64,000 nucleotides of DNA from Nitrospirota bacterium (GTDB lineage Bacteria; Nitrospirota; Nitrospiria; Nitrospirales; Nitrospiraceae): the NCBI GenBank assembly GCA_963701855.1, contig CAVPBK010000006.1, positions 800,001 to 864,000 of the forward strand. Direction: 5' to 3'. Shown one piece after another: positions 1 through 64,000 of this stretch (the first letter of the stretch is position 1; each line of letters opens with the position of its first letter). The notes beneath the pieces were generated by a model. That model saw only the letters and a program-made list of their open reading frames with translations. It ran no database searches and was not told where the DNA came from. Both the position numbers and the translations under genes were made by a program.

Positions 1-698
1 TTGCCACCGACCGTCGAGGTCCCGAGGGTGAGTGCGCCGCCGTTCGCGAGAGTCACGGAACCGAGCGTGGCGGCCGCGGTCGTATCGAAGGCCGCATTAC
101 CAGCAACACTTAACGCACCGGACTGACTGATCAAGCCGCCTGCTACTGCAGTCAAATTCCCGCTCGCCGTCAGAGCCGTTAGGATCATCGGCGCGTTATC
201 GAATGTGAGCGTCAGGTTACGGAGACTTGTGAGCCCCACAAACGCCGGGACGGTAGCCCCGACGTTCACATTGCGCAGGCCCAGATCACGGATGTTGCTC
301 TGCGTTCCACCGAACAACACTGCACCACCGAAGTTATTCGCCTGCGTGTCGAGCAGGATATCGGAGTCTGCCACGGTCGTGGCCAGTGTAGTCGTGCCAG
401 AAACCGTAATTGCGCCAGTCTCGGTGATCGATCCGCCGGCTGTCACATTCAGATTACCACCCGCTATCAGCGTCAGAGCCGGAAGTGTGATCGGGGCGTT
501 GTCGAACGTCAGGGTCAAGTTGCGCAGATTAGTCAGGCCGGCCAAGGCCGGGATAGTCGCTCCAGCGTTGAGGTTACGCAATCCGACGTCGCGGATGTTG
601 GTCTGGATGCCGCCAAAATCCACGGGGTCGCCGAAGTTGTTGGCTTGCGTGCCGAGCAAGAAGTCTGATCCCACAACGGTGGTGGCCAACGTCGTCGC
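1..698 (-). pseudogene. Continuation of TpsA after a +1 frameshift; open to the window edge
   Basis: Skipping one base at 698/699 gives ATTLATTVVGSDFLLGTQANNFGDPVDFGGIQTNIRDVGLRNLNAG...LTNLRNLTLTFDNA, the same repeat as just upstream, with no stop down to position 1. Confidence 0.85.
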
Positions 699-3600
699 TA
701 CCGCCGACCGTCACGGCACCGGACTGATTGATCGAGCCCCCCGCCGTGAGATTCACATTGCCACTCGCCATCAGGGTCGGTAACGTCATCGCGGCATTAT
801 CGAAGGTCAGTGTCAGGTTCCGCAGATTGGTCAGACCGGCGAGGACCGGCACCGTCGCCCCGGCGTTGACATTCCGCAGCTGCACGTCACGGAGGTTGGT
901 CTGGGTGCCGCCGAAGCTCACGGCGCCGCCGAAGTTGTTCGCCTGAGTATCCAGCAGGATGTCGGTGTTGACTGCCGTGGCCGTGAATGATGTGGTGCCG
1001 GTCACCGCGAGCGCTCCGCTTTGTGAGAGCACGCCGCCCGTCGTAAGGGCAAGATTGCCGCTGAGGGTGGACGCGGCGAGAATCAGCGCGTTAGCGTCAG
1101 CCAGAGCGACGTTGTTGCCGTTGGTGATGCCGACGGTGCTGAAGTCGTTGCCCGCATTGGTCAGTGTGATGTCGTTCGCTCCAGCAGCCAGGGTTGTCAT
1201 CCCAGCGACCGTGAGTGGGCCGCTTTGGGACAGGACGCCATTTATCGTGACGTTGAGATTGCCGCTGACCGTAGAGGCGCCCAGCACCAACGCATTGGTG
1301 TCCGTCAGCGATACATTGTTGCCGCTGGTGATACCGACAGTGCTGAAGTTGTTGCCCACGTTGGTGAGCGTGATGTCATTCGCCACGCCTGCCGCAAGCG
1401 TGGTCGCGCCAGTGACCGCTACCGCACCGTTCTGGGTGATGGCACCGCCGGTGGTGACGTCGAGGCTACCCGAGACGGTCGAGGCACCGAGAACGAGAGC
1501 GTTGGCATCGTTGTATAGGACGTTGCCGGTTGTGTTGGCCGTAAGAGTCGCGACATCGTTCGCACCGTTCGTCAGCTGGTATGGCCCGCTGCCCTGAAGA
1601 CTCAAGGCCGACGCGAGAATCGGTTGGGTCTGTGAGACCAATCCGCCGCTCTGTAACGTAACGGTACCGGCGTTCGCAGTAAGGCCTGCGATGGCAGGAT
1701 GGAAACCATCCACGGTGGCGCTGACACTGCTAACCGCAAATCCGTTCGTGTCAGTAACGCTGATGTTCCCTGCTGTAGTCTGAGCGGCCAAGGTTGTGAC
1801 GTTGTTAGTGGGTTGCGTCAAGCTAATGCCCGTGACGGCGGATAGACCGGCTGTACTGGCCGTGATGGTTCCCGCGGTCTGTGTGATGGTTCCTGTTGTC
1901 GTCAGCCTCAACGAACCGGTACCCACGGTCAGATTGCTGCCCAGACTGATCCCGCCTGATCCGCTGAGGACGCCAAGATTCTGATTTCCACTGACAAAGG
2001 GCGCATTCTCGAAAGTCACAGAGCCAGTGCCGCCGTTCACCACGTTTATGGCGCTTGGGGCTGCCGCGACACCGGTGACAAAGATGTTGCCGGTATGGGT
2101 AGGCCGGCCGATCGTAAAGCTGCCCGCCGTCACGCCGGCGAAATTCGACCCGTAATAAACGTCCGTCACGCGCCCGGTATTCACGTCACCGAACTCAATC
2201 GTTCGCGTCAACACGCTGGGCGCAAGCGAGAACGCGCCAGTACCTACATTGATGCTGGCGCCGTTCGGATTCAACGTGTCGGTGAAGAAATTGATCAGCC
2301 CATTACCGGTTGTCGCGACGGTGGTGCCGCCCGTAAGGTTGATCGCCGGCGCGTCGACGGTGACGCCTGATCCCGCAGCGTTGTTTATGGCATTGCTGCC
2401 GAACGTGACGGTTCCACCGGTCGAGGTCAGGGTGGTGGCTTGATTCATCGTCACGTTGTCGTTGTAGGTTTGATTCCCGGATGTCGTGACGCTTCCACCA
2501 TTGATGGCCGTGGTGCCGCCGGCATTCGTCGTCAGACTCGTGAGAGCCGTTGAATTCCCGACTGCGCTGTTGAATGTTGTCGTGCCGGTGCTGTTGGCCG
2601 TCAGACTGAAGGCGCCGTTGACCGTGCCGTTCATCATAATAGCGCCGTTGCCGGCATTCATGGCAACATTGGTTCCGAGGGTGACCGGGCTATTCAACGT
2701 GATCGCACTATTCGTCGTCGTGAGATTACCGTTGAGCGTGGTCGCTCCGATGTATGTCTGTGTGCCGACTGTGGTGACAGGACCCAGGGCGATAGAACCA
2801 ACAGTGGCACTCAGTGAGGAGAGAGGGGTGGTTCCGCCAATGGCACTCAGAAAATTGATGCCTCCCGTTCCACTGGAGACGGTGAGCTGAGACCCACCAT
2901 TGACCGTTCCGCCGACGGTCATCGTCGTTCCATCTGCGACAGTGAACGCGCTATTTGCGGCTAAGGTAATGGGCCCGGCAAAGGTATTATTCCCGGCGAG
3001 ATTGGCGAGGGTCCCGCCGTTGAGCGTGATGGACTCCGTGGTGCTGTAGTTGATCCCGCCGCTGAAGCCCAGGGTTGCTCCGGCAGCGACTGTCGTCCCA
3101 CCCGCTACTGTCCCCAGCGCATTGTTGACTGCCGCAACCAACGTCCCCGCATTAATATTTGTTACGCCGGTATACGTGTTGTTCCCCGAGAGGGTGAGCG
3201 TTCCCACTCCTTGCTTCGTCAGGCCCCCCGTGCCGCTCAGCACGCCCGAGTAGGTGGTGGACGAGTTGTCTCCGCCGGCGGTCAAGATGCCGCTCCCGAG
3301 CGTGACAGTGCCCGCGCCGGCCAGTGACCCGATCGTCTCGGCAAAGTTGTTCAGATTGAAGGTCGCGCCGCCCGCCACGGTGAGCGCACTGGTATCGGCG
3401 ATGCGGTTTGCCGCACCCAAGGTGAGCGTCCCCGCGTTGATGGTCGTCGCACCCGTGTACGTGTTCGCGCCCGAGAGCGTGAAGATCCCCGTACCTTGCT
3501 TCGTCAATCCTCCGGCGCCGCTCAAGATCCCGGTATAGGTGGTCGTGCCATTGTTCCCACCCGTGGTCAGCGTGCCGGCACCGAGCGTGACGTTGCCTCC

Positions 3601-6600
3601 AGCGGCCCCGCCGCCCGCGAGCGAGCCGATCGTTTCGCTGGTGCCGTTGAGATCCAGGGTCGCGCCCGCAACATTCGCAAGCGTGACGGCGGACGTATCG
3701 GCGATGGCCGCGCCCCCGGCCACCTGCACGGTGCCCGCATTGATCGTCGTCGCGCCGGTATAGGTATTGGCGCCCGAGAGCGTGAAGATCCCGGCCCCGG
3801 CTTTGGTCAGCCCACCGGTCCCGCTCAGCACGCCCGAGTAGGTCGTGTTCGTCGCATCGCCCGTGGTGAGCGTCGCGGATCCTAACGTCACAGCACCGGC
3901 CCCACTCAAGGACCCGATCGTCTCGGCAAAGCTATTCAGGTCGAAGGTGGCCCCCGCATTGACCGTAACAGCATTGGTGTCTGCGATGCGGTTCGATGCA
4001 CCGAGTTGCAAAGTGCCTGCATTGATGGTCGTCGCACCCGTGTAGGTGTTGACCCCTCCATAGATGAGCGTACCGTTGCCGTCCTTCGTTAAGGCACCGG
4101 CGCCGGAGATCACTCCATTTTCAGTCAGTGTGGTTCCCACCGCACTGGTGATGGTTTCCGAGCCAGCGGCGAGGCTGATGGGTCCGGCGAAGATATTGTT
4201 ACCGGCCAGATTGCTGAGGGTTGCGCCAGTATTGAGTGTGACCGATTCCGCGGTGGCATAATTGATCCCGCCGCTGAAGCCCAGGGTTGCTCCGGCAGCG
4301 ACTGTCGTCCCACCCGCTACTGTCCCCAGCGCGTTGTTGACTGCCGCAACCAACGTTCCCGCATTGACGTTTGTTACGCCGGTATACGTGTTATTCCCCG
4401 AGAGGGTGAGCGTTCCCACTCCTTGCTTCGTCAGGCCCCCCGTGCCGCTCAGCACGCCCGAGTAGGTGGTGGACGAGTTGTCTCCGCCGGCGGTCAGGAT
4501 GCCGCTCCCGAGCGTGACAGTGCCCGCGCCGGCCAGTGACCCGATCGTCTCGGCAAAGTTGTTCAGATTGAAGGTCGCGCCGCCCGCCACGGTGAGCGCA
4601 CTGGTATCGGCGATGCGGTTTGCCGCGCCCAAGGTGAGCGTCCCCGCGTTGATGGTCGTCGCACCCGTGTACGTGTTCGCGCCCGAGAGGGTGAAGATCC
4701 CGGTCCCGGCTTTAGTCAGGCCGCCCGTCCCGCTCAGCACGCCCGAATACGTCGTCGCGGCATTATTCCCTCCAGCGGTGAGCGTGCCCACGCCGAGCGC
4801 CACATTGCCACCAAGGGCACCCCCGCCGGCTAATGACCCGATCGTTTCGTTCGTGCCGTTGAGATCCAATGTGGCGCCCGCGACATTGGCAAGGGTGACG
4901 GCGGACGTATCGGCAATGGCCGCGCCCCCGGCCACCTGCAACGTCCCGGCATTGATGGTGGTGGCACCGGTATAGGTATTGGCGCCCGAGAGCGTGAAGA
5001 TCCCGGCCCCGGCTTTGGTCAGCCCACCGGTCCCGCTCAGCACGCCCGAGTAGGTGGTGGACGAGTTGTCTCCGCCGGCGGTCAAGATGCCGCTCCCGAG
5101 CGTGACAGTGCCCGCGCCGGCCAGTGACCCGATCGTCTCGGCAAAGTTGTTCAGATTGAAGGTCGCGCCGCCCGCCACGGTGAGCGCACTGGTATCGGCG
5201 ATGCGGTTTGCCGCACCCAAGGTGAGCGTCCCCGCGTTGATGGTCGTCGCACCCGTGTACGTGTTCGCGCCCGAGAGCGTGAAGATCCCCGTACCTTGCT
5301 TCGTCAATCCTCCGGCGCCGCTCAAGATCCCGGTATAGGTGGTCGTGCCATTGTTCCCACCCGTGGTCAGCGTGCCGGCACCGAGCGTGACGTTGCCTCC
5401 AGCGGCCCCGCCGCCCGCGAGCGAGCCGATCGTTTCGCTGGTGCCGTTGAGATCCAGGGTCGCGCCCGCAACATTCGCAAGCGTGACGGCGGACGTATCG
5501 GCGATGGCCGCGCCCCCGGCCACCTGCACGATGCCCGCATTGATCGTCGTCGCGCCGGTATAGGTATTGACGCCCGAGAGCGTGAAGATCCCGGCCCCGG
5601 CTTTGGTCAGCCCACCGGTCCCGCTCAGCACGCCCGAGTAGGTCGTGTTCGTCGCATCGCCCGTGGTGAGCGTCGCGGATCCTAACGTCACAGCACCGGC
5701 CCCACTCAAGGACCCGATCGTCTCGGCAAAGCTATTCAGGTCGAAGGTGGCCCCCGCGGCCACGGTGAGCGCACTCGTATTGGCGATCCGGTTTGCCGCG
5801 CCCAAGGTGAGCGTCCCCGCGTTGATGGTCGTCGCGCCGGTATACGTGTTATTCCCCGAGAGGGTGAGCGTTCCCACTCCTTGCTTCGTCAGGCCCCCCG
5901 TGCCGCTCAGCACGCCCGAGTAGGTGGTGGACGAGTTGTCTCCGCCGGCGGTCAGGATGCCGCTCCCGAGCGTGACAGTGCCCGCGCCGGCCAGTGACCC
6001 GATCGTCTCGGCAAAGTTGTTCAGATTGAAGGTCGCGCCGCCCGCCACGGTGAGCGCACTGGTATCGGCGATGCGGTTTGCCGCGCCCAAGGTGAGCGTC
6101 CCCGCGTTGATGGTCGTCGCACCCGTGTACGTGTTCGCGCCCGAGAGGGTGAAGATCCCGGTCCCGGCTTTAGTCAGGCCGCCCGTCCCGCTCAGCACGC
6201 CCGAATACGTCGTCGCGGCATTATTCCCTCCAGCGGTGAGCGTGCCCACGCCGAGCGCCACATTGCCACCAAGGGCACCCCCGCCGGCTAATGACCCGAT
6301 CGTTTCGTTCGTGCCGTTGAGATCCAATGTGGCGCCCGCGACATTGGCAAGGGTGACGGCGGACGTATCGGCAATGGCCGCGCCCCCGGCCACCTGCAGC
6401 GTCCCGGCATTGATGGTGGTGGCACCGGTATAGGTATTGGCGCCCGAGAGCGTGAAGATCCCGGCCCCGGCTTTGGTCAGCCCACCGGTCCCGCTCAGCA
6501 CGCCCGAGTAGGTGGTGGACGAGTTGTCTCCGCCGGCGGTCAAGATGCCGGTCCCGAGCGTGACAGTGCCCGCGCCGGCCAGTGACCCGATCGTCTCGGC

Positions 6601-8709
6601 AAAGTTGTTCAGATTGAAGGTCGCGCCGCCCGCCACGGTGAGCGCACTGGTATCGGCGATGCGGTTTGCCGCACCCAAGGTGAGCGTCCCCGCGTTGATG
6701 GTCGTCGCACCCGTGTACGTGTTCGCGCCCGAGAGCGTGAAGATCCCCGTACCTTGCTTCGTCAATCCTCCGGCGCCGCTGATGACGCCGCTAATCGTTA
6801 ACGCACCGGCATTGTTCAGGGAAAGCGACCCGGTACCGAACGCCACATTTCCGGCAACGGTCGAGGCAGTCGTCGATTGCAATGAGATCGTTCCGGCGGT
6901 GGTTGTTAGCGCTTGCGCTGTAATACCGCCTGGACTAAATGGCCCGACGGCCGAGGTACCTATCGTGAGAGAGATGTTCCCGCTCCCAGCATTTAATGTG
7001 GTGCCCGCTCCCATCGTGATGTTTCCGACTCCGGCCAGCCGATCTGCCGCTGTAGCGGCGAAATCGTTTGCAGTGAGAGAGATGTTCCCGTTGGTCGTAC
7101 TTACGTTTGCATTGACGGCGATCGAACGACCGGCCTGCATCGTAATTCCGACTCCGGCATTGGTCATCGCGATGGCGTTGGTAACAGTGATGTCGGTATT
7201 GGCCTGGAGGACGACGTTGGCCAATTGGCCATTGATGCTCGCCGGCGTAATTGTGGTTGTGGCACCGATGTTGTTGCCGAACAGATTATTTACTCCATTG
7301 TTGTATGCCACGCCTGCCGCGGCGATCGTAATGTTTCGAGGATCTAGCAACAGAGTACCCGCTCTGCCGAACGGCGCCAGTGCGTTGACCGTTCCGGCGA
7401 TGCCCAGGTTTTCCTTGCTGGAGAGCTCGACAAATCCGCCGTTGCCGCCCAGTTCGCCGCCGCGTGCAAGGATGGTCGCTCCGCTATCAAAGAACGTATT
7501 GTGATCCGACCAGACACGCAGCCGACCTCCGGAAGAGTGGCCGATTCCGCTGATGTCGATGGTGCTGCCGCTTGCCAGCACCGTGCGTGTCGTCGAAGCG
7601 ATGACCACGTCTCCGCCATTCACACCCTCTGCTCCCGTAGCCACAATCGAACCGAACTGTCCAACCCGCTCCCCCACCATTGTCACAGATCCCTGCGCTG
7701 CATTCGGTGCTACGGCTGCCACATCGATCGTACCTGTATTGACGACGGCGCCACTCACATCGCCGGACGGGCGCATTGCTCCAGCCGTCGTAGCTGCGAC
7801 CAGCCTCTCGTCTCCGCCGAGGAGCTGAACCACTCCTCCATGATTCTCGAAGCTGCGAGCTCGGATCACGCCGCTCTGATTCACGACGGAGGAGAAGATG
7901 TCCCCGGAGGCTTTGGCCTGCAGAATGACGTGGCCACCATCGGCTTGGATCGTGCCTGTATTGCTAACCGCTGAGCTGAGGGGCTTGCCATCAACACCTA
8001 TCACTTGATCCAGCACCTTACCACCGAGGACGTAATTGATGAGGCCGTCTCCCATCAAGTCGACCGTGAGCGTCTTGCCTGAGGCTAAGACGGCGGTGCC
8101 GAGATTTGCGACTATCATACCCTCGTTCGACACTCCAGGAGCAGCGAGCACCACGAAGCCGTGGTCGGACACATGAATCGTGCCTTGGTTCACCACGGAC
8201 TTAAGACTCATGAGCGGATCTTGTGCGAAAAGGTACCGGCCTGCCATGAAGTCATCGTCACGAATTTGCAGCGTGGTGGCGAGCAATCCGCCGACGTCGA
8301 TCTGGGCACCGGCGCCGAAGAGGATGCCGTTCGGGTTTAAGAGGAAGATGCGACCATTCGATTGCAGGTGTCCAAGAATCACAGAGGGATCGGTTCCAAT
8401 CACCCGATTTAATGCGATCGAATGCACCGATGGTTGCACAAAATGAACGGTTTCATCCCCTGCGATCGAAAAGCTTTTCCAGTTGAGAATGGCCTTGTCG
8501 GTAGTCTGTTGTATATCCAGCTGGTGCGGATTGACCTGTTGAATGGTTGCATGGCCGCCGACCACGTTGCCATCGATTGGAAGGGCCACGACCAGGCTCG
8601 GCAAGAACAGCTGGAGTGAAGCCAAGACAGCACAGAGGGCTCGGTACGGATTTGAAAATCCACGCCACCGGCTTCCGACTGCGATCTTCCGAGAACTCCT
8701 GTTGGTCAT
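574..8709 (-). CDS. TpsA / filamentous-haemagglutinin-like exoprotein with 13 passenger-associated (autotransporter beta-strand) repeats; true frame shifts at ~699
   Basis: Signal peptide ...LFLPSLVVA-LP, TPS domain motifs (QQTTDKAILNWKSFSI, NRVIG, LNPNG), repeated GGLTKxGxGxxTLSGxNTYTGATTINAGTL, directly downstream of a TpsB. The last ~41 aa of the ORF-track call are out of frame. Confidence 0.9.
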   Translation of the reverse strand: MTNRSSRKIAVGSRWRGFSNPYRALCAVLASLQLFLPSLVVALPIDGNVVGGHATIQQVNPHQLDIQQTTDKAILNWKSFSIAGDETVHFVQPSVHSIALNRVIGTDPSVILGHLQSNGRIFLLNPNGILFGAGAQIDVGGLLATTLQIRDDDFMAGRYLFAQDPLMSLKSVVNQGTIHVSDHGFVVLAAPGVSNEGMIVANLGTAVLASGKTLTVDLMGDGLINYVLGGKVLDQVIGVDGKPLSSAVSNTGTIQADGGHVILQAKASGDIFSSVVNQSGVIRARSFENHGGVVQLLGGDERLVAATTAGAMRPSGDVSGAVVNTGTIDVAAVAPNAAQGSVTMVGERVGQFGSIVATGAEGVNGGDVVIASTTRTVLASGSTIDISGIGHSSGGRLRVWSDHNTFFDSGATILARGGELGGNGGFVELSSKENLGIAGTVNALAPFGRAGTLLLDPRNITIAAAGVAYNNGVNNLFGNNIGATTTITPASINGQLANVVLQANTDITVTNAIAMTNAGVGITMQAGRSIAVNANVSTTNGNISLTANDFAATAADRLAGVGNITMGAGTTLNAGSGNISLTIGTSAVGPFSPGGITAQALTTTAGTISLQSTTASTVAGNVAFGTGSLSLNNAGALTISGVISGAGGLTKQGTGIFTLSGANTYTGATTINAGTLTLGAANRIADTSALTVAGGATFNLNNFAETIGSLAGAGTVTLGTGILTAGGDNSSTTYSGVLSGTGGLTKAGAGIFTLSGANTYTGATTINAGTLQVAGGAAIADTSAVTLANVAGATLDLNGTNETIGSLAGGGALGGNVALGVGTLTAGGNNAATTYSGVLSGTGGLTKAGTGIFTLSGANTYTGATTINAGTLTLGAANRIADTSALTVAGGATFNLNNFAETIGSLAGAGTVTLGSGILTAGGDNSSTTYSGVLSGTGGLTKQGVGTLTLSGNNTYTGATTINAGTLTLGAANRIANTSALTVAAGATFDLNSFAETIGSLSGAGAVTLGSATLTTGDATNTTYSGVLSGTGGLTKAGAGIFTLSGVNTYTGATTINAGIVQVAGGAAIADTSAVTLANVAGATLDLNGTSETIGSLAGGGAAGGNVTLGAGTLTTGGNNGTTTYTGILSGAGGLTKQGTGIFTLSGANTYTGATTINAGTLTLGAANRIADTSALTVAGGATFNLNNFAETIGSLAGAGTVTLGSGILTAGGDNSSTTYSGVLSGTGGLTKAGAGIFTLSGANTYTGATTINAGTLQVAGGAAIADTSAVTLANVAGATLDLNGTNETIGSLAGGGALGGNVALGVGTLTAGGNNAATTYSGVLSGTGGLTKAGTGIFTLSGANTYTGATTINAGTLTLGAANRIADTSALTVAGGATFNLNNFAETIGSLAGAGTVTLGSGILTAGGDNSSTTYSGVLSGTGGLTKQGVGTLTLSGNNTYTGVTNVNAGTLVAAVNNALGTVAGGTTVAAGATLGFSGGINYATAESVTLNTGATLSNLAGNNIFAGPISLAAGSETITSAVGTTLTENGVISGAGALTKDGNGTLIYGGVNTYTGATTINAGTLQLGASNRIADTNAVTVNAGATFDLNSFAETIGSLSGAGAVTLGSATLTTGDATNTTYSGVLSGTGGLTKAGAGIFTLSGANTYTGATTINAGTVQVAGGAAIADTSAVTLANVAGATLDLNGTSETIGSLAGGGAAGGNVTLGAGTLTTGGNNGTTTYTGILSGAGGLTKQGTGIFTLSGANTYTGATTINAGTLTLGAANRIADTSALTVAGGATFNLNNFAETIGSLAGAGTVTLGSGILTAGGDNSSTTYSGVLSGTGGLTKQGVGTLTLSGNNTYTGVTNINAGTLVAAVNNALGTVAGGTTVAAGATLGFSGGINYSTTESITLNGGTLANLAGNNTFAGPITLAANSAFTVADGTTMTVGGTVNGGSQLTVSSGTGGINFLSAIGGTTPLSSLSATVGSIALGPVTTVGTQTYIGATTLNGNLTTTNSAITLNSPVTLGTNVAMNAGNGAIMMNGTVNGAFSLTANSTGTTTFNSAVGNSTALTSLTTNAGGTTAINGGSVTTSGNQTYNDNVTMNQATTLTSTGGTVTFGSNAINNAAGSGVTVDAPAINLTGGTTVATTGNGLINFFTDTLNPNGASINVGTGAFSLAPSVLTRTIEFGDVNTGRVTDVYYGSNFAGVTAGSFTIGRPTHTGNIFVTGVAAAPSAINVVNGGTGSVTFENAPFVSGNQNLGVLSGSGGISLGSNLTVGTGSLRLTTTGTITQTAGTITASTAGLSAVTGISLTQPTNNVTTLAAQTTAGNISVTDTNGFAVSSVSATVDGFHPAIAGLTANAGTVTLQSGGLVSQTQPILASALSLQGSGPYQLTNGANDVATLTANTTGNVLYNDANALVLGASTVSGSLDVTTGGAITQNGAVAVTGATTLAAGVANDITLTNVGNNFSTVGITSGNNVSLTDTNALVLGASTVSGNLNVTINGVLSQSGPLTVAGMTTLAAGANDITLTNAGNDFSTVGITNGNNVALADANALILAASTLSGNLALTTGGVLSQSGALAVTGTTSFTATAVNTDILLDTQANNFGGAVSFGGTQTNLRDVQLRNVNAGATVPVLAGLTNLRNLTLTFDNAAMTLPTLMASGNVNLTAGGSINQSGAVTVGGSDDVGHHRCGIRLLARHASQQLRRPRGFWRHPDQHPRRRIA
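3233..6780. repeat. Near-identical intragenic direct repeats in tpsA
   Basis: 3233-3957 matches 5033-5757 (offset 1800) and 4377-5322 matches 5835-6780 (offset 1458), each with about two mismatches by eye; 3050-3253 resembles 4262-4465. Confidence 0.9.
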
Positions 8710-8895
8710 CTTTCCAGTGGGCTCCTTCTATGTAGATGATCGCAGTTACATGGAGAAAAGTCGTTATACAAACGATATGCCTCGGAGGGACTATCCCGAA
8801 TGAATGCAAGGCAATACTGCTGTTCTAACGAGTGACAACGAATCACAGTGGACATCATTGTTACCTTTGGCCAGAAAGAGTCACTCGCATGCTCC

Positions 8896-10512
8896 TTAGA
8901 ACCGTGCAATGGCTTGTAAATAGAAGATCGGAGAACGGTCTCCGGCAATAGTTCCCCCGGCCGGCGTGGGGCCGATGGGAAACCCGACATCGAATCGCAA
9001 CCTGGTTGAAAAATAGGGCAACTCTGTCTGCAAGCCGACACCAGTGCCGGTCAAGCTGCTGGAGGGCTGTTCGCCTGGCTGGGGATTGCGCAACAGCCCG
9101 GCACCATGGTCGATGAAGACTGCTGCTTGCGTCGAGCCAAGCACCGACGGGAAGAACGGGACGCGCGTTTCAGCCGAGACGGTATAGCCCTCGTCGACGA
9201 ACCGCTCGCCGAGCTGATAGCCTCGCACCGAATCCGGTCCACCCAACAGCATCTGTTCGATGACCACGACCGGCCCTGTCGTGGCTTGCCCATTCGCTCG
9301 TACGACCAGCAGCGCGCCGTGGCCGAGACTCTGAATGCGTCCGGTATACAGTGTCGCTTTCGTGAAACGATCGTCGGCCCCCTGTCTCGAGGTCTGTGGT
9401 GCGTTATTATCCATGCCGCCCAACATCTCGCCGAGCCCCTGGAAACCATACAGGGAGAAATAGGTTCGGCCAGACAGGTCGAGCCGATCGTAATTCACGC
9501 CGAGCTTGGCCAGACGGATTCCGTCATCACCAGTAAGACTGCCCAAAGTAAAGAGCCGACTGTCTTTCGACGCGAACCCGGCTTCGGCCATCAACGTCTG
9601 AAATCGCGTCTTGATGAAGGGGTGGGTCACAGAGATGTCGTACGTTTTGATGGTGCCGTGGATCTGTAATGCGGCCAACTCGGCCCCAACGTCGAATCGG
9701 CCATCGGAGCCTGAGAGGACCAACTTGGTTCCGTGAACTCCAATGGGAACGGCATAGGCTCCGATGAGGAACAACAAACGATCCGGATCTTGGCCCATGA
9801 TTCCGTTGAGGTTCAGTGTTGCGCCGTCGAACAGCACGTTGCCGACTTCGATACCGGCCCCGAAACGGTTTCGCGAGATCCGATTGAAGCCGTAGTTGTT
9901 GTAATCCAACGTGGCGTGAATCGGCAGCTTGTCTTCAGCTTTGACGTGCACATTCGTCGATCCAGTCGAGGCGCCCGGCTCCAGTAAAGCGGAGACCTTC
10001 AGGTTTGGATACTCGTTGAGCAGAAGCAGCGCACGCTCGAGCGCGACGTTCCGGACAACTTTATCCTCCATGGCTTGGGCGAACCTGCCGCGAATGAATT
10101 CGGTCGAATAATGCTGATTGCCGGTGACGAAGATTTCTCCGACTCGGCCTTCCAAAATTGCGATGGTGACCACGCCGAATCGGATTTGTTGTTGCGGCAC
10201 GTAGGTCGTCGCGAGCGTGTAACCTCTCTGTTTGTAGAGACCTGTGACGCTAGCCGCGACCTCCTCGAGTCCAGACAGGGTGAGTAAGCGGCCGACGCTA
10301 GGCTGAGTGAGCGCTTCCAGCTCGGCTTGCGATATCACCGTGTTTCCGGTGAAAGAAAATCCCTTCACCAGCAGGCTGTCGTTAGGGGCAGTTGGTTCGG
10401 CAAAGGTTGGTGACGAGAAGCCAAACAGACACGTACTGAGTAAGAGGATGAACCACCAGCCGATTCGTCGATGTCCTGGGTAAGGTATGTGGTCCATCCG
10501 TTGTCGCTTCAC
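8896..10512 (-). CDS. TpsB (ShlB/FhaC/HecB family) outer-membrane transporter
   Basis: Signal peptide, POTRA segment (FSFTGNTVIS...YKQRGY...VPQQ), VRGY motif, C-terminal F; start may be ATG at 10497. Confidence 0.9.
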   Translation of the reverse strand: MKRQRMDHIPYPGHRRIGWWFILLLSTCLFGFSSPTFAEPTAPNDSLLVKGFSFTGNTVISQAELEALTQPSVGRLLTLSGLEEVAASVTGLYKQRGYTLATTYVPQQQIRFGVVTIAILEGRVGEIFVTGNQHYSTEFIRGRFAQAMEDKVVRNVALERALLLLNEYPNLKVSALLEPGASTGSTNVHVKAEDKLPIHATLDYNNYGFNRISRNRFGAGIEVGNVLFDGATLNLNGIMGQDPDRLLFLIGAYAVPIGVHGTKLVLSGSDGRFDVGAELAALQIHGTIKTYDISVTHPFIKTRFQTLMAEAGFASKDSRLFTLGSLTGDDGIRLAKLGVNYDRLDLSGRTYFSLYGFQGLGEMLGGMDNNAPQTSRQGADDRFTKATLYTGRIQSLGHGALLVVRANGQATTGPVVVIEQMLLGGPDSVRGYQLGERFVDEGYTVSAETRVPFFPSVLGSTQAAVFIDHGAGLLRNPQPGEQPSSSLTGTGVGLQTELPYFSTRLRFDVGFPIGPTPAGGTIAGDRSPIFYLQAIARF

Positions 10513-10918
10513 TTTGCCATCAAGCTATGCCAAGATATTCAACAATTGACGCGCATCCACATTTCGCAATGAGGTCGCAAGCTTGTTGACGTGGATTTTG
10601 ATCTTGAGTCTTGCGTCGGCCTGGTCCGGCTGTGCGATTCACCCAAATCCTTCGTCGGAATCCCGTACGAAGGATTCGGTCGAGGGCCAGCCCCCTTCGG
10701 ACGTCGAAAACACAGAACCGCCAAGACGACCAGCAACAACCTGCCCACCAGGGATGCGTGGATCTTGCTAACTGTGTGATTTCAAGCAAGATGGGCGCGA
10801 CTAGGGTCATTTGACCCTAGCGTGGAATAGAGAACAAGGCAATGAAATATCTGTTTTTATACGTAGTAGCCACGCGGCGAGGGATTCACCCTTCTACCGC
10901 TCTCTCTGACGATTGATC

Positions 10919-11497
10919 ATGACAATACGAGACGATCTCGCGAGCGCATTTCATGACACGCAGTCGTTCAAGTGGGATCCGATTAAAGGATTCACATTGG
11001 CGTCCGGTCAGACCAGTCCCTTCTACGTCGATTGTCGATCTTTAATGGCGCACCCGGGATCACGCCGTCTTGTGGCCCACCTCGCATACGAATCATTGCG
11101 GCTAGTCGAGCTCGACTGCCTTGGTGGACTGGAAATCGGAGCGATTTCCATTGCCACCAGCATCTCGGATTTTGCGTTCGTGGCCCAACCTCCACGAACG
11201 TGGCGGACCTTTGTGGTGCGGAAGCAGGCGAAGGATCATGGGCTCGGAAAACTTATCGAAGGATCGTTTCAGCCAGGGGACCGCGCTGTGATCGTGGATG
11301 ATGTGCTCACAAGCGGAGGCTCGCTTCTCAAGGCTGTTTCAGCTGCCAGGGGCGCCGGCCTAACTGTGACGCATGCCTTGGTGATCGTGGATCGGAAGGA
11401 GCAGGATGGGCGGCACAAGGTTGAAGCTGAAGGGCTGACGTTGGTGAGCCTGCTGACCATTGACGACCTGACCAGTGCGCAACCAACCCTCTCGTAA
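10919..11497 (+). CDS. pyrE: Orotate phosphoribosyltransferase
   Basis: FTLASGQTSPFYVD, RKQAKDHG and the PRPP motif VIVDDVLTSGGS. Confidence 0.93.
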   Translation: MTIRDDLASAFHDTQSFKWDPIKGFTLASGQTSPFYVDCRSLMAHPGSRRLVAHLAYESLRLVELDCLGGLEIGAISIATSISDFAFVAQPPRTWRTFVVRKQAKDHGLGKLIEGSFQPGDRAVIVDDVLTSGGSLLKAVSAARGAGLTVTHALVIVDRKEQDGRHKVEAEGLTLVSLLTIDDLTSAQPTLS

Positions 11498-11515
11498 ATT
11501 TCAGCAGAGATTGTT

Positions 11516-11836
11516 TCACTTACATTGAAATTGAATGCCCCATCGGCGCTCCGGTATGGCTTCCTGCGCGCCTTCTACTGGGCTGACAATGCGGGTTCGT
11601 CCTTTGGTTTCCCCCTCTTGTATTATGGTATAGGGGCCATCGCATTTCTCCTTCATGAGGGCGAGGGCGTTTGTGCGAAACGGGGACAGCATCGGTCCCT
11701 GCTCTCCTATGAAGGGATAAACAACCACCCCTCCGTCTTCCCTCTCCTGAAGCAGTTTTGCCCCCTCTCCACAGCCAGCCAAGGTAATGAAGAAAAAGAG
11801 GACGGCGAGGCTTGACCAGATCTTCATATGTTCCAT
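11516..11836 (-). CDS. Hypothetical lipoprotein
   Basis: MKIWSSLAVLFFFITLAGC lipobox; start at 11836 or 11827. Confidence 0.7.
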   Translation of the reverse strand: MEHMKIWSSLAVLFFFITLAGCGEGAKLLQEREDGGVVVYPFIGEQGPMLSPFRTNALALMKEKCDGPYTIIQEGETKGRTRIVSPVEGAQEAIPERRWGIQFQCK

Positions 11837-11906
11837 ATCATACTCATGAGAGTGATTCTCAGTCGAATGATTCACCGCTCTGTTTTTCTGCTGAAAAGAG
11901 GCAACC

Positions 11907-12332
11907 ATGGCTTTGCGCATTGTCGCCGTAATTCTCGGTCTGTTTCTGCTGTCTGCGATTTCAATCAGTGGTGTATCAGCCCATCATTCCTACTTGCTCA
12001 CAGTCCAGCAATTACGTGCTGGATTGACTAAGGCGCCTTCGATGCCGCAGAAGGGTTTCATCCTGATCGATGTCCGAACTGCGGAAGAACATACAGCAGG
12101 ATTCATTCCCGGAACCGATCTGAACATCGACTTCAGGGAAATTCAAGCTCGGCATCGAGAGATCGGAGCCAATCTGGATGACCATCTGGTGGTCTATTGC
12201 CAGTCTGGACATCGCAGCAACATTGCGGCAGAAACACTCGCCGATTTGGGCTACCGTCATGTCTATAACGTCAGCGGCAGCATGAGTGCCTGGCTTGCAG
12301 CAGGCTTTCCGGTTGAATCGGGGCGCCGATGA
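11907..12332 (+). CDS. Exported single-domain rhodanese
   Basis: Signal peptide, LIDVRT, active-site loop YCQSGHRS, GSMSAW. Confidence 0.88.
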   Translation: MALRIVAVILGLFLLSAISISGVSAHHSYLLTVQQLRAGLTKAPSMPQKGFILIDVRTAEEHTAGFIPGTDLNIDFREIQARHREIGANLDDHLVVYCQSGHRSNIAAETLADLGYRHVYNVSGSMSAWLAAGFPVESGRR

Positions 12333-12444
12333 AAGAGTCCGCAGCCTTTTCAGGCGGTTAAGTCTCGGGTCGAGGCTGAGATCTAAAAAGTCTGACGTTC
12401 ACTCAATCTTGAACTTGAGATCAGCCTACACTGTCTCAACACAC

Positions 12445-13440
12445 TCACTTATCCACGGTCTTGGCACCGGCTTGGTCCCGTCGTGGACTGATCCCGATCA
12501 CGGCTGGTAGTCCGATGTGAGTTGCGATGCTGTCTTCTAATAGGTGTGACCAGCTGTGTAACCCGGCCATTTTAGTCGTAGCTTGTTGGAGCAAGGGGCT
12601 GACGGCGATGTCGGAAGAGGATCCTCCGTCCATGGCCATGACCTGGCGTAGGGAGGGAAAGACGTCCCGCAGACATTTTCCAAGAGCATGGAGTGACACC
12701 ACTTCCGTGGTCTTGAGGACGAAAAGATGTCCATTCATGTGTTCTGCGACAAGAGTCTGATGTGCGCGTTTCCCGGTTTGGCGCACACGGATTTTCCCGG
12801 TCCGGTCAAGGAGCATAAGCGATTGCGCAACTTCTCGATAGGGAACATGCTGCTCATCGAAGGTATCAAAGATCAAATCCAAAACCCGCGCGTGCTGTGA
12901 ACGATCCTCCGCCGGTTCCGCCACAAACAATCCCAGCCAGGTCGCATGCCGCTTACTCCCAAGCGAACGGCCGTTTCCATAGAGCAGCCCTAGATAGGCA
13001 TAATTCTCGCGGAAAAGCCCGGCATTGAATACTAAATCATGGCCGGTTCGTTCTTGCCATTGGCCAATATCGAGCGGTTCTGAGAAGCCATCTTGTTGGT
13101 AGTAGTGCACGGTAAAGCGATAGCGATCGGGGTCGATTTCGACGGCAACCAGCGGCGCGACGTCTGGGCACTGCGTGTGAGGATTCCAGACTGAAATGGA
13201 TAAACCATTTCCGAGTTGGTCCCCCGTAAGGGTCTGAGCCGTCGTCGTCAAAGGTCCGCCGAATATGACGAAGATGATACCCAGGAGAAATCTGGCGGCA
13301 GAGGTGAAAGATAGAGACCAGTGGAAGCTGTTGTCCCGCATCATCGTGTCTCTGGATCGAATAACGTGAGAACCGATATGGAGCGTCAAATCGTTCGAGA
13401 GGAAAGGGCATCGGATTCGATGCAAGTCTCGCATGGTCAA
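12445..13440 (-). CDS. Phosphodiester glycosidase family (NAGPA/DUF2233-like) protein
   Basis: FNAGLF and MAMDGGSSS motifs; true start probably further in (~13344). Confidence 0.7.
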   Translation of the reverse strand: MTMRDLHRIRCPFLSNDLTLHIGSHVIRSRDTMMRDNSFHWSLSFTSAARFLLGIIFVIFGGPLTTTAQTLTGDQLGNGLSISVWNPHTQCPDVAPLVAVEIDPDRYRFTVHYYQQDGFSEPLDIGQWQERTGHDLVFNAGLFRENYAYLGLLYGNGRSLGSKRHATWLGLFVAEPAEDRSQHARVLDLIFDTFDEQHVPYREVAQSLMLLDRTGKIRVRQTGKRAHQTLVAEHMNGHLFVLKTTEVVSLHALGKCLRDVFPSLRQVMAMDGGSSSDIAVSPLLQQATTKMAGLHSWSHLLEDSIATHIGLPAVIGISPRRDQAGAKTVDK

Positions 13441-15059
13441 TGCAGGGCTTTCGAAGATGTCGATGGGGAGGCGCCGGCCCTGTTCGATGGCACATTGGCA
13501 TCAAGCAAATTGCGGACTGCCCGGGCAAGCGCCTCAGGAGTGAAGGGTTTTTGCAAGAAACTGCTCGTTCCTTCTTCTAGTCCAGCCATGATACTGACGT
13601 CATCCATATACCCCGATATGAATAGGGTTCGTAAATCTGGATAGATTACGGAAAGATGCTGTGCCAGTTCCCGGCCGGCCATGCCGGGCATGACGACGTC
13701 GGTCAGAAGAAGCTGAAAGGATCCTGCTTGTTGCGTCGCCAGCAAGCAGGCTTCGATCCCGTTCTTGGCTTCTAGGATCCGATAGCCCAGCTTTCGCAGT
13801 TCGTCTCGCATGAGCACCCGTACGCTTTGTTCATCTTCCACCAAGAGAATCGTTTCCGTACCTCTCTGCGGCTGTCCCAAGGGCTGGGGCGGCGCGGTGG
13901 AGATGACCTCGGACTCGACTCTCGGAAAATACAGGTCGAAGCGCGTGCCGTGGCCTACTCGGCTTTTGACGTCGATGGCGCCACCGCACTGTGTGACAAT
14001 CCCAAATACCGTGGAGAGCCCCAGACCGCTGCCCTTCCCCTCTTCCTTCGTAGTGAAAAATGGTTCGAAGATATGGGATTGGGTCTTGCGGTCCATGCCG
14101 CAGCCAGTATCGCTGACGGCCAACCGGACATAGGGGCCAGGTAGTAACGGGGTGAGGTAGTAGACCGGACTACGGGTCAATTCGACCTGAGCCGTTTCGA
14201 TCGTGAGCGTTCCACCCTTCGGCATGGCATCCCGCGCGTTGACGACAAGATTGACCAGAACCTGCTCAAGTTGGGCTTGGTCGGCACGCAGCCGCCCATT
14301 CGTCTGATCGAGTTTACTGACGAGCCGAATGTCGTCGCCGATGAGGCGGCGCAGCATGGTTTCCAAACTCATGACAGCGGTATTGAGTGACAGAGTTCTC
14401 GGGTCCAGCGATTGTTTACTACTGAACGTGAGTAGTTGCCGAATCAACGTCGCGGCCCGTTCGCCGGCCTTCAGTGTTTCTTCGATCTTTCCGCGAAGGG
14501 GGTGCAGCGGGCCGAGTTCTGTCAAGAGAACTTGACTGTAGCCCATGATGACAGTCAGGAGATTATTGAAGTCATGCGCAATCCCTCCGGCCAACCGGCC
14601 AACTGCTTCCATCTTCTGGGACTGCCTAAACTGTTTCTCGCTCTGCCGAAGAGCCTCTTCTGCCCGCTTCCGTTCGGCTTGGTTATCAAGTTCACGCAGT
14701 GCGCGCTGGACCGAGGGCACCAATCGTCCGAGCCGTTGCTTGAGCACATAGTCCGTCGCGCCTTGATGCATGGCATCGATAGCCAGTTCCTCTCCGATGG
14801 TGGCAGAGACAAAAAGGAAGGGTACATCAGGGCAGTGCTGACGTGCCAAGGTGAGCGCCGTCATCCCGTCGAATCCCGGAATCGAATAGTCCGCCAGGAT
14901 CAGATCCATCCGGCCTTCCTTGAGTGCCGCTACAAATGCCTGACGCGTGTCGACGAGTTGCGACTGGCAGGGGATCCCGCCCTCGATCAAGGTGGTCGTA
15001 ATGAGTTCCGCGTCGACCGGATCGTCCTCGAGGTGGAGCAGGCGGAGTGGGGGTTTCAC
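13437..15059 (-). CDS. Hybrid histidine kinase (REC-HisKA-HATPase-REC)
   Basis: N-terminal receiver, H-box AHDFNNLL, N/G1/F/G2 boxes (NARDAM, DTGCGM, FEPFFTTK, GSGLGL), C-terminal receiver. Confidence 0.93.
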   Translation of the reverse strand: MKPPLRLLHLEDDPVDAELITTTLIEGGIPCQSQLVDTRQAFVAALKEGRMDLILADYSIPGFDGMTALTLARQHCPDVPFLFVSATIGEELAIDAMHQGATDYVLKQRLGRLVPSVQRALRELDNQAERKRAEEALRQSEKQFRQSQKMEAVGRLAGGIAHDFNNLLTVIMGYSQVLLTELGPLHPLRGKIEETLKAGERAATLIRQLLTFSSKQSLDPRTLSLNTAVMSLETMLRRLIGDDIRLVSKLDQTNGRLRADQAQLEQVLVNLVVNARDAMPKGGTLTIETAQVELTRSPVYYLTPLLPGPYVRLAVSDTGCGMDRKTQSHIFEPFFTTKEEGKGSGLGLSTVFGIVTQCGGAIDVKSRVGHGTRFDLYFPRVESEVISTAPPQPLGQPQRGTETILLVEDEQSVRVLMRDELRKLGYRILEAKNGIEACLLATQQAGSFQLLLTDVVMPGMAGRELAQHLSVIYPDLRTLFISGYMDDVSIMAGLEEGTSSFLQKPFTPEALARAVRNLLDANVPSNRAGASPSTSSKALH

Positions 15060-15538
15060 AGATCCTTTGTGGAAAGACTATTCGTTTCGTTCGGGTCAGA
15101 GCCTTCGGGGGGCGGTTCGTTAATCACACCCCAAAATACACCAAGTTCTTTCACGGCCGTGATGAACTGCTGAAACTCAACCGGCTTTACCACGTAGGCG
15201 TTAGCGCCCAACGCATAGCTTTGGGCCAAATCACGCTCCTCGCGCGAAGACGTGAGCATGACGACGGGAATCGGTTTCAAGTTTACATCGTTTTTAATGG
15301 TTTTTAAGACCTCGAGCCCGTCGACTTTTGGCATCTTGAGATCCAGAAATACGACCACGGGATTGCCCTGCTGCCTGGAAGCAAAGACTCCGCGGCAATA
15401 GAGGTAGTCGAGGACTTCAGCTCCGTCATGGCAGACCACTACTTTGTCGGCAATGTGATGCTCTTCCATGGCGGCCAGCGCAAGCTCAGCGTCACGCGGA
15501 TTATCTTCAGCAAGCAGGATGGGCTTGACCGTGGTCAT
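15056..15538 (-). CDS. Stand-alone response regulator (Rcp1/CheY-like)
   Basis: ILLAEDN, FLDLKMP, LTSS, GANAYVVKPV; ATG at 15538 overlaps the upstream stop (ATGA). Confidence 0.9.
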   Translation of the reverse strand: MTTVKPILLAEDNPRDAELALAAMEEHHIADKVVVCHDGAEVLDYLYCRGVFASRQQGNPVVVFLDLKMPKVDGLEVLKTIKNDVNLKPIPVVMLTSSREERDLAQSYALGANAYVVKPVEFQQFITAVKELGVFWGVINEPPPEGSDPNETNSLSTKDL

Positions 15539-17019
15539 CTGAGAGACCTCGCGAGCGGGAGCGAAAAGTAGAAGGTGGCCCCTTGGTCCAACGCCCCTTC
15601 GGCCCAAGTCTTCCCACCATGCCGATGGATGATCCGGCGCACATTGGCGAGACCAATGCCGGTGCCTTCAAATTCGTCACTCCGATGGAGGCGTTGAAAT
15701 ACGCCGAACAACTTGTCCACATATTGCATATCGAACCCTACCCCATTATCACGCACGAATACCTCGGCTTCAACAGAGTTCCGTATGACGGCGCCGATCT
15801 CGATCTTGGTCTCCGGCCTCGTGGCTGTAAATTTCAGCGCATTGGAGATCAGATTCGCGAAAACTTGGCGCAACATGGCCGGATCTCCTGACACGCTAGG
15901 TAGTGGGTGCATTGTCCAGGAGATTGTCCGCCCTTGCAAGTCAAGACGTAAATCGTGAAGGACTGTCTTGACGAGTTGATCCAGGTTGACCGTCGTGCGG
16001 AGCATATCCTGGCGACCCATGCGGGAAAAGACGAGCAGGTCGTCGATCAGTTGTCCCATCTGCTTCGCGGAACTTGAAATCGTCTGCAGATAGCGGCGGG
16101 CTTTGTCGTTGAGCGTCTCACCGGCCACCTTGGACAACAGTGCCGCATACCCATCGATATGACGAAGCGGGGCACGCAGGTCGTGCGACACGGAATAGCT
16201 GAACGCTTCTAATTCTTTATTGGAAGCCTCAAGCAACTCGCCACGGGTCTGCAACTCCGCGGCCACGCGGCGTCGCTCCGTGACATCGTGATGGATCAGA
16301 AAGTACACGGATCCCAAGAGAACCAATTGCAGGAGCGCACCGAGGCCAAGCAAGGCAATTGTATTATTCGTGCTTCCAGCGGATTGAGTCACGCGGGCAT
16401 GAATCGCTCGTTGTTCAGCAGAGTCGAGTTCCGTCATTAGGCTATGGATTCCCGCGAGCTCGTTCTTTGCCGCTCCGGAGAGCGCGAGATGGCGGACACC
16501 TTCATAGCCAAGCTTCTCACGCTGGGTGATGGCTTCCGCCTCTGCACCCAATTGCCTGGCGATGAGCCGTTCGAGTGTCTCCACACGATCCCGTTGTTCA
16601 ATTCCCTCGTTTGTCAGGCCTCTGAGATACCGAAGGTATTCGGGCATTCGTTCAACAGCGGTCAGGTAGGATGTGAGGTACGACTCATCGCCGGTGACGA
16701 GATAGCGCCGATGGCCGCTTTCAGCTGCGTCAAGAGCTTCTCCGACTGAATTAAGAAGTTGTAGCAATTCGTGGCTTTTGGTATCGAGCCGGTTATTCTC
16801 GATCAAGACAGCGGTGTTGCGGTAGGAGATGGCGCTGATGACCACAATGCAGGCAAAGACAAGTCCAAATCCAGCAAGGACGCGTCGTTCGATCGACCAA
16901 TGGATGAACCATCCCCTGAGCCCGCCGGTCTCGGGAGTCGGCGCCGGTCTGGTGTCGGGAACCGGTTCAGATCGAACGGATAAGGGCGTGGCTGGATGTT
17001 CCTGGGTGATGGATTCCAT
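15535..17019 (-). CDS. CHASE3-domain sensor histidine kinase
   Basis: Two TM segments flanking AESGHRRYLVTGDESYL, H-box SHDLRAPLR, FQRLH, GTGIGLA. Confidence 0.9.
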   Translation of the reverse strand: MESITQEHPATPLSVRSEPVPDTRPAPTPETGGLRGWFIHWSIERRVLAGFGLVFACIVVISAISYRNTAVLIENNRLDTKSHELLQLLNSVGEALDAAESGHRRYLVTGDESYLTSYLTAVERMPEYLRYLRGLTNEGIEQRDRVETLERLIARQLGAEAEAITQREKLGYEGVRHLALSGAAKNELAGIHSLMTELDSAEQRAIHARVTQSAGSTNNTIALLGLGALLQLVLLGSVYFLIHHDVTERRRVAAELQTRGELLEASNKELEAFSYSVSHDLRAPLRHIDGYAALLSKVAGETLNDKARRYLQTISSSAKQMGQLIDDLLVFSRMGRQDMLRTTVNLDQLVKTVLHDLRLDLQGRTISWTMHPLPSVSGDPAMLRQVFANLISNALKFTATRPETKIEIGAVIRNSVEAEVFVRDNGVGFDMQYVDKLFGVFQRLHRSDEFEGTGIGLANVRRIIHRHGGKTWAEGALDQGATFYFSLPLARSLR

Positions 17020-17146
17020 GGTTCAAAGACGCACGGGCGTGGGGAGATAAGCCAATGTCGTAGAAACTGTACCCTCCTCCAGAAGACCCTGCAAGAAATA
17101 TTTTAGCAGAATGCTCGCCGGACGCTGGGGAACTGTCCCCGGAGCC

Positions 17147-18649
17147 TTAGCCGCCGAACGGGGCGACGGTAGGGGGAACGGGAAGGGCTGCGGTTGGATC
17201 AGCCACATTTGAAAATACCAAAATGGCCGAGACAACCCAATCGGTGACGGGCTGTGGATAGATGCCGATCGCGAGGGTGCCGGCGAGACAGACGTAGACC
17301 ACCGCTTTGATCGGGCCCGATACTTTAAGAGGTGACCGGTCATGGGGCTCACTCACGTACATCTTCTTCACGACGATGAGGTAGTAGTACATGGAAATGA
17401 CGATGTTGATGAGCCCGACAGTGATGAGTATGTAGAGCCCTTCTTTTATGGCCGCGACAAAGATGTACAATTTGCCGATGAAGCCGGCCAGCGGAGGCAC
17501 CCCAGCCAGAGACAAGAGAAAAATCAGCATAGAAAAGGCGAGAAAAGGCGACCGACGGCCCAGGCCGCTGTAGTCCTCGATTTCCTCACTGCCGATAGCT
17601 TCGCTGACAGCGATGACAATGGCGAATGCGCCGAGATTGGCGAACAGATAAGCCACGAGGTAGAACAACATCGCGTCGCTGCCCATCTTCGTACCAGTCG
17701 CAAGACCGATCAGCACGTTGCCGATCTGGGCAATACCGGAATAGGCCAAGAGCCGTTTCATGTTCTTTTGGGCAATGGCCACGATGTTGCCGTAGGTCAT
17801 GGACAGGATGGACACAGCGACAATCAGCAGGACCCAGACCGGCTTAAAGGTTGTCAAGGCAACGAGGAACATTCTCAGAAGAATGGCAAGGGCCGCTCCC
17901 TTTGGTGCGATCGAGAGGAACGCCGTCACCGGTGTCGGCGATCCATGATAGGTGTCTGGAATCCATGAGTGGAAAGGCACGGCGCCGATTTTGAATCCTA
18001 GTGCGGCAAAAATTAGCAGGAAGCCAATGGCCAATCCAGGTGTGGCCTGTGCCGCCTTCATATCGGAAAACACCAGTTTGCCAGTTTCTCCATAGACCAA
18101 ACTGATGCCATAGACGAGCAGAGCGGCGGCGAAGATGCCCAAGATAAAAAACTTGATTCCCGCTTCGTTCGAAGCCGTGTCCTCGCGGAGATACGCCACG
18201 AGGACATAGAAGCCAAGGGTGGAAAACTCCAAGGTGACGAAAACCGACAGCAGATCGTTCGCGGAAGCCATAAACATCATTCCGAGAGCCGACATGACGA
18301 TCAGGGAATAATACTCTCCGCGGAAATACTTGAATCGATGGATGAAATCAACGGAGGCCAGAATGACGAGGATCGTCGATCCGATGATGAACATTTTGAA
18401 GAACAGGGCCATCCGGTCGAGCGCAAACATGTTCGCAAAGAGAGTCCCGGTGATACCGGAGATATCGAACCAGACCAGGCAACCCAGGGTAGCGACAAGC
18501 CCCGCGATGCTGAAGTAGGCTAATTGTTCGTTGGGCAGCCTAGGAAACGAGAAATCAATGATCAGAATGAGACATAACCAGGACGTGAGCAGGATCTCCG
18601 GTAACAGCAATAGGAGATCGGAGGGAGACATTGTAAACGCGAAGGTCAT
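17147..18649 (-). CDS. nuoN: NADH-quinone oxidoreductase subunit N
   Basis: EAGIKFF, FKIGAVPFHSWIPD, KRLLAYS; last gene of the nuo operon. Confidence 0.93.
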   Translation of the reverse strand: MTFAFTMSPSDLLLLLPEILLTSWLCLILIIDFSFPRLPNEQLAYFSIAGLVATLGCLVWFDISGITGTLFANMFALDRMALFFKMFIIGSTILVILASVDFIHRFKYFRGEYYSLIVMSALGMMFMASANDLLSVFVTLEFSTLGFYVLVAYLREDTASNEAGIKFFILGIFAAALLVYGISLVYGETGKLVFSDMKAAQATPGLAIGFLLIFAALGFKIGAVPFHSWIPDTYHGSPTPVTAFLSIAPKGAALAILLRMFLVALTTFKPVWVLLIVAVSILSMTYGNIVAIAQKNMKRLLAYSGIAQIGNVLIGLATGTKMGSDAMLFYLVAYLFANLGAFAIVIAVSEAIGSEEIEDYSGLGRRSPFLAFSMLIFLLSLAGVPPLAGFIGKLYIFVAAIKEGLYILITVGLINIVISMYYYLIVVKKMYVSEPHDRSPLKVSGPIKAVVYVCLAGTLAIGIYPQPVTDWVVSAILVFSNVADPTAALPVPPTVAPFGG

Positions 18650-20364
18650 TGATCGCTCCGTGAGGCGTCAGGCGCGGAAAGCGAAACGTCACCAGGGAGC
18701 GCGGCCAAGTTCTGCGGGGAAGAATCAACCCTCGCTTCACGTTTCACGTCTAACGTTTCACGTTCTTGCGAGGCCACCGGCACGACGCGGGTGATCTTTG
18801 CAATCAAGGGATCGACGCCAGACCGCACCACATTGTAGAGGTGCATGGGGAAAAAAAAGAACCCGATGCTGACGGTAATCATGATCAAGAGCGGAAGACG
18901 ATCGGCGACGGAGACTGCGTCATGTGCATGACTGTACTTCTGGTCCATGGGTCCATAGAAAAGTCCGCGCATCATCTTGAATAAATAGGCCAGGGTCAAG
19001 ACGATGCCGACCACCGCCACGATGACTTGGAACGGATACTTGTTCCAACTGCCGACGATGATCATCACTTCGGCGATAAAATTCACGGTGCCAGGCACGC
19101 CGATTGAGGCCATACAAGCCACCACAAAACAGCCTGAGATGAACGGCATGCGATTCGAAAGCCCGCCGAGCGAGGGGATATCGCGGGTGTGCGTCTGATC
19201 GTATACCCACCCGGCCATGGCAAAGAGCATGCCCGTGGCCATGGCGTGGGCGAACATATACATCACCGCCCCAGTCAAGCTGATGTAGTCCAGGGCGGCC
19301 ATGCCTAGGAAAACATAACCCATGTGACTGGAACTGGAATATCCAATCACATACTTCGTGTCTTTGGCGTAGAACGCCACGAACCCGCCGTACACGATAC
19401 TGAACATGCAGAGCACGGCCGCGATGGGCATGAGTTCTCTGGTGGTCTCCGGCAAAATCTCAAAGGCCACCCGGATAATGGAAAAATGGCCGAGCTTCAT
19501 CAGCACTCCCGCGTGCAACATGCTTGTGGCGGCCGGCGCGGCTGCGTGGCCCACTGGAGACCAAGAGTGCAGCGGCCATAACGGTGCAATCGAGGCAAAG
19601 CCGAAGAAGATCAGGATCCAAATGATCTTGTCCAGCGTCGTGCCTAAGACCGGGATGTTCATCAACTTGGCCTGCTCACGCAGAACTAGAATGTCGAAGG
19701 TATTGAGCCCTGCGTACTTGTAGATCAGCAAGATGCCCATCAGCGCCGCGACGGCAAAGGCCGAGAGGAAGAGCACCAGTTTCATCGCGGCGTACTCTTT
19801 ACTGTTGGACCCGAAGTTGAGGATGAACCCGACCGAATCCCGCAGTTTGAGGCCTTCCGGATCCGTCATCTCGTTGTATGTTTTTGTGTGGCTTCCCCAC
19901 ATACCCAACAGGAGATACATGGGGATCACGGACATTTCGTAGAAGAAAAAGAGAAAGAATAGATCCAACGACATGAAGACGCCGATCGTAGCGGCGGCGA
20001 GGATGAGCAGCCAGATATAGAATTCTTTCGTCCGATCCTTGATATGCCAGGAGACAAAAATGCCCGCGAACAACAAGATGCCCGATGCCAGCACCAGCGG
20101 GGTGCCGATCCCATCCACTCCGAGGTGGAGTGAGATGCCTAGTTGGCGGGACCATTCAAATCGCTGGACGAACTGGAAGCCTCCCTTCACGTAATCGTAG
20201 GCGTAGAACAAATAGAGTGAAGCAAGCAATGAGACAAGCGCTGATCCTGCCGCGATCCCACGCACAAGCATCATTTGGCGGTTGGAAACGAAGATCAGCG
20301 CGATGGCCCCCACGAAGGGGGCAAACAGGATGTAGAGCAGCGCGTAATCGGCCATACGATTCAA
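18646..20364 (-). CDS. nuoM: NADH-quinone oxidoreductase subunit M (second, divergent copy)
   Basis: LGVDGI, PLWPLHSW, LMKLG, YSSSSHMG, PGTVNFIAE; likely start ATG 20355. Confidence 0.88.
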   Translation of the reverse strand: MNRMADYALLYILFAPFVGAIALIFVSNRQMMLVRGIAAGSALVSLLASLYLFYAYDYVKGGFQFVQRFEWSRQLGISLHLGVDGIGTPLVLASGILLFAGIFVSWHIKDRTKEFYIWLLILAAATIGVFMSLDLFFLFFFYEMSVIPMYLLLGMWGSHTKTYNEMTDPEGLKLRDSVGFILNFGSNSKEYAAMKLVLFLSAFAVAALMGILLIYKYAGLNTFDILVLREQAKLMNIPVLGTTLDKIIWILIFFGFASIAPLWPLHSWSPVGHAAAPAATSMLHAGVLMKLGHFSIIRVAFEILPETTRELMPIAAVLCMFSIVYGGFVAFYAKDTKYVIGYSSSSHMGYVFLGMAALDYISLTGAVMYMFAHAMATGMLFAMAGWVYDQTHTRDIPSLGGLSNRMPFISGCFVVACMASIGVPGTVNFIAEVMIIVGSWNKYPFQVIVAVVGIVLTLAYLFKMMRGLFYGPMDQKYSHAHDAVSVADRLPLLIMITVSIGFFFFPMHLYNVVRSGVDPLIAKITRVVPVASQERETLDVKREARVDSSPQNLAALPGDVSLSAPDASRSDQ

Positions 20365-21920
20365 TCCACCCTTACCGGCTGTTTGGGCTCGATCGACGCC
20401 ACGGTCCCCCGGTCCAGTCGATCGACTAACGCCTGCACCGACCCGTTCATCATTCTCAAGAAAGGAGCGGGATAGAGGCCAATCCAGAGGATCATCACCG
20501 ACAAGGAAGCTGCAATGAGCATTTCACGGGGATGCAGATCGCTGATGGAGTCCTTGACGGCTTTGCCAAGCGGCCCCAACATCGACCGCTCGTAGTACCA
20601 GAGAAAATAGGCTGCACTAAAGATGACGCCAGTGACAGCAATCCCACCATACAGCCAATTGGCCTTGAAGGTTCCCAAGAGGATGAGGAATTCACCGACG
20701 AAACCGTTGGTGCCCGGCAAGCCGATCGATGCCAGCCCGATGAATAAAAAAAAGCTTGCGAGCACGGGGGTCTGTTTGGCCATGCCGCCGAATGAGCCCA
20801 GTTGGGTGCTCTGCTGCCGTGAGTAGAGAAAACCCGCGATAAAGAACAATCCCGCGGTGCTGAACCCCAAGTTGATCATGGTGAGCAAGCTGCCTTGAAG
20901 ACCCTGATAGTTAAGAGCGAAAAGGCCGATCACCACAAACCCGAGGTGACTGATGCTGCTGAATGCGAGAAGCCGGCGAAAATCTTGCTGGACCAGCGCC
21001 ATGATGGCCCCATAGAGAATCGCCGCCAATCCCAGCGCCATGATAATCGAAACGACAGTCTGGCTTTTCGATGCGTCGGGAAGCAACGGAATGCTAAACC
21101 GGATGAAGCCGAATGTTCCAAGCTTCAGCCCAGCCAGTACCACCGCCATGCCGATCGGACCTTCGAGAAGGGCGTCTGGAAGCCAGGTGTGGAAGGGGAA
21201 CACCGGAGCCTTGAACGCGAAGCCGAGGAACAGCAGCCAGAAAATGAGGATTTGTTGGCTGAGCGGGATCGGAACGGAAAGCAGTTCCAATAAGTCAAAC
21301 GAGTAGGTCTGCTCCATATGGCGTAACGTCGCCCACTGGTGATAATTGATGTCCAGGAGGGCAATGCCCACCAACATAAAGACACTGCCAAGCAAGGTAT
21401 AGAGCACAAATTTCAGCGCAGCATAGTGCCGCTCCGCTCCTCCACCCCAGAGCTTGATCAAAAAGTAACTGGGGATGAGCATGAGTTCCCAAAAGACGAA
21501 GAAGAGGATCAAGTCGATAGAGAGAAAGACCCCCATCGTGGTCGTCTCGAGGGCAAGAAGCGCCATCATATAAAGCTTCACTTGATGGCGGATGGTATCC
21601 CAGGAATAGATGATGATGAGGACCCCGAGGAATGCGGTGAGTCCAACGAAGAGGACGCTGATCCCATCAACTGCAAGGTGGTAACTGACCCCAAGGGCGG
21701 GAATCCACGGCACATGTTCGGAGAACTGCATGGCAGCCGATTCGGGAATGAATCGTAAAAGCACGAATACAGAGAGGGCCAACTCCAGGAGCGCGATCGT
21801 TAAGGCGGAAGTACGGACCATGTCCTCGTCGTCGAACAGCCACAGGACGACGGCCCCAATGACGGGGAGAAAAAGAATACAGGTGAGAATCGGAAACGTT
21901 GACGCCAGTTCCTCTAACAT
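20361..21920 (-). CDS. nuoM: NADH-quinone oxidoreductase subunit M (first copy)
   Basis: LAVDGIS, FWELMLIP, FKAPVFPFHTWLPDA, GLPGTNGFVGEF. Confidence 0.93.
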   Translation of the reverse strand: MLEELASTFPILTCILFLPVIGAVVLWLFDDEDMVRTSALTIALLELALSVFVLLRFIPESAAMQFSEHVPWIPALGVSYHLAVDGISVLFVGLTAFLGVLIIIYSWDTIRHQVKLYMMALLALETTTMGVFLSIDLILFFVFWELMLIPSYFLIKLWGGGAERHYAALKFVLYTLLGSVFMLVGIALLDINYHQWATLRHMEQTYSFDLLELLSVPIPLSQQILIFWLLFLGFAFKAPVFPFHTWLPDALLEGPIGMAVVLAGLKLGTFGFIRFSIPLLPDASKSQTVVSIIMALGLAAILYGAIMALVQQDFRRLLAFSSISHLGFVVIGLFALNYQGLQGSLLTMINLGFSTAGLFFIAGFLYSRQQSTQLGSFGGMAKQTPVLASFFLFIGLASIGLPGTNGFVGEFLILLGTFKANWLYGGIAVTGVIFSAAYFLWYYERSMLGPLGKAVKDSISDLHPREMLIAASLSVMILWIGLYPAPFLRMMNGSVQALVDRLDRGTVASIEPKQPVRVD

Positions 21921-21929
21921 CGCAGTGCT

Positions 21930-23894
21930 TTACAGTTGCATGATGAGCTGAATAACGACCGCCAGCAGAAAAAGCCCGGCCACTATGATGGCGGCATAAT
22001 GATGCACCATCCCGCTCTGCAGTCGCCGCCATTGGCGGGCTGCGAGATGGTTGCCGTATCCGATCACATTGAGGCCGCCGTAGATCACGTATTTCTCCGC
22101 CCACGTCGAACCAGCCGCGGCCAATCCGGCCAGCTGCGCGACGCCGTGCACGAGGCCGTCGATCACAATGCGATCAAACCAGTCGAACACAAATCCCAGC
22201 TTCTTGGCCGGCTCCACCCATAACAGATCATAGAGTTCATCGACATAGTACTTGTTGAGCAAGATCCTGTAGCCCGCCTGAAATTGTGCGGCCAGGCGGT
22301 CCGGCGCCGAAAGATTTACGCTATAAAAATAGTGCGCGAGGCCCCAGCCCAGCAACGCAATCCCTGTGGCAACCATCATAAGCATGAGCACGAGCCCGGT
22401 GCTCACGTCATGCTCCCCTCCCGTGCCCGCAACCGGTGCAAGAAATTGATGGAGCCAGCCCTGTTCAGGGGGAAAGCCCAGAAATCCACCAAGAATAGAC
22501 AGCACACCTAACACCATAAGCGGACCGACCATCACCATAGGAGACTCATGGACATGTTCCTCCGTATGATGGTCCATGCGAGATGCCCCATAAAATGTCA
22601 GATAGATCAGGCGGAACATGTAGAAAGAAGTCAAGAGTGCGCCGACGGCAGCCATTCCGTAGAGCAGATAGTGGTGATGCGTGAAAGCATGGGCCAGGAT
22701 TTCATCTTTGCTCCAGAAGCCTGCCAACGGCGGAATGCCTGCAATGGCGATCGTGCCGACCAGAAACAGTCGATAGGTCCAAGGGATTTTTTGGCTGAGG
22801 CCACCCATCTTTCGAATGTCTTGCTCGCCCGAGAGCGCGTGGATCACCGATCCGGCGGTGAGGAACAAGAGGGCCTTGAAGAAGGCATGGGTCATGAGGT
22901 GGAAGATGGCAGCCGTATAGGCTCCAATCCCGCACCCGAGAAACATGTACCCAAGCTGGCTCACGGTCGAATAGGCCAGAACTCGCTTAATGTCCGTTTG
23001 CACGAGGCCGATGGTGGCGGCAAACAAGGCTGTGAGTCCGCCGATGACGCCAACGATCGTCATGGCCATCGGCGACAAATCGAAAATGGCATGGTTCCGT
23101 ACGATCATGTAGACCCCGGCTGTCACCATCGTTGCCGCATGGATCAATGCGCTGACGGGTGTCGGACCTTCCATTGCATCCGGGAGCCAAGTGTAGAGAG
23201 GAAGTTGAGCCGATTTGCCGACTGCTCCGACAAGGAGACAGAGTGCAATCGCGGTGGCCATCTCCGGCGAGAGCTGGCCGATTTGGGAAAAGACTTTTGT
23301 ATAATCGAGCGTCTTGAAATTGACAAAGATGAGAAAGATGGCCAGAAGGAATCCCGCGTCCCCGATGCGGTTCACCACAAAGGCTTTCGAGGCAGCCTTT
23401 GCAGCGGAGACCTTGTCGTAGTAGTAGCCGATCAACAGATAGGAACAGAGTCCCACCCCTTCCCAGCCGATGAAGAGCACCACATAGTTGTTCCCCATGA
23501 CGAGGAGCAGCATAGAGACCATGAAGAGGTTCATGTAGGTGAAGAATCGCGTGAATCCACTTTCCCCATGCATATAGCCGACGGAATAAACGTGGATCAG
23601 GAGCCCAACCCCCGTGACAACGAGCAGCATCATGCATGTGAGAGGATCAACAAGGTATGCGAGATTGACGGTGAGGTCACCGCCGAAAATCCATTGATAG
23701 ACAATGACTTCATGGGGCGCGCCGGTCTGTAGGATGTCTACAAACACGCCGATTGTGCAGAGAAACGACAAACCCACCGATCCCCAAGCAAGCCGGTGCG
23801 CGACATCGTGGGAATACCGCCTGCCGAAGAACCCGTTCAGGATCACGGCCAGTAAGGGAAACAGCGGAATGAGCTTGATGAGCAGATCCGTCAC
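21930..23894 (-). CDS. nuoL: NADH-quinone oxidoreductase subunit L with extended lateral helix
   Basis: GWEGVGLCSYLLIG, GKSAQLPLYTWLPDAMEGPTPVSALIHAATMV, HAFFKALLFL. Confidence 0.95.
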   Translation of the reverse strand: MTDLLIKLIPLFPLLAVILNGFFGRRYSHDVAHRLAWGSVGLSFLCTIGVFVDILQTGAPHEVIVYQWIFGGDLTVNLAYLVDPLTCMMLLVVTGVGLLIHVYSVGYMHGESGFTRFFTYMNLFMVSMLLLVMGNNYVVLFIGWEGVGLCSYLLIGYYYDKVSAAKAASKAFVVNRIGDAGFLLAIFLIFVNFKTLDYTKVFSQIGQLSPEMATAIALCLLVGAVGKSAQLPLYTWLPDAMEGPTPVSALIHAATMVTAGVYMIVRNHAIFDLSPMAMTIVGVIGGLTALFAATIGLVQTDIKRVLAYSTVSQLGYMFLGCGIGAYTAAIFHLMTHAFFKALLFLTAGSVIHALSGEQDIRKMGGLSQKIPWTYRLFLVGTIAIAGIPPLAGFWSKDEILAHAFTHHHYLLYGMAAVGALLTSFYMFRLIYLTFYGASRMDHHTEEHVHESPMVMVGPLMVLGVLSILGGFLGFPPEQGWLHQFLAPVAGTGGEHDVSTGLVLMLMMVATGIALLGWGLAHYFYSVNLSAPDRLAAQFQAGYRILLNKYYVDELYDLLWVEPAKKLGFVFDWFDRIVIDGLVHGVAQLAGLAAAGSTWAEKYVIYGGLNVIGYGNHLAARQWRRLQSGMVHHYAAIIVAGLFLLAVVIQLIMQL

Positions 23895-23895
23895 G

Positions 23896-24198
23896 TTACC
23901 ACTTTAAGAAGTTCATCTCGTCCACGTTCGTGGAGATCTTTCCACGGAACACGACGATGATGATGGCCAGCCCGATCGCCGCTTCCCCGGCAGCAATGGC
24001 GATGATAAAGAGTGCCACCAGTTGACCCGCCATAGATTCCAGGTAATGGGAGAAGGCAACGAAGTTAATGTTCGCCGCGTTCAACATGATCTCGACAGAC
24101 ATGAGCACGATGATGAAGTTCCGCCTGATCAATACGCCGAGCAGGCCGGTGATAAAGAGCACGGCGCTGACGGCGACATATGCGCTGAGTGGAATCAT
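23896..24198 (-). CDS. nuoK: NADH-quinone oxidoreductase subunit K
   Basis: RRNFIIVLMSVEIMLNA, AAGEAAIGLA. Confidence 0.95.
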   Translation of the reverse strand: MIPLSAYVAVSAVLFITGLLGVLIRRNFIIVLMSVEIMLNAANINFVAFSHYLESMAGQLVALFIIAIAAGEAAIGLAIIIVVFRGKISTNVDEMNFLKW

Positions 24199-24285
24199 AG
24201 TGACCCGTGAGGCGTGAGGCGTGAGACGTGAGGCGCACGAACCCTTGTCTTTTCTGTTGTCGTTCGTCCCTTCACGCCTAACCCC

Positions 24286-24810
24286 TTACGCCTTACGTTC
24301 TTTGTTGGACGGTTTCGGCGTTTTTGCGAGCACGATCGCTCCAATGACGGCTCCCAGCAAGAACACCCCGACGATCTCGAACTGCAACAGATACTCGCTG
24401 AACATCTTGATCCCGACCGCGTGGGTACCCCCGGCCTCAAGTATCGCCTCGGTCGGCGCATCGCCCTTTGCGCCCCCGAATGGTGAGCGGACCAGGAGTG
24501 CCAGCACGTACAATGATCCGATGGCTGCTGGCCCCAGAAAGTACAGGTAGGAGGAGTGGAAATACCGGTCGTCGGTTTTCAAGTTCATGAGCATCAGTAC
24601 GAAGAGATACAAGACGAGGATCGCACCGGCATAGACGATGATCTGCACGGCCCAGAGGAACTCGGCGTTGAGGAGAATGAAAAGTCCTGAAACATGGACC
24701 AATAAGGCAAGAAGCGCCAGACCACAATGCACCGGGTGCTTGAGCGCGACCGTCAAGACACCCGCAGCAATACTGGCCAATGCGAAATAGGCAAAAAAGA
24801 TCGAAACCAT
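24286..24810 (-). CDS. nuoJ: NADH-quinone oxidoreductase subunit J
   Basis: LNAEFL, QIIVYAGAILVLYLFVLML, YLLQFE. Confidence 0.93.
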   Translation of the reverse strand: MVSIFFAYFALASIAAGVLTVALKHPVHCGLALLALLVHVSGLFILLNAEFLWAVQIIVYAGAILVLYLFVLMLMNLKTDDRYFHSSYLYFLGPAAIGSLYVLALLVRSPFGGAKGDAPTEAILEAGGTHAVGIKMFSEYLLQFEIVGVFLLGAVIGAIVLAKTPKPSNKERKA

Positions 24811-24817
24811 CGATTGC

Positions 24818-25405
24818 TTAGCTCAGATGCTTGGGTGGTGGTTGGGTCGACTTGAGTACCGATTGCGGGAAGTAGTACCGATATTCCCGGCTTTCCTCGA
24901 CGTTCTGTTCCTGGTTGTGCGCGTACAAGTATTTTTTTGCATCGTCGAGATGACGCTCACCGATTTCGTACAGCCGCTTCTTGTCGAACAGCAAGGTGCG
25001 CTTATCGTGGGTCGAGAACTCGTACATTTTCGTCATAGCCAGCGCATTAACGGGACAAGCCTCGACACAGTAGCCGCAAAAGACACATTTCGTAATGTCG
25101 ATATAAAACTCGCTGGCAAATCGCTGCAACGGACGCGCCGGATCTTCCAGGCTGATGACCTTGATGCAGCGGGACGGGCAGGCGGCTTCGCAGAGATCAC
25201 AGCCGACACAACGTTCCTGGTGATCGTCGTAGCGTAGGAGTGCGAGTGCTCCTCGGTGGGTGTCGGGAAGGGTTCGCTGCTCCCGTGGATACTGAAACGT
25301 CATGGGCTTATGGAACATGTGCTTGAACGTCACCTTCATGGCGTCCCAAATTTCATAGAACAAGGCGGCCTGGAGGATTTGCTTTGTTAGTGTGGCAACA
25401 CTCAT
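24818..25405 (-). CDS. nuoI: NADH-quinone oxidoreductase subunit I
   Basis: TFQYP; CVGCDLCEAACP and CVFCGYCVEACP. Confidence 0.95.
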   Translation of the reverse strand: MSVATLTKQILQAALFYEIWDAMKVTFKHMFHKPMTFQYPREQRTLPDTHRGALALLRYDDHQERCVGCDLCEAACPSRCIKVISLEDPARPLQRFASEFYIDITKCVFCGYCVEACPVNALAMTKMYEFSTHDKRTLLFDKKRLYEIGERHLDDAKKYLYAHNQEQNVEESREYRYYFPQSVLKSTQPPPKHLS

Positions 25406-25425
25406 ATCCGTTACCCTGCTCCCTC

Positions 25426-28122
25426 TTATGCCTTTTCGATCGTCACGCGGGTCCGCTTAAACGAGGGAACTCCGGTCGTCGGATCGACCTGAACCGACAT
25501 CAAATCCTTCACAGGCGGCTCATTGAAATGCTCTGGGAAGAAGCAGGTCTGTGGCGCGACAGATTGATCAGGTTGCACCGCCAATTGCATTGAGCCGAGG
25601 TCCGACGTGAGGCGCACCGCCATCCCCTCACCCACTGCAAGTTGCTCCATATCTTGAGGATTCATTCTGAGCCGCCCGGTATTGGGGGCAATCGTGATGA
25701 GCCCTGGAGCTTCAGTGGACAGCTTGCCGGAATGATACAAGACCTGTCCCATCAACAACGCGAAGGGGCGACGGTTCTCGGAGTCTGATGGAGCAGGGGT
25801 TTGATAGCGTGCTGCCACATCGGTGGCGTAGCCGTTGGAGAGATAGCGGTCCACCATCGGCACAACCTTGCGCGGCTGTCCTAGGTTGTAATACCCGGGC
25901 AGCAACTTCATGATCTCGGCTTGAATATCGTTCGGAGATTCGTATTCCCATTGACAGCCCAGCGCGTTAGCCAAGGCCGTCATGATGTGCCAGTCCGGCA
26001 AACTTTCCCCGATGGGATCGATGGCCTCACGGACGCGCAGAACTCGGCCTTCCAAGTTGGTGAAGGTGCCGTCCTTTTCGGCAGAGGTACAAGCCGGCAA
26101 CACTGCATGCGCCATCCGCGCAGTCTCGGTCAGGAACGGATCCTGAACGACGAGCAATTCCAGTCGGTCCAGCGCGGCGCGGACTTCCATCGATGCAGGC
26201 AATGTGGCGAGCGGGTTTTCTCCGATGACATAGAGGGCGCGGATCTGGCCGCTCCTGCAGCGCTTGAGAATTTCGACGAGATTCGCGCCAGAGCCGGCCG
26301 CTGGGAGCGTGACGTCCCAGGCCTTGGCAAAGCGATCGCGAGCTGTCTGATCATTGAACGAAGCTTGGCCAGGAAGGAATTCCGGCGCGGCGCCCATATC
26401 CACGGCGCCTTGCTCGTTCGGCTCTTCTGTCACCGTATTCACCCCGCAGCCAGGTTGGCCCAACTTGCCTGTGACCCAGGCGAGGTCGATCAGTTTCAAG
26501 ACGTTCTGATACCCGTCTGGCTGGCGGACGATGCCTTCGGCGCAGAGAATGATGGCCCGAGACGCTTCCGCGAAGATCGCCGCAATATCTTTTAATGATT
26601 CGACCGACATGCCGGTCTGAACAGCCACCTGCTCTAACGAGATGTGGGCCACGGCGGCCTTCAAGGATTCGAAGGCTTGTGGATGTTTCTTGATGCTCTC
26701 TTCGTCGATCAAATCCAGCTCCAGGGTAGCCTTCACAAGTCCGTCGATCACGAGTCCCTCCGTTCCCGACTTGATCAGGACAGGATGGGACGCAAGCTTG
26801 GCCATGTTCGTGATTGCGGAATCGATGACGACTACTTGCGCTTTATAGACGCGAATAGCTTCTTTGATACGCACAGCCGTGAGCGGGTTTGTCTCCGAGA
26901 TATTAGAACCGATGAGTATCACTGCTTGGGCTTTTGTCAGGTCTTCCCAGTCGTTCGGGCTCCGTCCAATTCCCAAGGCGTGCCGAGAGGCATGGACGAA
27001 GTTGAGATGGCCGTAGCGCGCGCTGCTATCGAGATGGTTCGTCCTGAACCCTGCGCGCATGAGTTTCTGAAAGAGATACAGCTCTTCGTTGGTACAGCGG
27101 GCGGTGATCAGACCGGCAATCGCATCTGGTCCGTTCTTGCGTTGGATTTCTGAGAATCGATCCACCACCTGGTGCATGGTTTCGAGCCAGGGAGTTTCGA
27201 CGAGCTGATTACCTTTACGAAGGAGAGGCTGCTTCAGACGTGCGGCGCTATCGATGTACTCGAAGCCGAAACGCCCTCGCACACAGAGTCCACCGTGCCC
27301 CTTGGCCGTCTCGGCTCGGTCGCCCCATTTGTTCTTCCAGGACAGAGGCGAGGTCACACGGACGACTTCCGCGTCCTTAGTCTCAAGATACATCTGGCAG
27401 CCGTCCCCACAGTAGTTACAGGTTGTTGTGGTTTTTTTCATCTGCCACGGCTTGTATAAATATTTAGAGAACTTGTTCGTGATCGCGCCGACCGGGCAGA
27501 CGGCGAGGCAGTCTCCACAGAACTCGCAGGACAATGCAAGATCTCCCTTCGGCACCACTTGATTAAATCCGCCCTTCTTCATGAATTGGAGCGCGTCGAT
27601 CATCAACACGTCCTTACAAACGTTGATGCATTCCGCGCAGGCGATGCAGCGGTTCATATTGAAGTCGAGCACGGGACTGCGCGTATCTTCCGGAATAAAT
27701 TTCTGCTTCGCGTTAGCCAGATTCGTCACGCCATGCCGGAAGGCCATGTCTTGCAGTTCGCAGTGGCCGTCGGCGTCGCAGACCGGGCAGTCAAGCGGAT
27801 GGACCGAAAGATGTTTTTCCACTGCTTTCTTCCTGGCTTGAAAGAGTTCGTCTCCCTCGGTTTTGATAATCATGCCGGCTGCAGCTTTGGCGGTGCAGGA
27901 CCGGACAGGAGCTTTCTTGCCCTCCTGCATGACCAAACACATACCGCAGGAACCGAAGGGATCGAAGGTGTAGTGGTAACACATGGCCGGGATGATCTTG
28001 CCCGTGCTCGATATCACATCATAGAGCGAGACCCCGCTCTTTGCTGTCACAGACTTCCCATCGATCGACAGTTCGATCGTAACTGCTTCCACGTCGGGAT
28101 TGGTTGCTGGCTTCAAACCCAT
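25426..28122 (-). CDS. nuoG: NADH-quinone oxidoreductase subunit G (formate-dehydrogenase-alpha-like)
   Basis: [2Fe-2S] CYH...CGMC, HPLDCPVC, CIACAECINVC, CEFCGDCLAVCP, CNYCGDGC; molybdopterin-oxidoreductase fold; located in the nuo operon. Confidence 0.88.
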   Translation of the reverse strand: MGLKPATNPDVEAVTIELSIDGKSVTAKSGVSLYDVISSTGKIIPAMCYHYTFDPFGSCGMCLVMQEGKKAPVRSCTAKAAAGMIIKTEGDELFQARKKAVEKHLSVHPLDCPVCDADGHCELQDMAFRHGVTNLANAKQKFIPEDTRSPVLDFNMNRCIACAECINVCKDVLMIDALQFMKKGGFNQVVPKGDLALSCEFCGDCLAVCPVGAITNKFSKYLYKPWQMKKTTTTCNYCGDGCQMYLETKDAEVVRVTSPLSWKNKWGDRAETAKGHGGLCVRGRFGFEYIDSAARLKQPLLRKGNQLVETPWLETMHQVVDRFSEIQRKNGPDAIAGLITARCTNEELYLFQKLMRAGFRTNHLDSSARYGHLNFVHASRHALGIGRSPNDWEDLTKAQAVILIGSNISETNPLTAVRIKEAIRVYKAQVVVIDSAITNMAKLASHPVLIKSGTEGLVIDGLVKATLELDLIDEESIKKHPQAFESLKAAVAHISLEQVAVQTGMSVESLKDIAAIFAEASRAIILCAEGIVRQPDGYQNVLKLIDLAWVTGKLGQPGCGVNTVTEEPNEQGAVDMGAAPEFLPGQASFNDQTARDRFAKAWDVTLPAAGSGANLVEILKRCRSGQIRALYVIGENPLATLPASMEVRAALDRLELLVVQDPFLTETARMAHAVLPACTSAEKDGTFTNLEGRVLRVREAIDPIGESLPDWHIMTALANALGCQWEYESPNDIQAEIMKLLPGYYNLGQPRKVVPMVDRYLSNGYATDVAARYQTPAPSDSENRRPFALLMGQVLYHSGKLSTEAPGLITIAPNTGRLRMNPQDMEQLAVGEGMAVRLTSDLGSMQLAVQPDQSVAPQTCFFPEHFNEPPVKDLMSVQVDPTTGVPSFKRTRVTIEKA

Positions 28123-28193
28123 GTTGTTTCCTCGTGAAAAGTGAAACGAAATCGCCGCTCTACCATTTACTTTTCACATCGTCCACTCCGCGT

Positions 28194-29438
28194 CTATCGG
28201 TCGCACTCCCCCATCACAATGTCGTAGGTCCCGAAGATCGTGACCGCATCGGAGATCATGTAGCCTCTGGACATATGGTCGAATGCGCCCATGTGAACAA
28301 AGGAGGGGGCGCGAATTTTCAAGCGGTAGGGTTTCCCGCCGCCCGTGCTGACGATGTAGAAGCCCAACTCCCCCTTATGCGCTTCTGTTCCACAATAGAT
28401 CTCTCCCGGAGGGGCGTCGAAGCCCTGCGAGAAAAGCTTGAATTGCTGGATCATGGATTCCAGATTCGTAAAGACTCGTTGCTTTGGCGGCAATGTGACG
28501 CTAGGCACATCGGCCATAATGGGGCCGTCCTGCATCTGCTCTAGGCATTGCCGGATGATTTTCACGCTCTCGTAGAGTTCCTGGACGCGGATCCAGTACC
28601 GGTCGTAGGTATCGCCGTTCTTGCCGAGCGGCACACTGAATTCACATTTTGGATAGGCCGAGTACGGCTGGGCTTTACGGAGGTCGTAGTCGACACCGGA
28701 GCCACGGAGCGTTGGGCCACTCAGGCCGAAGCTCACGGCGTCTTCCGCTGAGATAATGGCCACTCCTTTAGTCCGCCCGACCCAAATCCGGTTCGTCTCC
28801 AGGAAGACCATGTACTCGTCGATTTTTGACGGAAAGTAGTCCAAGAACTGCTTGAGTTTATTAAGCAACGAGGACGTGAAGTCCCGCTCGACGCCGCCGA
28901 TGCGATACCAACTGGTGGTGAGGCGCGCGCCACAAAGTTCGTCGAACCAATCCATCAAAATTTCCCGATCACGGAAACAATAGAAAAAGACGGTCATGGC
29001 TCCAATGTCGAGCGCCTGGGTGCCGAGCCAAAACTGATGACCGATGATTCGTTGGACCTCTGCCACGATCGTGCGCAGGTATTCTGCACGGTCCGGCACG
29101 GTAATATTCATCAGCTTTTCGACCGCGCGACAGTAGGCAAAATTGTTGTACATCGCGCAGACATAGTCGAGCCGGTCGGTATGGGGGATAAATTGGTGAT
29201 AGGTGCCGTCTTCCGCAAGCTTCTCCACCCCACGGTGCAAATATCCCAACACGGGGGTAGACTTGACGAGGCGTTCTCCTTCTAATTCGAGAATCACTTT
29301 TAGCACCCCATGGGTAGCAGGGTGCTGGGGGCCCATATTGAGCAGCAGTTCTTCCGTGCGCAGGGTTGGAAGGGTCTCGCTTCCCGGATGAGCCAGATCG
29401 ATCTTGTAGACGGTTGTTCGTTGATCTTCAAAAGCCAT
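28194..29438 (-). CDS. nuoD: NADH-quinone oxidoreductase subunit D
   Basis: NMGPQHPATHGVL, GYLHRGVEK, DRLDY, DIVMGECDR. Confidence 0.96.
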   Translation of the reverse strand: MAFEDQRTTVYKIDLAHPGSETLPTLRTEELLLNMGPQHPATHGVLKVILELEGERLVKSTPVLGYLHRGVEKLAEDGTYHQFIPHTDRLDYVCAMYNNFAYCRAVEKLMNITVPDRAEYLRTIVAEVQRIIGHQFWLGTQALDIGAMTVFFYCFRDREILMDWFDELCGARLTTSWYRIGGVERDFTSSLLNKLKQFLDYFPSKIDEYMVFLETNRIWVGRTKGVAIISAEDAVSFGLSGPTLRGSGVDYDLRKAQPYSAYPKCEFSVPLGKNGDTYDRYWIRVQELYESVKIIRQCLEQMQDGPIMADVPSVTLPPKQRVFTNLESMIQQFKLFSQGFDAPPGEIYCGTEAHKGELGFYIVSTGGGKPYRLKIRAPSFVHMGAFDHMSRGYMISDAVTIFGTYDIVMGECDR

Positions 29439-29446
29439 CGCTTGTC

Positions 29447-29950
29447 CTACCGAGCCGTTTCGTCCAGAAACTCGAATGTGTCGCGCCAGCCCCTGCCTCG
29501 GAGCGGAAAATCTTTTCGCAACGGGTAGCCTTCGGTATAATCATCCGGCATGAGGATTCGACGAAGATCCGGATGGTGCCGGAATCGGATTCCCATCATG
29601 TCGTAGACTTCACGCTCCATGAAGTCTGCGCCTTTCCAGAGATCCGTCAGAGAATCCACAATGCAATCCGATTCCGGCACCCTGGTCTTGAGCCGAATAC
29701 GCTGGCGTTTCCTGATCGAGTAAAACTCGTAGACAACTTCAAATCGCTCTTCGTCGTCAGGCCAGTCGACCGAACTCACATGCACGATATAGTCGAAGTC
29801 CATGGCCGGGTCGTCATGAAGGAATTGAGAGACCTCATGGAGTCGATCCCGCGTCACAGTCACCGCAAGATCGCCACGCCATTCGACGGCCTTGACGAAG
29901 CCGGCAGAAAAGTTTTCTTGGAGTCGGCTGGCCATTTGCTGCAAGGACAT
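29447..29950 (-). CDS. nuoC: NADH-quinone oxidoreductase subunit C
   Basis: EREVYDMMGIRF, HPDLRRILM, YPLRKDFPL. Confidence 0.96.
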   Translation of the reverse strand: MSLQQMASRLQENFSAGFVKAVEWRGDLAVTVTRDRLHEVSQFLHDDPAMDFDYIVHVSSVDWPDDEERFEVVYEFYSIRKRQRIRLKTRVPESDCIVDSLTDLWKGADFMEREVYDMMGIRFRHHPDLRRILMPDDYTEGYPLRKDFPLRGRGWRDTFEFLDETAR

Positions 29951-29960
29951 CGACCGAGAC

Positions 29961-30488
29961 CTATATTTTCAGACCGGGCTTGACCTGATCCGGTTGCTTC
30001 TGAAACACGGGTTTCAGCATGATTCGTTCTTGTAATTTGAGTATGCCGTCAAAGAGTGCCTCCGGCGTTGGAGGGCAACCCGGTACATAGATATCAACCG
30101 GAACAAAGCGGTCGACACCTTGGACGACACTATAGCTGTCATATATATTTCCTGACGTCGCGCAAGACCCCATGGCAATGACATATTTCGGCTCGGGCAT
30201 CTGATCGTACAATTTTCGGATAACGGGGGCCATCCGCCGGCAAACGGTACCGGCCACAATCATCAGATCGGACTGGCGCGGTGAGGCCCGAAAGACACCG
30301 GCACCATAGCGATCCATATCGTACCGTGATGAGACTGCGGCGATCATTTCGATCGCGCAGCAGGCCAAGCCAAACGTCATGGGCCACAGTGATCCCTTGC
30401 GACCCCAGTTGACGGCTTTTTCTATCGTCGTGATAATGACATCGGACGTGCCATCCTTGTCATGACGACCAATTTGGATCAGTCCCAT
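29961..30488 (-). CDS. nuoB: NADH-quinone oxidoreductase subunit B
   Basis: [32 protein letters not shown] at 30488 overlaps the nuoA end. Confidence 0.96.
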
Positions 30489-30862
30489 TCCAGGGCTCCC
30501 TTCCGCCAAGCATAGACATAGGCCACCAAAAACAATCCGATGAAAACCAGCATTTCAATCAACCCGATCAACTGGATCTTGGTAAAGACCACTGCCCAGG
30601 GATACAGAAAGATGACCTCGATATCGAAAATAACGAAAAGCATCGCAAAAATGTAATACCGAACTGGGAAGGGCATCCGAGCGTCTGAGAACGGTTCTGC
30701 TCCACACTCATAGGTAGTCAATTTCTCCTGTTCAGGATATTTTGGATGGACCAGATAACTGATGATGAGCGACCACATGCCGAACGTCAGCGCTATGATA
30801 ACAAAGAACAAAATCGGAAAGTATCTGGTCAGATACTCAAGAAGTAACTCAGAACCGCTCAT
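30479..30862 (-). CDS. nuoA: NADH-quinone oxidoreductase subunit A
   Basis: [25 protein letters not shown]. Confidence 0.96.
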
Positions 30863-31602
30863 TGGCCTGACCTTTCAATATCTTAAGATACAAAGAGGGG
30901 TGGATTTTAGACTTTGCATGATGAAGATAGCAAGCGTCCAAAAGACCTGTGGGATCGACCCGAAAGTCCTAGCCCACATGATTCACGACGGCTTGTCATG
31001 AAATCGTCGTGGTCACGAGGGAGACGGACATACGGAGCCCTGAGGCCCCAAGGCTCACACACGGTTGTCGAGAGGGTGAGCAGCTAGCCGGGTCGCTAAA
31101 AGCTCATCACAGCTGCGAATCTGCAATCGCACTAGAAACGCTCATGAGTATTGCGAGCTAGACTCTGTCGTGGTCAGAAGCATGGCTGGCGCGAATGAGA
31201 AGCCAGGGTGTTGAGACCTCTATATATCTAGGGGACAGGGGCGTAGCGCAATTAAAAAACCCCGTTCTGCTCATGAAATTTTATCGTCCTTCTGGAACAG
31301 CATATTTATGAAGGGCTCTTCACTCTGTCTGGTGGGGCGGGCGACATGCGACCTGACGACATGCGCAGGTGGGAGGGTGGCAGCTCATCAATTTGATCCC
31401 ATTCAGGCTCCAGGGCCGAGAACGCCTTGGCTTTCTTGCGTCGATGAATCTGGGTCTCAAGGCGGGGACGGTCTTCGCATTGAGCGCCGTGGATAGTAAG
31501 TTGGTCAGGCACCATGATGTTCCCCGCTATGTGAAATCATTGTTCGTAGCACCATAACATCGGGTAAGTTAGTGGGTCAATGAAGACAAAGCCTCAATAT
31601 TC

Positions 31603-31630
31603 TTGACAATGCAGGACTATTTGCTATGGT
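31603..31630 (+). promoter_or_regulatory. Putative sigma70 promoter of the OmpA-family gene
   Basis: TTGACA-16 bp-TATGGT with extended TG, 41 bp before the ATG; AAGGA RBS. Confidence 0.5.
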
Positions 31631-31671
31631 GTTGACAGCAATAACTTGCCTTATCATGAAGGACAACCACC

Positions 31672-33207
31672 ATGGCTAACTATTCAATAAAATGTGCCGT
31701 CACTCTCATAGTCTGGACCTTGGCCACTCCGCTCCTTCCTCTGGCCTGGGCAGCCGACGACCTCACTTCGATCCGAGTCGGAGAATCAGCTTTGGCCTAT
31801 TCGTCCGGCTCAATCCAGCGATCAACACCACAAGATGGGTTTGTGAATGTGATTACCGGCGACAATCAGACGACCGGAGATCACATGATCTTGGGAACCC
31901 GGGATATCCTGTACCTCCGGTTGAAGAGTCCCGGCGATGTTGCACCCGGAGATCTTTTCACGATCTATAGACGAGCACTCAAAGTATTCCATCCCACCAC
32001 CGGTCAATACCTGGGTTATTTGGTCAATCGACTCGCTGTGGTTCAAGTGACCCAAGTTGATACGATTCTGACTACTGTTCAGGTTGTGCGTGCCTATGCA
32101 GCTGTATCACCGGGTGACCCGGTAATGAAGTTCGTGCTTCCAACTGATGAGGGAGCAGCAGTTGGCCAACCTTCCGCCGGTGATGTGGAGGGACGGATTG
32201 TGGAGTTCCAGACTAACATGGGCGCCGTCATGAACATGGTGGGGCAAAGAAATATCGTCTATCTGGATCTGGGACGGGAAGACGGAATCAGGCCTAGGGA
32301 TCGAATGGAAATAGTTCGGTCCGGAGGGAGCCTTCCTCAACGAGTCGTGGGAGAATTAAAAGTCCTATCCCTGGAAGACCGGACTGCCACGGCGCTGATT
32401 ACAAAATCGATCTCCCGCATTCTCAAGGGCGATCGCGTCAGAGTGAAGGTTCATGCTCCTGAAGCCATGCCAATCGCTCAATCTCTCCCGCAGTCTCCAG
32501 ATGCTTCTTCTACTGCAGCTCCTTCTCCAAGTAAACTCCAAGTCACAAATGTCGCCGACGAAACCCGAGTCAGCCTCAGTGACATGATGAAACAGCTTCG
32601 GTTCGAGTCGGGAGAAGCCACGATTACGTCCGAGGGCCATCAGGTGCTCGATGAACTGATCGCGTATCTCAAGACTGCCGCCGGCGATCGATTGATTCGA
32701 GTCGAGGGCCATGCAGACAATATGGAAATCGGTCCTACGCTGAAGTCACGATACCAGACGAACTGGGACTTATCGAAAGCTCGGGCAGGGGGTGTCCTCC
32801 GTTACTTGATTGAGAAGGGCGGGATCGATTCGGCCAAGCTTTCGTCGGTCGGCTATGGCGATACGAAGCCCATAGCCGGCAATGCGACCGAGGTGGGTCG
32901 GGAGAAGAACCGTCGTGTGGACATTGTACTCTATTCACCCGAATCAGCCAGGGAACAGTCTGAGCAGGCGGTGACACCAACTGAAACTGGCGATAAGGGC
33001 TATAGCATGTCCCGTCTCAATTCTTCTGCCGAAAGCGGAACTTCGATCCCCGTTGTGGACCAGACAATCCCAGTGGCTCCAACTGGTTCGTCCAAAGTAG
33101 AGCCCGCATCTGTCCCTGCGGGTCCTGCTTCGGCGACAACACCGACATCAGTTGTCCAGGGCAATGCGGATCAGACCCCCGTAGCCCCGGTCACCCCTCC
33201 ACAGTAA
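31672..33207 (+). CDS. Exported OmpA/MotB-domain protein with FlgT-C-like N-terminal beta domains
   Basis: Signal peptide; VYLDLGREDGI; VEGHAD, NWDLSKARA, GYGDTKP, KNRRVDI; Pro/Thr-rich tail. Confidence 0.85.
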   Translation: MANYSIKCAVTLIVWTLATPLLPLAWAADDLTSIRVGESALAYSSGSIQRSTPQDGFVNVITGDNQTTGDHMILGTRDILYLRLKSPGDVAPGDLFTIYRRALKVFHPTTGQYLGYLVNRLAVVQVTQVDTILTTVQVVRAYAAVSPGDPVMKFVLPTDEGAAVGQPSAGDVEGRIVEFQTNMGAVMNMVGQRNIVYLDLGREDGIRPRDRMEIVRSGGSLPQRVVGELKVLSLEDRTATALITKSISRILKGDRVRVKVHAPEAMPIAQSLPQSPDASSTAAPSPSKLQVTNVADETRVSLSDMMKQLRFESGEATITSEGHQVLDELIAYLKTAAGDRLIRVEGHADNMEIGPTLKSRYQTNWDLSKARAGGVLRYLIEKGGIDSAKLSSVGYGDTKPIAGNATEVGREKNRRVDIVLYSPESAREQSEQAVTPTETGDKGYSMSRLNSSAESGTSIPVVDQTIPVAPTGSSKVEPASVPAGPASATTPTSVVQGNADQTPVAPVTPPQ

Positions 33208-33223
33208 ACTCATCGAGTATCGA

Positions 33224-33255
33224 GGGAGGGTTGACGTAGAATTGTCAACCCTCCC
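33224..33255 (+). terminator. Stem-loop downstream of the OmpA gene
   Basis: GGGAGGGTTGAC-8 nt-GTCAACCCTCCC, a perfect 12-bp stem; T-rich tract only further downstream. Confidence 0.6.
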
Positions 33256-33309
33256 CGGTTCCCCTCCAGAACCTTTCCGTTTTTCTTCCTCATTGTTCCT
33301 CCTTTTTCT

Positions 33310-35652
33310 GTGCTGCTACAATGCCGCATGATTTCGACACAGGTAGCCCCTCCATGCACAGAACCAGAATCCTTATTCGCGGACGTCATTGTCCCACGAC
33401 ATCTGGCAGGCCATTTTACCTATACCGTACCCTCGTTACTCCGACCCACGCTACGTATCGGCCATCGAGTGCTCGTGCCCTTCGGACGGTCGATCCTCCA
33501 AGGAGCCGTGATCGCCCTCTCCCACGTACTTCCTCAGGGTCTTGATCGAACACGCCTCAGGGAAATTCACTCGTTACTCCCAGAAGGAGCCGCAACAGAC
33601 GTATCATCGAATTTATTCCAGCTCTCACGACAGGTGGCCGAACAGTATGTTGCGCCATGGGGGCAATGTCTCAGGTTGGTGTTGCCTCCGGCACCAAAAC
33701 CACTGGCGCAGGGCAGCCACTACGAACTATCGGAACAAGGGCGGGCGGCACTTGCGGATCGGAAGCCTTGCTCGGTGAAGGCTCGGGCACTTCTCACACG
33801 TCTCGGGAAAAAACCTTCAGGACTTCGCCGGTCATCCCGTAGTCCTGGTCTGGACGATCTATTACGCGATCTCAAGGTTCGCGGATGGGTGGTAGAGGTC
33901 CAGAACCTACTGCCTGCCTCAGCAGTGCCTCTCACCCAGCCAACCAGACAAGCGAACCATGACAGTTTCGGCGTCACCCCAGCACTCATTCCTGACCCTG
34001 CAATGTCTTGGTCTGAACCACTGCTCAAGGCGCTGAGAGGCCAAGAACCCACACGTGTTCTGGTGCAGGCTTCCTGGACCGATCGGTTGAGGCTCCTACA
34101 GCAGGCCGCTCGCCTAGTACTCGAGCGTGGACAGACGTTCCTCATCATCGTTGGGGAAGCAGAACGGGCCCAATGGGTTACCAGCTTGATCCGTAATGAT
34201 GAGATGGGCATCTCCCCGGTCTTTTTCCATAGCGGTCTTTCAGACCAGCTGAAATCTGAAATTTGGGATCAGATTCATCGGCAGATTGTTCGCGTGGTCG
34301 TGGGAACTCGGTCGGCCATCTTTCTTCCATTGACTGCAATCGGGGCGATCTGGGTCGAGGGAGAGGAGGATGCAGCGCTCAAAGAACCTCAAGAGCCACG
34401 CTACCATGCACGGGACGTGGCTTGGCTGAGGGCACAAGATGAACAGGCGGTGCTGGTCCTGAGTTCTGCCCACCCCTCTCTTGAGATCAGATCGGCGGTG
34501 GAGCAACGAGGGATCTTTGTCCGCAAGCTCATGCCGTCTGATTCGCGACCGAGCATACAGGTCGTTGATTTACGGGATTATGGTCGCAATACAGTGCTGA
34601 GCCAGCCGCTCGTTCAGGCCATCGAGCAGGCGATTAGTTGCCGGGCTGGCGTCCTGTTGTTTCTCAATCGGAAGGGCTATGCCGGCGCCCTAGTCTGTCG
34701 TGACTGCGGCCAAGTTCCCCGCTGTCCTGTCTGTCGCGTGGCGCTGATGTACTCTCGGCAGGCTGGTCGCCTGCTCTGTTCATACTGCGGAGACGTGACA
34801 CCCCTCCCCGAAGCCTGCGTTAGTTGTTCCGGCCTTCGCATGCAGTTGATCGGGGAAGGCACAGAACGGGTGGAAGAAGATGCGAAGCGATTGTTCCCTC
34901 ACGCGGCGGTGATTCGGCTCGATGGGGATACCATGCGGCGGCCTGCGCAGGCCGAATCCCTCTGGCGGAAGGTCGAGCAAAGGGAATGGGATATCATCAT
35001 CGGAACACAACTGCTGCTACACCGGGGATCCCTCCCGATGATGGGCCTCGTTGGGATAGTGCAAGCAGACGCAGGACTTAACGTGCCGAACTTCCGATCC
35101 GCCGAACGTACCTATCATACGCTTCTCGATGCGGTCGGCCTCGCCAATTCGACAGGGATTAGCGGCCAGGTTATCGTGCAGACCTATCTTCCGTCACATC
35201 ACGCAATTCAAGCTGTAGCGCAGAACGACGAATCCATTTTCTTATCGGAGGAGTTGTCCCATCGAACTGCATTGGGGTATCCGCCTGCGGTTTCTCTGAT
35301 TGCCCTCCTTGTATCCGGAACCAGAGAGACAATGGTTCACGACGCTGCCACGGACTGGGTGGCTCGGCTCAGTGCCTGCACTTCTCTGGACATGGCTGGA
35401 CAGACGGACAAGGCAAAGACCCCTTCGATAACTCAATCGATCAGTCGGCCCAACCGTCTTGCTGTTCTAGGGCCAGTCCCCTCTCCGGTGCCGAGACTCC
35501 GGGGACGATATCGGTGGCAAATTCTTGTGAAATCGTCCGAACGGGATGCGGGCCTCGCGGATGTACGAATGACGGTCAAAGAGATGGAACGGACGTATCA
35601 ACGCTGCGCTATCAAGTTCGATGTCGATGTCGACCCGATCGAGATGTGGTAG
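33310..35652 (+). CDS. priA: Primosomal protein N' (PriA) with degenerate ATPase motifs
   Basis: 3'-binding domain (FTY, GHRVLVPFG), VVGTRSAIFLP, PRYHARDVA, FLNRKGY, four CxxC pairs, GTERVEE, DVDP C-terminus. Confidence 0.9.
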   Translation: MLLQCRMISTQVAPPCTEPESLFADVIVPRHLAGHFTYTVPSLLRPTLRIGHRVLVPFGRSILQGAVIALSHVLPQGLDRTRLREIHSLLPEGAATDVSSNLFQLSRQVAEQYVAPWGQCLRLVLPPAPKPLAQGSHYELSEQGRAALADRKPCSVKARALLTRLGKKPSGLRRSSRSPGLDDLLRDLKVRGWVVEVQNLLPASAVPLTQPTRQANHDSFGVTPALIPDPAMSWSEPLLKALRGQEPTRVLVQASWTDRLRLLQQAARLVLERGQTFLIIVGEAERAQWVTSLIRNDEMGISPVFFHSGLSDQLKSEIWDQIHRQIVRVVVGTRSAIFLPLTAIGAIWVEGEEDAALKEPQEPRYHARDVAWLRAQDEQAVLVLSSAHPSLEIRSAVEQRGIFVRKLMPSDSRPSIQVVDLRDYGRNTVLSQPLVQAIEQAISCRAGVLLFLNRKGYAGALVCRDCGQVPRCPVCRVALMYSRQAGRLLCSYCGDVTPLPEACVSCSGLRMQLIGEGTERVEEDAKRLFPHAAVIRLDGDTMRRPAQAESLWRKVEQREWDIIIGTQLLLHRGSLPMMGLVGIVQADAGLNVPNFRSAERTYHTLLDAVGLANSTGISGQVIVQTYLPSHHAIQAVAQNDESIFLSEELSHRTALGYPPAVSLIALLVSGTRETMVHDAATDWVARLSACTSLDMAGQTDKAKTPSITQSISRPNRLAVLGPVPSPVPRLRGRYRWQILVKSSERDAGLADVRMTVKEMERTYQRCAIKFDVDVDPIEMW

Positions 35653-35655
35653 GTG

Positions 35656-36099
35656 CTATTTTTTCTTAGGGGAATGCTCTGGAATTGATTCAGGTGATTG
35701 ACTCTCGGTCGCATCAATTGACGAGTCGATAATCGGCTGACGAGCTCGCTTGAAGAACCCATAGGAAAACGTGATCCAAAAGACAGCCGAGACGAGACCC
35801 ATCAGCGCGGCTGAGAGCATCGTTCCCAATTGTTCGTCGGTCGGCTCTGTTGTAATCGAACGGAATTGAACCATCGTGACGATGGGCCAGGCAAGACTTT
35901 CCAGGCCAAGCAACAGGGTGGCCCAGGCCCAAACCAGTCCAATGGTGCGCCCCTGCCAGACAAGAAACCCTGCGGCGGCTCCTGCGACGAGAACGGCTCC
36001 CCATGGTGAGAACGAGCCCCACGCCAGCCAGGCACCCGCCGCCACGACAAGGCTGCCAAGCAGGGCATTGAGTTGCGGGCTCCACCACATAGTGACCAT
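35656..36099 (-). CDS. Hypothetical membrane protein
   Basis: Several hydrophobic segments; start ATG 36099 or further upstream. Confidence 0.65.
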   Translation of the reverse strand: MVTMWWSPQLNALLGSLVVAAGAWLAWGSFSPWGAVLVAGAAAGFLVWQGRTIGLVWAWATLLLGLESLAWPIVTMVQFRSITTEPTDEQLGTMLSAALMGLVSAVFWITFSYGFFKRARQPIIDSSIDATESQSPESIPEHSPKKK

Positions 36100-36236
36100 A
36101 CTGGTGTTGTCCTCCGTGGGCGATGCGCGAGCTAGTGTGAGTTCCAATGGTATGTTTGTCAATCGAGGTATCCGCTGGCTAGCCTACCAGCCGAACGCTC
36201 ACCGCAATAACAAATCCGCGATAACAATAGAATCGC

Positions 36237-36983
36237 TCATGAATCATGCTGGCCTGGACTACTGCCTCGCCCGACAGCTTGAAAGAGCTTCGTGCATTCC
36301 TCTCCAGTAAGCGATTTCCACTTTCCTGGGAGCAATCCATCGAGTGTAATGTGCATAATCCTGACACGATGCAACGTGAGCACCCGATACCCCAAAACCT
36401 GGCACATGCGCCTGATCTGTCGATTGCGTCCTTCGGTGAGGATGATACGGAATCGAGCAGAACCGAGTCGATCAATCCGGCAGAGTTTGGTCGGACGGTC
36501 GAGAATGAAAACTCCTTGAGCCATGTGGTCAATGAACGTTTGATCGAAAGGATGATCGACTGACACCTCGTATTCCCGTTCATGTCCATGCTCGGTTCGT
36601 AGAATATCGTTCACAATGTCCCCGTCGTTCGTGAGAAGGATCAGGCCGGACGAGTCCTTGTCGAGCCGACCAATCGGGAAGATCCGTTCCGGATGGCCGA
36701 TCTCCGCAATGATGTTACGGGGCACATGTGACTCGCTGGTCGTTGTCACGCCCACTGGCTTGTAATACTTGATATAGAGCGGGGCCACCCCCCAGGGAAT
36801 CACCTGTCCATCTCGCACAATGACGTCATCAGGACCAACCTGATCTCCCAAGCAGGCGACTCGCTGATTGATGGTCACGCGACCGGTCTCGATCAGGCGA
36901 TCGGCCTCTCGTCGAGAACAGATGCCGTGCTGTGTAAAGAATTTATTGATGCGAAGCTTGTCGGTCACGGAGTGACACGCCAT
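36237..36983 (-). CDS. rluF: RsuA-family rRNA pseudouridine synthase (RluF/RluB-like)
   Basis: S4 domain (CSRREADRLI), GRLDKDSSGLILLTNDG, EGRNRQIRRM. Confidence 0.8.
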   Translation of the reverse strand: MACHSVTDKLRINKFFTQHGICSRREADRLIETGRVTINQRVACLGDQVGPDDVIVRDGQVIPWGVAPLYIKYYKPVGVTTTSESHVPRNIIAEIGHPERIFPIGRLDKDSSGLILLTNDGDIVNDILRTEHGHEREYEVSVDHPFDQTFIDHMAQGVFILDRPTKLCRIDRLGSARFRIILTEGRNRQIRRMCQVLGYRVLTLHRVRIMHITLDGLLPGKWKSLTGEECTKLFQAVGRGSSPGQHDS

Positions 36984-36985
36984 TC

Positions 36986-37548
36986 TAGCAGGTTGCAGAA
37001 AAGCTTAGTTTGTACGCATACACCGTTGGAATCTTACATGGTGGTGCCGACGTCAACATAGCCTCAAGATACTCAAAAAGAGGCCGGATTTTTCACCCGC
37101 CCAACCCCTGGCGACTACTTTACCCTCCCGCCCTGAGTCTGCCAAGACAGCCTCTTCGCCCTGGGGCGTGCCTTGTCCCAGGCTTGGCCCCGGCGAGTGA
37201 CCAAAGATGATCCTTCCAAGCTTGCTCCTGTACGTTGTCCCCAGGATGGCCGGGAGGAGTCCTTCACTGTACGCGACACTCTCACCCGCCCACCCACTGG
37301 CACGCCAAGACGTGCCATGCGCCCAGGCGAGGGCCTTCCAATTTGCCAAATCTCAATTCAAGGGAGTGGCCAAGGCTGCCCTTTACTGCGCGCATCGAAC
37401 GAGCACCGTTTCACCGTGCGCGTTCTGCGAGCAAGAAGGGCACCTTGCCGCTCCCTCCCCATCCTTCTCAGGCCGCGCGTTGCGCGAGCAGAGGAGACTC
37501 ACCGGGCCACCCCTCCCCTGCTGGCAAGACTATTTCAGCATCCTGCTA
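36986..37548 (+). mobile_element. MITE-like non-coding repeat, long copy
   Basis: Ends TAGCAGGTTGCAGAAA and TTTCAGCATCCTGCTA; an internal degenerate end at 37065; 37065-37270 and 37463-37548 are highly similar to 39215-39523 in inverted orientation. Confidence 0.75.
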
Positions 37549-38478
37549 ATGAACGCGACGGCCCGCCTTGATCCGTCCCAGCATGCGATAGATCAATCGG
37601 GCAATACAAAACTGGGGTGCGACAAACCCTTCGATTGGAGCTATCTCGCTGATATCCATCCCGAGAATGCCAGGTCCATTGGCCAAGGCTGTGATGAGAC
37701 TCAGCGTATCGTACCACCCCAATCCACCAGGCTCGGGAGTGCCAAGCGCAGGAACCAGCGAGGCATCAAGCCCATCACAATCGAATGTGAGATAGACCGG
37801 CCCACGACAGGCTTTCACGACATCGGGAACCCAACGAGAGGCCTTGCCTTTGTATGAACTGGAAGGGTCAAGAATCTCGGCGGCAAAGAATGTGGCAATT
37901 CGATCAGTACTCTTAATGCGATCGATTTCCTCGGGAGAAATGGAACGAATGCCGACTTGGACTAACGGCAACCCGTCATCGACTACGCGGGCCATCACGC
38001 TGGCATGACTATAGGGATTTCCTTGATAGGCCTTTCGCAGGTCGCCATGTGCGTCGATTTGCACCACGCACAGATTAGGATGGTGTCGGGCATGGGCTCG
38101 AATTGCCCCAAGCGCGCCGGTATGTTCCCCGGTCAAGGTAACGACAAACCGCCCGGTACCGACGTGAGGGGTAACAAATGCGTCGATGGCATCTACCGCC
38201 TGCCGATCGACTTTGCCATCAAGATCGAGCGAGTGGATGGTGGCAATCCCACCCCACTCTCGATAAGGCTCACACCGAAGTGTTTCGTCGTATAACTCGA
38301 CTTGTTGAGACGCCTCAATGATGGCTGATGGGCCTCGATCAGAGCCCAGCACATAGCTGGAGGTATGTTCGTAGGGTGCAGGCAGGACGTAGACGCCCGC
38401 CTGATCGGGATGGCACCAAGGCTCGTCGAGACCGAGGAAGTTCTGGTCGATACCCTCCCAACCGGCGGGAAGCGTCAT
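37546..38478 (-). CDS. speB: Agmatinase (ureohydrolase)
   Basis: GEHT, DAHGD, YSHAS, DCDGLD, GTPEPGG; next to an arginine decarboxylase. Confidence 0.9.
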   Translation of the reverse strand: MTLPAGWEGIDQNFLGLDEPWCHPDQAGVYVLPAPYEHTSSYVLGSDRGPSAIIEASQQVELYDETLRCEPYREWGGIATIHSLDLDGKVDRQAVDAIDAFVTPHVGTGRFVVTLTGEHTGALGAIRAHARHHPNLCVVQIDAHGDLRKAYQGNPYSHASVMARVVDDGLPLVQVGIRSISPEEIDRIKSTDRIATFFAAEILDPSSSYKGKASRWVPDVVKACRGPVYLTFDCDGLDASLVPALGTPEPGGLGWYDTLSLITALANGPGILGMDISEIAPIEGFVAPQFCIARLIYRMLGRIKAGRRVH

Positions 38479-38501
38479 GGGTGTAAGCTCACGCGGCAGG
38501 G

Positions 38502-39068
38502 CTACCGACGCCGCTTCGACAGATTTTCTTCTGGAATGAACACGGCCAATGCTATCACTGTCGTCCAGCGATTGGGTTTTCCAATAGCGGACTGGGTGAT
38601 GTTTTGGGTCCGAACGATCTTACCGGCCATTTTGAAGACTTGTTCCCGCTCTTTCCACGCAATGTTCGGATCGAATTCGACCCCAAGCGTCGTGGCCAAC
38701 ATCTGCGCCGCCAAGTCTTCCGTATACTCACCCGTCTCTTCATCGGTTTCACCATGCGCATGGTGTTCGGACAGATATCCGTAGGTTCGACGATCGGTCG
38801 GGACCGCTAATCCAATCGACGCGGAAGCCAGGCGATTTCGTTCATTTGTTTCCGACCGCGCCATCACACAGAACGTAATTTCACCTGGGTTCAATAATTT
38901 CTCGCCGCGCGCACGCGGAATAATTTTGCAATTCGGCGGTAGAATCGATGACACCGTAACAAGGTTGCAATAGGCAACGCCTGCACTGCGCAAGGCTTGT
39001 TCAAAGGAAGCCAGCTTTTCTTTGTGGACTCCGACGCCTCGCGTCAGAAACATCTGCGTAGGTACCAT
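38502..39068 (-). CDS. pdaD: Pyruvoyl-dependent arginine decarboxylase
   Basis: [18 protein letters not shown] (Ser-Ser self-cleavage site), GYLSEHH. Confidence 0.9.
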
Positions 39069-39214
39069 CGTTTCTTCTCCTTAGTTCGTCCGACCAATCG
39101 GGTGAGGGGCGCGTCGTTCGCTGAAATGCACGCCCACGATAAACCATATTAAAGCACAGGGCCGCTGTTGTACCAAGATTGGCAACGCTTCGCAATATCC
39201 TGTGGCATTTTTTC

Positions 39215-39523
39215 TAGCAGGATGCTGAAATAGTCTTGCCAGCAGGGGAGGGGTGGCCCGGTGAGTTCCCTCTGCTCGCGCAACGCGCGGCCTGAGAAGG
39301 CTCTCGTTGGATGCGCACAGTGAAGGACTCCTCCCGGCCATCTTGGGGACAACGTACAGGAGCAAGCTTGGAAGGATCATCTTTGGTCACTTGCCGGGGC
39401 CAAGCCCGGGACAAGGCACGCCCCAGGGCGAAAAGGCTGTCTTGGCAGACTCAGGACGGGAGGGTAAAGTAGTCGCCAGGGGTTGGGCGGATGAAAAATC
39501 CAGCCTCTTTTTGAGCATCCTGC
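39215..39523 (-). mobile_element. MITE-like non-coding repeat, short copy
   Basis: Terminal inverted repeats GCAGGATGCTGAAATA / TTTTTGAGCATCCTGC (14/16 match); no coding capacity. Confidence 0.78.
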
Positions 39524-39580
39524 GGGAGGGTTTCCTCGTTGTGCCACACGTGCAGACCCTGAACAGATTCCAGCTTCCTG

Positions 39581-41020
39581 CTAGGCGCCGGCAGGTGGTT
39601 TGAGGTTTAACACTAGCATGCGAGGCTCGGTCATATCCTCGATCGCGGCCTGAACCCCTTCACGCCCGACCCCAGAGTCTTTCACACCACCATACGGCAT
39701 GTGGTCGGCACGAAATGTTGGAATCTCGTTTGCCAGCACGGCCCCAACCTCAAGATGCCGAAAGGCATGAAAAATTTTGTTCACATCCTGAGTGAATACT
39801 CCAGCTTGGAGTCCATAGTCAGACTGGTTAAGCGCCGTGATCGCTTCGCTGAAATGCCGGTAAGGGGTCACGGTTACCACCGGTCCAAACACCTCCTGAC
39901 AAGAGACTTTCATCGTTGGCGTGACGTGCGAGAGCACGGTCGCCTCCATCACCGAGCCCATGCGTTTGCCCCCCAGAAGCACACGCGCCCCTTGCGACAC
40001 CGCTTCCCCGACCCACTCCTCCACACGATGGGCCGCGGCCGAATTGATCAGTGGCCCGACCACCGTCGAATCGTCGCTCGGATCACCAGCCTTCAGACGC
40101 GCAACTTGTAACAGAAGTTTCGTGGTGAAGAGGTCCACAATGGAATGATGGATAAATATTCGTTGCACGGAAATACAGGTCTGACCGGCATATCCAAACC
40201 CGCCGACTGCGCAGCGCTGTGCGGCAAGCTCAAGATCGGCATCGGGCTCCACGATGACGCCAGCATTCCCGCCGAGCTCCAACACCACCTTCTTCTTCCC
40301 GCACTTAGCCTTCAGCATCCATCCCACAGCGGCACTGCCGGTAAAGCTCAGGAGTTTAAAACGAGGGTCCACGACAAGCTGTTCTGCCACCGTATTATCG
40401 CAGGGCAGGATGTTGAGTGCGCCGGGAGGAAGCCCAGCCTCCTGAACTACTTCGCCCAAGAGTAACGCGGTCAGGGGTGTCTGTGGCGCCGGCTTGATGA
40501 GAATAGAATTTCCGGCAGCCAGAGCTGGGGCGACCTTGTGGCCCACAAGATTCAGGGGAAAATTGAAGGGAGTGATTCCGAGCACCGGACCAATCGGAAC
40601 CCGACGGAGAATGCCAAGATGGGAGTCCGTCCCCGGCGTCCAATCGAGAGGGATCACCTCGCCAGGAATGCGCTTCGCCTCTTCGGCCGCAACGGTAAAT
40701 GTCTGCACCGCCCGACTGACTTCCCGCTTCGCGTCGGTGATCGGCTTGCCGGATTCAGCCGTCATCAGGCGGGCAAATTCCTCCCGCCGGTCATAAAGTC
40801 CACCTGCGATCTTTTGCAACGCACGATAGCGGGCGTGGGCGGGCAAATTCCCCATCGCTGCAGCAGCATCGACTGTCGATTGAATCGCAGCCTCAGCGTC
40901 CGCGAAACTCGCGCTCGATACCTCGGCGAGTAGCCGCCCTGTAAACGGGTTGTTTACGGGGACAACCGTCTCCCCCTGCCGCCACAGACCTCCAATCAAG
41001 AATGGACGTGGTTCCTGCAC
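39581..41020 (-). CDS. NAD(P)-dependent aldehyde dehydrogenase
   Basis: ITPFNFP, FTGS, LELGGN, GQTCISVQR, EVFGPV. Confidence 0.92.
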   Translation of the reverse strand: MQEPRPFLIGGLWRQGETVVPVNNPFTGRLLAEVSSASFADAEAAIQSTVDAAAAMGNLPAHARYRALQKIAGGLYDRREEFARLMTAESGKPITDAKREVSRAVQTFTVAAEEAKRIPGEVIPLDWTPGTDSHLGILRRVPIGPVLGITPFNFPLNLVGHKVAPALAAGNSILIKPAPQTPLTALLLGEVVQEAGLPPGALNILPCDNTVAEQLVVDPRFKLLSFTGSAAVGWMLKAKCGKKKVVLELGGNAGVIVEPDADLELAAQRCAVGGFGYAGQTCISVQRIFIHHSIVDLFTTKLLLQVARLKAGDPSDDSTVVGPLINSAAAHRVEEWVGEAVSQGARVLLGGKRMGSVMEATVLSHVTPTMKVSCQEVFGPVVTVTPYRHFSEAITALNQSDYGLQAGVFTQDVNKIFHAFRHLEVGAVLANEIPTFRADHMPYGGVKDSGVGREGVQAAIEDMTEPRMLVLNLKPPAGA

Positions 41021-41047
41021 AAGAGACGCCTCGCGGATGGTGAAGAC

Positions 41048-41317
41048 TCAGTCGGTGGAATGAACCGATGCCGTAGAAGTCGGCTCGGGATTGGCGGCCT
41101 GTTGGGCGATATCGGCTTTGGCAACCAAGTCCTCTGTGCCCCAATCACGAATCGCCTCAAGCGTGAAGGCCTCATAGGTCGAGACGCCGTGGCAGGTCGG
41201 ACAGTCCGGCATCGGCACCTTGCGATAGAAGACTTCTGACAAGCACGACATGCACATCCAATAGGGTGGTTCCCCCTCGCGTTGCGGAACAGACCAAAAC
41301 GATTGTATTGCAGACAT
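41048..41317 (-). CDS. Small zinc-ribbon-like protein
   Basis: CMSC...CPTC; co-oriented in the operon with an AGGA RBS. Confidence 0.7.
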   Translation of the reverse strand: MSAIQSFWSVPQREGEPPYWMCMSCLSEVFYRKVPMPDCPTCHGVSTYEAFTLEAIRDWGTEDLVAKADIAQQAANPEPTSTASVHSTD

Positions 41318-41326
41318 AGGTAATCC

Positions 41327-42034
41327 TTAGTGAATGATGAATGGACTGTTCTGTGCCACCGCCGTCAACCCGTGAGGCTCAGCGGGTTCTCCCTGGGAGC
41401 GTGGGGCAGTAGCCAACATGCGATCGATCTCCTCCGCAAACTGATCGAACGGGACTGCGCCGGGAATCGCAACCGCCGGCTCTTTTTCAGTGGGCCCACT
41501 CGCCGTTCGCATCAGAATAAAACCTGGGGTGCCATGAAACCCCCACCGGTTCGCCTCGTTACGATCCTGAAAAATAGATTCGAGATATTGCCGTTCGTCG
41601 AAACATTTGGCAAACACCGTCTGGTCCAAGCCGATCGTTTTCGCGTAACCTTTGAATGATCCCGAGTCCAAGCGGCCTCGTTCGCTGAAGAGCCGATCGT
41701 GCATCAGCCAATATCGACCCTGGGCTCCGGCACAACGGGCTGCCACCGCCGCCTCAACGCCGACTCCCTGGTCTGATCGAGGATAGTCGCGATAGATAAA
41801 CCGAACTTTCCCCGTATCGATATATTTGGCCTGCAGACGCGGCCAGGTCTCCTGAAAGAACTTCGCACAGTACCCGCACGTGAAGTCGGAATACTCGATC
41901 ATGGTGATCGGTGCGTCCGCGTTTCCTCTGATTCGTCCGTCGTCCATAACCGACCCAGCGCCAGCCTGAGTCAGCTGCATGAGCAACAGCAGTCCCGCCA
42001 CAGCAACTGTACGAAAAAAATACGTGCCCATCAT
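41327..42034 (-). CDS. DsbA/thioredoxin-like protein
   Basis: Signal peptide, EYSDFTCGYC, GTPGF. Confidence 0.88.
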   Translation of the reverse strand: MMGTYFFRTVAVAGLLLLMQLTQAGAGSVMDDGRIRGNADAPITMIEYSDFTCGYCAKFFQETWPRLQAKYIDTGKVRFIYRDYPRSDQGVGVEAAVAARCAGAQGRYWLMHDRLFSERGRLDSGSFKGYAKTIGLDQTVFAKCFDERQYLESIFQDRNEANRWGFHGTPGFILMRTASGPTEKEPAVAIPGAVPFDQFAEEIDRMLATAPRSQGEPAEPHGLTAVAQNSPFIIH

Positions 42035-43137
42035 GTCTGAAAAGTACGCTTTGCTTTCAGGCGTTCCAGCAGCCCGACCATGAGGAGAGGCCAGACAATC
42101 GTGGCATCGCTCAATACTTCAGCAAAACGTCCTCCTGCTTCTGGCGGAACAAACTTTCCCCACGAAAGGCCTTCTTGATAGGTGCAACCACTCAATCCGC
42201 CCAAATGATCCGGATCCGGACAGATGCGTACCCCATACTGGAATCGAGGCGGCTCCACATTGAGCCCGAGCCGTGTATTACAGATCTCAATGTAGGGACC
42301 GACTTGTTGCGCCCAATTACGCGGCACTCCCCCACCGATCGTAAAGATCCCACGCCGCTTGGCCGAGATAACATGACTCGCATAACTGTTGAGATCGAGG
42401 TAGGGATTGAAGGACGGATAGGAGCGATGAATCGCGCGCAGCACCTCAAGATCATCGCTTCCCTTTGCCTGAGCACGAACACGATCGAGATCTCGACTCA
42501 TAGCCCAAGTTCCAAGGTCCAGCCCCATCTCGGAATCGGTAAAGGCAGGGATGAAGACCGGAACCTTTTTCAGATAGGCGCTTTTGAGAATACCCGTTCC
42601 GTCATATTCTTCCGCGAGCGTCTTCCCCAGCTCACGAGTGAGAATTTCGGAAGAAAGAGACTGGTCCTGATCCATCCGCTTCATTGTTCGGGCGACGACT
42701 TGCTCAACATAGTTGAGATTAGACTCCATCTCCAGCGTATCGTAGACCCTATTGTAGCCCTTCTCGAACAACTCTTGATCGGACATCGACGGGTGGTGCC
42801 GATAGTGTGTTTTGCCAACCGACTCGCTCAGCCCATGGGCAATCAATGCCCCGGTCGAAACAACACATTGCACCATCTCTTGATCGATCATCGCGCTGAT
42901 GATCTTGCCCATCTTGGCAATGGTCATCGCCCCTGACAGTGTCAGTACGACGAAGCAGTCCGGGTCTTCGATCATTGCCCAAAGCACTTCGTAGGCTTCG
43001 CCCACCCTGCGACCCCCAAAGGCTGTCTTGCGCATAGCGGTCAACAAGCCGTCGAAGGTCTCGATCTGTTCCGGGTCAAAAGGCTCAAGTGCTTCGAGCC
43101 CATCTTGCGCCCCATCGTGGAATTCTCGTGCACCCAT
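42031..43137 (-). CDS. Deoxyhypusine-synthase-like protein (probable homospermidine/aminobutyl transferase)
   Basis: LSGAMT, NRVYD, PAFTDSEMG, IGGGVPRNWAQQ, GGLSGCTYQEGLSWGK with the active-site Lys; start ATG 43137. Confidence 0.85.
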   Translation of the reverse strand: MGAREFHDGAQDGLEALEPFDPEQIETFDGLLTAMRKTAFGGRRVGEAYEVLWAMIEDPDCFVVLTLSGAMTIAKMGKIISAMIDQEMVQCVVSTGALIAHGLSESVGKTHYRHHPSMSDQELFEKGYNRVYDTLEMESNLNYVEQVVARTMKRMDQDQSLSSEILTRELGKTLAEEYDGTGILKSAYLKKVPVFIPAFTDSEMGLDLGTWAMSRDLDRVRAQAKGSDDLEVLRAIHRSYPSFNPYLDLNSYASHVISAKRRGIFTIGGGVPRNWAQQVGPYIEICNTRLGLNVEPPRFQYGVRICPDPDHLGGLSGCTYQEGLSWGKFVPPEAGGRFAEVLSDATIVWPLLMVGLLERLKAKRTFQT

Positions 43138-43574
43138 GGAAAGTCTGCCTATCATGAAAAGTGAATGGAGAAATGGCGCATTCTTTATACACAACCAACG
43201 ATAGAGGCGTCAACGAAGTGGCACCCGAGAAATCCCGCGACATATCTTGATTCATGAGGACGCACGATCTGTCCATCGATCCACTTCAATTGAAGAGAAT
43301 AGGGTGACAGGGCGCGATCAACATGGTCCTGAGTCAACGAGCCGTGATTCAACAAACCTCCACGACATATGCACGTAGACGCACGACCTGTCTCACCGAA
43401 AATAAGCATACGAAGATCTCCCGAGAGGAGTTATTCTTGTGCCAAACACAATTCAATATCTCTGGGTCGCGCGAACGGTTCTATGAGGAAGGCTCCTAAT
43501 CCGAAGGGATTTTTCACGCGCAATCATTCTTGGGAAAGAAGGGGGGGGCAAAGCCAAGCGAGCTGATGTGGTGG

Positions 43575-44809
43575 TGACGTCTCCCCGGAAAACGACGGCA
43601 TTTTGAAACTGGAGTACGATGGCGCTTCGGTGGTCACGCACGAAAGGAGCGGACCTATGAAGCGGTCGAAGTTTTCGGAGGAGCAGATCGTGTGTGCCAT
43701 CCGCCAAGCCGAATCTGGCACCCCCGTCGGCGACCTCTGCCGACAGCTCGGGGTGAGTGACGGCACCTTCTACGCCTGGAAGAAGCAGTACGCGCACCTT
43801 GGCGTGAGTGAACTGCGCCGACTTCGGCAAGTAGAAGAAGAAAATAGCCGGTTGAAGCGGCTCGTGGCGGATCTCTCGCTCGATACGCCCATGTGGTCGA
43901 AGGCCCTGAGAAAAAAAGTCTAAGGCCCGCCCGCCTCCGGGAACTGGCCCAGTGGTTTCACGGGACGTTTCAGGTGAGTGGTGCGCGGGCCTGTCGCCTG
44001 GCCCAGGTCGGACGGGCCGCGTGGGATCGACGGAGTCGAGCCCAGGATCAGTCGGCGCGGCGGCGGCGGATTCGGGATCTATCTGGCTCATGCCCGGCCC
44101 CGGCTTGGGCCTCTGCGGATCTGAGTGTTGCTGCGTCGGGAAGGCTGGCTGGTCAATCGGCAGCGCGTCCGACGACTCGACAGACTCGAGGGCGTGCAAC
44201 TACGCATACGGGTGCGGCGACGGAAGCCCATCGCGCGGCACCGAGGACCGGCTCCGATGCCGGTGGGACCGACGGAGCGCTGGAGCAGGGATTTCATACA
44301 TGCTCCCCTGGGCGATGGACGGCCCTTCCGGATCCTGACGGTCGTCGATAACGGGAGTCGGCACAGTCCTGTGTTAGAGGCAGGGATTCGGAGGACGGGA
44401 GAGAGGGTCGGTCAAGTGCTCGATTGTGTCGTAGGCCCACACGTCGGCCCACGATCCATCACGGTGGATCATGGGACAGAATTTCAATCACGAGCGCTCG
44501 AAGAGTGGGCCTATCGTCGGGGCGTGCCGCTCGACTTTATTCGGCCCGGCAAACCGGTAGAACACGCCGTCCTTGAATCGTTTCATGGTCGACTGCGCGA
44601 TGAATGGTTGACCGTACATCCATTCACCTCGATGGTCGAGGCCCAAGACATCATCGAAGCCTGGCGGTTCGATGATAATCAGCGCCGCCCGCATAGCTCA
44701 CTCGGACACCTGACGCCGAATGAGTTCATCAGGCAACGTCAGGCTGAACAGATCGCCGAAGAAGTCGTCGGCTCTAGGTAAGAACCGTCCCAGAATGGGG
44801 CCAACGTCA
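43575..44809 (+). mobile_element. IS3-family insertion sequence (decayed)
   Basis: TG...CA ends with imperfect IRs (TGACGTctCCCC / GGGGccaACGTCA), orfA 43657-43923, A7G slippery site 43911-43918, DDE-type orfB. Confidence 0.92.
43911..44781 (+). pseudogene. IS3 OrfB transposase, inactivated
   Basis: ATCT duplication at 44077-44084 shifts the frame, TGA at 44122-44124, and many conserved residues are substituted. Confidence 0.85.
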
Positions 44810-44958
44810 GGAACAGAATCGACCCACAAACCTTTCTTCACTTCTCGTGCGTCCTTCTCTAGCCCTTCCAGCACCGTATCTCCCGCCGCATACTTCCGCT
44901 ACTACCATGCCAAAACGACCGGGGGTTTCTAGTGGAGAAGTCAGCTGAGGGCTTCCGG

Positions 44959-45666
44959 TTATGGGGAAGGCTGTGAAACCGCACTCAGGGCAGCTTCTAA
45001 ATCCTGAAGCGCGTTGAGCACTGTCTTACACTCTGCTCGAGTGATCACTGTCTGGGTTCTCAATTTCGAATAAAGTATGGTGTATTGTTCTGCTCTGAGA
45101 ATCCTTGCGCTCTCCGCCAGCTCTTGAAGCAATCGACCAAGGTTGTCAGAAATCGCTTCTCCTGATTCCGCTTGTTCCGCTATCACGCTTGGCATTGCTA
45201 TGCCTAACTGAGCGACAAACGTTTTGACCAGATCATCATATTCCTGCGCTACAAGGCCCAAGTTGTTCATGACGTGATGTTTGCTCTGTAAAACTAGGGG
45301 ATGTTGTTTTAGCATCGCTTGGACCCTGGTGAGCAGCGTCACTTTATCAACAGGTTTGGCCAGAAACGCATCACACCCAAGATTGCTGGCCCTTTGGACA
45401 GTTCCCACTTGAGATTGTGCCGATACGACAATGATCGGTAGATTGTTAAATGGAGCTGTCTTCCTGATTTTCGCAATTAACTCCAACCCATCCATATCGG
45501 GCATATTGAGGTCTGTGACAATCAGCTGAATGTCATTTGTACTTGTAAGACTCGCCAGCGCATCTTTTGCGGTCCTTGCTAGTTGAGTGCGATACCCACC
45601 CTTTTCGAGAAACTTCTCAAGAAGCAGTGCATTGACGGGATTATCTTCTACAATTAGGATCGACAC
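44959..45666 (-). CDS. Response regulator with helical (Hpt-like) C-terminal region
   Basis: ILIVEDN, TDLNMPDMDG, FLAKPV; GAGGAG RBS before GTG. Confidence 0.8.
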   Translation of the reverse strand: MSILIVEDNPVNALLLEKFLEKGGYRTQLARTAKDALASLTSTNDIQLIVTDLNMPDMDGLELIAKIRKTAPFNNLPIIVVSAQSQVGTVQRASNLGCDAFLAKPVDKVTLLTRVQAMLKQHPLVLQSKHHVMNNLGLVAQEYDDLVKTFVAQLGIAMPSVIAEQAESGEAISDNLGRLLQELAESARILRAEQYTILYSKLRTQTVITRAECKTVLNALQDLEAALSAVSQPSP

Positions 45667-46095
45667 AGTACTCCTCTTTGGTGATTGTGATGGTCAGCAA
45701 CGTCGTCAAATGGCGCAGCTCATCGGAAATATTTCGGACGTTTCTCCATAGATCTTGAGTGGTCACTTGCTGTGCCTCCGACTTTCAGAGGTACGAAACC
45801 TGGGGAACGAAGTTGGTATAAGTGGGTTTGCTGGGATGGCGCGCCACGTCTCACCCGGGTTAGCTGCTCCGTCTTCGTGGAGCCCATCCGAGGGGAGTAA
45901 GGTCTGGAGATTATCGGCTTTCTGGTCCCGTTGATGGCGGAATCAGGCCGCGCAAGCGGGAAACGGGCGATACCTTGGCTGGAGGAAATTGTCAAACGGC
46001 GGCCAGGTCCTCGATGCGACGAAGTCGAAGACTTGGTCTTTCTCAGGGCAGTGATGTCGCTGAGGCGGCCCCTGATCGCGACCAGCTACTGCTCA

Positions 46096-46365
46096 TCATG
46101 ATGTGTTCCTCCCTACCGGACCTGAGTTATCGAACGCCTCCCGTCCCGTCAGTTCCAAATCAATAGACTCTTCCAGGCGTATGTAGGTATGACCGGTCAA
46201 CGCGATGCGGCTTGCTTCGGCAAATGCTAGTGCATCAGCAGCGCTCTGGAACCTAGCCGCCTTTGATTTCAGTATGGTTGAATATCCATCAATGGCGATA
46301 TAGCAAGACCCGGAAGTTACTTTTTGCTGTGAGCTAACGACGATAACAAACCTCATCTGTTTCAT
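46096..46365 (-). CDS. Hypothetical protein
   Basis: GGAG RBS; preceded by a conserved operator/-10 arrangement. Confidence 0.5.
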   Translation of the reverse strand: MKQMRFVIVVSSQQKVTSGSCYIAIDGYSTILKSKAARFQSAADALAFAEASRIALTGHTYIRLEESIDLELTGREAFDNSGPVGRNTS

Positions 46366-46431
46366 CTTCTCTCCCGTTGAAGTGGGTACGTGGGGTGCTC
46401 CGCATCATGCACTGAACGCGCCATGTGGGAA

Positions 46432-46470
46432 GTAGGAGCTGTGCTAGTAGTGGCGTAAGGAATGGCCTAC
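46432..46470 (-). promoter_or_regulatory. Tandem palindromic operator, copy 1
   Basis: GTAGG-N6-GCTAG-N7-GTAAG-N6-CCTAC; same architecture as 47976-48014. Confidence 0.6.
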
Positions 46471-46517
46471 GACACGCTAGGAGGCTGTATTGGGAACTTG
46501 TGGGGATTGTTGTGGGG

Positions 46518-46958
46518 TTAAGGGACTAATAACCTCAGATCAGTGCGCTTCTGTGGGGTCATGCCGAGGGATTTTCGTACTTCTTCGGCGAGTGTGATAG
46601 TCACCTGGTGTACCCGCTGCTCGAGTTGACGAGTGAGCGTCTCACCCCGCCGACTCAGTCGCAAATGCATGACACGGGTATCCACGCCCGACCGGCGTTT
46701 GGTGACCCACCGCTTCCGCACGAGGTCGTTCACGACTTCAGTCAAAGTCGGCTGCCTCACACAAAGCGCCTTGGCCGCATCCGTCAGTTTGGTCTCCGCG
46801 TGACGACTCACATAGAGAAGTAGGGCAGCTTGGAGGGGCGTTACGCGGTGGGATTCCAGGCTTCGTCTGAACTGCCCGTGCCATTGCAGCACTCGCTCCA
46901 GGGTGGTCACATCCGCATGGCCGTTCTTCATTGCTCGCTCTTTCGTCATGGGTAACAT
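46518..46958 (-). CDS. MarR-family transcriptional regulator
   Basis: VTPLQAALL, PTLTEVVNDLVRKRWV, DTRV..L.L...G winged-helix pattern. Confidence 0.8.
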   Translation of the reverse strand: MLPMTKERAMKNGHADVTTLERVLQWHGQFRRSLESHRVTPLQAALLLYVSRHAETKLTDAAKALCVRQPTLTEVVNDLVRKRWVTKRRSGVDTRVMHLRLSRRGETLTRQLEQRVHQVTITLAEEVRKSLGMTPQKRTDLRLLVP

Positions 46959-47229
46959 TCTCCCTAACTTCTAAATAAATAGGATCGTCTGTCTGCCGAA
47001 AAGGCCTGACACCATGCAGAGCCGAGCCGTGTACTTCAGATTCCGCCATGGTCGCACTGCATGCACACGGAGGCGAGTGCGCCTGCACAGGGCTTCCATA
47101 GCGGTTTCTAAACCAACGCCTCGCGACGACACCCCTGGCGTCGGGCTACCTCTCCACCCATCCAGTTCAGCCTTCATCACGCCGCTCCCGTTGTTCTCTA
47201 CTCGATCCGATCAAGAGGCAATCTCTCAA

Positions 47230-47616
47230 TCACCGCAGTGCCGCTGTCGCGGGGGTGGGAGTCCTGAGAAGGCCCTTGAGTGTGTCCGCCAGGAGTTTCA
47301 GCGAGGAGCCTTTTAGTATGAACTCGCTCACCCCAAGCGCACGGACTTGCCGTTCCGTCTCCGAGGTACTATCTCCCGTCAAAATGATCACCGGCTGGTT
47401 GAGATCGACACTACGTATCTGTTTTAAGACCGTGACCCCATTGAGCTCCGGCATGTTCAGATCAAGAAGAATGACATCGGGGTGTTCCCGGCTATAGAGC
47501 TCTAGGCCCTTCCACCCATTCTCGGCGAGTACCACCTCATATCCCTGCTGACGGAGTAGCACGTCGAGGAGTGCTCGAACGTTCGGCTGATCATCAATTA
47601 TCAGAATTTTTGCCAT
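47230..47616 (-). CDS. Stand-alone response regulator
   Basis: ILIIDD, LLDLNMP, IILTG, FILKG. Confidence 0.85.
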   Translation of the reverse strand: MAKILIIDDQPNVRALLDVLLRQQGYEVVLAENGWKGLELYSREHPDVILLDLNMPELNGVTVLKQIRSVDLNQPVIILTGDSTSETERQVRALGVSEFILKGSSLKLLADTLKGLLRTPTPATAALR

Positions 47617-47639
47617 GACTTCTCCAGAGTAAAGTTGCC

Positions 47640-47897
47640 TCAGCATTCTAGGCGTTGGCTCGTACGCTCCCCTTCGGCAACGGGATGTTGAACTGAAGAT
47701 ACATCATGGGAGCCGAGGGAGATCTGATAGGAGAAGAAACCGAGTCGCAGAAGGAACACCCGTCTGTCCCGCGACATCCGATCAACGGCGACGAAAATTT
47801 CTCCCCAGCTGAAATAGGGAAGTCCCGTGACGATCTCGTCAAAGCAGCAGGGACCGCTCCGCAGCTTTTCAATTATCGCTTCATCTATGGGCTGCAT
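47640..47897 (-). CDS. Small hypothetical protein (possible winged-helix)
   Basis: GGAGGAGG RBS, co-oriented with the receiver gene. Confidence 0.55.
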   Translation of the reverse strand: MQPIDEAIIEKLRSGPCCFDEIVTGLPYFSWGEIFVAVDRMSRDRRVFLLRLGFFSYQISLGSHDVSSVQHPVAEGERTSQRLEC

Positions 47898-47975
47898 GGC
47901 GTCAAACCTCCTCCGGTTGAAGTGAGGCGCTAGCGAGAGTGCCTTGTACTATGGACCGGAATGCGTCGTTGGCAA

Positions 47976-48014
47976 GTAGGAACTGCCCTAAAATTGGAGT
48001 AAGAAATCTCCTAC
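47976..48014 (-). promoter_or_regulatory. Tandem palindromic operator, copy 2
   Basis: GTAGG-N6-CCTAA-N7-GTAAG-N6-CCTAC. Confidence 0.6.
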
Positions 48015-48159
48015 GAAACCGGCCAAGAAACGGATCGGCACATTATTCATGATGCTTTTGCTTGAGCTATGCCGCCCATTGTAGGACTGGACTGACATAC
48101 ACAGCCCCAACGGTGGGGTAGAGTTTCCCCGGCGCAGTTCACGCGGGTAATGCCGGTCG

Positions 48160-48611
48160 ATGTCTTCGATCCCGGAACACCCCACCACTTCAGTCCTTCT
48201 CATCGATGGGAACGCCAACGACCGAGCGTTCTATGCAGAGGGATTAAGGAGGTGCACCTGTGATTATGAGATCATAGAAGCCACGGACCGACTATCAGGG
48301 CGTGCCCTCTACCAGTCTCGGCAAATTGATTGCGCGGTGCTCGAACTTGCATCGCCTGATGATTCGGGTTTCCAGATATTGGTGGACTTAGTTCCACGCC
48401 TCAGCAGGCCGCACGTTCCCGTGATTATACTTACCCAGTTTACACATCGAGGAGCGTGGGAAGCAGCCAAGCAAAATGGGGCTATGTCTGCCTGGCAAAA
48501 ACATTCTCGTCCGGTGAGGATTTGGATAACGCCATTCAGCGTGCGATGGCGTTTGTGGGACAGACGCCCAAGGAAGATCGTTGCTGGCCCATCTTGAGAA
48601 GTCAGAGATGA
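48160..48611 (+). pseudogene. Atypical receiver domain, frameshifted near 48482
   Basis: Receiver pattern with Glu at the phospho-Asp position (VLELASP). Restoring one base gives NGAYVCLAK...EDLDNAIQRAM, the expected receiver C-terminus. Confidence 0.65.
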
Positions 48612-49470
48612 TTTCTGGATCAGCACACGTCCTGCATTGGCAAACCCGCAATTGAATGAATTACTAGTAGCAGGGTGACTTGTGAAGCCCATCTCAAATA
48701 TCAGATTAATTTATTCTGGCCTCCCCAAATGCATAGCATGCAAGCGAGTTCTCCAGAAGAACCAAGCAGTCGGGCCGGTCTGTTTGGAATGTTTCAATGA
48801 GCGAATTGCAGCTCCGAAGACATAACTTCAAATAGCCCACTCCCCCTTCCCCAATCGAGACGCGGTTCCCCCTTCATTCAGGAAAAGTTGTCCATATTCC
48901 CTAGCGCATACGTTCAATACCACCAGCACCAGCCGTCTTTGACCAGCGTGTGGTTGACGTGGGTGCCATCCAGCATGATCAAGTCAGCAAGGGTGCGCCC
49001 GCGCTAGGACGCGAGTTTTTGAGTGTCCCATCTAATCAAATTTGATTCACCATCGAATCGTTTTCGATTCATCTGGACTGGTTCCATCCTCGTGTAGGAA
49101 ATCAGCACAGGCACAATTTTGGGAAACACAGCAGTCTGCGACCGAGGACAAGTGCATTTCAGATTAGGCATGTGGCTTGCTGGATGATGAGTTAGTTCGT
49201 ATCTCAATTTCTGCAAGATAAGGGACACGAGGCTAAAGATGGAAAGCCTTGTGGTAGGGCTGTGGCGCTGTATTTGAAACCCGTGATGCCTGTTCCCCGA
49301 TCCTGACCTGAAGCAGTCTTAGACACGCGTTCTAGCGTAGATGGTTGCTGATAGGGGACCTGACGTAGTCATTATAGGATCTTCATGGCGTGCTACTAAC
49401 GAGGGGGATCTGTTGAAGTAGATCAAGCGTAGCATCCTCATGGCCTGAGACCGACAAGGGAGTATGCGTT

Positions 49471-52400
49471 ATGGCACAAATCACTGGCTCATCCACGATC
49501 GATTGGTCAGGTATATTGCTTGGACAAGTTAATATTGAGACCGATATCGCCAAGTTCGCCACTCGAGTCGATCAGATAGTTACTGAGTTGGTTAACTTCC
49601 AGGTTACCCCTGTCTTCGTAAGTTCGACAACATTTGTCGGAGACCTTTCTACGGGGGGAAGGCTGACGCTCACGGGTTCAGGGTTCGGCGATGTACTCAA
49701 CTCGTTCGACTTTAAGAATCCCCCGGATGGCACCGGTGAGGTGATCCGGTTCACCGGCACCCTCGATGGCATCGGCAAGGATGTGCTGACCTCCGCCACC
49801 ATCGGATCCACGGGCTTCTCAGAAACAATCAAGGGCAACATCACTATTTCTCCGAACTGGCCGTTTGACTCCGCAAACTATACGGGCACGTTGACCTCGT
49901 TGGTCGTGAAGATTGGCGGTGCCACGGAAATCCTCAGCGGCAACTTCCACCTGACAGGCGACCTCCTCAGCGCGAGCCTGACAGGCACGGTAGCGGGGAT
50001 CTTGGTCGGTTCAGGCGCTAATACAATCAAGATGACGGGCCTGTCGATGTCGCTCGATGTGCTCCAAGCCGCGCTCGGGTCCCCTGAACTGGATTCAGTC
50101 GATGATCTCTTCGCCTTTCTGAATAACCACCTTCCTGGCAACGACACGATTACCTATGCCAACAACTCGAGCGTCGGGATGACGTTTTACGGCGGTGGCG
50201 GCAACGACACGATGACCATTAGCGGACCCAACGCAGATACGCTGAATGGTGGCGTGGGCAACGACACACTGAATGGAGGTGCGGGCAACGATACGCTGCT
50301 GGGTGGGGACGGCAACGATGTTTTCCTGATCAGGTCTGCCACGGATCATGGGGTGGGAGAGGTCATCGACGGGGGTGCGGGCAGCGACGTCATCCGTTTC
50401 ACCAGCACCAACGGGGGTCAGATCCTGACGCTAGCTACGGGCGTCACGACGGTTGAGAGCGTGGTGATCAGCACCGCAGCGGGTGTCACCACCGGCACCA
50501 CTGCGCTCAACGTGGACGCCTCCGCCGTGGGCAACGGCCTGTCACTCACCGGCAACGCAGGTGCGAACAGACTCACCGGTACCAGCACTAACGATACCAT
50601 GAACGGGGGGGCGGGCAACGACACGCTGATCGGCGGTGCGGGGGAGGATACAGTCACCGGCGGCACCGGGAATGACCGCATCGTTATGCTGGTCACCGGG
50701 GGCAATGTGGACGTTGCGGACGGAGTCGCGGGCAACGACACGCTGGCGCTCGTCGGCGCGATCGATGGGGACGGCGTGGTGGTGGTTGATTTGTCCTCGC
50801 TGACCGACCAGGTAACCCACATCGGCACGGTCGATCCTGAGAAGCTGGTCCAAAAGAATTTCGAGAATCTGGATGCCTCGGGGCTTGGCAGTTCAGTGCA
50901 CGCGACCGGCAGTGCCGACGCCAATATCATCATCGGTTCGGACGATACCGACAGCATCAATGGCGGCGCTGGCAACGACACGCTGAATGGGGGCGCAGGC
51001 GACGATACGTTGCTGGGCGGGGACGGCAACGATGTGTTCTTGATCGGGAATGCCGCGGACCATGGCGGGGGCGAGGTGATTGATGGGGGTACGGGCGCTG
51101 ACGTAATCCGCTTCACCAGCATCACCGATGGTGACGGGTTGGTCCTCAGAGCACAGATCACAGGGGTGGAGAGCGTGGTGATTGGCAATGCTGCGGGGCT
51201 GACCACCGACACGACCAGGCTCGACGTGAATGCGATCAGTGTGGGCTACGGCCTGTCTCTCACCGGCAACGCAGGCGATAACCAGCTTGTCGGGACTGAT
51301 TTCAATGACGTGCTCAATGGCGGTGGCGGCGACGACAGCCTCAACGGGGGCTTGGGCACCAATACGCTTATTGGAGGTACTGGGAACGACCTTCTGGACG
51401 GGTCGGGAGGCACAAACACACTGATCGGGGGCGCGGGGAACGACCAATATGTTATCGACTCCTCCACCGACGTGGTCATTGAAGCGCTGAATGCCGGCAC
51501 CGACTTGGTCATCAGTTTTATAGAGACGTGCACCCTTGGGCTCAATGTGGAAAACCTGATTCTGGTTGGCAACAATACTCAAAACGGCACCGGTAATGCG
51601 CTGAATAACATCATTTATGGCAACGTCAGCAGCAACCAGCTCTCCGGGCTCGCGGGCAATGACACGCTGACCGGCGACTGGGGGGAAGACATCGTCGACG
51701 GAGGGGCTGGCAACGACCGCATCGTCATGCTGGTGACTGCTGGGGATGTGGATACTGCGGACGGGGGCACGGGCACCGACACGCTGGTACTCGGCGGCGC
51801 GGTCGGGGGCAACGGCATCGTGGTCGTCAATTTGGTGGCGGGTGCAGGCGACCAGGTCACGTTCAGTGATGATACCCTGGTGCAGAACAATTTCGAGAAT
51901 CTGGATGCCTCGTATCTGTCCCTTGGTGGATCAGTGACTGTCACGGGCAGTGCCGGCGCCAATAGCCTCATCGGCTCAAGAGGCACCGACACCATCAACG
52001 GCGGCGGCGGCAACGACACGCTGGATGGGGGCGCGGGCGACGATACGCTGAATGGGGGGAACGGCAACGATGTCATCTTGATCGGGAATGCTGCTGATCA
52101 TGGCGGGGGCGAGGTAATCAACGGGGGGACAGGCACGGACGTGATCCGCTTCACCAGCACCACCGATGGTGAGGGGTTGGTCCTCAGAGCACAGGTCACG
52201 GGGGTGGAGAGCGTGGTGATCGCGAATGCGGCGGGGCTCACGACCGGCACGACCGCACTCAACGTGGATGCGTCTGCACTCAGTAGCGGGCTCTCCCTCA
52301 CCGGCAACGCGGGCGACAACGTGCTGACCGGCACCGGCGGGAACAACATCCTGAACGGGGGCGCGGGCAACGATACCTTAAATGGTGGAGGCGGCATCAA

Positions 52401-55400
52401 TACGCTGATCGGTGGCACCGGGAACGATCGGTATATTGTGAACTCCCTGACCGACGTGGTGAGCGAAGCGCTGAACGCGGGCACCGACACCGTGGTGGCC
52501 TCCCTCACCACCTACACCCTCACTGCGAATGTAGACAATCTGGAGCTGGCGGGGGCGGCGCTCATCGGCATCGGCAACACGCTCAACAACATCATAACCG
52601 GCAATGACGGCGACAATACGCTCTCCGGGCTCGCGGGCAACGACATCCTCATCGGCGGCGCGGGGCAGGACACGATCAACGGGGGTGTGGGCAACGACCG
52701 CATCGTCATGCTGGTGACCGCTGGGAATGTGGACATCGCGGACGGGGGCGCGGGCATCGATACGCTGGCGCTCGTCGGTGCGGTCGACGGGGACGGCGTG
52801 GTGGTGGATTTCTCCTCGGTGACGGACCAGGTGACCCGTATCGGCGCGGTCGAGCATGAGTCGCTGGTGCAGAAGAACTTTGAGAACCTGGATGCGTCGG
52901 GACTAGGACTGGGCAATACAGTAACTGTCACCGGCAGTGCCGGCGCCAACCTCCTCATCGGCTCGAATGGCGCCGACAGTATCAATGGTGGCGTTGGCAA
53001 CGACATCCTCACCGGCGGGGCCGGCAGCGATATGCTGAATGGCGGAGATGGCAACGATATTGTTATCTGGGATTCAGCTGACACCAGCGTGAGAGGAGGC
53101 GCAGGCACCGATACGCTGCGGATCGACGGCGCAGGTGTGCACGTTAACTTGACGGTAGTTCCGGACGGGGTCATCACGGACATCGAGGTGATCAACCTCA
53201 CCGGCAGCGGCAACAACATTCTCACGCTCGCTTCTGCCGATGTGCTGGCGATTTCTACCACGACCGACACCTTGCGGGTGGACGGCAACAGCGGGGACGT
53301 AGTGAGCGCAGTGCCGGGCTGGGTACGAACCCAAAACATTGTCATCGGCGCACAGACTTATGCCCAGTACACCAACGACGGTGCGCTGCTCCAGGTGGAT
53401 ACCGATATCAACAGTTCCGGAATCGGTGCGATCAGTCTATCGTCGCTTACTGGCGCCAATGGTTTCAAGCTCTTAGGCGCAGGTGCAGGTGACCATTCCG
53501 GCATTTCGGTGAGTTGCGCAGGCGATGTGAACGGCGACGGGTTTGCCGATCTGATCGTCGGGGCATCGGACGCAGCTCCGCACGGCCTCTCTTCCGGGGC
53601 AAGCTACGTGGTGTTTGGCAAAGCAAGCGGCTTTGCCGCGAATATCAATCTCTCGAGCCTCAACGGCACGGACGGTTTCATGTTGTCAGGGATAGCGGCG
53701 AACGACCAATCCGGCATTTCGGTGAGTAGCGCAGGCGATGTGAATGGCGATGGCTTTTCCGATCTGATAATCGGAGCGCCCGGCGCTACCATTGGACAGG
53801 GCGCGAGCTATGTCGTATTCGGCGAAGCGGGTGGCTTTGGCTCGACCATCGACCTGTCCTCTCTGGACGGAATCACCGGCTTCAAGTTGTCAGGGACAGC
53901 GGCGAACGAACAATCTGGCTTCTCGGTGAGCGGCGCAGGCGATGTGAATGGCGATGGATTCGACGACATTGTCATCGGATCGCCCAGCTTCAATAACGCG
54001 AGTTGGGTGGTCTTCGGCAAGGTGAGTGGCTTTCCCACAGCTATTGCCGTATCCGCTCTGAACGGGGTGGGTGGTTTTGGGCTTGGTGAAAACTTTGCGA
54101 CACAATTTGGCCACAGCGTGTCAAGCGCAGGTGACTTCAACGGCGACGGCCTTGACGATGTGATCATTGGTGCGCCCCTTGCTGACGTACCTGTCTTTTC
54201 GGGAGGCTTCCATCCCGACAACGGAGCCGGCTACTTGTGGTTCGGCAAGAGTGGCGGATTTACCATGAACAGTACGAGTCCGTTGAAAGGCACTCTGGAC
54301 AACGATCATCTCGGCTTTTCTGTCAGCGGCGTGGGCGATGTGAATGGTGACGGTTTTGACGACGTGATCCTCGGAGCCATCGGTGCCGATACCAATGGCC
54401 CCGATTCGGGAGCGAGCTACGTTGTCTTCGGTTTCCAGGGGTTAGTGACGCCCGATTTCGAACTCTCGTCACTGAATGGTACCAATGGTTTTAGGATCTT
54501 GGGTGCAGCGGGGGGTGACCAATCCGGTTTCTCAGTGAGCGGCGCTGGAGATGTGAACGGCGACGGGTTTGACGATCTGATCATTGGAGCGCCTGATGCC
54601 GACCCGCACGGCCTCTCTTCCGGGGCAATCTATGTGATATTTGGAAAGCCGGCCGGTTTTTCCGCCAATCTCGATCTTTCCACACTGTCTGACGCTGATG
54701 GATTCAAAATCTCAGGCGCAGCAGTGGGGGACAATTCCGGCTCTTCGGTGAGCAGCGCGGGGGATGTGAACGGCGACGGGTTTGACGATCTCATCGTCGG
54801 GGCACCCTCTGGCGACCCGAACGGCAGCGGTTCCGGGGCGAGCTATGTGGTATTCGGCGCGGACTTCCGCGGCGATATCAACATTGCCGGTACAGCTGGC
54901 GATGACATCCTGACAGGCACGGACGGAGCAGACATCGTATTCGGCGGGCTCGGCAATGACACATTGGACGGCGGCGCGGCCGCTGACTTTCTGAACGGCA
55001 ACGCGGGCGATGACATCTTGATATTTGATGGCCTGGATCGGCGCATTGACGGCGGCAGCGGGACAGACACTTTGTTGTTCAACGGCTCAGGACAAACACT
55101 CGATCTGACCAGTCTCGCTAACAGCAAGATTAACGGTATTGAAACAATCAACCTGACCGGCAGCGGTGATAACGCGTTGATCCTCACCGGCCAGGACTTG
55201 CACGATCTGTCGGACACCAGTAACGCGCTGCGTGTGGATGGTAATCCTGGTGACACCGTGAACGCGGGGTTCGGGTGGGGTTTTGGCAGCAATGTCACCA
55301 TCGGAAATCAGGCCTATGTCCAGTACACCCAGGGAAACGCCGTATTGCGAGTTGACAGCGATATTGCGCTTACGATTGGGAATGCTGTAATTCTCTCGGC

Positions 55401-57381
55401 TTTGAGCGGAACGGATGGTTTCAAGCTCAACGATGCTGTGCTAATCGATTCCTCTGGCCGTTCGGTGAGTGGCGCGGGCGATGTGAACGGTGACGGATTT
55501 GACGACCTTATTGTCGGGGTGAGCGTTGCGAGTCCGAATGGCGACTTGTCGGGACAGAGCTATGTAGTCTTTGGCAACGGCAGTAGCTTTGTGCCGCAAA
55601 TCAATCTCCCGAGCCTCGATGGTACCAACGGTTTTCAACTCTCCGGCGAAGCGGCTGATGACCGCTGTGGCGGCGACGTAAGCTCAGCGGGGGATATTAA
55701 CGGCGACGGCTTTGACGATCTCATCGTCGGGGCAAGTCTCGCCGATTCGAGTGGCAGCAATTCCGGGGCAAGCTACGTGGTGTTTGGCCACGCAGGCGGC
55801 TTTGCGGCGAACCTCGAGCTCTCGAGCCTCAACGGCACGAACGGTTTCAAGCTTTCCGGCGCGGCGGCGGGCGATCGCCTTGGCACAGTCAGCGAGGCGG
55901 GCGATGTCAACGGGGACGGGTTTGACGATCTTATCGTCGGGGCACCCTCTACCTCCCCGAACGGTAGCGCTTCGGGTGCAAGCTATGTGGTATTCGGCAA
56001 GAGCGGTGGCTTTGCATCGAATATCAATCTCTCGAGCCTCGATGGTACCAACGGCTTCAAGCTCTCCGGTATCGCGACGGAGGACATTTCCGGTGCTTCG
56101 GTGAGTGGCGCAGGCGATATGAACGGAGACGGATTCGGCGATATCATCATCGGCGCGCCTGGCGCGGATCTGAACAATCCCGGTCCGGGTTACTTTACCT
56201 TGAGCGGGCAGAGTTATGTGGTGTTCGGCAAAGCCGGAGGGTTTGATGCCAATGTTAACCTTTCTGACTTGAACGGCACCAACGGCTTCAAGTTGAACGG
56301 AGCAAACGGCGACGAATCCGGAAGCTCCGTGAGCGCAGCAGGGGATGTCAACGGCGACGGGTTTACCGATGTCATTATCGGCACAACCCCGGTCGGGACT
56401 AGTGTGGCGGCGAGCTACGTGGTGTTCGGCAAAGGCGCGGGCTTTGCGGAGGACATCGAACTCTCGCTCTTGGATGGTACTGACGGCTTCAAATTGATCG
56501 GTGGGAATGAACTTTCATCCCATTCGGTGAGCAGCGCTGGTGATGTGAACGGCGACGGGTTCGACGATCTCGTCGTTGGTGCATCTCGTGCCGACGCGAG
56601 CGGGATCGACTCCGGTCAGAGCTATGTGGTCTACGGCAAGAGCGGTGGGTTTGGTGCGACTCTCGTCCTGTCGCAGATAACCGAGTCAGATGGCTTTGTG
56701 ATCAACAATACGGCTTTCGGGATCGGCGATGGTTTTGAACTTAACTATTCCGGAAGTTCAGTGAGCGGCTCGGGGGACGTGAATGGTGATGGCTTTGACG
56801 ATCTCCTCGTCAGCGCGCAAGGCGCCAGCTTCGAAATGTTTGGGGGCAACTTTACCAGGTCGGTGGACTTCCTCGGTACGAGCGGCAACGATATCCTTAT
56901 CGGCAATGGTAGCGCCAACATCCTCATCGGCGGCCTGGGCAACGATACCCTTGACGGCGGCGCGGGCGATGACAGGCTAGCGGGCGGGCTCGGCAACGAC
57001 ACCTTCTTCTTCGGTCTCGGCGATGGACAAGATCTAGTGCGGGACAACAGCGGCTCTGCCGACAAGATATCGTTCGACGGGGGCATCAATCCGCTAAATC
57101 TCGTCATCAGTCGGCAAGCCAATGATCTGCGGATTGCAATTCATGGCACATCTGACCAGATCACCGTGCAGAACTGGTACACAAGTTCAGTTAACCGGAC
57201 GGAGACGATCCAAGCAGGCAATGGCGAAGTGTTGCTCAGCACGCAGGTGGATCAGCTCATTCAAGCGATGGCCCAATTCACGACAGATACCGGCCTGAGC
57301 TGGGAGGGTGCTATCGAGAGCGGTGGGACCCCACAACAACAAACGCAGTTCCAGGGCATCCTGGCCGCGAGCTGGCAGTAA
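49471..57381 (+). CDS. Giant RTX Ca-binding protein with two 7-blade FG-GAP (integrin-alpha-like) propellers; probable T1SS-secreted adhesin
   Basis: Many GGxGxDxL nonapeptides, 14 GDVNGDGFxDLIxGA repeats in two sets of 7, C-terminal QVDQLIQAMAQF...ILAASWQ, no Sec signal. Confidence 0.9.
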   Translation: MAQITGSSTIDWSGILLGQVNIETDIAKFATRVDQIVTELVNFQVTPVFVSSTTFVGDLSTGGRLTLTGSGFGDVLNSFDFKNPPDGTGEVIRFTGTLDGIGKDVLTSATIGSTGFSETIKGNITISPNWPFDSANYTGTLTSLVVKIGGATEILSGNFHLTGDLLSASLTGTVAGILVGSGANTIKMTGLSMSLDVLQAALGSPELDSVDDLFAFLNNHLPGNDTITYANNSSVGMTFYGGGGNDTMTISGPNADTLNGGVGNDTLNGGAGNDTLLGGDGNDVFLIRSATDHGVGEVIDGGAGSDVIRFTSTNGGQILTLATGVTTVESVVISTAAGVTTGTTALNVDASAVGNGLSLTGNAGANRLTGTSTNDTMNGGAGNDTLIGGAGEDTVTGGTGNDRIVMLVTGGNVDVADGVAGNDTLALVGAIDGDGVVVVDLSSLTDQVTHIGTVDPEKLVQKNFENLDASGLGSSVHATGSADANIIIGSDDTDSINGGAGNDTLNGGAGDDTLLGGDGNDVFLIGNAADHGGGEVIDGGTGADVIRFTSITDGDGLVLRAQITGVESVVIGNAAGLTTDTTRLDVNAISVGYGLSLTGNAGDNQLVGTDFNDVLNGGGGDDSLNGGLGTNTLIGGTGNDLLDGSGGTNTLIGGAGNDQYVIDSSTDVVIEALNAGTDLVISFIETCTLGLNVENLILVGNNTQNGTGNALNNIIYGNVSSNQLSGLAGNDTLTGDWGEDIVDGGAGNDRIVMLVTAGDVDTADGGTGTDTLVLGGAVGGNGIVVVNLVAGAGDQVTFSDDTLVQNNFENLDASYLSLGGSVTVTGSAGANSLIGSRGTDTINGGGGNDTLDGGAGDDTLNGGNGNDVILIGNAADHGGGEVINGGTGTDVIRFTSTTDGEGLVLRAQVTGVESVVIANAAGLTTGTTALNVDASALSSGLSLTGNAGDNVLTGTGGNNILNGGAGNDTLNGGGGINTLIGGTGNDRYIVNSLTDVVSEALNAGTDTVVASLTTYTLTANVDNLELAGAALIGIGNTLNNIITGNDGDNTLSGLAGNDILIGGAGQDTINGGVGNDRIVMLVTAGNVDIADGGAGIDTLALVGAVDGDGVVVDFSSVTDQVTRIGAVEHESLVQKNFENLDASGLGLGNTVTVTGSAGANLLIGSNGADSINGGVGNDILTGGAGSDMLNGGDGNDIVIWDSADTSVRGGAGTDTLRIDGAGVHVNLTVVPDGVITDIEVINLTGSGNNILTLASADVLAISTTTDTLRVDGNSGDVVSAVPGWVRTQNIVIGAQTYAQYTNDGALLQVDTDINSSGIGAISLSSLTGANGFKLLGAGAGDHSGISVSCAGDVNGDGFADLIVGASDAAPHGLSSGASYVVFGKASGFAANINLSSLNGTDGFMLSGIAANDQSGISVSSAGDVNGDGFSDLIIGAPGATIGQGASYVVFGEAGGFGSTIDLSSLDGITGFKLSGTAANEQSGFSVSGAGDVNGDGFDDIVIGSPSFNNASWVVFGKVSGFPTAIAVSALNGVGGFGLGENFATQFGHSVSSAGDFNGDGLDDVIIGAPLADVPVFSGGFHPDNGAGYLWFGKSGGFTMNSTSPLKGTLDNDHLGFSVSGVGDVNGDGFDDVILGAIGADTNGPDSGASYVVFGFQGLVTPDFELSSLNGTNGFRILGAAGGDQSGFSVSGAGDVNGDGFDDLIIGAPDADPHGLSSGAIYVIFGKPAGFSANLDLSTLSDADGFKISGAAVGDNSGSSVSSAGDVNGDGFDDLIVGAPSGDPNGSGSGASYVVFGADFRGDINIAGTAGDDILTGTDGADIVFGGLGNDTLDGGAAADFLNGNAGDDILIFDGLDRRIDGGSGTDTLLFNGSGQTLDLTSLANSKINGIETINLTGSGDNALILTGQDLHDLSDTSNALRVDGNPGDTVNAGFGWGFGSNVTIGNQAYVQYTQGNAVLRVDSDIALTIGNAVILSALSGTDGFKLNDAVLIDSSGRSVSGAGDVNGDGFDDLIVGVSVASPNGDLSGQSYVVFGNGSSFVPQINLPSLDGTNGFQLSGEAADDRCGGDVSSAGDINGDGFDDLIVGASLADSSGSNSGASYVVFGHAGGFAANLELSSLNGTNGFKLSGAAAGDRLGTVSEAGDVNGDGFDDLIVGAPSTSPNGSASGASYVVFGKSGGFASNINLSSLDGTNGFKLSGIATEDISGASVSGAGDMNGDGFGDIIIGAPGADLNNPGPGYFTLSGQSYVVFGKAGGFDANVNLSDLNGTNGFKLNGANGDESGSSVSAAGDVNGDGFTDVIIGTTPVGTSVAASYVVFGKGAGFAEDIELSLLDGTDGFKLIGGNELSSHSVSSAGDVNGDGFDDLVVGASRADASGIDSGQSYVVYGKSGGFGATLVLSQITESDGFVINNTAFGIGDGFELNYSGSSVSGSGDVNGDGFDDLLVSAQGASFEMFGGNFTRSVDFLGTSGNDILIGNGSANILIGGLGNDTLDGGAGDDRLAGGLGNDTFFFGLGDGQDLVRDNSGSADKISFDGGINPLNLVISRQANDLRIAIHGTSDQITVQNWYTSSVNRTETIQAGNGEVLLSTQVDQLIQAMAQFTTDTGLSWEGAIESGGTPQQQTQFQGILAASWQ

Positions 57382-57408
57382 CATCGGGCTTCGCGGAGAA
57401 GTCCGATG
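57382..57408 (+). terminator. Stem-loop after the RTX gene
   Basis: CATCGGGCTTC-5 nt-GAAGTCCGATG between convergent genes. Confidence 0.5.
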
Positions 57409-57480
57409 CGTATACAGAGGGACGCCCCTCTGGCTTGCTCATACATGAATCCCCCTCGTCACCACGGGCGGTGAGCGGTC

Positions 57481-58512
57481 TTATCGGATCGTCATCGTCT
57501 GCTGGACGGAACCTTGAAGAGCCTGTTCCTGACTCTCTCGCACCAGCGTGATCTCGCCCCGATAGGTACCTGGAGTCCACAGATCGGCGTTCCGACGTGC
57601 TCCCGCAAAGGCGAAATGCCGGGCCTGGGTCTTGGCGATGGCCGTCACGTGATCCAGCACCACGACCCCATCCGGTCCCGTGAGGTGGAAGCGCAGACGA
57701 TCACCCGCTTCCACGCCTAGGATATCCACCCAGAGCACCAAGGCCGCTGACGTCGCGCTGGGGGGCGGATCTTCGATCTTCCCCGCGCGAATGGCGTCGA
57801 TCTGTGGAGAGCTTCCGGCGACACCCGCATGATAGAGGGCGAAGGGTTCATACGAAACAGGCTGATCTGTGTGCCACATCGACGTGCCGCCGCGTCCGCA
57901 TCCGGCGATGCTGGATTGGCCCGTGAACGGATCGATCACCTGGCCCTGATGCCGCACCGTCACATGTACGTGGGGGAACTCGGTCTGGCCTGAAAGCCCG
58001 ACCAGCCCCAGCTCCTGACCGTGTGCCACACGCTCGCCTCTCTTCACACGCACCGTCCCACGGCGCACATGGCAATACTGCGTCTGCCAGCCCTGCTCAT
58101 GATCGAGCACCACGCCATTCCCGCATTCTCGGCCGGCAATCCGCTCGCGTGACAGCGCATCGGTCAGGGCCACATCAGCCATGCCGTCCCGTACGCTCCG
58201 GACCACACCCGGCGCACTAGCCCGCACAGGCACCCCTGCCGCCATCACCGACAGATCCCGAATGGCAAAGTCCGTCCCATCGTGTCCCTGATAGGTCCGA
58301 GCATGGCAACGGAAATCGTGCGCGGTTGTCGCGGGATCGACATCCACATAGTTCGCCACCCAGCAGGTCTCGCCCAGTCGGCACTCAAGCGGCAGCCCAA
58401 GTTCGAAAGGATCAAGAGACGGAAGACGGTGAGCGAGATCCGTGGCGCTCGCGAGCGAGACCACAAGCACAGACAGGATCACAAGCATGAGGCGCAAAAG
58501 GGGAAGAGCCAT
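57481..58512 (-). CDS. M23-family metallopeptidase
   Basis: Signal peptide, HDGTD (HxxxD), YCH, PHVH (HxH). Confidence 0.88.
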   Translation of the reverse strand: MALPLLRLMLVILSVLVVSLASATDLAHRLPSLDPFELGLPLECRLGETCWVANYVDVDPATTAHDFRCHARTYQGHDGTDFAIRDLSVMAAGVPVRASAPGVVRSVRDGMADVALTDALSRERIAGRECGNGVVLDHEQGWQTQYCHVRRGTVRVKRGERVAHGQELGLVGLSGQTEFPHVHVTVRHQGQVIDPFTGQSSIAGCGRGGTSMWHTDQPVSYEPFALYHAGVAGSSPQIDAIRAGKIEDPPPSATSAALVLWVDILGVEAGDRLRFHLTGPDGVVVLDHVTAIAKTQARHFAFAGARRNADLWTPGTYRGEITLVRESQEQALQGSVQQTMTIR

Positions 58513-58764
58513 AGCCGTGAGCGTCAGTATAGACGACAGAATCGACCCTGTCTCAAGATTCGTGCAAGGGCATTGCAGGCCAGTGGAATGATGGCCGGAG
58601 ACTCTGGCTGGACAGGCGACCGGATTTGGGCAGAACGGCGGCTAAGGTAGGCGGCGGTATAACAGAGCCATCACCGACCCCCAAGCCGCATCTCGCGCAA
58701 CACTCCCCGCAATAAACACGCGGAGCCCTGCGCCAGACATGCACGTCCAAGGACCATAAATCCC

Positions 58765-59035
58765 TCACGCAGCTATGATGCGTTGAACGGTGCAATTGCC
58801 TATGCCCAGTTTTCGCGCTATCGCTCGCATACCTCGACCTTGCTTCCGTAAGGCCACCACCTGAGCCTCCACAGCAGCACTTACGCGAGGCCTCCCCAAG
58901 ATCTTGCTCTCTGCCCTGGCGTGCTTCAGACCAACCTTGACGCGCTCCACAATCATGCTGCGCTCAAACTCTGCGAAGACCCCCGGCATTTGAAAGAGCA
59001 ACTTTCCCGCTGGGGTAGTGGTGTCGATGCCCCTT
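58765..59035 (-). pseudogene. Serine recombinase (resolvase/invertase) C-terminal fragment
   Basis: GIDTTTPAGKLLFQM.GVFAEFER...GRPR plus HTH; the catalytic N-terminus is missing. Confidence 0.8.
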
Positions 59036-59058
59036 TGTAGCCTCTCCGAAGCCAGGAG

Positions 59059-59270
59059 CATGAGCAGTATCAGGAGCAGTAAAGCAGAAGCAGAAAAAGG
59101 AGAAGGGCCTGTGTCTCCGACGGTCGATGACGGGTTTGAGAAATTTTTGCGATGCTACCCTCGGAGGGACAAAAAACAGGAGGCATGGAAGGCCTGGAAC
59201 CAGCTCTATCCAAACGAGCTACTCGTCCAGACGATTCTTGAGGCCATCGAACGCCAGAATCTCCAACACG
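59059..59270 (+). pseudogene. Fragment resembling a phage/MGE replication-protein C-terminus
   Basis: FEKFLRCYPRRDKKQEAWKAWNQL matches the FxxFWxxYPxKxxKxxAxKAW pattern; truncated. Confidence 0.5.
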
Positions 59271-59711
59271 TACCGGCTCAAAGTCCTGCTATGTCTGTTT
59301 TTATTGGCCGCTTGCGTGGAAATTCCAACAAGGAGGCAAATTGGTCCGGAGAATTATCCGAGGGAAGATAACACAGCCGGATCATGTGTCTGAGACGGAT
59401 AACGTTGAGCTGACTATGACAGGTGTCGATAAGGTCATTTTCCCTGAAAATGAATATCGAATATTCGAACGCTACGGACATGACTTCATGTATTCAGACA
59501 ATGCAGAAAATGCTGCGTTGATTGGTATCGGAGGCTCCTCTAAAGCCTTTCTGGTTTGGAAAGTATATGCCGACGACATGCCGCCTCAGACTGGGAGTAT
59601 CGGGATCCCTGATATTCCAGATCTATCCTAGCTAAGTATCAATTCGCACCGAATAAAGAAACCCGTTAGGCACTATTTAGGCACTGGAGGTTTTCAGGCA
59701 TGCATAAGTGA

Positions 59712-59742
59712 TGGTGGTCCCAACGGGATTTGAACCCGTGTC
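59712..59742 (-). mobile_element. att site: duplicated 3' end of a tRNA (Glu-like)
   Basis: Minus strand GACACGGGTTCAAATCCCGTTGGGACCACCA gives T-arm, acceptor 3' strand and CCA only; no anticodon or D arm. Confidence 0.8.
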
Positions 59743-59861
59743 TTAACACGACTACGACTTCGCCCTTATTCTTCAGAGGCTTCGAACATTTTATTCAAGT
59801 CAGAAAGGGGTACGACTAAAACAAGAGAGTGTCAGGTCGCATCAAAGATCCCCACGTTGCC

Positions 59862-59945
59862 GCCTAACGTCGTGCGGTGCGGCCGGCCGCAACGGTTGAG
59901 ATGGTGCAACGCTGGCGGCCGGTCCGCACCAGCTACAGGTTAGGT
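59862..59945 (-). other. Integron attC site (cassette 3)
   Basis: Minus strand ACCTAAC...GTTAGGC with an internal imperfect palindrome (GGTGCGG(A)CCGGCCGC arms), 84 bp. Confidence 0.88.
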
Positions 59946-59950
59946 GCACG

Positions 59951-60451
59951 TCAGTGAAATTGCTGAACAAGCCACCACCCTGCGTGACAGTAGAAGTATG
60001 CGCCGGCCCCATCGTATTCACTTCGAAGAATTGGGCCACTGGTAAAGCTGCTCGCCGGGCCACGTTCGCGAACATTGTCGCGGTAGAAGAACTCACTTAG
60101 CTTCATTCGCTCATCGCGGATAACGGTTAGTCCTCCGGGGTAGTTTTGCCATGAGATTGTGCCCGGGCACTTGTTTGACTGTCCTACGATCACCAGAAGG
60201 TACTTCTCGGGTGCCTTTGGCCTCGTACACCAGAATACAGCACTCTCGTCTCGAGCGCCGGGTAGATAGTCAAGCACGTAAGGCGGGTCAAGCAAACCTG
60301 GACGTTTGAAGAAATCCGTGATTTCGCTGCACCCATGTGTGGTCGCAGCCTCGATCAGCGGTTCCGGTAAGGTCTGCCCATGCGCCACGGTAGCTCCACT
60401 GATCATCGCCAAACTAAGGAGGCCAGCGAGAAAACGTGGGCGCCAAGTCAT
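59951..60451 (-). CDS. Cassette 3 gene: exported hypothetical protein
   Basis: Signal peptide (...ATVAHG-Q); fills the space between two attC sites. Confidence 0.75.
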   Translation of the reverse strand: MTWRPRFLAGLLSLAMISGATVAHGQTLPEPLIEAATTHGCSEITDFFKRPGLLDPPYVLDYLPGARDESAVFWCTRPKAPEKYLLVIVGQSNKCPGTISWQNYPGGLTVIRDERMKLSEFFYRDNVRERGPASSFTSGPILRSEYDGAGAYFYCHAGWWLVQQFH

Positions 60452-60457
60452 ACGTGC

Positions 60458-60527
60458 ACCTAACGTTTGAAATTACCGGCGCTGCGCGGCTTTATCGCGC
60501 AGCGTCCGGTGGAATGAGGGGTTGGCC
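60458..60527 (-). other. Integron attC site (cassette 2)
   Basis: Minus strand GGCCAAC...GTTAGGT with ACCGG(A)CGCTGCGCG arms, 70 bp. Confidence 0.88.
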
Positions 60528-60547
60528 CTCGCGGCGTACGTAATAGC

Positions 60548-61072
60548 TCACTTCGTGACTTTCAGCCGGGCCACGATAGAAAGTGCTCGCCCAGACACTT
60601 TGTCTTTTACGTTCGCGGTAATCTTGTAGTCACCAACAGGATCAGATTTATCAAAACCTACGGTCAGGCTAGCCAGGCCCAGCTGCAAATGCCGTTGCTG
60701 CATAGGCTTTCCAGACCAGACTGGGCCACCGCCCGCCGGTGTTTTGCTCCCGTCTGGGCCTTCGAGAATGAACTCGGAAACTACGTCGCAGACGCCCCCG
60801 TCATTCGGCGAGCAACCATGAAAAATGAGAAGTGCAGAGACCGACCCGCCGAGACGCACGGTATTGGCAGCACTCAGTTTCGGTGGAGTCTCGGACGAGT
60901 TCCATGTCTGGCGAAACTGACCTTCGTCCGCAGTAAGAACTATGTGAGCACCGAAGTCTCCAGCACTGCGCATGCTCTCAGTATCGGGGAGCAGTTTTCC
61001 AGTTGGATCAATCCATGCGCTCTGAGCAACAAACGGAAGAAGTGCGACGAGCAACGTCAAACACTATTTCAT
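60548..61072 (-). pseudogene. Cassette 2 gene: exported hypothetical protein with an amber stop at codon 3
   Basis: GGAG RBS then ATG AAA TAG TGT TTG...; the rest of the frame is open, with a signal peptide (ORF track starts at TTG 61060). Confidence 0.65.
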
Positions 61073-61093
61073 AAGAGAAACTCCAATAGTGAG

Positions 61094-61159
61094 GGCCAAC
61101 GTAAAGTTGAGGGGCGAAGCCACGCAGTGGCGAAGTCCCTCTCGAACGACAGGTTAGAC
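61094..61159 (-). other. Integron attC site (cassette 1)
   Basis: Minus strand GTCTAAC...GTTGGCC with imperfect palindromic arms, 66 bp. Confidence 0.88.
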
Positions 61160-61166
61160 TTATAAC

Positions 61167-61493
61167 TCATAACTCATAACTGATACTAACCTGTTTATTA
61201 GTGATTGTGCTCGATACTACCCCTTGCGATGTAACGTAGAGTTTTTCGCTTTCTAGCTTGCGGCCATCTGCGAACGTTGCCACGATCCAAAGCTGTTTAT
61301 CTCCACCCGAAATATTGAGGCGAACGGATTTATTAGTTGGAATAGTGGCGGTATGTGATTCGCCCACATCAGTATGAGTTTCCACCGATACTGATTCAGA
61401 GCTGGTATTAGCGATTACCGCAACAGGTGACGAGCAAGCACACAGACAGAACGAAAGAGCGATAGCGAGTATGTGAGCAAGAATTCGTTTCAT
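61167..61493 (-). CDS. Cassette 1 gene: hypothetical lipoprotein
   Basis: MKRILAHILAIALSFCLCAC lipobox; lower GC than the host genes. Confidence 0.75.
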   Translation of the reverse strand: MKRILAHILAIALSFCLCACSSPVAVIANTSSESVSVETHTDVGESHTATIPTNKSVRLNISGGDKQLWIVATFADGRKLESEKLYVTSQGVVSSTITNKQVSISYEL

Positions 61494-61495
61494 AT

Positions 61496-61514
61496 GGCTA
61501 ACTATGTATTATCT
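61496..61514 (-). other. attI-like recombination site
   Basis: Minus strand AGATAAT-ACATA-GTTAGCC versus attI1 CCCTAAA-ACAAA-GTTRRRY; sits at the start of the first cassette and is not part of an attC palindrome. Confidence 0.65.
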
Positions 61515-61808
61515 GGTTCTGCATAAGATCCCCGTCGTCGTGCGACGCTGGATAAGACCCGTACGATATTCGGGCAGAATCAGAGCATAAGTCCAAGATC
61601 GTTCTCAGGGATTTGTCTTTGCCTCCTTTGCCCATGGGGTCTTATGCGGTTCCGTATAAGACCCTCTGACTTCGAAAGCGTCAGGGGGAGGGAATGGGTG
61701 GGGGTCTGTGTTAACTCTAGAACAGAGCCCTGCCTCGAACGCCTACTTGATATAAGCCACTGCCGAACAGAGATGGCTACGCTGTACAGAGGGAAATCCC
61801 CCGCCCCG

Positions 61809-62042
61809 TTACAGGGTTCGGGCGCAGAACACTTCGTCTTGGCGGAGGGCTTCGAGGGCGGAGGCGGGCACGCTGGTGACGGCAATCGTCTCGCCCAGTG
61901 CGTTGAAGACTTCGATGGAGTACCCCTCTGTGCCATCAGGGGCTATGTGATGGTCTACGAGTTTCACGATGTCGCCACGACGGAGACGATGCTCTGGCAC
62001 TTCACACTTCAGCGCCACATCCGTGTACAACTCAAACTTCAT
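61809..62042 (-). CDS. DUF4926-like small protein (putative antitoxin/immunity)
   Basis: MKFELYTDVALK..PEHRLRRGDI....D...GYSIEVFNALGETIAV; ATGA overlap with the upstream gene. Confidence 0.7.
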   Translation of the reverse strand: MKFELYTDVALKCEVPEHRLRRGDIVKLVDHHIAPDGTEGYSIEVFNALGETIAVTSVPASALEALRQDEVFCARTL

Positions 62043-62374
62043 TCGGTCCTCCGCTTGTCTGGAATCAGTGTAACGAACTTCGTGACGCCCGACAAGTGTT
62101 CTGTCATCCAGATGGTGCGAACGGGCAGTGCCACGCCGTTTGAGCCGGTCAGCGTGCCTCGGACTTCATAGTACTGGCCGAATGTGTTTGACTCCAGTCG
62201 TTGTGCCTCCAAAGGCAGGATTTGGGCGCGCAAGTCCCGCAGTAGGTGCCCTGCGTTTTCCCGCTCATATCCTGCTTGTGCCAAAAAAGCCGATTTGTCT
62301 CCGCGCGTTTGCGGCAACAACAAGTACCGCGTCAGTTTGTCTTCCGCGATGGTGGTATCCGGGGGCAGCCTCAT
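62039..62374 (-). CDS. DUF6883-like protein (putative toxin)
   Basis: KLTRYLL...DKSAFL...FGQYYEVRG.L.G.NG....VRTIW...FVTLIP. Confidence 0.7.
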   Translation of the reverse strand: MRLPPDTTIAEDKLTRYLLLPQTRGDKSAFLAQAGYERENAGHLLRDLRAQILPLEAQRLESNTFGQYYEVRGTLTGSNGVALPVRTIWMTEHLSGVTKFVTLIPDKRRTE

Positions 62375-62519
62375 ACGTCCTCACCCGCGCAGTATGTCAA
62401 CAGTCCTATGCACAGTCAGCACTGTTGCCACCACCTCTTTCTTGCCCTTCAAGCCCGGCACCGTAGCTTTGTACTCGCACGTGATCATCGTGGGAGACCT
62501 ATCCTATTTACCTACCTGA

Positions 62520-62594
62520 GAGAGTGCAAGGTTCAGCCAATGGCCCACCTGTAAAGAGTTCGATTCACTCGCAGGAATCCAGCACGGCCTTTAT
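62520..62594 (-). pseudogene. VapC/PIN toxin remnant
   Basis: (ATA)KAVLDSCE*IELFTGGPLA resembles the VapC N-terminus MKxxxDSSGWIEFF..GP; start codon lost, internal stop, remainder deleted. Confidence 0.6.
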
Positions 62595-62800
62595 GATCGG
62601 TCTTTCTTCTCCCGCAGATCCGTCCTGGACATCCCCTTGAGCGCTCCCTTGAGTGACTTGAGGGGAACTTCCGGCACCAGGGTGATGACACCACCTTTCT
62701 CCACGACGTGAAGATGCTGTCTCGGCCTGAGGTGCAGTTTTTCCCGCACTTCCTTGGGAATTACAATTTGGAACTTCGGTGAGATCGTCGTCGTGGCCAT
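62591..62800 (-). CDS. AbrB/MazE-family antitoxin
   Basis: MATTTISPKFQIVIPKEVREKLHL; AAGGAG RBS before ATG 62800. Confidence 0.85.
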   Translation of the reverse strand: MATTTISPKFQIVIPKEVREKLHLRPRQHLHVVEKGGVITLVPEVPLKSLKGALKGMSRTDLREKKDRS

Positions 62801-63127
62801 GGCAGGACTCCTTACCAATTCGTGGGCGATCATTGTTTTGTCATATGTTGCGAGTCAAGGCAAACGATGCTCCTGCGCCGCCTCACAAAATGAACGATCC
62901 CTTACTCAAAGAGGGCTACTTGTCCTTTACTATCCCAAGCTGTCCTCAACTGCCTAATTCCATTCTCCCCCTCTTTGCTCTACGCTCATGATCATGTCGA
63001 GAGTTCAGGCCTGTTCACACGAGCGCGACGGCATGACTACCCCAGCGCACATCAGCGTACATCTGCCTAATTCCCAGGGCAGAATCTCCGACGTAGGGTG
63101 GGAGAACGTTTGAACCAAGGAGGGCCT

Positions 63128-63409
63128 ATGAAGACATCGGATTTGTCGATCAAAGAACTCGCCGCCTTCATTCGCGTGAGTACGGACACCATCCGGCGAG
63201 CGGTTCGCAACGGCGAGATTCCGTCGACAAGGGTCAGGACCGCGTTACGGTTTGATCTGCAGGAAGTCAGCACCTATATGCAGCGGAACGCAGAGGCCAG
63301 GTTTGGGGCACGCTCGACTCGCGCGCGGGGCGGCACTGCCGGCCGCGCGCAGGCTGATCAGCCCCCTGCTGGTAAAACGGGGGCGCAATTTCCAGGCAAC
63401 GGATCATGA
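63128..63409 (+). CDS. Excisionase-like HTH protein
   Basis: LSIKELAAFIRVSTDTIRRAVRNGEIPS.RV....RFD; AGGAGG RBS. Confidence 0.8.
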   Translation: MKTSDLSIKELAAFIRVSTDTIRRAVRNGEIPSTRVRTALRFDLQEVSTYMQRNAEARFGARSTRARGGTAGRAQADQPPAGKTGAQFPGNGS

Positions 63410-63855
63410 TTATTTCCAACCGATTAGACAGCAACCCTGTTCCTCAGAGAGTACTCGCATCAGGACATGAGACCTCCGTAGAACTGCGCCAGCAAGTCTG
63501 TCATCGGTGTGGAAAGGTCTGGTGGCCTCGTCGCCCCAAAAAACCAGCCCGATGTCCCGGTTGCAAAAGTCCCTACTGGGATAGGCCCCGCCGCCTAAAA
63601 CACCCCATCATGCCCTTGAACGGACCCGTGAGCCAAGGAGCACTGGCGAAGTCTTTACGTCGGAAAATGGCAAGGACCCTTGGGGGAGGGCACGAGCACG
63701 GGAAAGATGCCGAGGACCGCTCCTTGGCAACAGCACTTCACGTGCTCAAGGAGATGAAAGCAGCCGGAAAGACCTGGCAGGAGATGGGAGAACGCATGGA
63801 ACGGGAATTCGGCGCGAGCCTGGAGAAGGATCAACTGAAAGCGCTCGTCCGATAA
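63406..63855 (+). CDS. Zinc-finger hypothetical protein of the mobile element
   Basis: CHRC...W...P..CPGCKSPYWD; ATGA overlap with the xis-like gene. Confidence 0.65.
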   Translation: MIISNRLDSNPVPQRVLASGHETSVELRQQVCHRCGKVWWPRRPKKPARCPGCKSPYWDRPRRLKHPIMPLNGPVSQGALAKSLRRKMARTLGGGHEHGKDAEDRSLATALHVLKEMKAAGKTWQEMGERMEREFGASLEKDQLKALVR

Positions 63856-64000
63856 GCACTCAATTCCCTGCCCCCCACCACCTCCGGGGCAGGGATCAAT
63901 CCGAGTCGCGGGGCGGTGCACATCGCAGCGGGCGGGCCTGGAAGGTGGCAGGAAGGCTGGCCCGATGCTCTGTCGCGCCGCGCTGCCACTAAAGAGACGC

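Follow-up and report, generated by a model that had tools for sequence, protein, structure and literature searches.

Clusters of attC sites without an integron-integrase are common, but where they come from and whether they are active is mostly guesswork, because an attI site is rarely recognisable outside the clinical integron classes. In Nitrospira-type integrons, intI, attI and the cassettes all lie in one orientation. Clusters of attC sites lacking the integron-integrase are termed CALINs (Cury et al., 2016, PMC4889954; Néron et al., 2022, PMC9024848), and both papers treat attI as poorly described outside class 1. Two CALINs are listed for Candidatus Nitrospira inopinata (PMC9024848), and Treponema integrons are a further comparison (Cury et al., 2016, PMC4889954). 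The array described here belongs to this known kind and is a further member of it that retains its attI. It was found in a stretch of 64,000 nt (the window) from the genome of a soil Nitrospira (G000), and is almost certainly a CALIN with its own attI carried on a tRNA island (Table 1).

Table 1. Features of the array and its island (window coordinates, continued on the same scale beyond the right end of the window). R2 scores come from a covariance model whose training set included the three attC sites.
Feature	Position	Strand	Details
attR	59712-59741	-	30-nt exact direct repeat of the tRNA-Glu(CTC) 3' end (T-arm, acceptor stem, CCA)
Conserved island arm beside attR	59742-59825		common to all 9 elements compared
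Native right half of attI	59826-59868	-	begins GTTAGGCGGCAAC
attC_C	59862-59945	-	R'' ACCTAAC (59945-59939), R' GTTAGGC (59868-59862); R2 57.3 bits
Cassette 3	59868-60463	-	596 nt; ORF 59951-60451, 166 aa
attC_B	60458-60527	-	R'' GGCCAAC, R' GTTAGGT; R2 72.1 bits
Cassette 2	60464-61099	-	636 nt; ORF 60548-61060, 170 aa
attC_A	61094-61159	-	R'' GTCTAAC, R' GTTGGCC; R2 34.6 bits
Cassette 1	61100-61501	-	402 nt; ORF 61167-61493, 108 aa
attI	61496-61666	-	about 170 nt; crossover GTT 61502-61500; nhmmer 144 bits, the window sequence being one of the 5 training rows of the profile
37-nt stretch ahead of attI	61667-61703	-	common to the window and G032 only
DUF4926 gene	61809-62042	-	39.8 bits
DUF6883 gene	62039-62374	-	55.1 bits
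AbrB/MazE-type antitoxin gene	62591-62833	-	HMM; region 62531-62833
Excisionase-family HTH gene	63098-63409	+	TIGR01764, 42.4 bits
Zinc-ribbon ORF	63406-63855	+	conserved in the island family
Island integrase	64005-65153		outside the window, beside tRNA-Glu; also placed at 64290-65153
Intact tRNA-Glu(CTC)	65235-65312	-	aragorn; outside the window

The array contains three genuine attC sites and three complete cassettes on the minus strand, an arrangement proposed in the original prediction and borne out by the attC scores and the cassette borders. The sites have R'' and R' boxes and form imperfect palindromes; in attC_A, pairing by hand leaves two extrahelical bases, a G and a T, in L'' of the bottom strand. 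The covariance model R2, which was built from few sequences and gives rough E-values, places the three sites inside 1.3 kb, and its next-best match in the 64-kb window reaches 12.6 bits. Independent support comes from a single-sequence model of attC_B, which detects an attC of the complete G004 integron at 57.2 bits; a copy of attC_B also occurs in G009 (93.9% identity over 66 nt), and the site belongs to the attC family of the G004 and G009 integrons. R2 also recovered untrained attC sites, some within true integrons and others behind further attI sites, in a search that left out locus L036. Across 20 aligned sites, 3 of them reverse-strand twins and the alignment being fitted to the model, paired cells amount to 93.6% against 26-39% in slid controls, and compensatory changes occur at 13 of 19 pairs, a number reached by none of 500 shuffles. 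Three other approaches were set aside: a crude scan for AAC...GTT with folding caught the strong sites but returned much noise, lost A and B once its rules were tightened, and was replaced by covariance models; the MAFFT alignments A1-A3 were structurally inconsistent and went unused for modelling; and the single-sequence model R1 was over-specific, missing attC_A at E 10 in 88 kb.

As had been noted earlier, the first 10 nt of cassette 2 and the first 13 nt of cassette 3 are the reverse complement of the R'' end of the same cassette; for cassette 1 the match is just 5 nt. The cassette 1 ORF, whose ATG lies 7 nt past the GTT, has a lipoprotein-like N-terminus and is found in 1 of 84 genus genomes (41% identity). 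The cassette 3 ORF, with a signal-peptide-like N-terminus, is also found in one of the 84 (40% identity), and the cassette 2 ORF in none. HMM scans assigned no family to the ORFs of cassettes 2 and 3, and PADLOC and PHROGs returned nothing for the cassette ORFs. Such rare, predicted-secreted ORFans are typical of niche-adaptive cargo, which is of interest for nitrifier ecology.

For about 170 nt, the stretch at the head of the array can be aligned with the sequence immediately 3' of the intI stop codon in four complete integrons (G044, G004, G082, and G071), and also with fragments in G029 and G079 and with an intI remnant in G000 itself (C6:756721-756876). Its core ends in ACATAG/TTAGCC; at 29 further Nitrospira loci the core ahead of G/TT is conserved, with divergence immediately past GTTRR. 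It carries a palindrome (61636-61664) and five copies of GNNCTTATNC, which are putative IntI-binding boxes; 5 of the 7 matches to this motif in the window fall inside the stretch. Adjoining the first cassette with its crossover at G/TT, it is a true attI and, judged by its sequence, a putative recombination site; the claim that an attI-like core heads the array is thus confirmed by homology to intI-adjacent attI. The same homology displaced cTTGGACTTATG (61585-61596), a candidate start of cassette 1 that was dropped. A simple sigma-70 scan for a cassette-driving Pc promoter found no promoter-like site in attI, and Nitrospira promoters may differ. At the other end of the array lies the native right half of attI, common to the window, G032, G106, and G008, the last of which has lost attI; this terminal segment is present in 4 of 85 genomes. 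The GTTAGGC formerly read as a truncated fourth cassette is this right half, joined in G032 to an empty attI. The 37-nt stretch ahead of attI is probably the decayed 3' end of intI, its TGA aligning with the intI stop of remnants elsewhere.

That the array lacks intI was upheld for both element and genome by profile search and tblastn. In G000 (97% complete) no match exceeds the 265-bit TIGR02249 cut-off for the IntI-specific domain expected in a complete integron, and the best piece, at 80.8 bits, is Xer-like; nor does any match exceed it in the other platform-carrying genomes (G072, G106, and G032; 99, 90, and 90% complete). With two IntI proteins as queries, tblastn over 59000-66000 picked up the island integrase, by its generic C-terminus only, and no remnant in the element. 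With at least two clustered attC sites and no intI in element or genome, the array is a CALIN. Within the genus, attI-like matches occur in 43 of 85 genomes (most of the genomes compared being MAGs) vs. IntI above the cut-off in 6 of 85, so that potential donors exist; 3' intI remnants range from about 12 to more than 130 codons.

The host of the array is an island of 5.5 kb inserted into tRNA-Glu(CTC), with the array at its attR end. The proposal of a small tRNA-integrated element with a tRNA 3' att fragment is confirmed by the repeat (measured as the longest common substring) and by extension to the right, which reached not an intI beyond the window but a XerC/D-like integrase beside the intact tRNA; the same layout occurs in eight relatives. 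The island arm beside attR is matched in 22 of 85 genus genomes. The integrase scores 134 bits as XerC and 52 bits against TIGR02249, the latter in the C-terminus only. Its frame is not intact: the ORFs of relatives span 356-411 aa, and here a TAG (64218-64220) stands at the position of CAG in L036. Reinitiation is possible, but because of this stop codon, where relatives have CAG, the island is probably immobile. The usual place of intI is occupied by the overlapping DUF4926 and DUF6883 genes (61809-62374), a putative TA-like pair behind which R2 detects no attC. Of the antitoxin's partner gene (123 aa in relatives), just the first ~60 nt are left, the rest being deleted. HMMs thus agree with the predicted succession of TA-like genes and an excisionase-like gene. 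The label of satellite fell away, as Pfam, NCBIfam and PHROGs revealed no packaging, capsid-redirecting or replication genes among the ORFs.

Relatives show the same site in other states. G032, whose contig stops 370 nt past the locus, matches the window over 61495-61703 (87.6%, 209 nt) and 59712-59868 (90.4%, 157 nt); in G032 these segments meet directly at GTTAG, forming an empty attI. In G106 the attI (49.7 bits) is followed by two other cassettes and the same terminal segment; among 80 matches listed in a degenerate 17-mer metagenome scan, at least one locus is relevant (L153), with the same array as G106. One attI is therefore empty in G032, filled with three cassettes in G000 and with two different ones in G106; the comparison at the same GTT called for by the original prediction reveals varying cargo rather than the identical, fixed cargo that would have spoken against it. 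Upstream of the shared 37 nt the sequences are unrelated (DUF4926/DUF6883 in G000 vs. mazEF in G032), and the end points of the two intI remnants lie no more than about 10 nt apart. In four other species, loci L091, L093, L098, and L108 have one common truncated-intI junction and attI sites of 85-90% identity; none of their six pairs is alike in the 450 nt past GTT, and the four first cassettes are unrelated.

Taken whole, an account in which an intI-less Nitrospira-type platform in a tRNA-Glu island was serviced in trans and is now frozen lies just on the probable side. The platform would have begun as a complete island-borne integron whose intI was then deleted, a complete integron minus intI being suggested by the G106 element, which keeps the last ~12 intI codons ahead of attI. 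After intI had died, at least one precise cassette gain or loss may have occurred at this attI, and such turnover would have to be catalysed by an IntI encoded elsewhere, in another integron, a plasmid or an island. Turnover by IntI in trans after intI loss is likely, and the simplest reading of the comparisons. It is favoured by the 37-nt non-coding stretch that G000 and G032 have in common ahead of attI and, independently, by the four species with one dead-intI junction and differing first cassettes. At present the genome would hold nothing to move cassettes, leaving the array frozen in an island that is probably immobile. Points against this account are the 5-nt match of cassette 1 to its own R'', the lack of a promoter-like site in attI in the simple scan and the lack of IntI above the cut-off in the four carrier genomes. 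Moreover, if G000 and G032 shared one deletion, their unrelated upstream flanks would call for a further rearrangement at that same position; alternatively, intI was deleted separately in each, and turnover took place under a living cis intI. Homologous recombination through attI might also have spread a dead-intI allele, the recipient cassettes being kept, without IntI in trans.

The array may instead be a plain fossil, its cassettes inserted under the island's own intI, which was lost independently in G000, G032, and G106, with no IntI acting since. This is possible, if rather doubtful. It is consistent with the very common loss of intI in the genus, remnants of many lengths, the different end point of the G106 tail, the differing flanks of G000 and G032, and carrier genomes without IntI above the cut-off. 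The window array is moreover unchanged in contigs of all four soil runs (at least 99% identity, the same junctions and no variant joints, in contigs that drop rare variants). However, the remnants of G000 and G032 have nearly the same end point (at most about 10 nt apart), against a range of ~12 to >130 codons elsewhere, and one dead-intI junction precedes four unrelated first cassettes in four other species, both of which count against this reading.

The original prediction went further, with an island family that keeps an intI-less attI under selection, uses a borrowed IntI to gather cassettes and moves them from host to host. In G000, G032, and G106 attI borders directly on the conserved arm beside attR and so would travel with the island, its core is highly conserved over orphan loci, and fill states vary. 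This reading is nonetheless improbable: of the 9 complete family elements just 3 carry attI or attC, the terminal segment is present in few genomes, G008 lost attI, and this copy has a nonsense codon in its integrase and a truncated antitoxin partner gene. Divergence in the integrase region is also similar to that of the chromosomal flank (single HSPs of 80-90% span both), which argues against recent island transfer. Retention of attI as a selected docking strategy is not supported, given the intI tail in G106 and the small share of elements with attI or attC.

Recombination of attI and attC by the island's own XerC/D-like tyrosine recombinase is very unlikely. The element encodes no other recombinase, and IntI proteins are related to XerC/D (PMC4889954), but its repeats, the 30-nt tRNA-Glu core, are another kind of site, 6 of 9 elements with this integrase have neither attC nor attI, the attI and attC belong to families found in integrons that have a true IntI, and its match to the IntI model is limited to the generic C-terminus. 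Least credible is an IntI insertion at a secondary site, or a chance look-alike of attI: CALIN formation at secondary sites is documented in PMC4889954, but this attI shares homology, length and layout with those of four complete integrons and contains most of the window's box-motif matches.

In this genus attI can be read directly, which makes three matters checkable: the frequency of intI loss, from the ratio of attI-like to IntI matches; cassette exchange on orphan platforms, from different first cassettes behind one dead junction; and the transport of platforms by islands. With one attI available both empty (G032) and filled (G000, G106), a substrate pair for a recombination assay with a Nitrospira IntI is at hand. 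The empty or differently filled sites of relatives suggest, from sequence comparison, that orphan attI sites of this kind can still be served by an integrase encoded elsewhere. More tentatively, orphan Nitrospira attI sites, present without intI in about half of the species genomes, might be live docking sites rather than debris, serviced in trans by a few IntI-bearing cells or plasmids, with platforms ferried by small units, which would amount to a community-level integron. The proposed ferrying units are the tRNA-Glu island and, in the four other species, a unit ending ~100 nt upstream of the truncated intI.

The texts covered by a literature search, with supplementary files outside its scope, describe no Nitrospira attI and no island-borne attI lacking intI. 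Like described CALINs, the array has at least two attC sites, cassettes of unknown function and no intI nearby or in the genome, and the origin by intI loss proposed for them fits it. Unlike them, it keeps a recognisable attI traceable to that of complete integrons, has an empty-attI allele in a relative and adjoins the arm beside attR in its tRNA island. The complete integrons of Nitrospira (G004, G082, and G071) and of the same order (G044) share its attI family, the attC_B family and the order intI stop, attI, cassettes; in the window, the DUF6883/DUF4926 pair stands in place of intI. Like SGI1 with its complex class 1 integron (PMC2297512), it is an integron platform in a site-specific island with its own tyrosine integrase and excisionase. 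SGI1 retains intI1, has another target site, is much larger and carries resistance genes, whereas the Nitrospira island comprises 5.5 kb in an environmental nitrifier and carries ORFan cassettes.

Three cassettes lie on the minus strand, each closed by an attC site (attC_A, attC_B and attC_C end cassettes 1, 2 and 3, cassette 1 being nearest attI), as the original prediction had it. All three sites were matched by R2, a covariance model for attC, and the best further match within the 64-kb window reached 12.6 bits. Because these sites are among the 8 rows from which R2 was built, independent evidence weighs more. A model built on attC_B by itself matches an attC in the complete integron of a relative (G004) at 57.2 bits, and another relative (G009) holds a copy of attC_B that is 93.9% identical over 66 nt. 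R2 also picks up attC sites outside its training rows, in true integrons and other arrays. Across 20 aligned sites fitted to the covariance model (3 of them reverse-strand twins), 93.6% of cells are paired, against 26-39% in slid controls, and both-sided changes are seen in 13 of 19 pairs, a level reached by 0 of 500 shuffles. Shuffled sequences fold far less well than the stems of attC_B (z -4.3) and attC_C (z -4.4); for attC_A there is no such difference (z -0.6). The start of the cassette is the reverse complement of its own R'' end over 10 nt in cassette 2 and 13 nt in cassette 3, where this complementarity had been described, and over 5 nt in cassette 1. None of the three cassette ORFs matches Pfam, NCBIfam, PHROGs or PADLOC; distant homologues among the 84 other genus genomes number one each for cassettes 1 and 3 and none for cassette 2.

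Features of the array, its surroundings and two complete integrons (window positions unless a genome is named)
Feature	Location	Strand	Details
attC_A	61094-61159	minus	R2 34.6 bits
attC_B	60458-60527	minus	R2 72.1 bits
attC_C	59862-59945	minus	R2 57.3 bits
Cassette 1			402 nt; one ORF, 108 aa, signal-peptide-like start
Cassette 2			636 nt; one ORF, 170 aa, signal-peptide-like start
Cassette 3			596 nt; one ORF, 166 aa, signal-peptide-like start
attI homology	61496-61666	minus	aligns with ~170 nt after intI
attI palindrome	61636-61664		
attI GTT	61502-61500		
attR	59712-59741		30 nt
Intact tRNA-Glu(CTC)	65235-65312		beyond window
Secreted repeat protein	49471-57381		2636 aa
M23 peptidase gene	57481-58512		
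Flank left of attR	58765-59631		
G004 complete integron	intI 12962-13903, attI 12982-12769, attC 9279-9345	minus	
G044 complete integron	intI 543-1481, attI 1461-1677	plus	

The attI-like core at the head of the array proved to be an attI. Complete integrons of the clade have intI, attI and cassettes all in one orientation, and the sequence directly 3' of the intI stop codon in G044, G004 and G029 aligns with the window site, as does the region of an intI remnant in the source genome (G000) itself (C6:756721-756876). A profile of these five rows places attI directly 3' of intI in G082 and G071 and 3' of an intI fragment in G079. The attI of G044 belongs to the window type. The palindrome is followed by a core ending ...ACATAG/TTAG; GNNCTTATNC has 7 matches in the window, 5 of them inside 61521-61663. 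The core hardly varies among 29 loci from other genomes of the genus, whose sequences part directly after GTTRR, as expected of a crossover point. The ATG of cassette 1 lies 7 nt beyond the GTT.

Related elements carry this site in other states, the comparison that had been suggested. On contig C212 of G032, the counterparts of window 61495-61703 (87.6% over 209 nt) and 59712-59868 (90.4% over 157 nt) are directly joined at GTTAG. Since the two parts abut there, 59826-59868 is the right half native to attI, and the site in G032 is empty; the GTTAGGC taken for the start of a fourth cassette was thus misassigned. G106 (locus L047) retains the last ~12 intI codons in front of attI (49.7 bits); its attI is followed by two different cassettes, with attC at 557-618 and 174-263, and by the terminal segment seen in G000 and G032. 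In G008, attI is absent from the locus, which still has one attC, part of the last G106 cassette and the terminal segment. The array of G072 (L037) comprises three attC sites and includes a partial attI; its downstream flank differs. The G032 locus (L119) also has a 45-nt tRNA-Glu 3' fragment (9429-9473), which exceeds the 30-nt core in length; the 1.15 kb separating it from attR contain only mazEF and the empty attI. The contig stops 370 nt past this fragment, and the arrangement suggests tandem islands with unequal att lengths at this tRNA.

The array occupies one end of a tRNA-Glu(CTC) island. The predicted tRNA fragment, attR, is an exact repeat of the tRNA 3' end, and extension to the right recovered the intact tRNA with a XerC/XerD-like integrase on its inner side. 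From the tRNA inward, the order is tyrosine recombinase, zinc-ribbon ORF, excisionase-family gene (TIGR01764, 42.4 bits), AbrB/MazE antitoxin, DUF6883/DUF4926 pair, attI and cassettes. The recombinase scores 134 bits with XerC, 128 bits with XerD and, at its C-terminus only, 52 bits with the IntI-specific model TIGR02249 (cut-off 265). It reads TAG where locus L036 reads CAG (integrase ORFs in relatives span 356-411 aa), and the partner gene of the antitoxin is reduced to ~60 nt. The island integrase occurs in 24 of the 85 genus genomes at E 1e-40 or better, G000 counted. The integrase and excisionase genes recur in all nine complete elements compared (G000, L036, L037, L039, L041, L043, L045, L046, L047), as do 114 nt at the attR end, and most also have the zinc-ribbon ORF; what lies in between as cargo differs from element to element. 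Three of the nine hold attI or attC, R2 having been run on seven of the eight relatives (L036 was left out for its size) and the attI profile and a crude scan having covered L036.

The flank to the left of attR encodes the C-terminal part of a resolvase (98 aa) and two small ORFs that match no family. As no relative has this flank, the tRNA-Glu hotspot probably adjoins the remnant of another island. Further left, the repeat protein, glycine- and aspartate-rich and by eye of calcium-binding, FG-GAP-like appearance, is followed by the peptidase gene. Elsewhere in G000, C6:430461-430527 resembles part of the island excisionase gene (81% match) and, 3 kb away, C6:433545-433670 encodes a tyrosine-recombinase fragment; together the two may represent a second related island remnant.

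The reported absence of intI was upheld. Nothing in G000 (97% complete, 15 contigs) exceeds the TIGR02249 cut-off, the top piece scoring 80.8 bits. Apart from Xer-like genes, tblastn with the G004 and G055 IntI proteins found in G000 just two short remnants of an IntI C-terminus, at ~756.8 kb and ~178.0 kb on C6, and nothing IntI-like between attI and the excisionase gene. IntI was found in 0 of the 24 loci retrieved with the island integrase. Across the genus, 43 of 85 genomes match the window attI, against 6 with IntI above cut-off (14 at E 1e-25 with fragments counted). Among 29 attI loci retrieved, 26 with at least 1.25 kb of upstream sequence, tblastn detected an IntI remnant in only one, short intI 3' tails of varied length being visible by eye in several more; 13 have same-strand attC downstream (E 0.013 or better in 11). 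The common state in the genus Nitrospira is therefore an attI with cassettes whose intI has been lost.

A second decayed integron of G000 (L009, C6:755524-756876) lies ~43-44 kb to the left of the window, which spans C6:800001-864000. This integron consists of the last ~56 intI codons, which include an internal TAG, a G004-type attI (nhmmer 157 bits) and a cassette closed by an attC (755524-755595, 33.1 bits). Five further integron-like traces (C6:177955-178097, C6:634620-634754, C6:1234074-1234133, C13:81490-81557, C14:43157-43253) comprise a short piece of an IntI C-terminus, two incomplete attI-like matches and two isolated attC-like sites, 150 of 1041 attC candidates in G000 having been scored. 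Extra full or partial attI copies, spaced 1.4-2.8 kb, occur inside arrays of L048 (G004:C104, 9950-10167), L102 (G013:C317), L096 (G079:C7) and L037 (8757-8908), and are reminiscent of the delta-attI cassettes named in PMC12901181.

Whether cassettes moved after intI was lost bears on service in trans. A 37-nt stretch preceding attI is common to G000 and G032; it lacks the conserved GVRSP codons, and its TGA, when aligned against remnants at other loci, coincides with their intI stop codon. If this stretch is a single inherited deletion, the filled and empty states would have arisen after intI died, and gain or loss, in either direction, would require IntI from elsewhere. The two deletions may instead be independent, as suggested by the unrelated sequence of G000 and G032 further upstream of the 37 nt. 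A cleaner case for turnover, outside the island, is provided by four loci (L091 in G016, L093 in G009, L098 in G093, L108 in G027), which have 63-260 nt upstream in common, truncated-intI junction included, and attI 85-90% identical; over the 450 nt after GTT, 0 of 6 pairs have anything in common. The alternative to IntI in trans is that homologous recombination spread the dead-intI allele. On these comparisons, service by IntI in trans appears somewhat the more probable. In the same four species, ~100 nt ending ...CCAAGTCAAGCAACG are joined to the truncated intI 3' end and themselves to two different contexts further upstream; this stretch looks like the end of a putative mobile unit carrying the dead-intI platform.

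Contigs of all four soil sequencing runs (four studies), among which the source sample may be included, carry the window array at 99% or more and run across its junctions between attI and cassette 1, between cassettes 1 and 2 and between cassettes 2 and 3; no variant joints at the array were found in them. Central stems of attC_B and attC_C occur with other flanks in the same runs, and these attC families therefore serve other cassettes too. The G000 copy itself looks frozen, because it has no IntI and its island integrase is broken.

The array is an integron that lost intI, hence a CALIN (cluster of attC sites lacking integron-integrase), a kind already known: CALINs have been defined with intI loss listed among their origins, and an integrase group with the same-orientation layout has been noted (Cury 2016, PMC4889954). 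Two CALINs are given for Ca. Nitrospira inopinata, and attI is described there as poorly characterized outside class 1 (Neron 2022, PMC9024848); a Xanthomonas preprint reports CALINs as mobilizable in trans (10.1101/2025.06.18.660453). A literature search, with supplements outside its scope, returned no account of a Nitrospira-type attI or of an island-borne platform like this one. Like other CALINs, the G000 array has no intI, but it differs in its recognisable attI and in the empty and filled alleles of that site, a combination both useful and uncommon. Whereas the complete integrons of G004 and G044 have attI directly after the intI stop, the G000 platform has an attI of the same family without intI.
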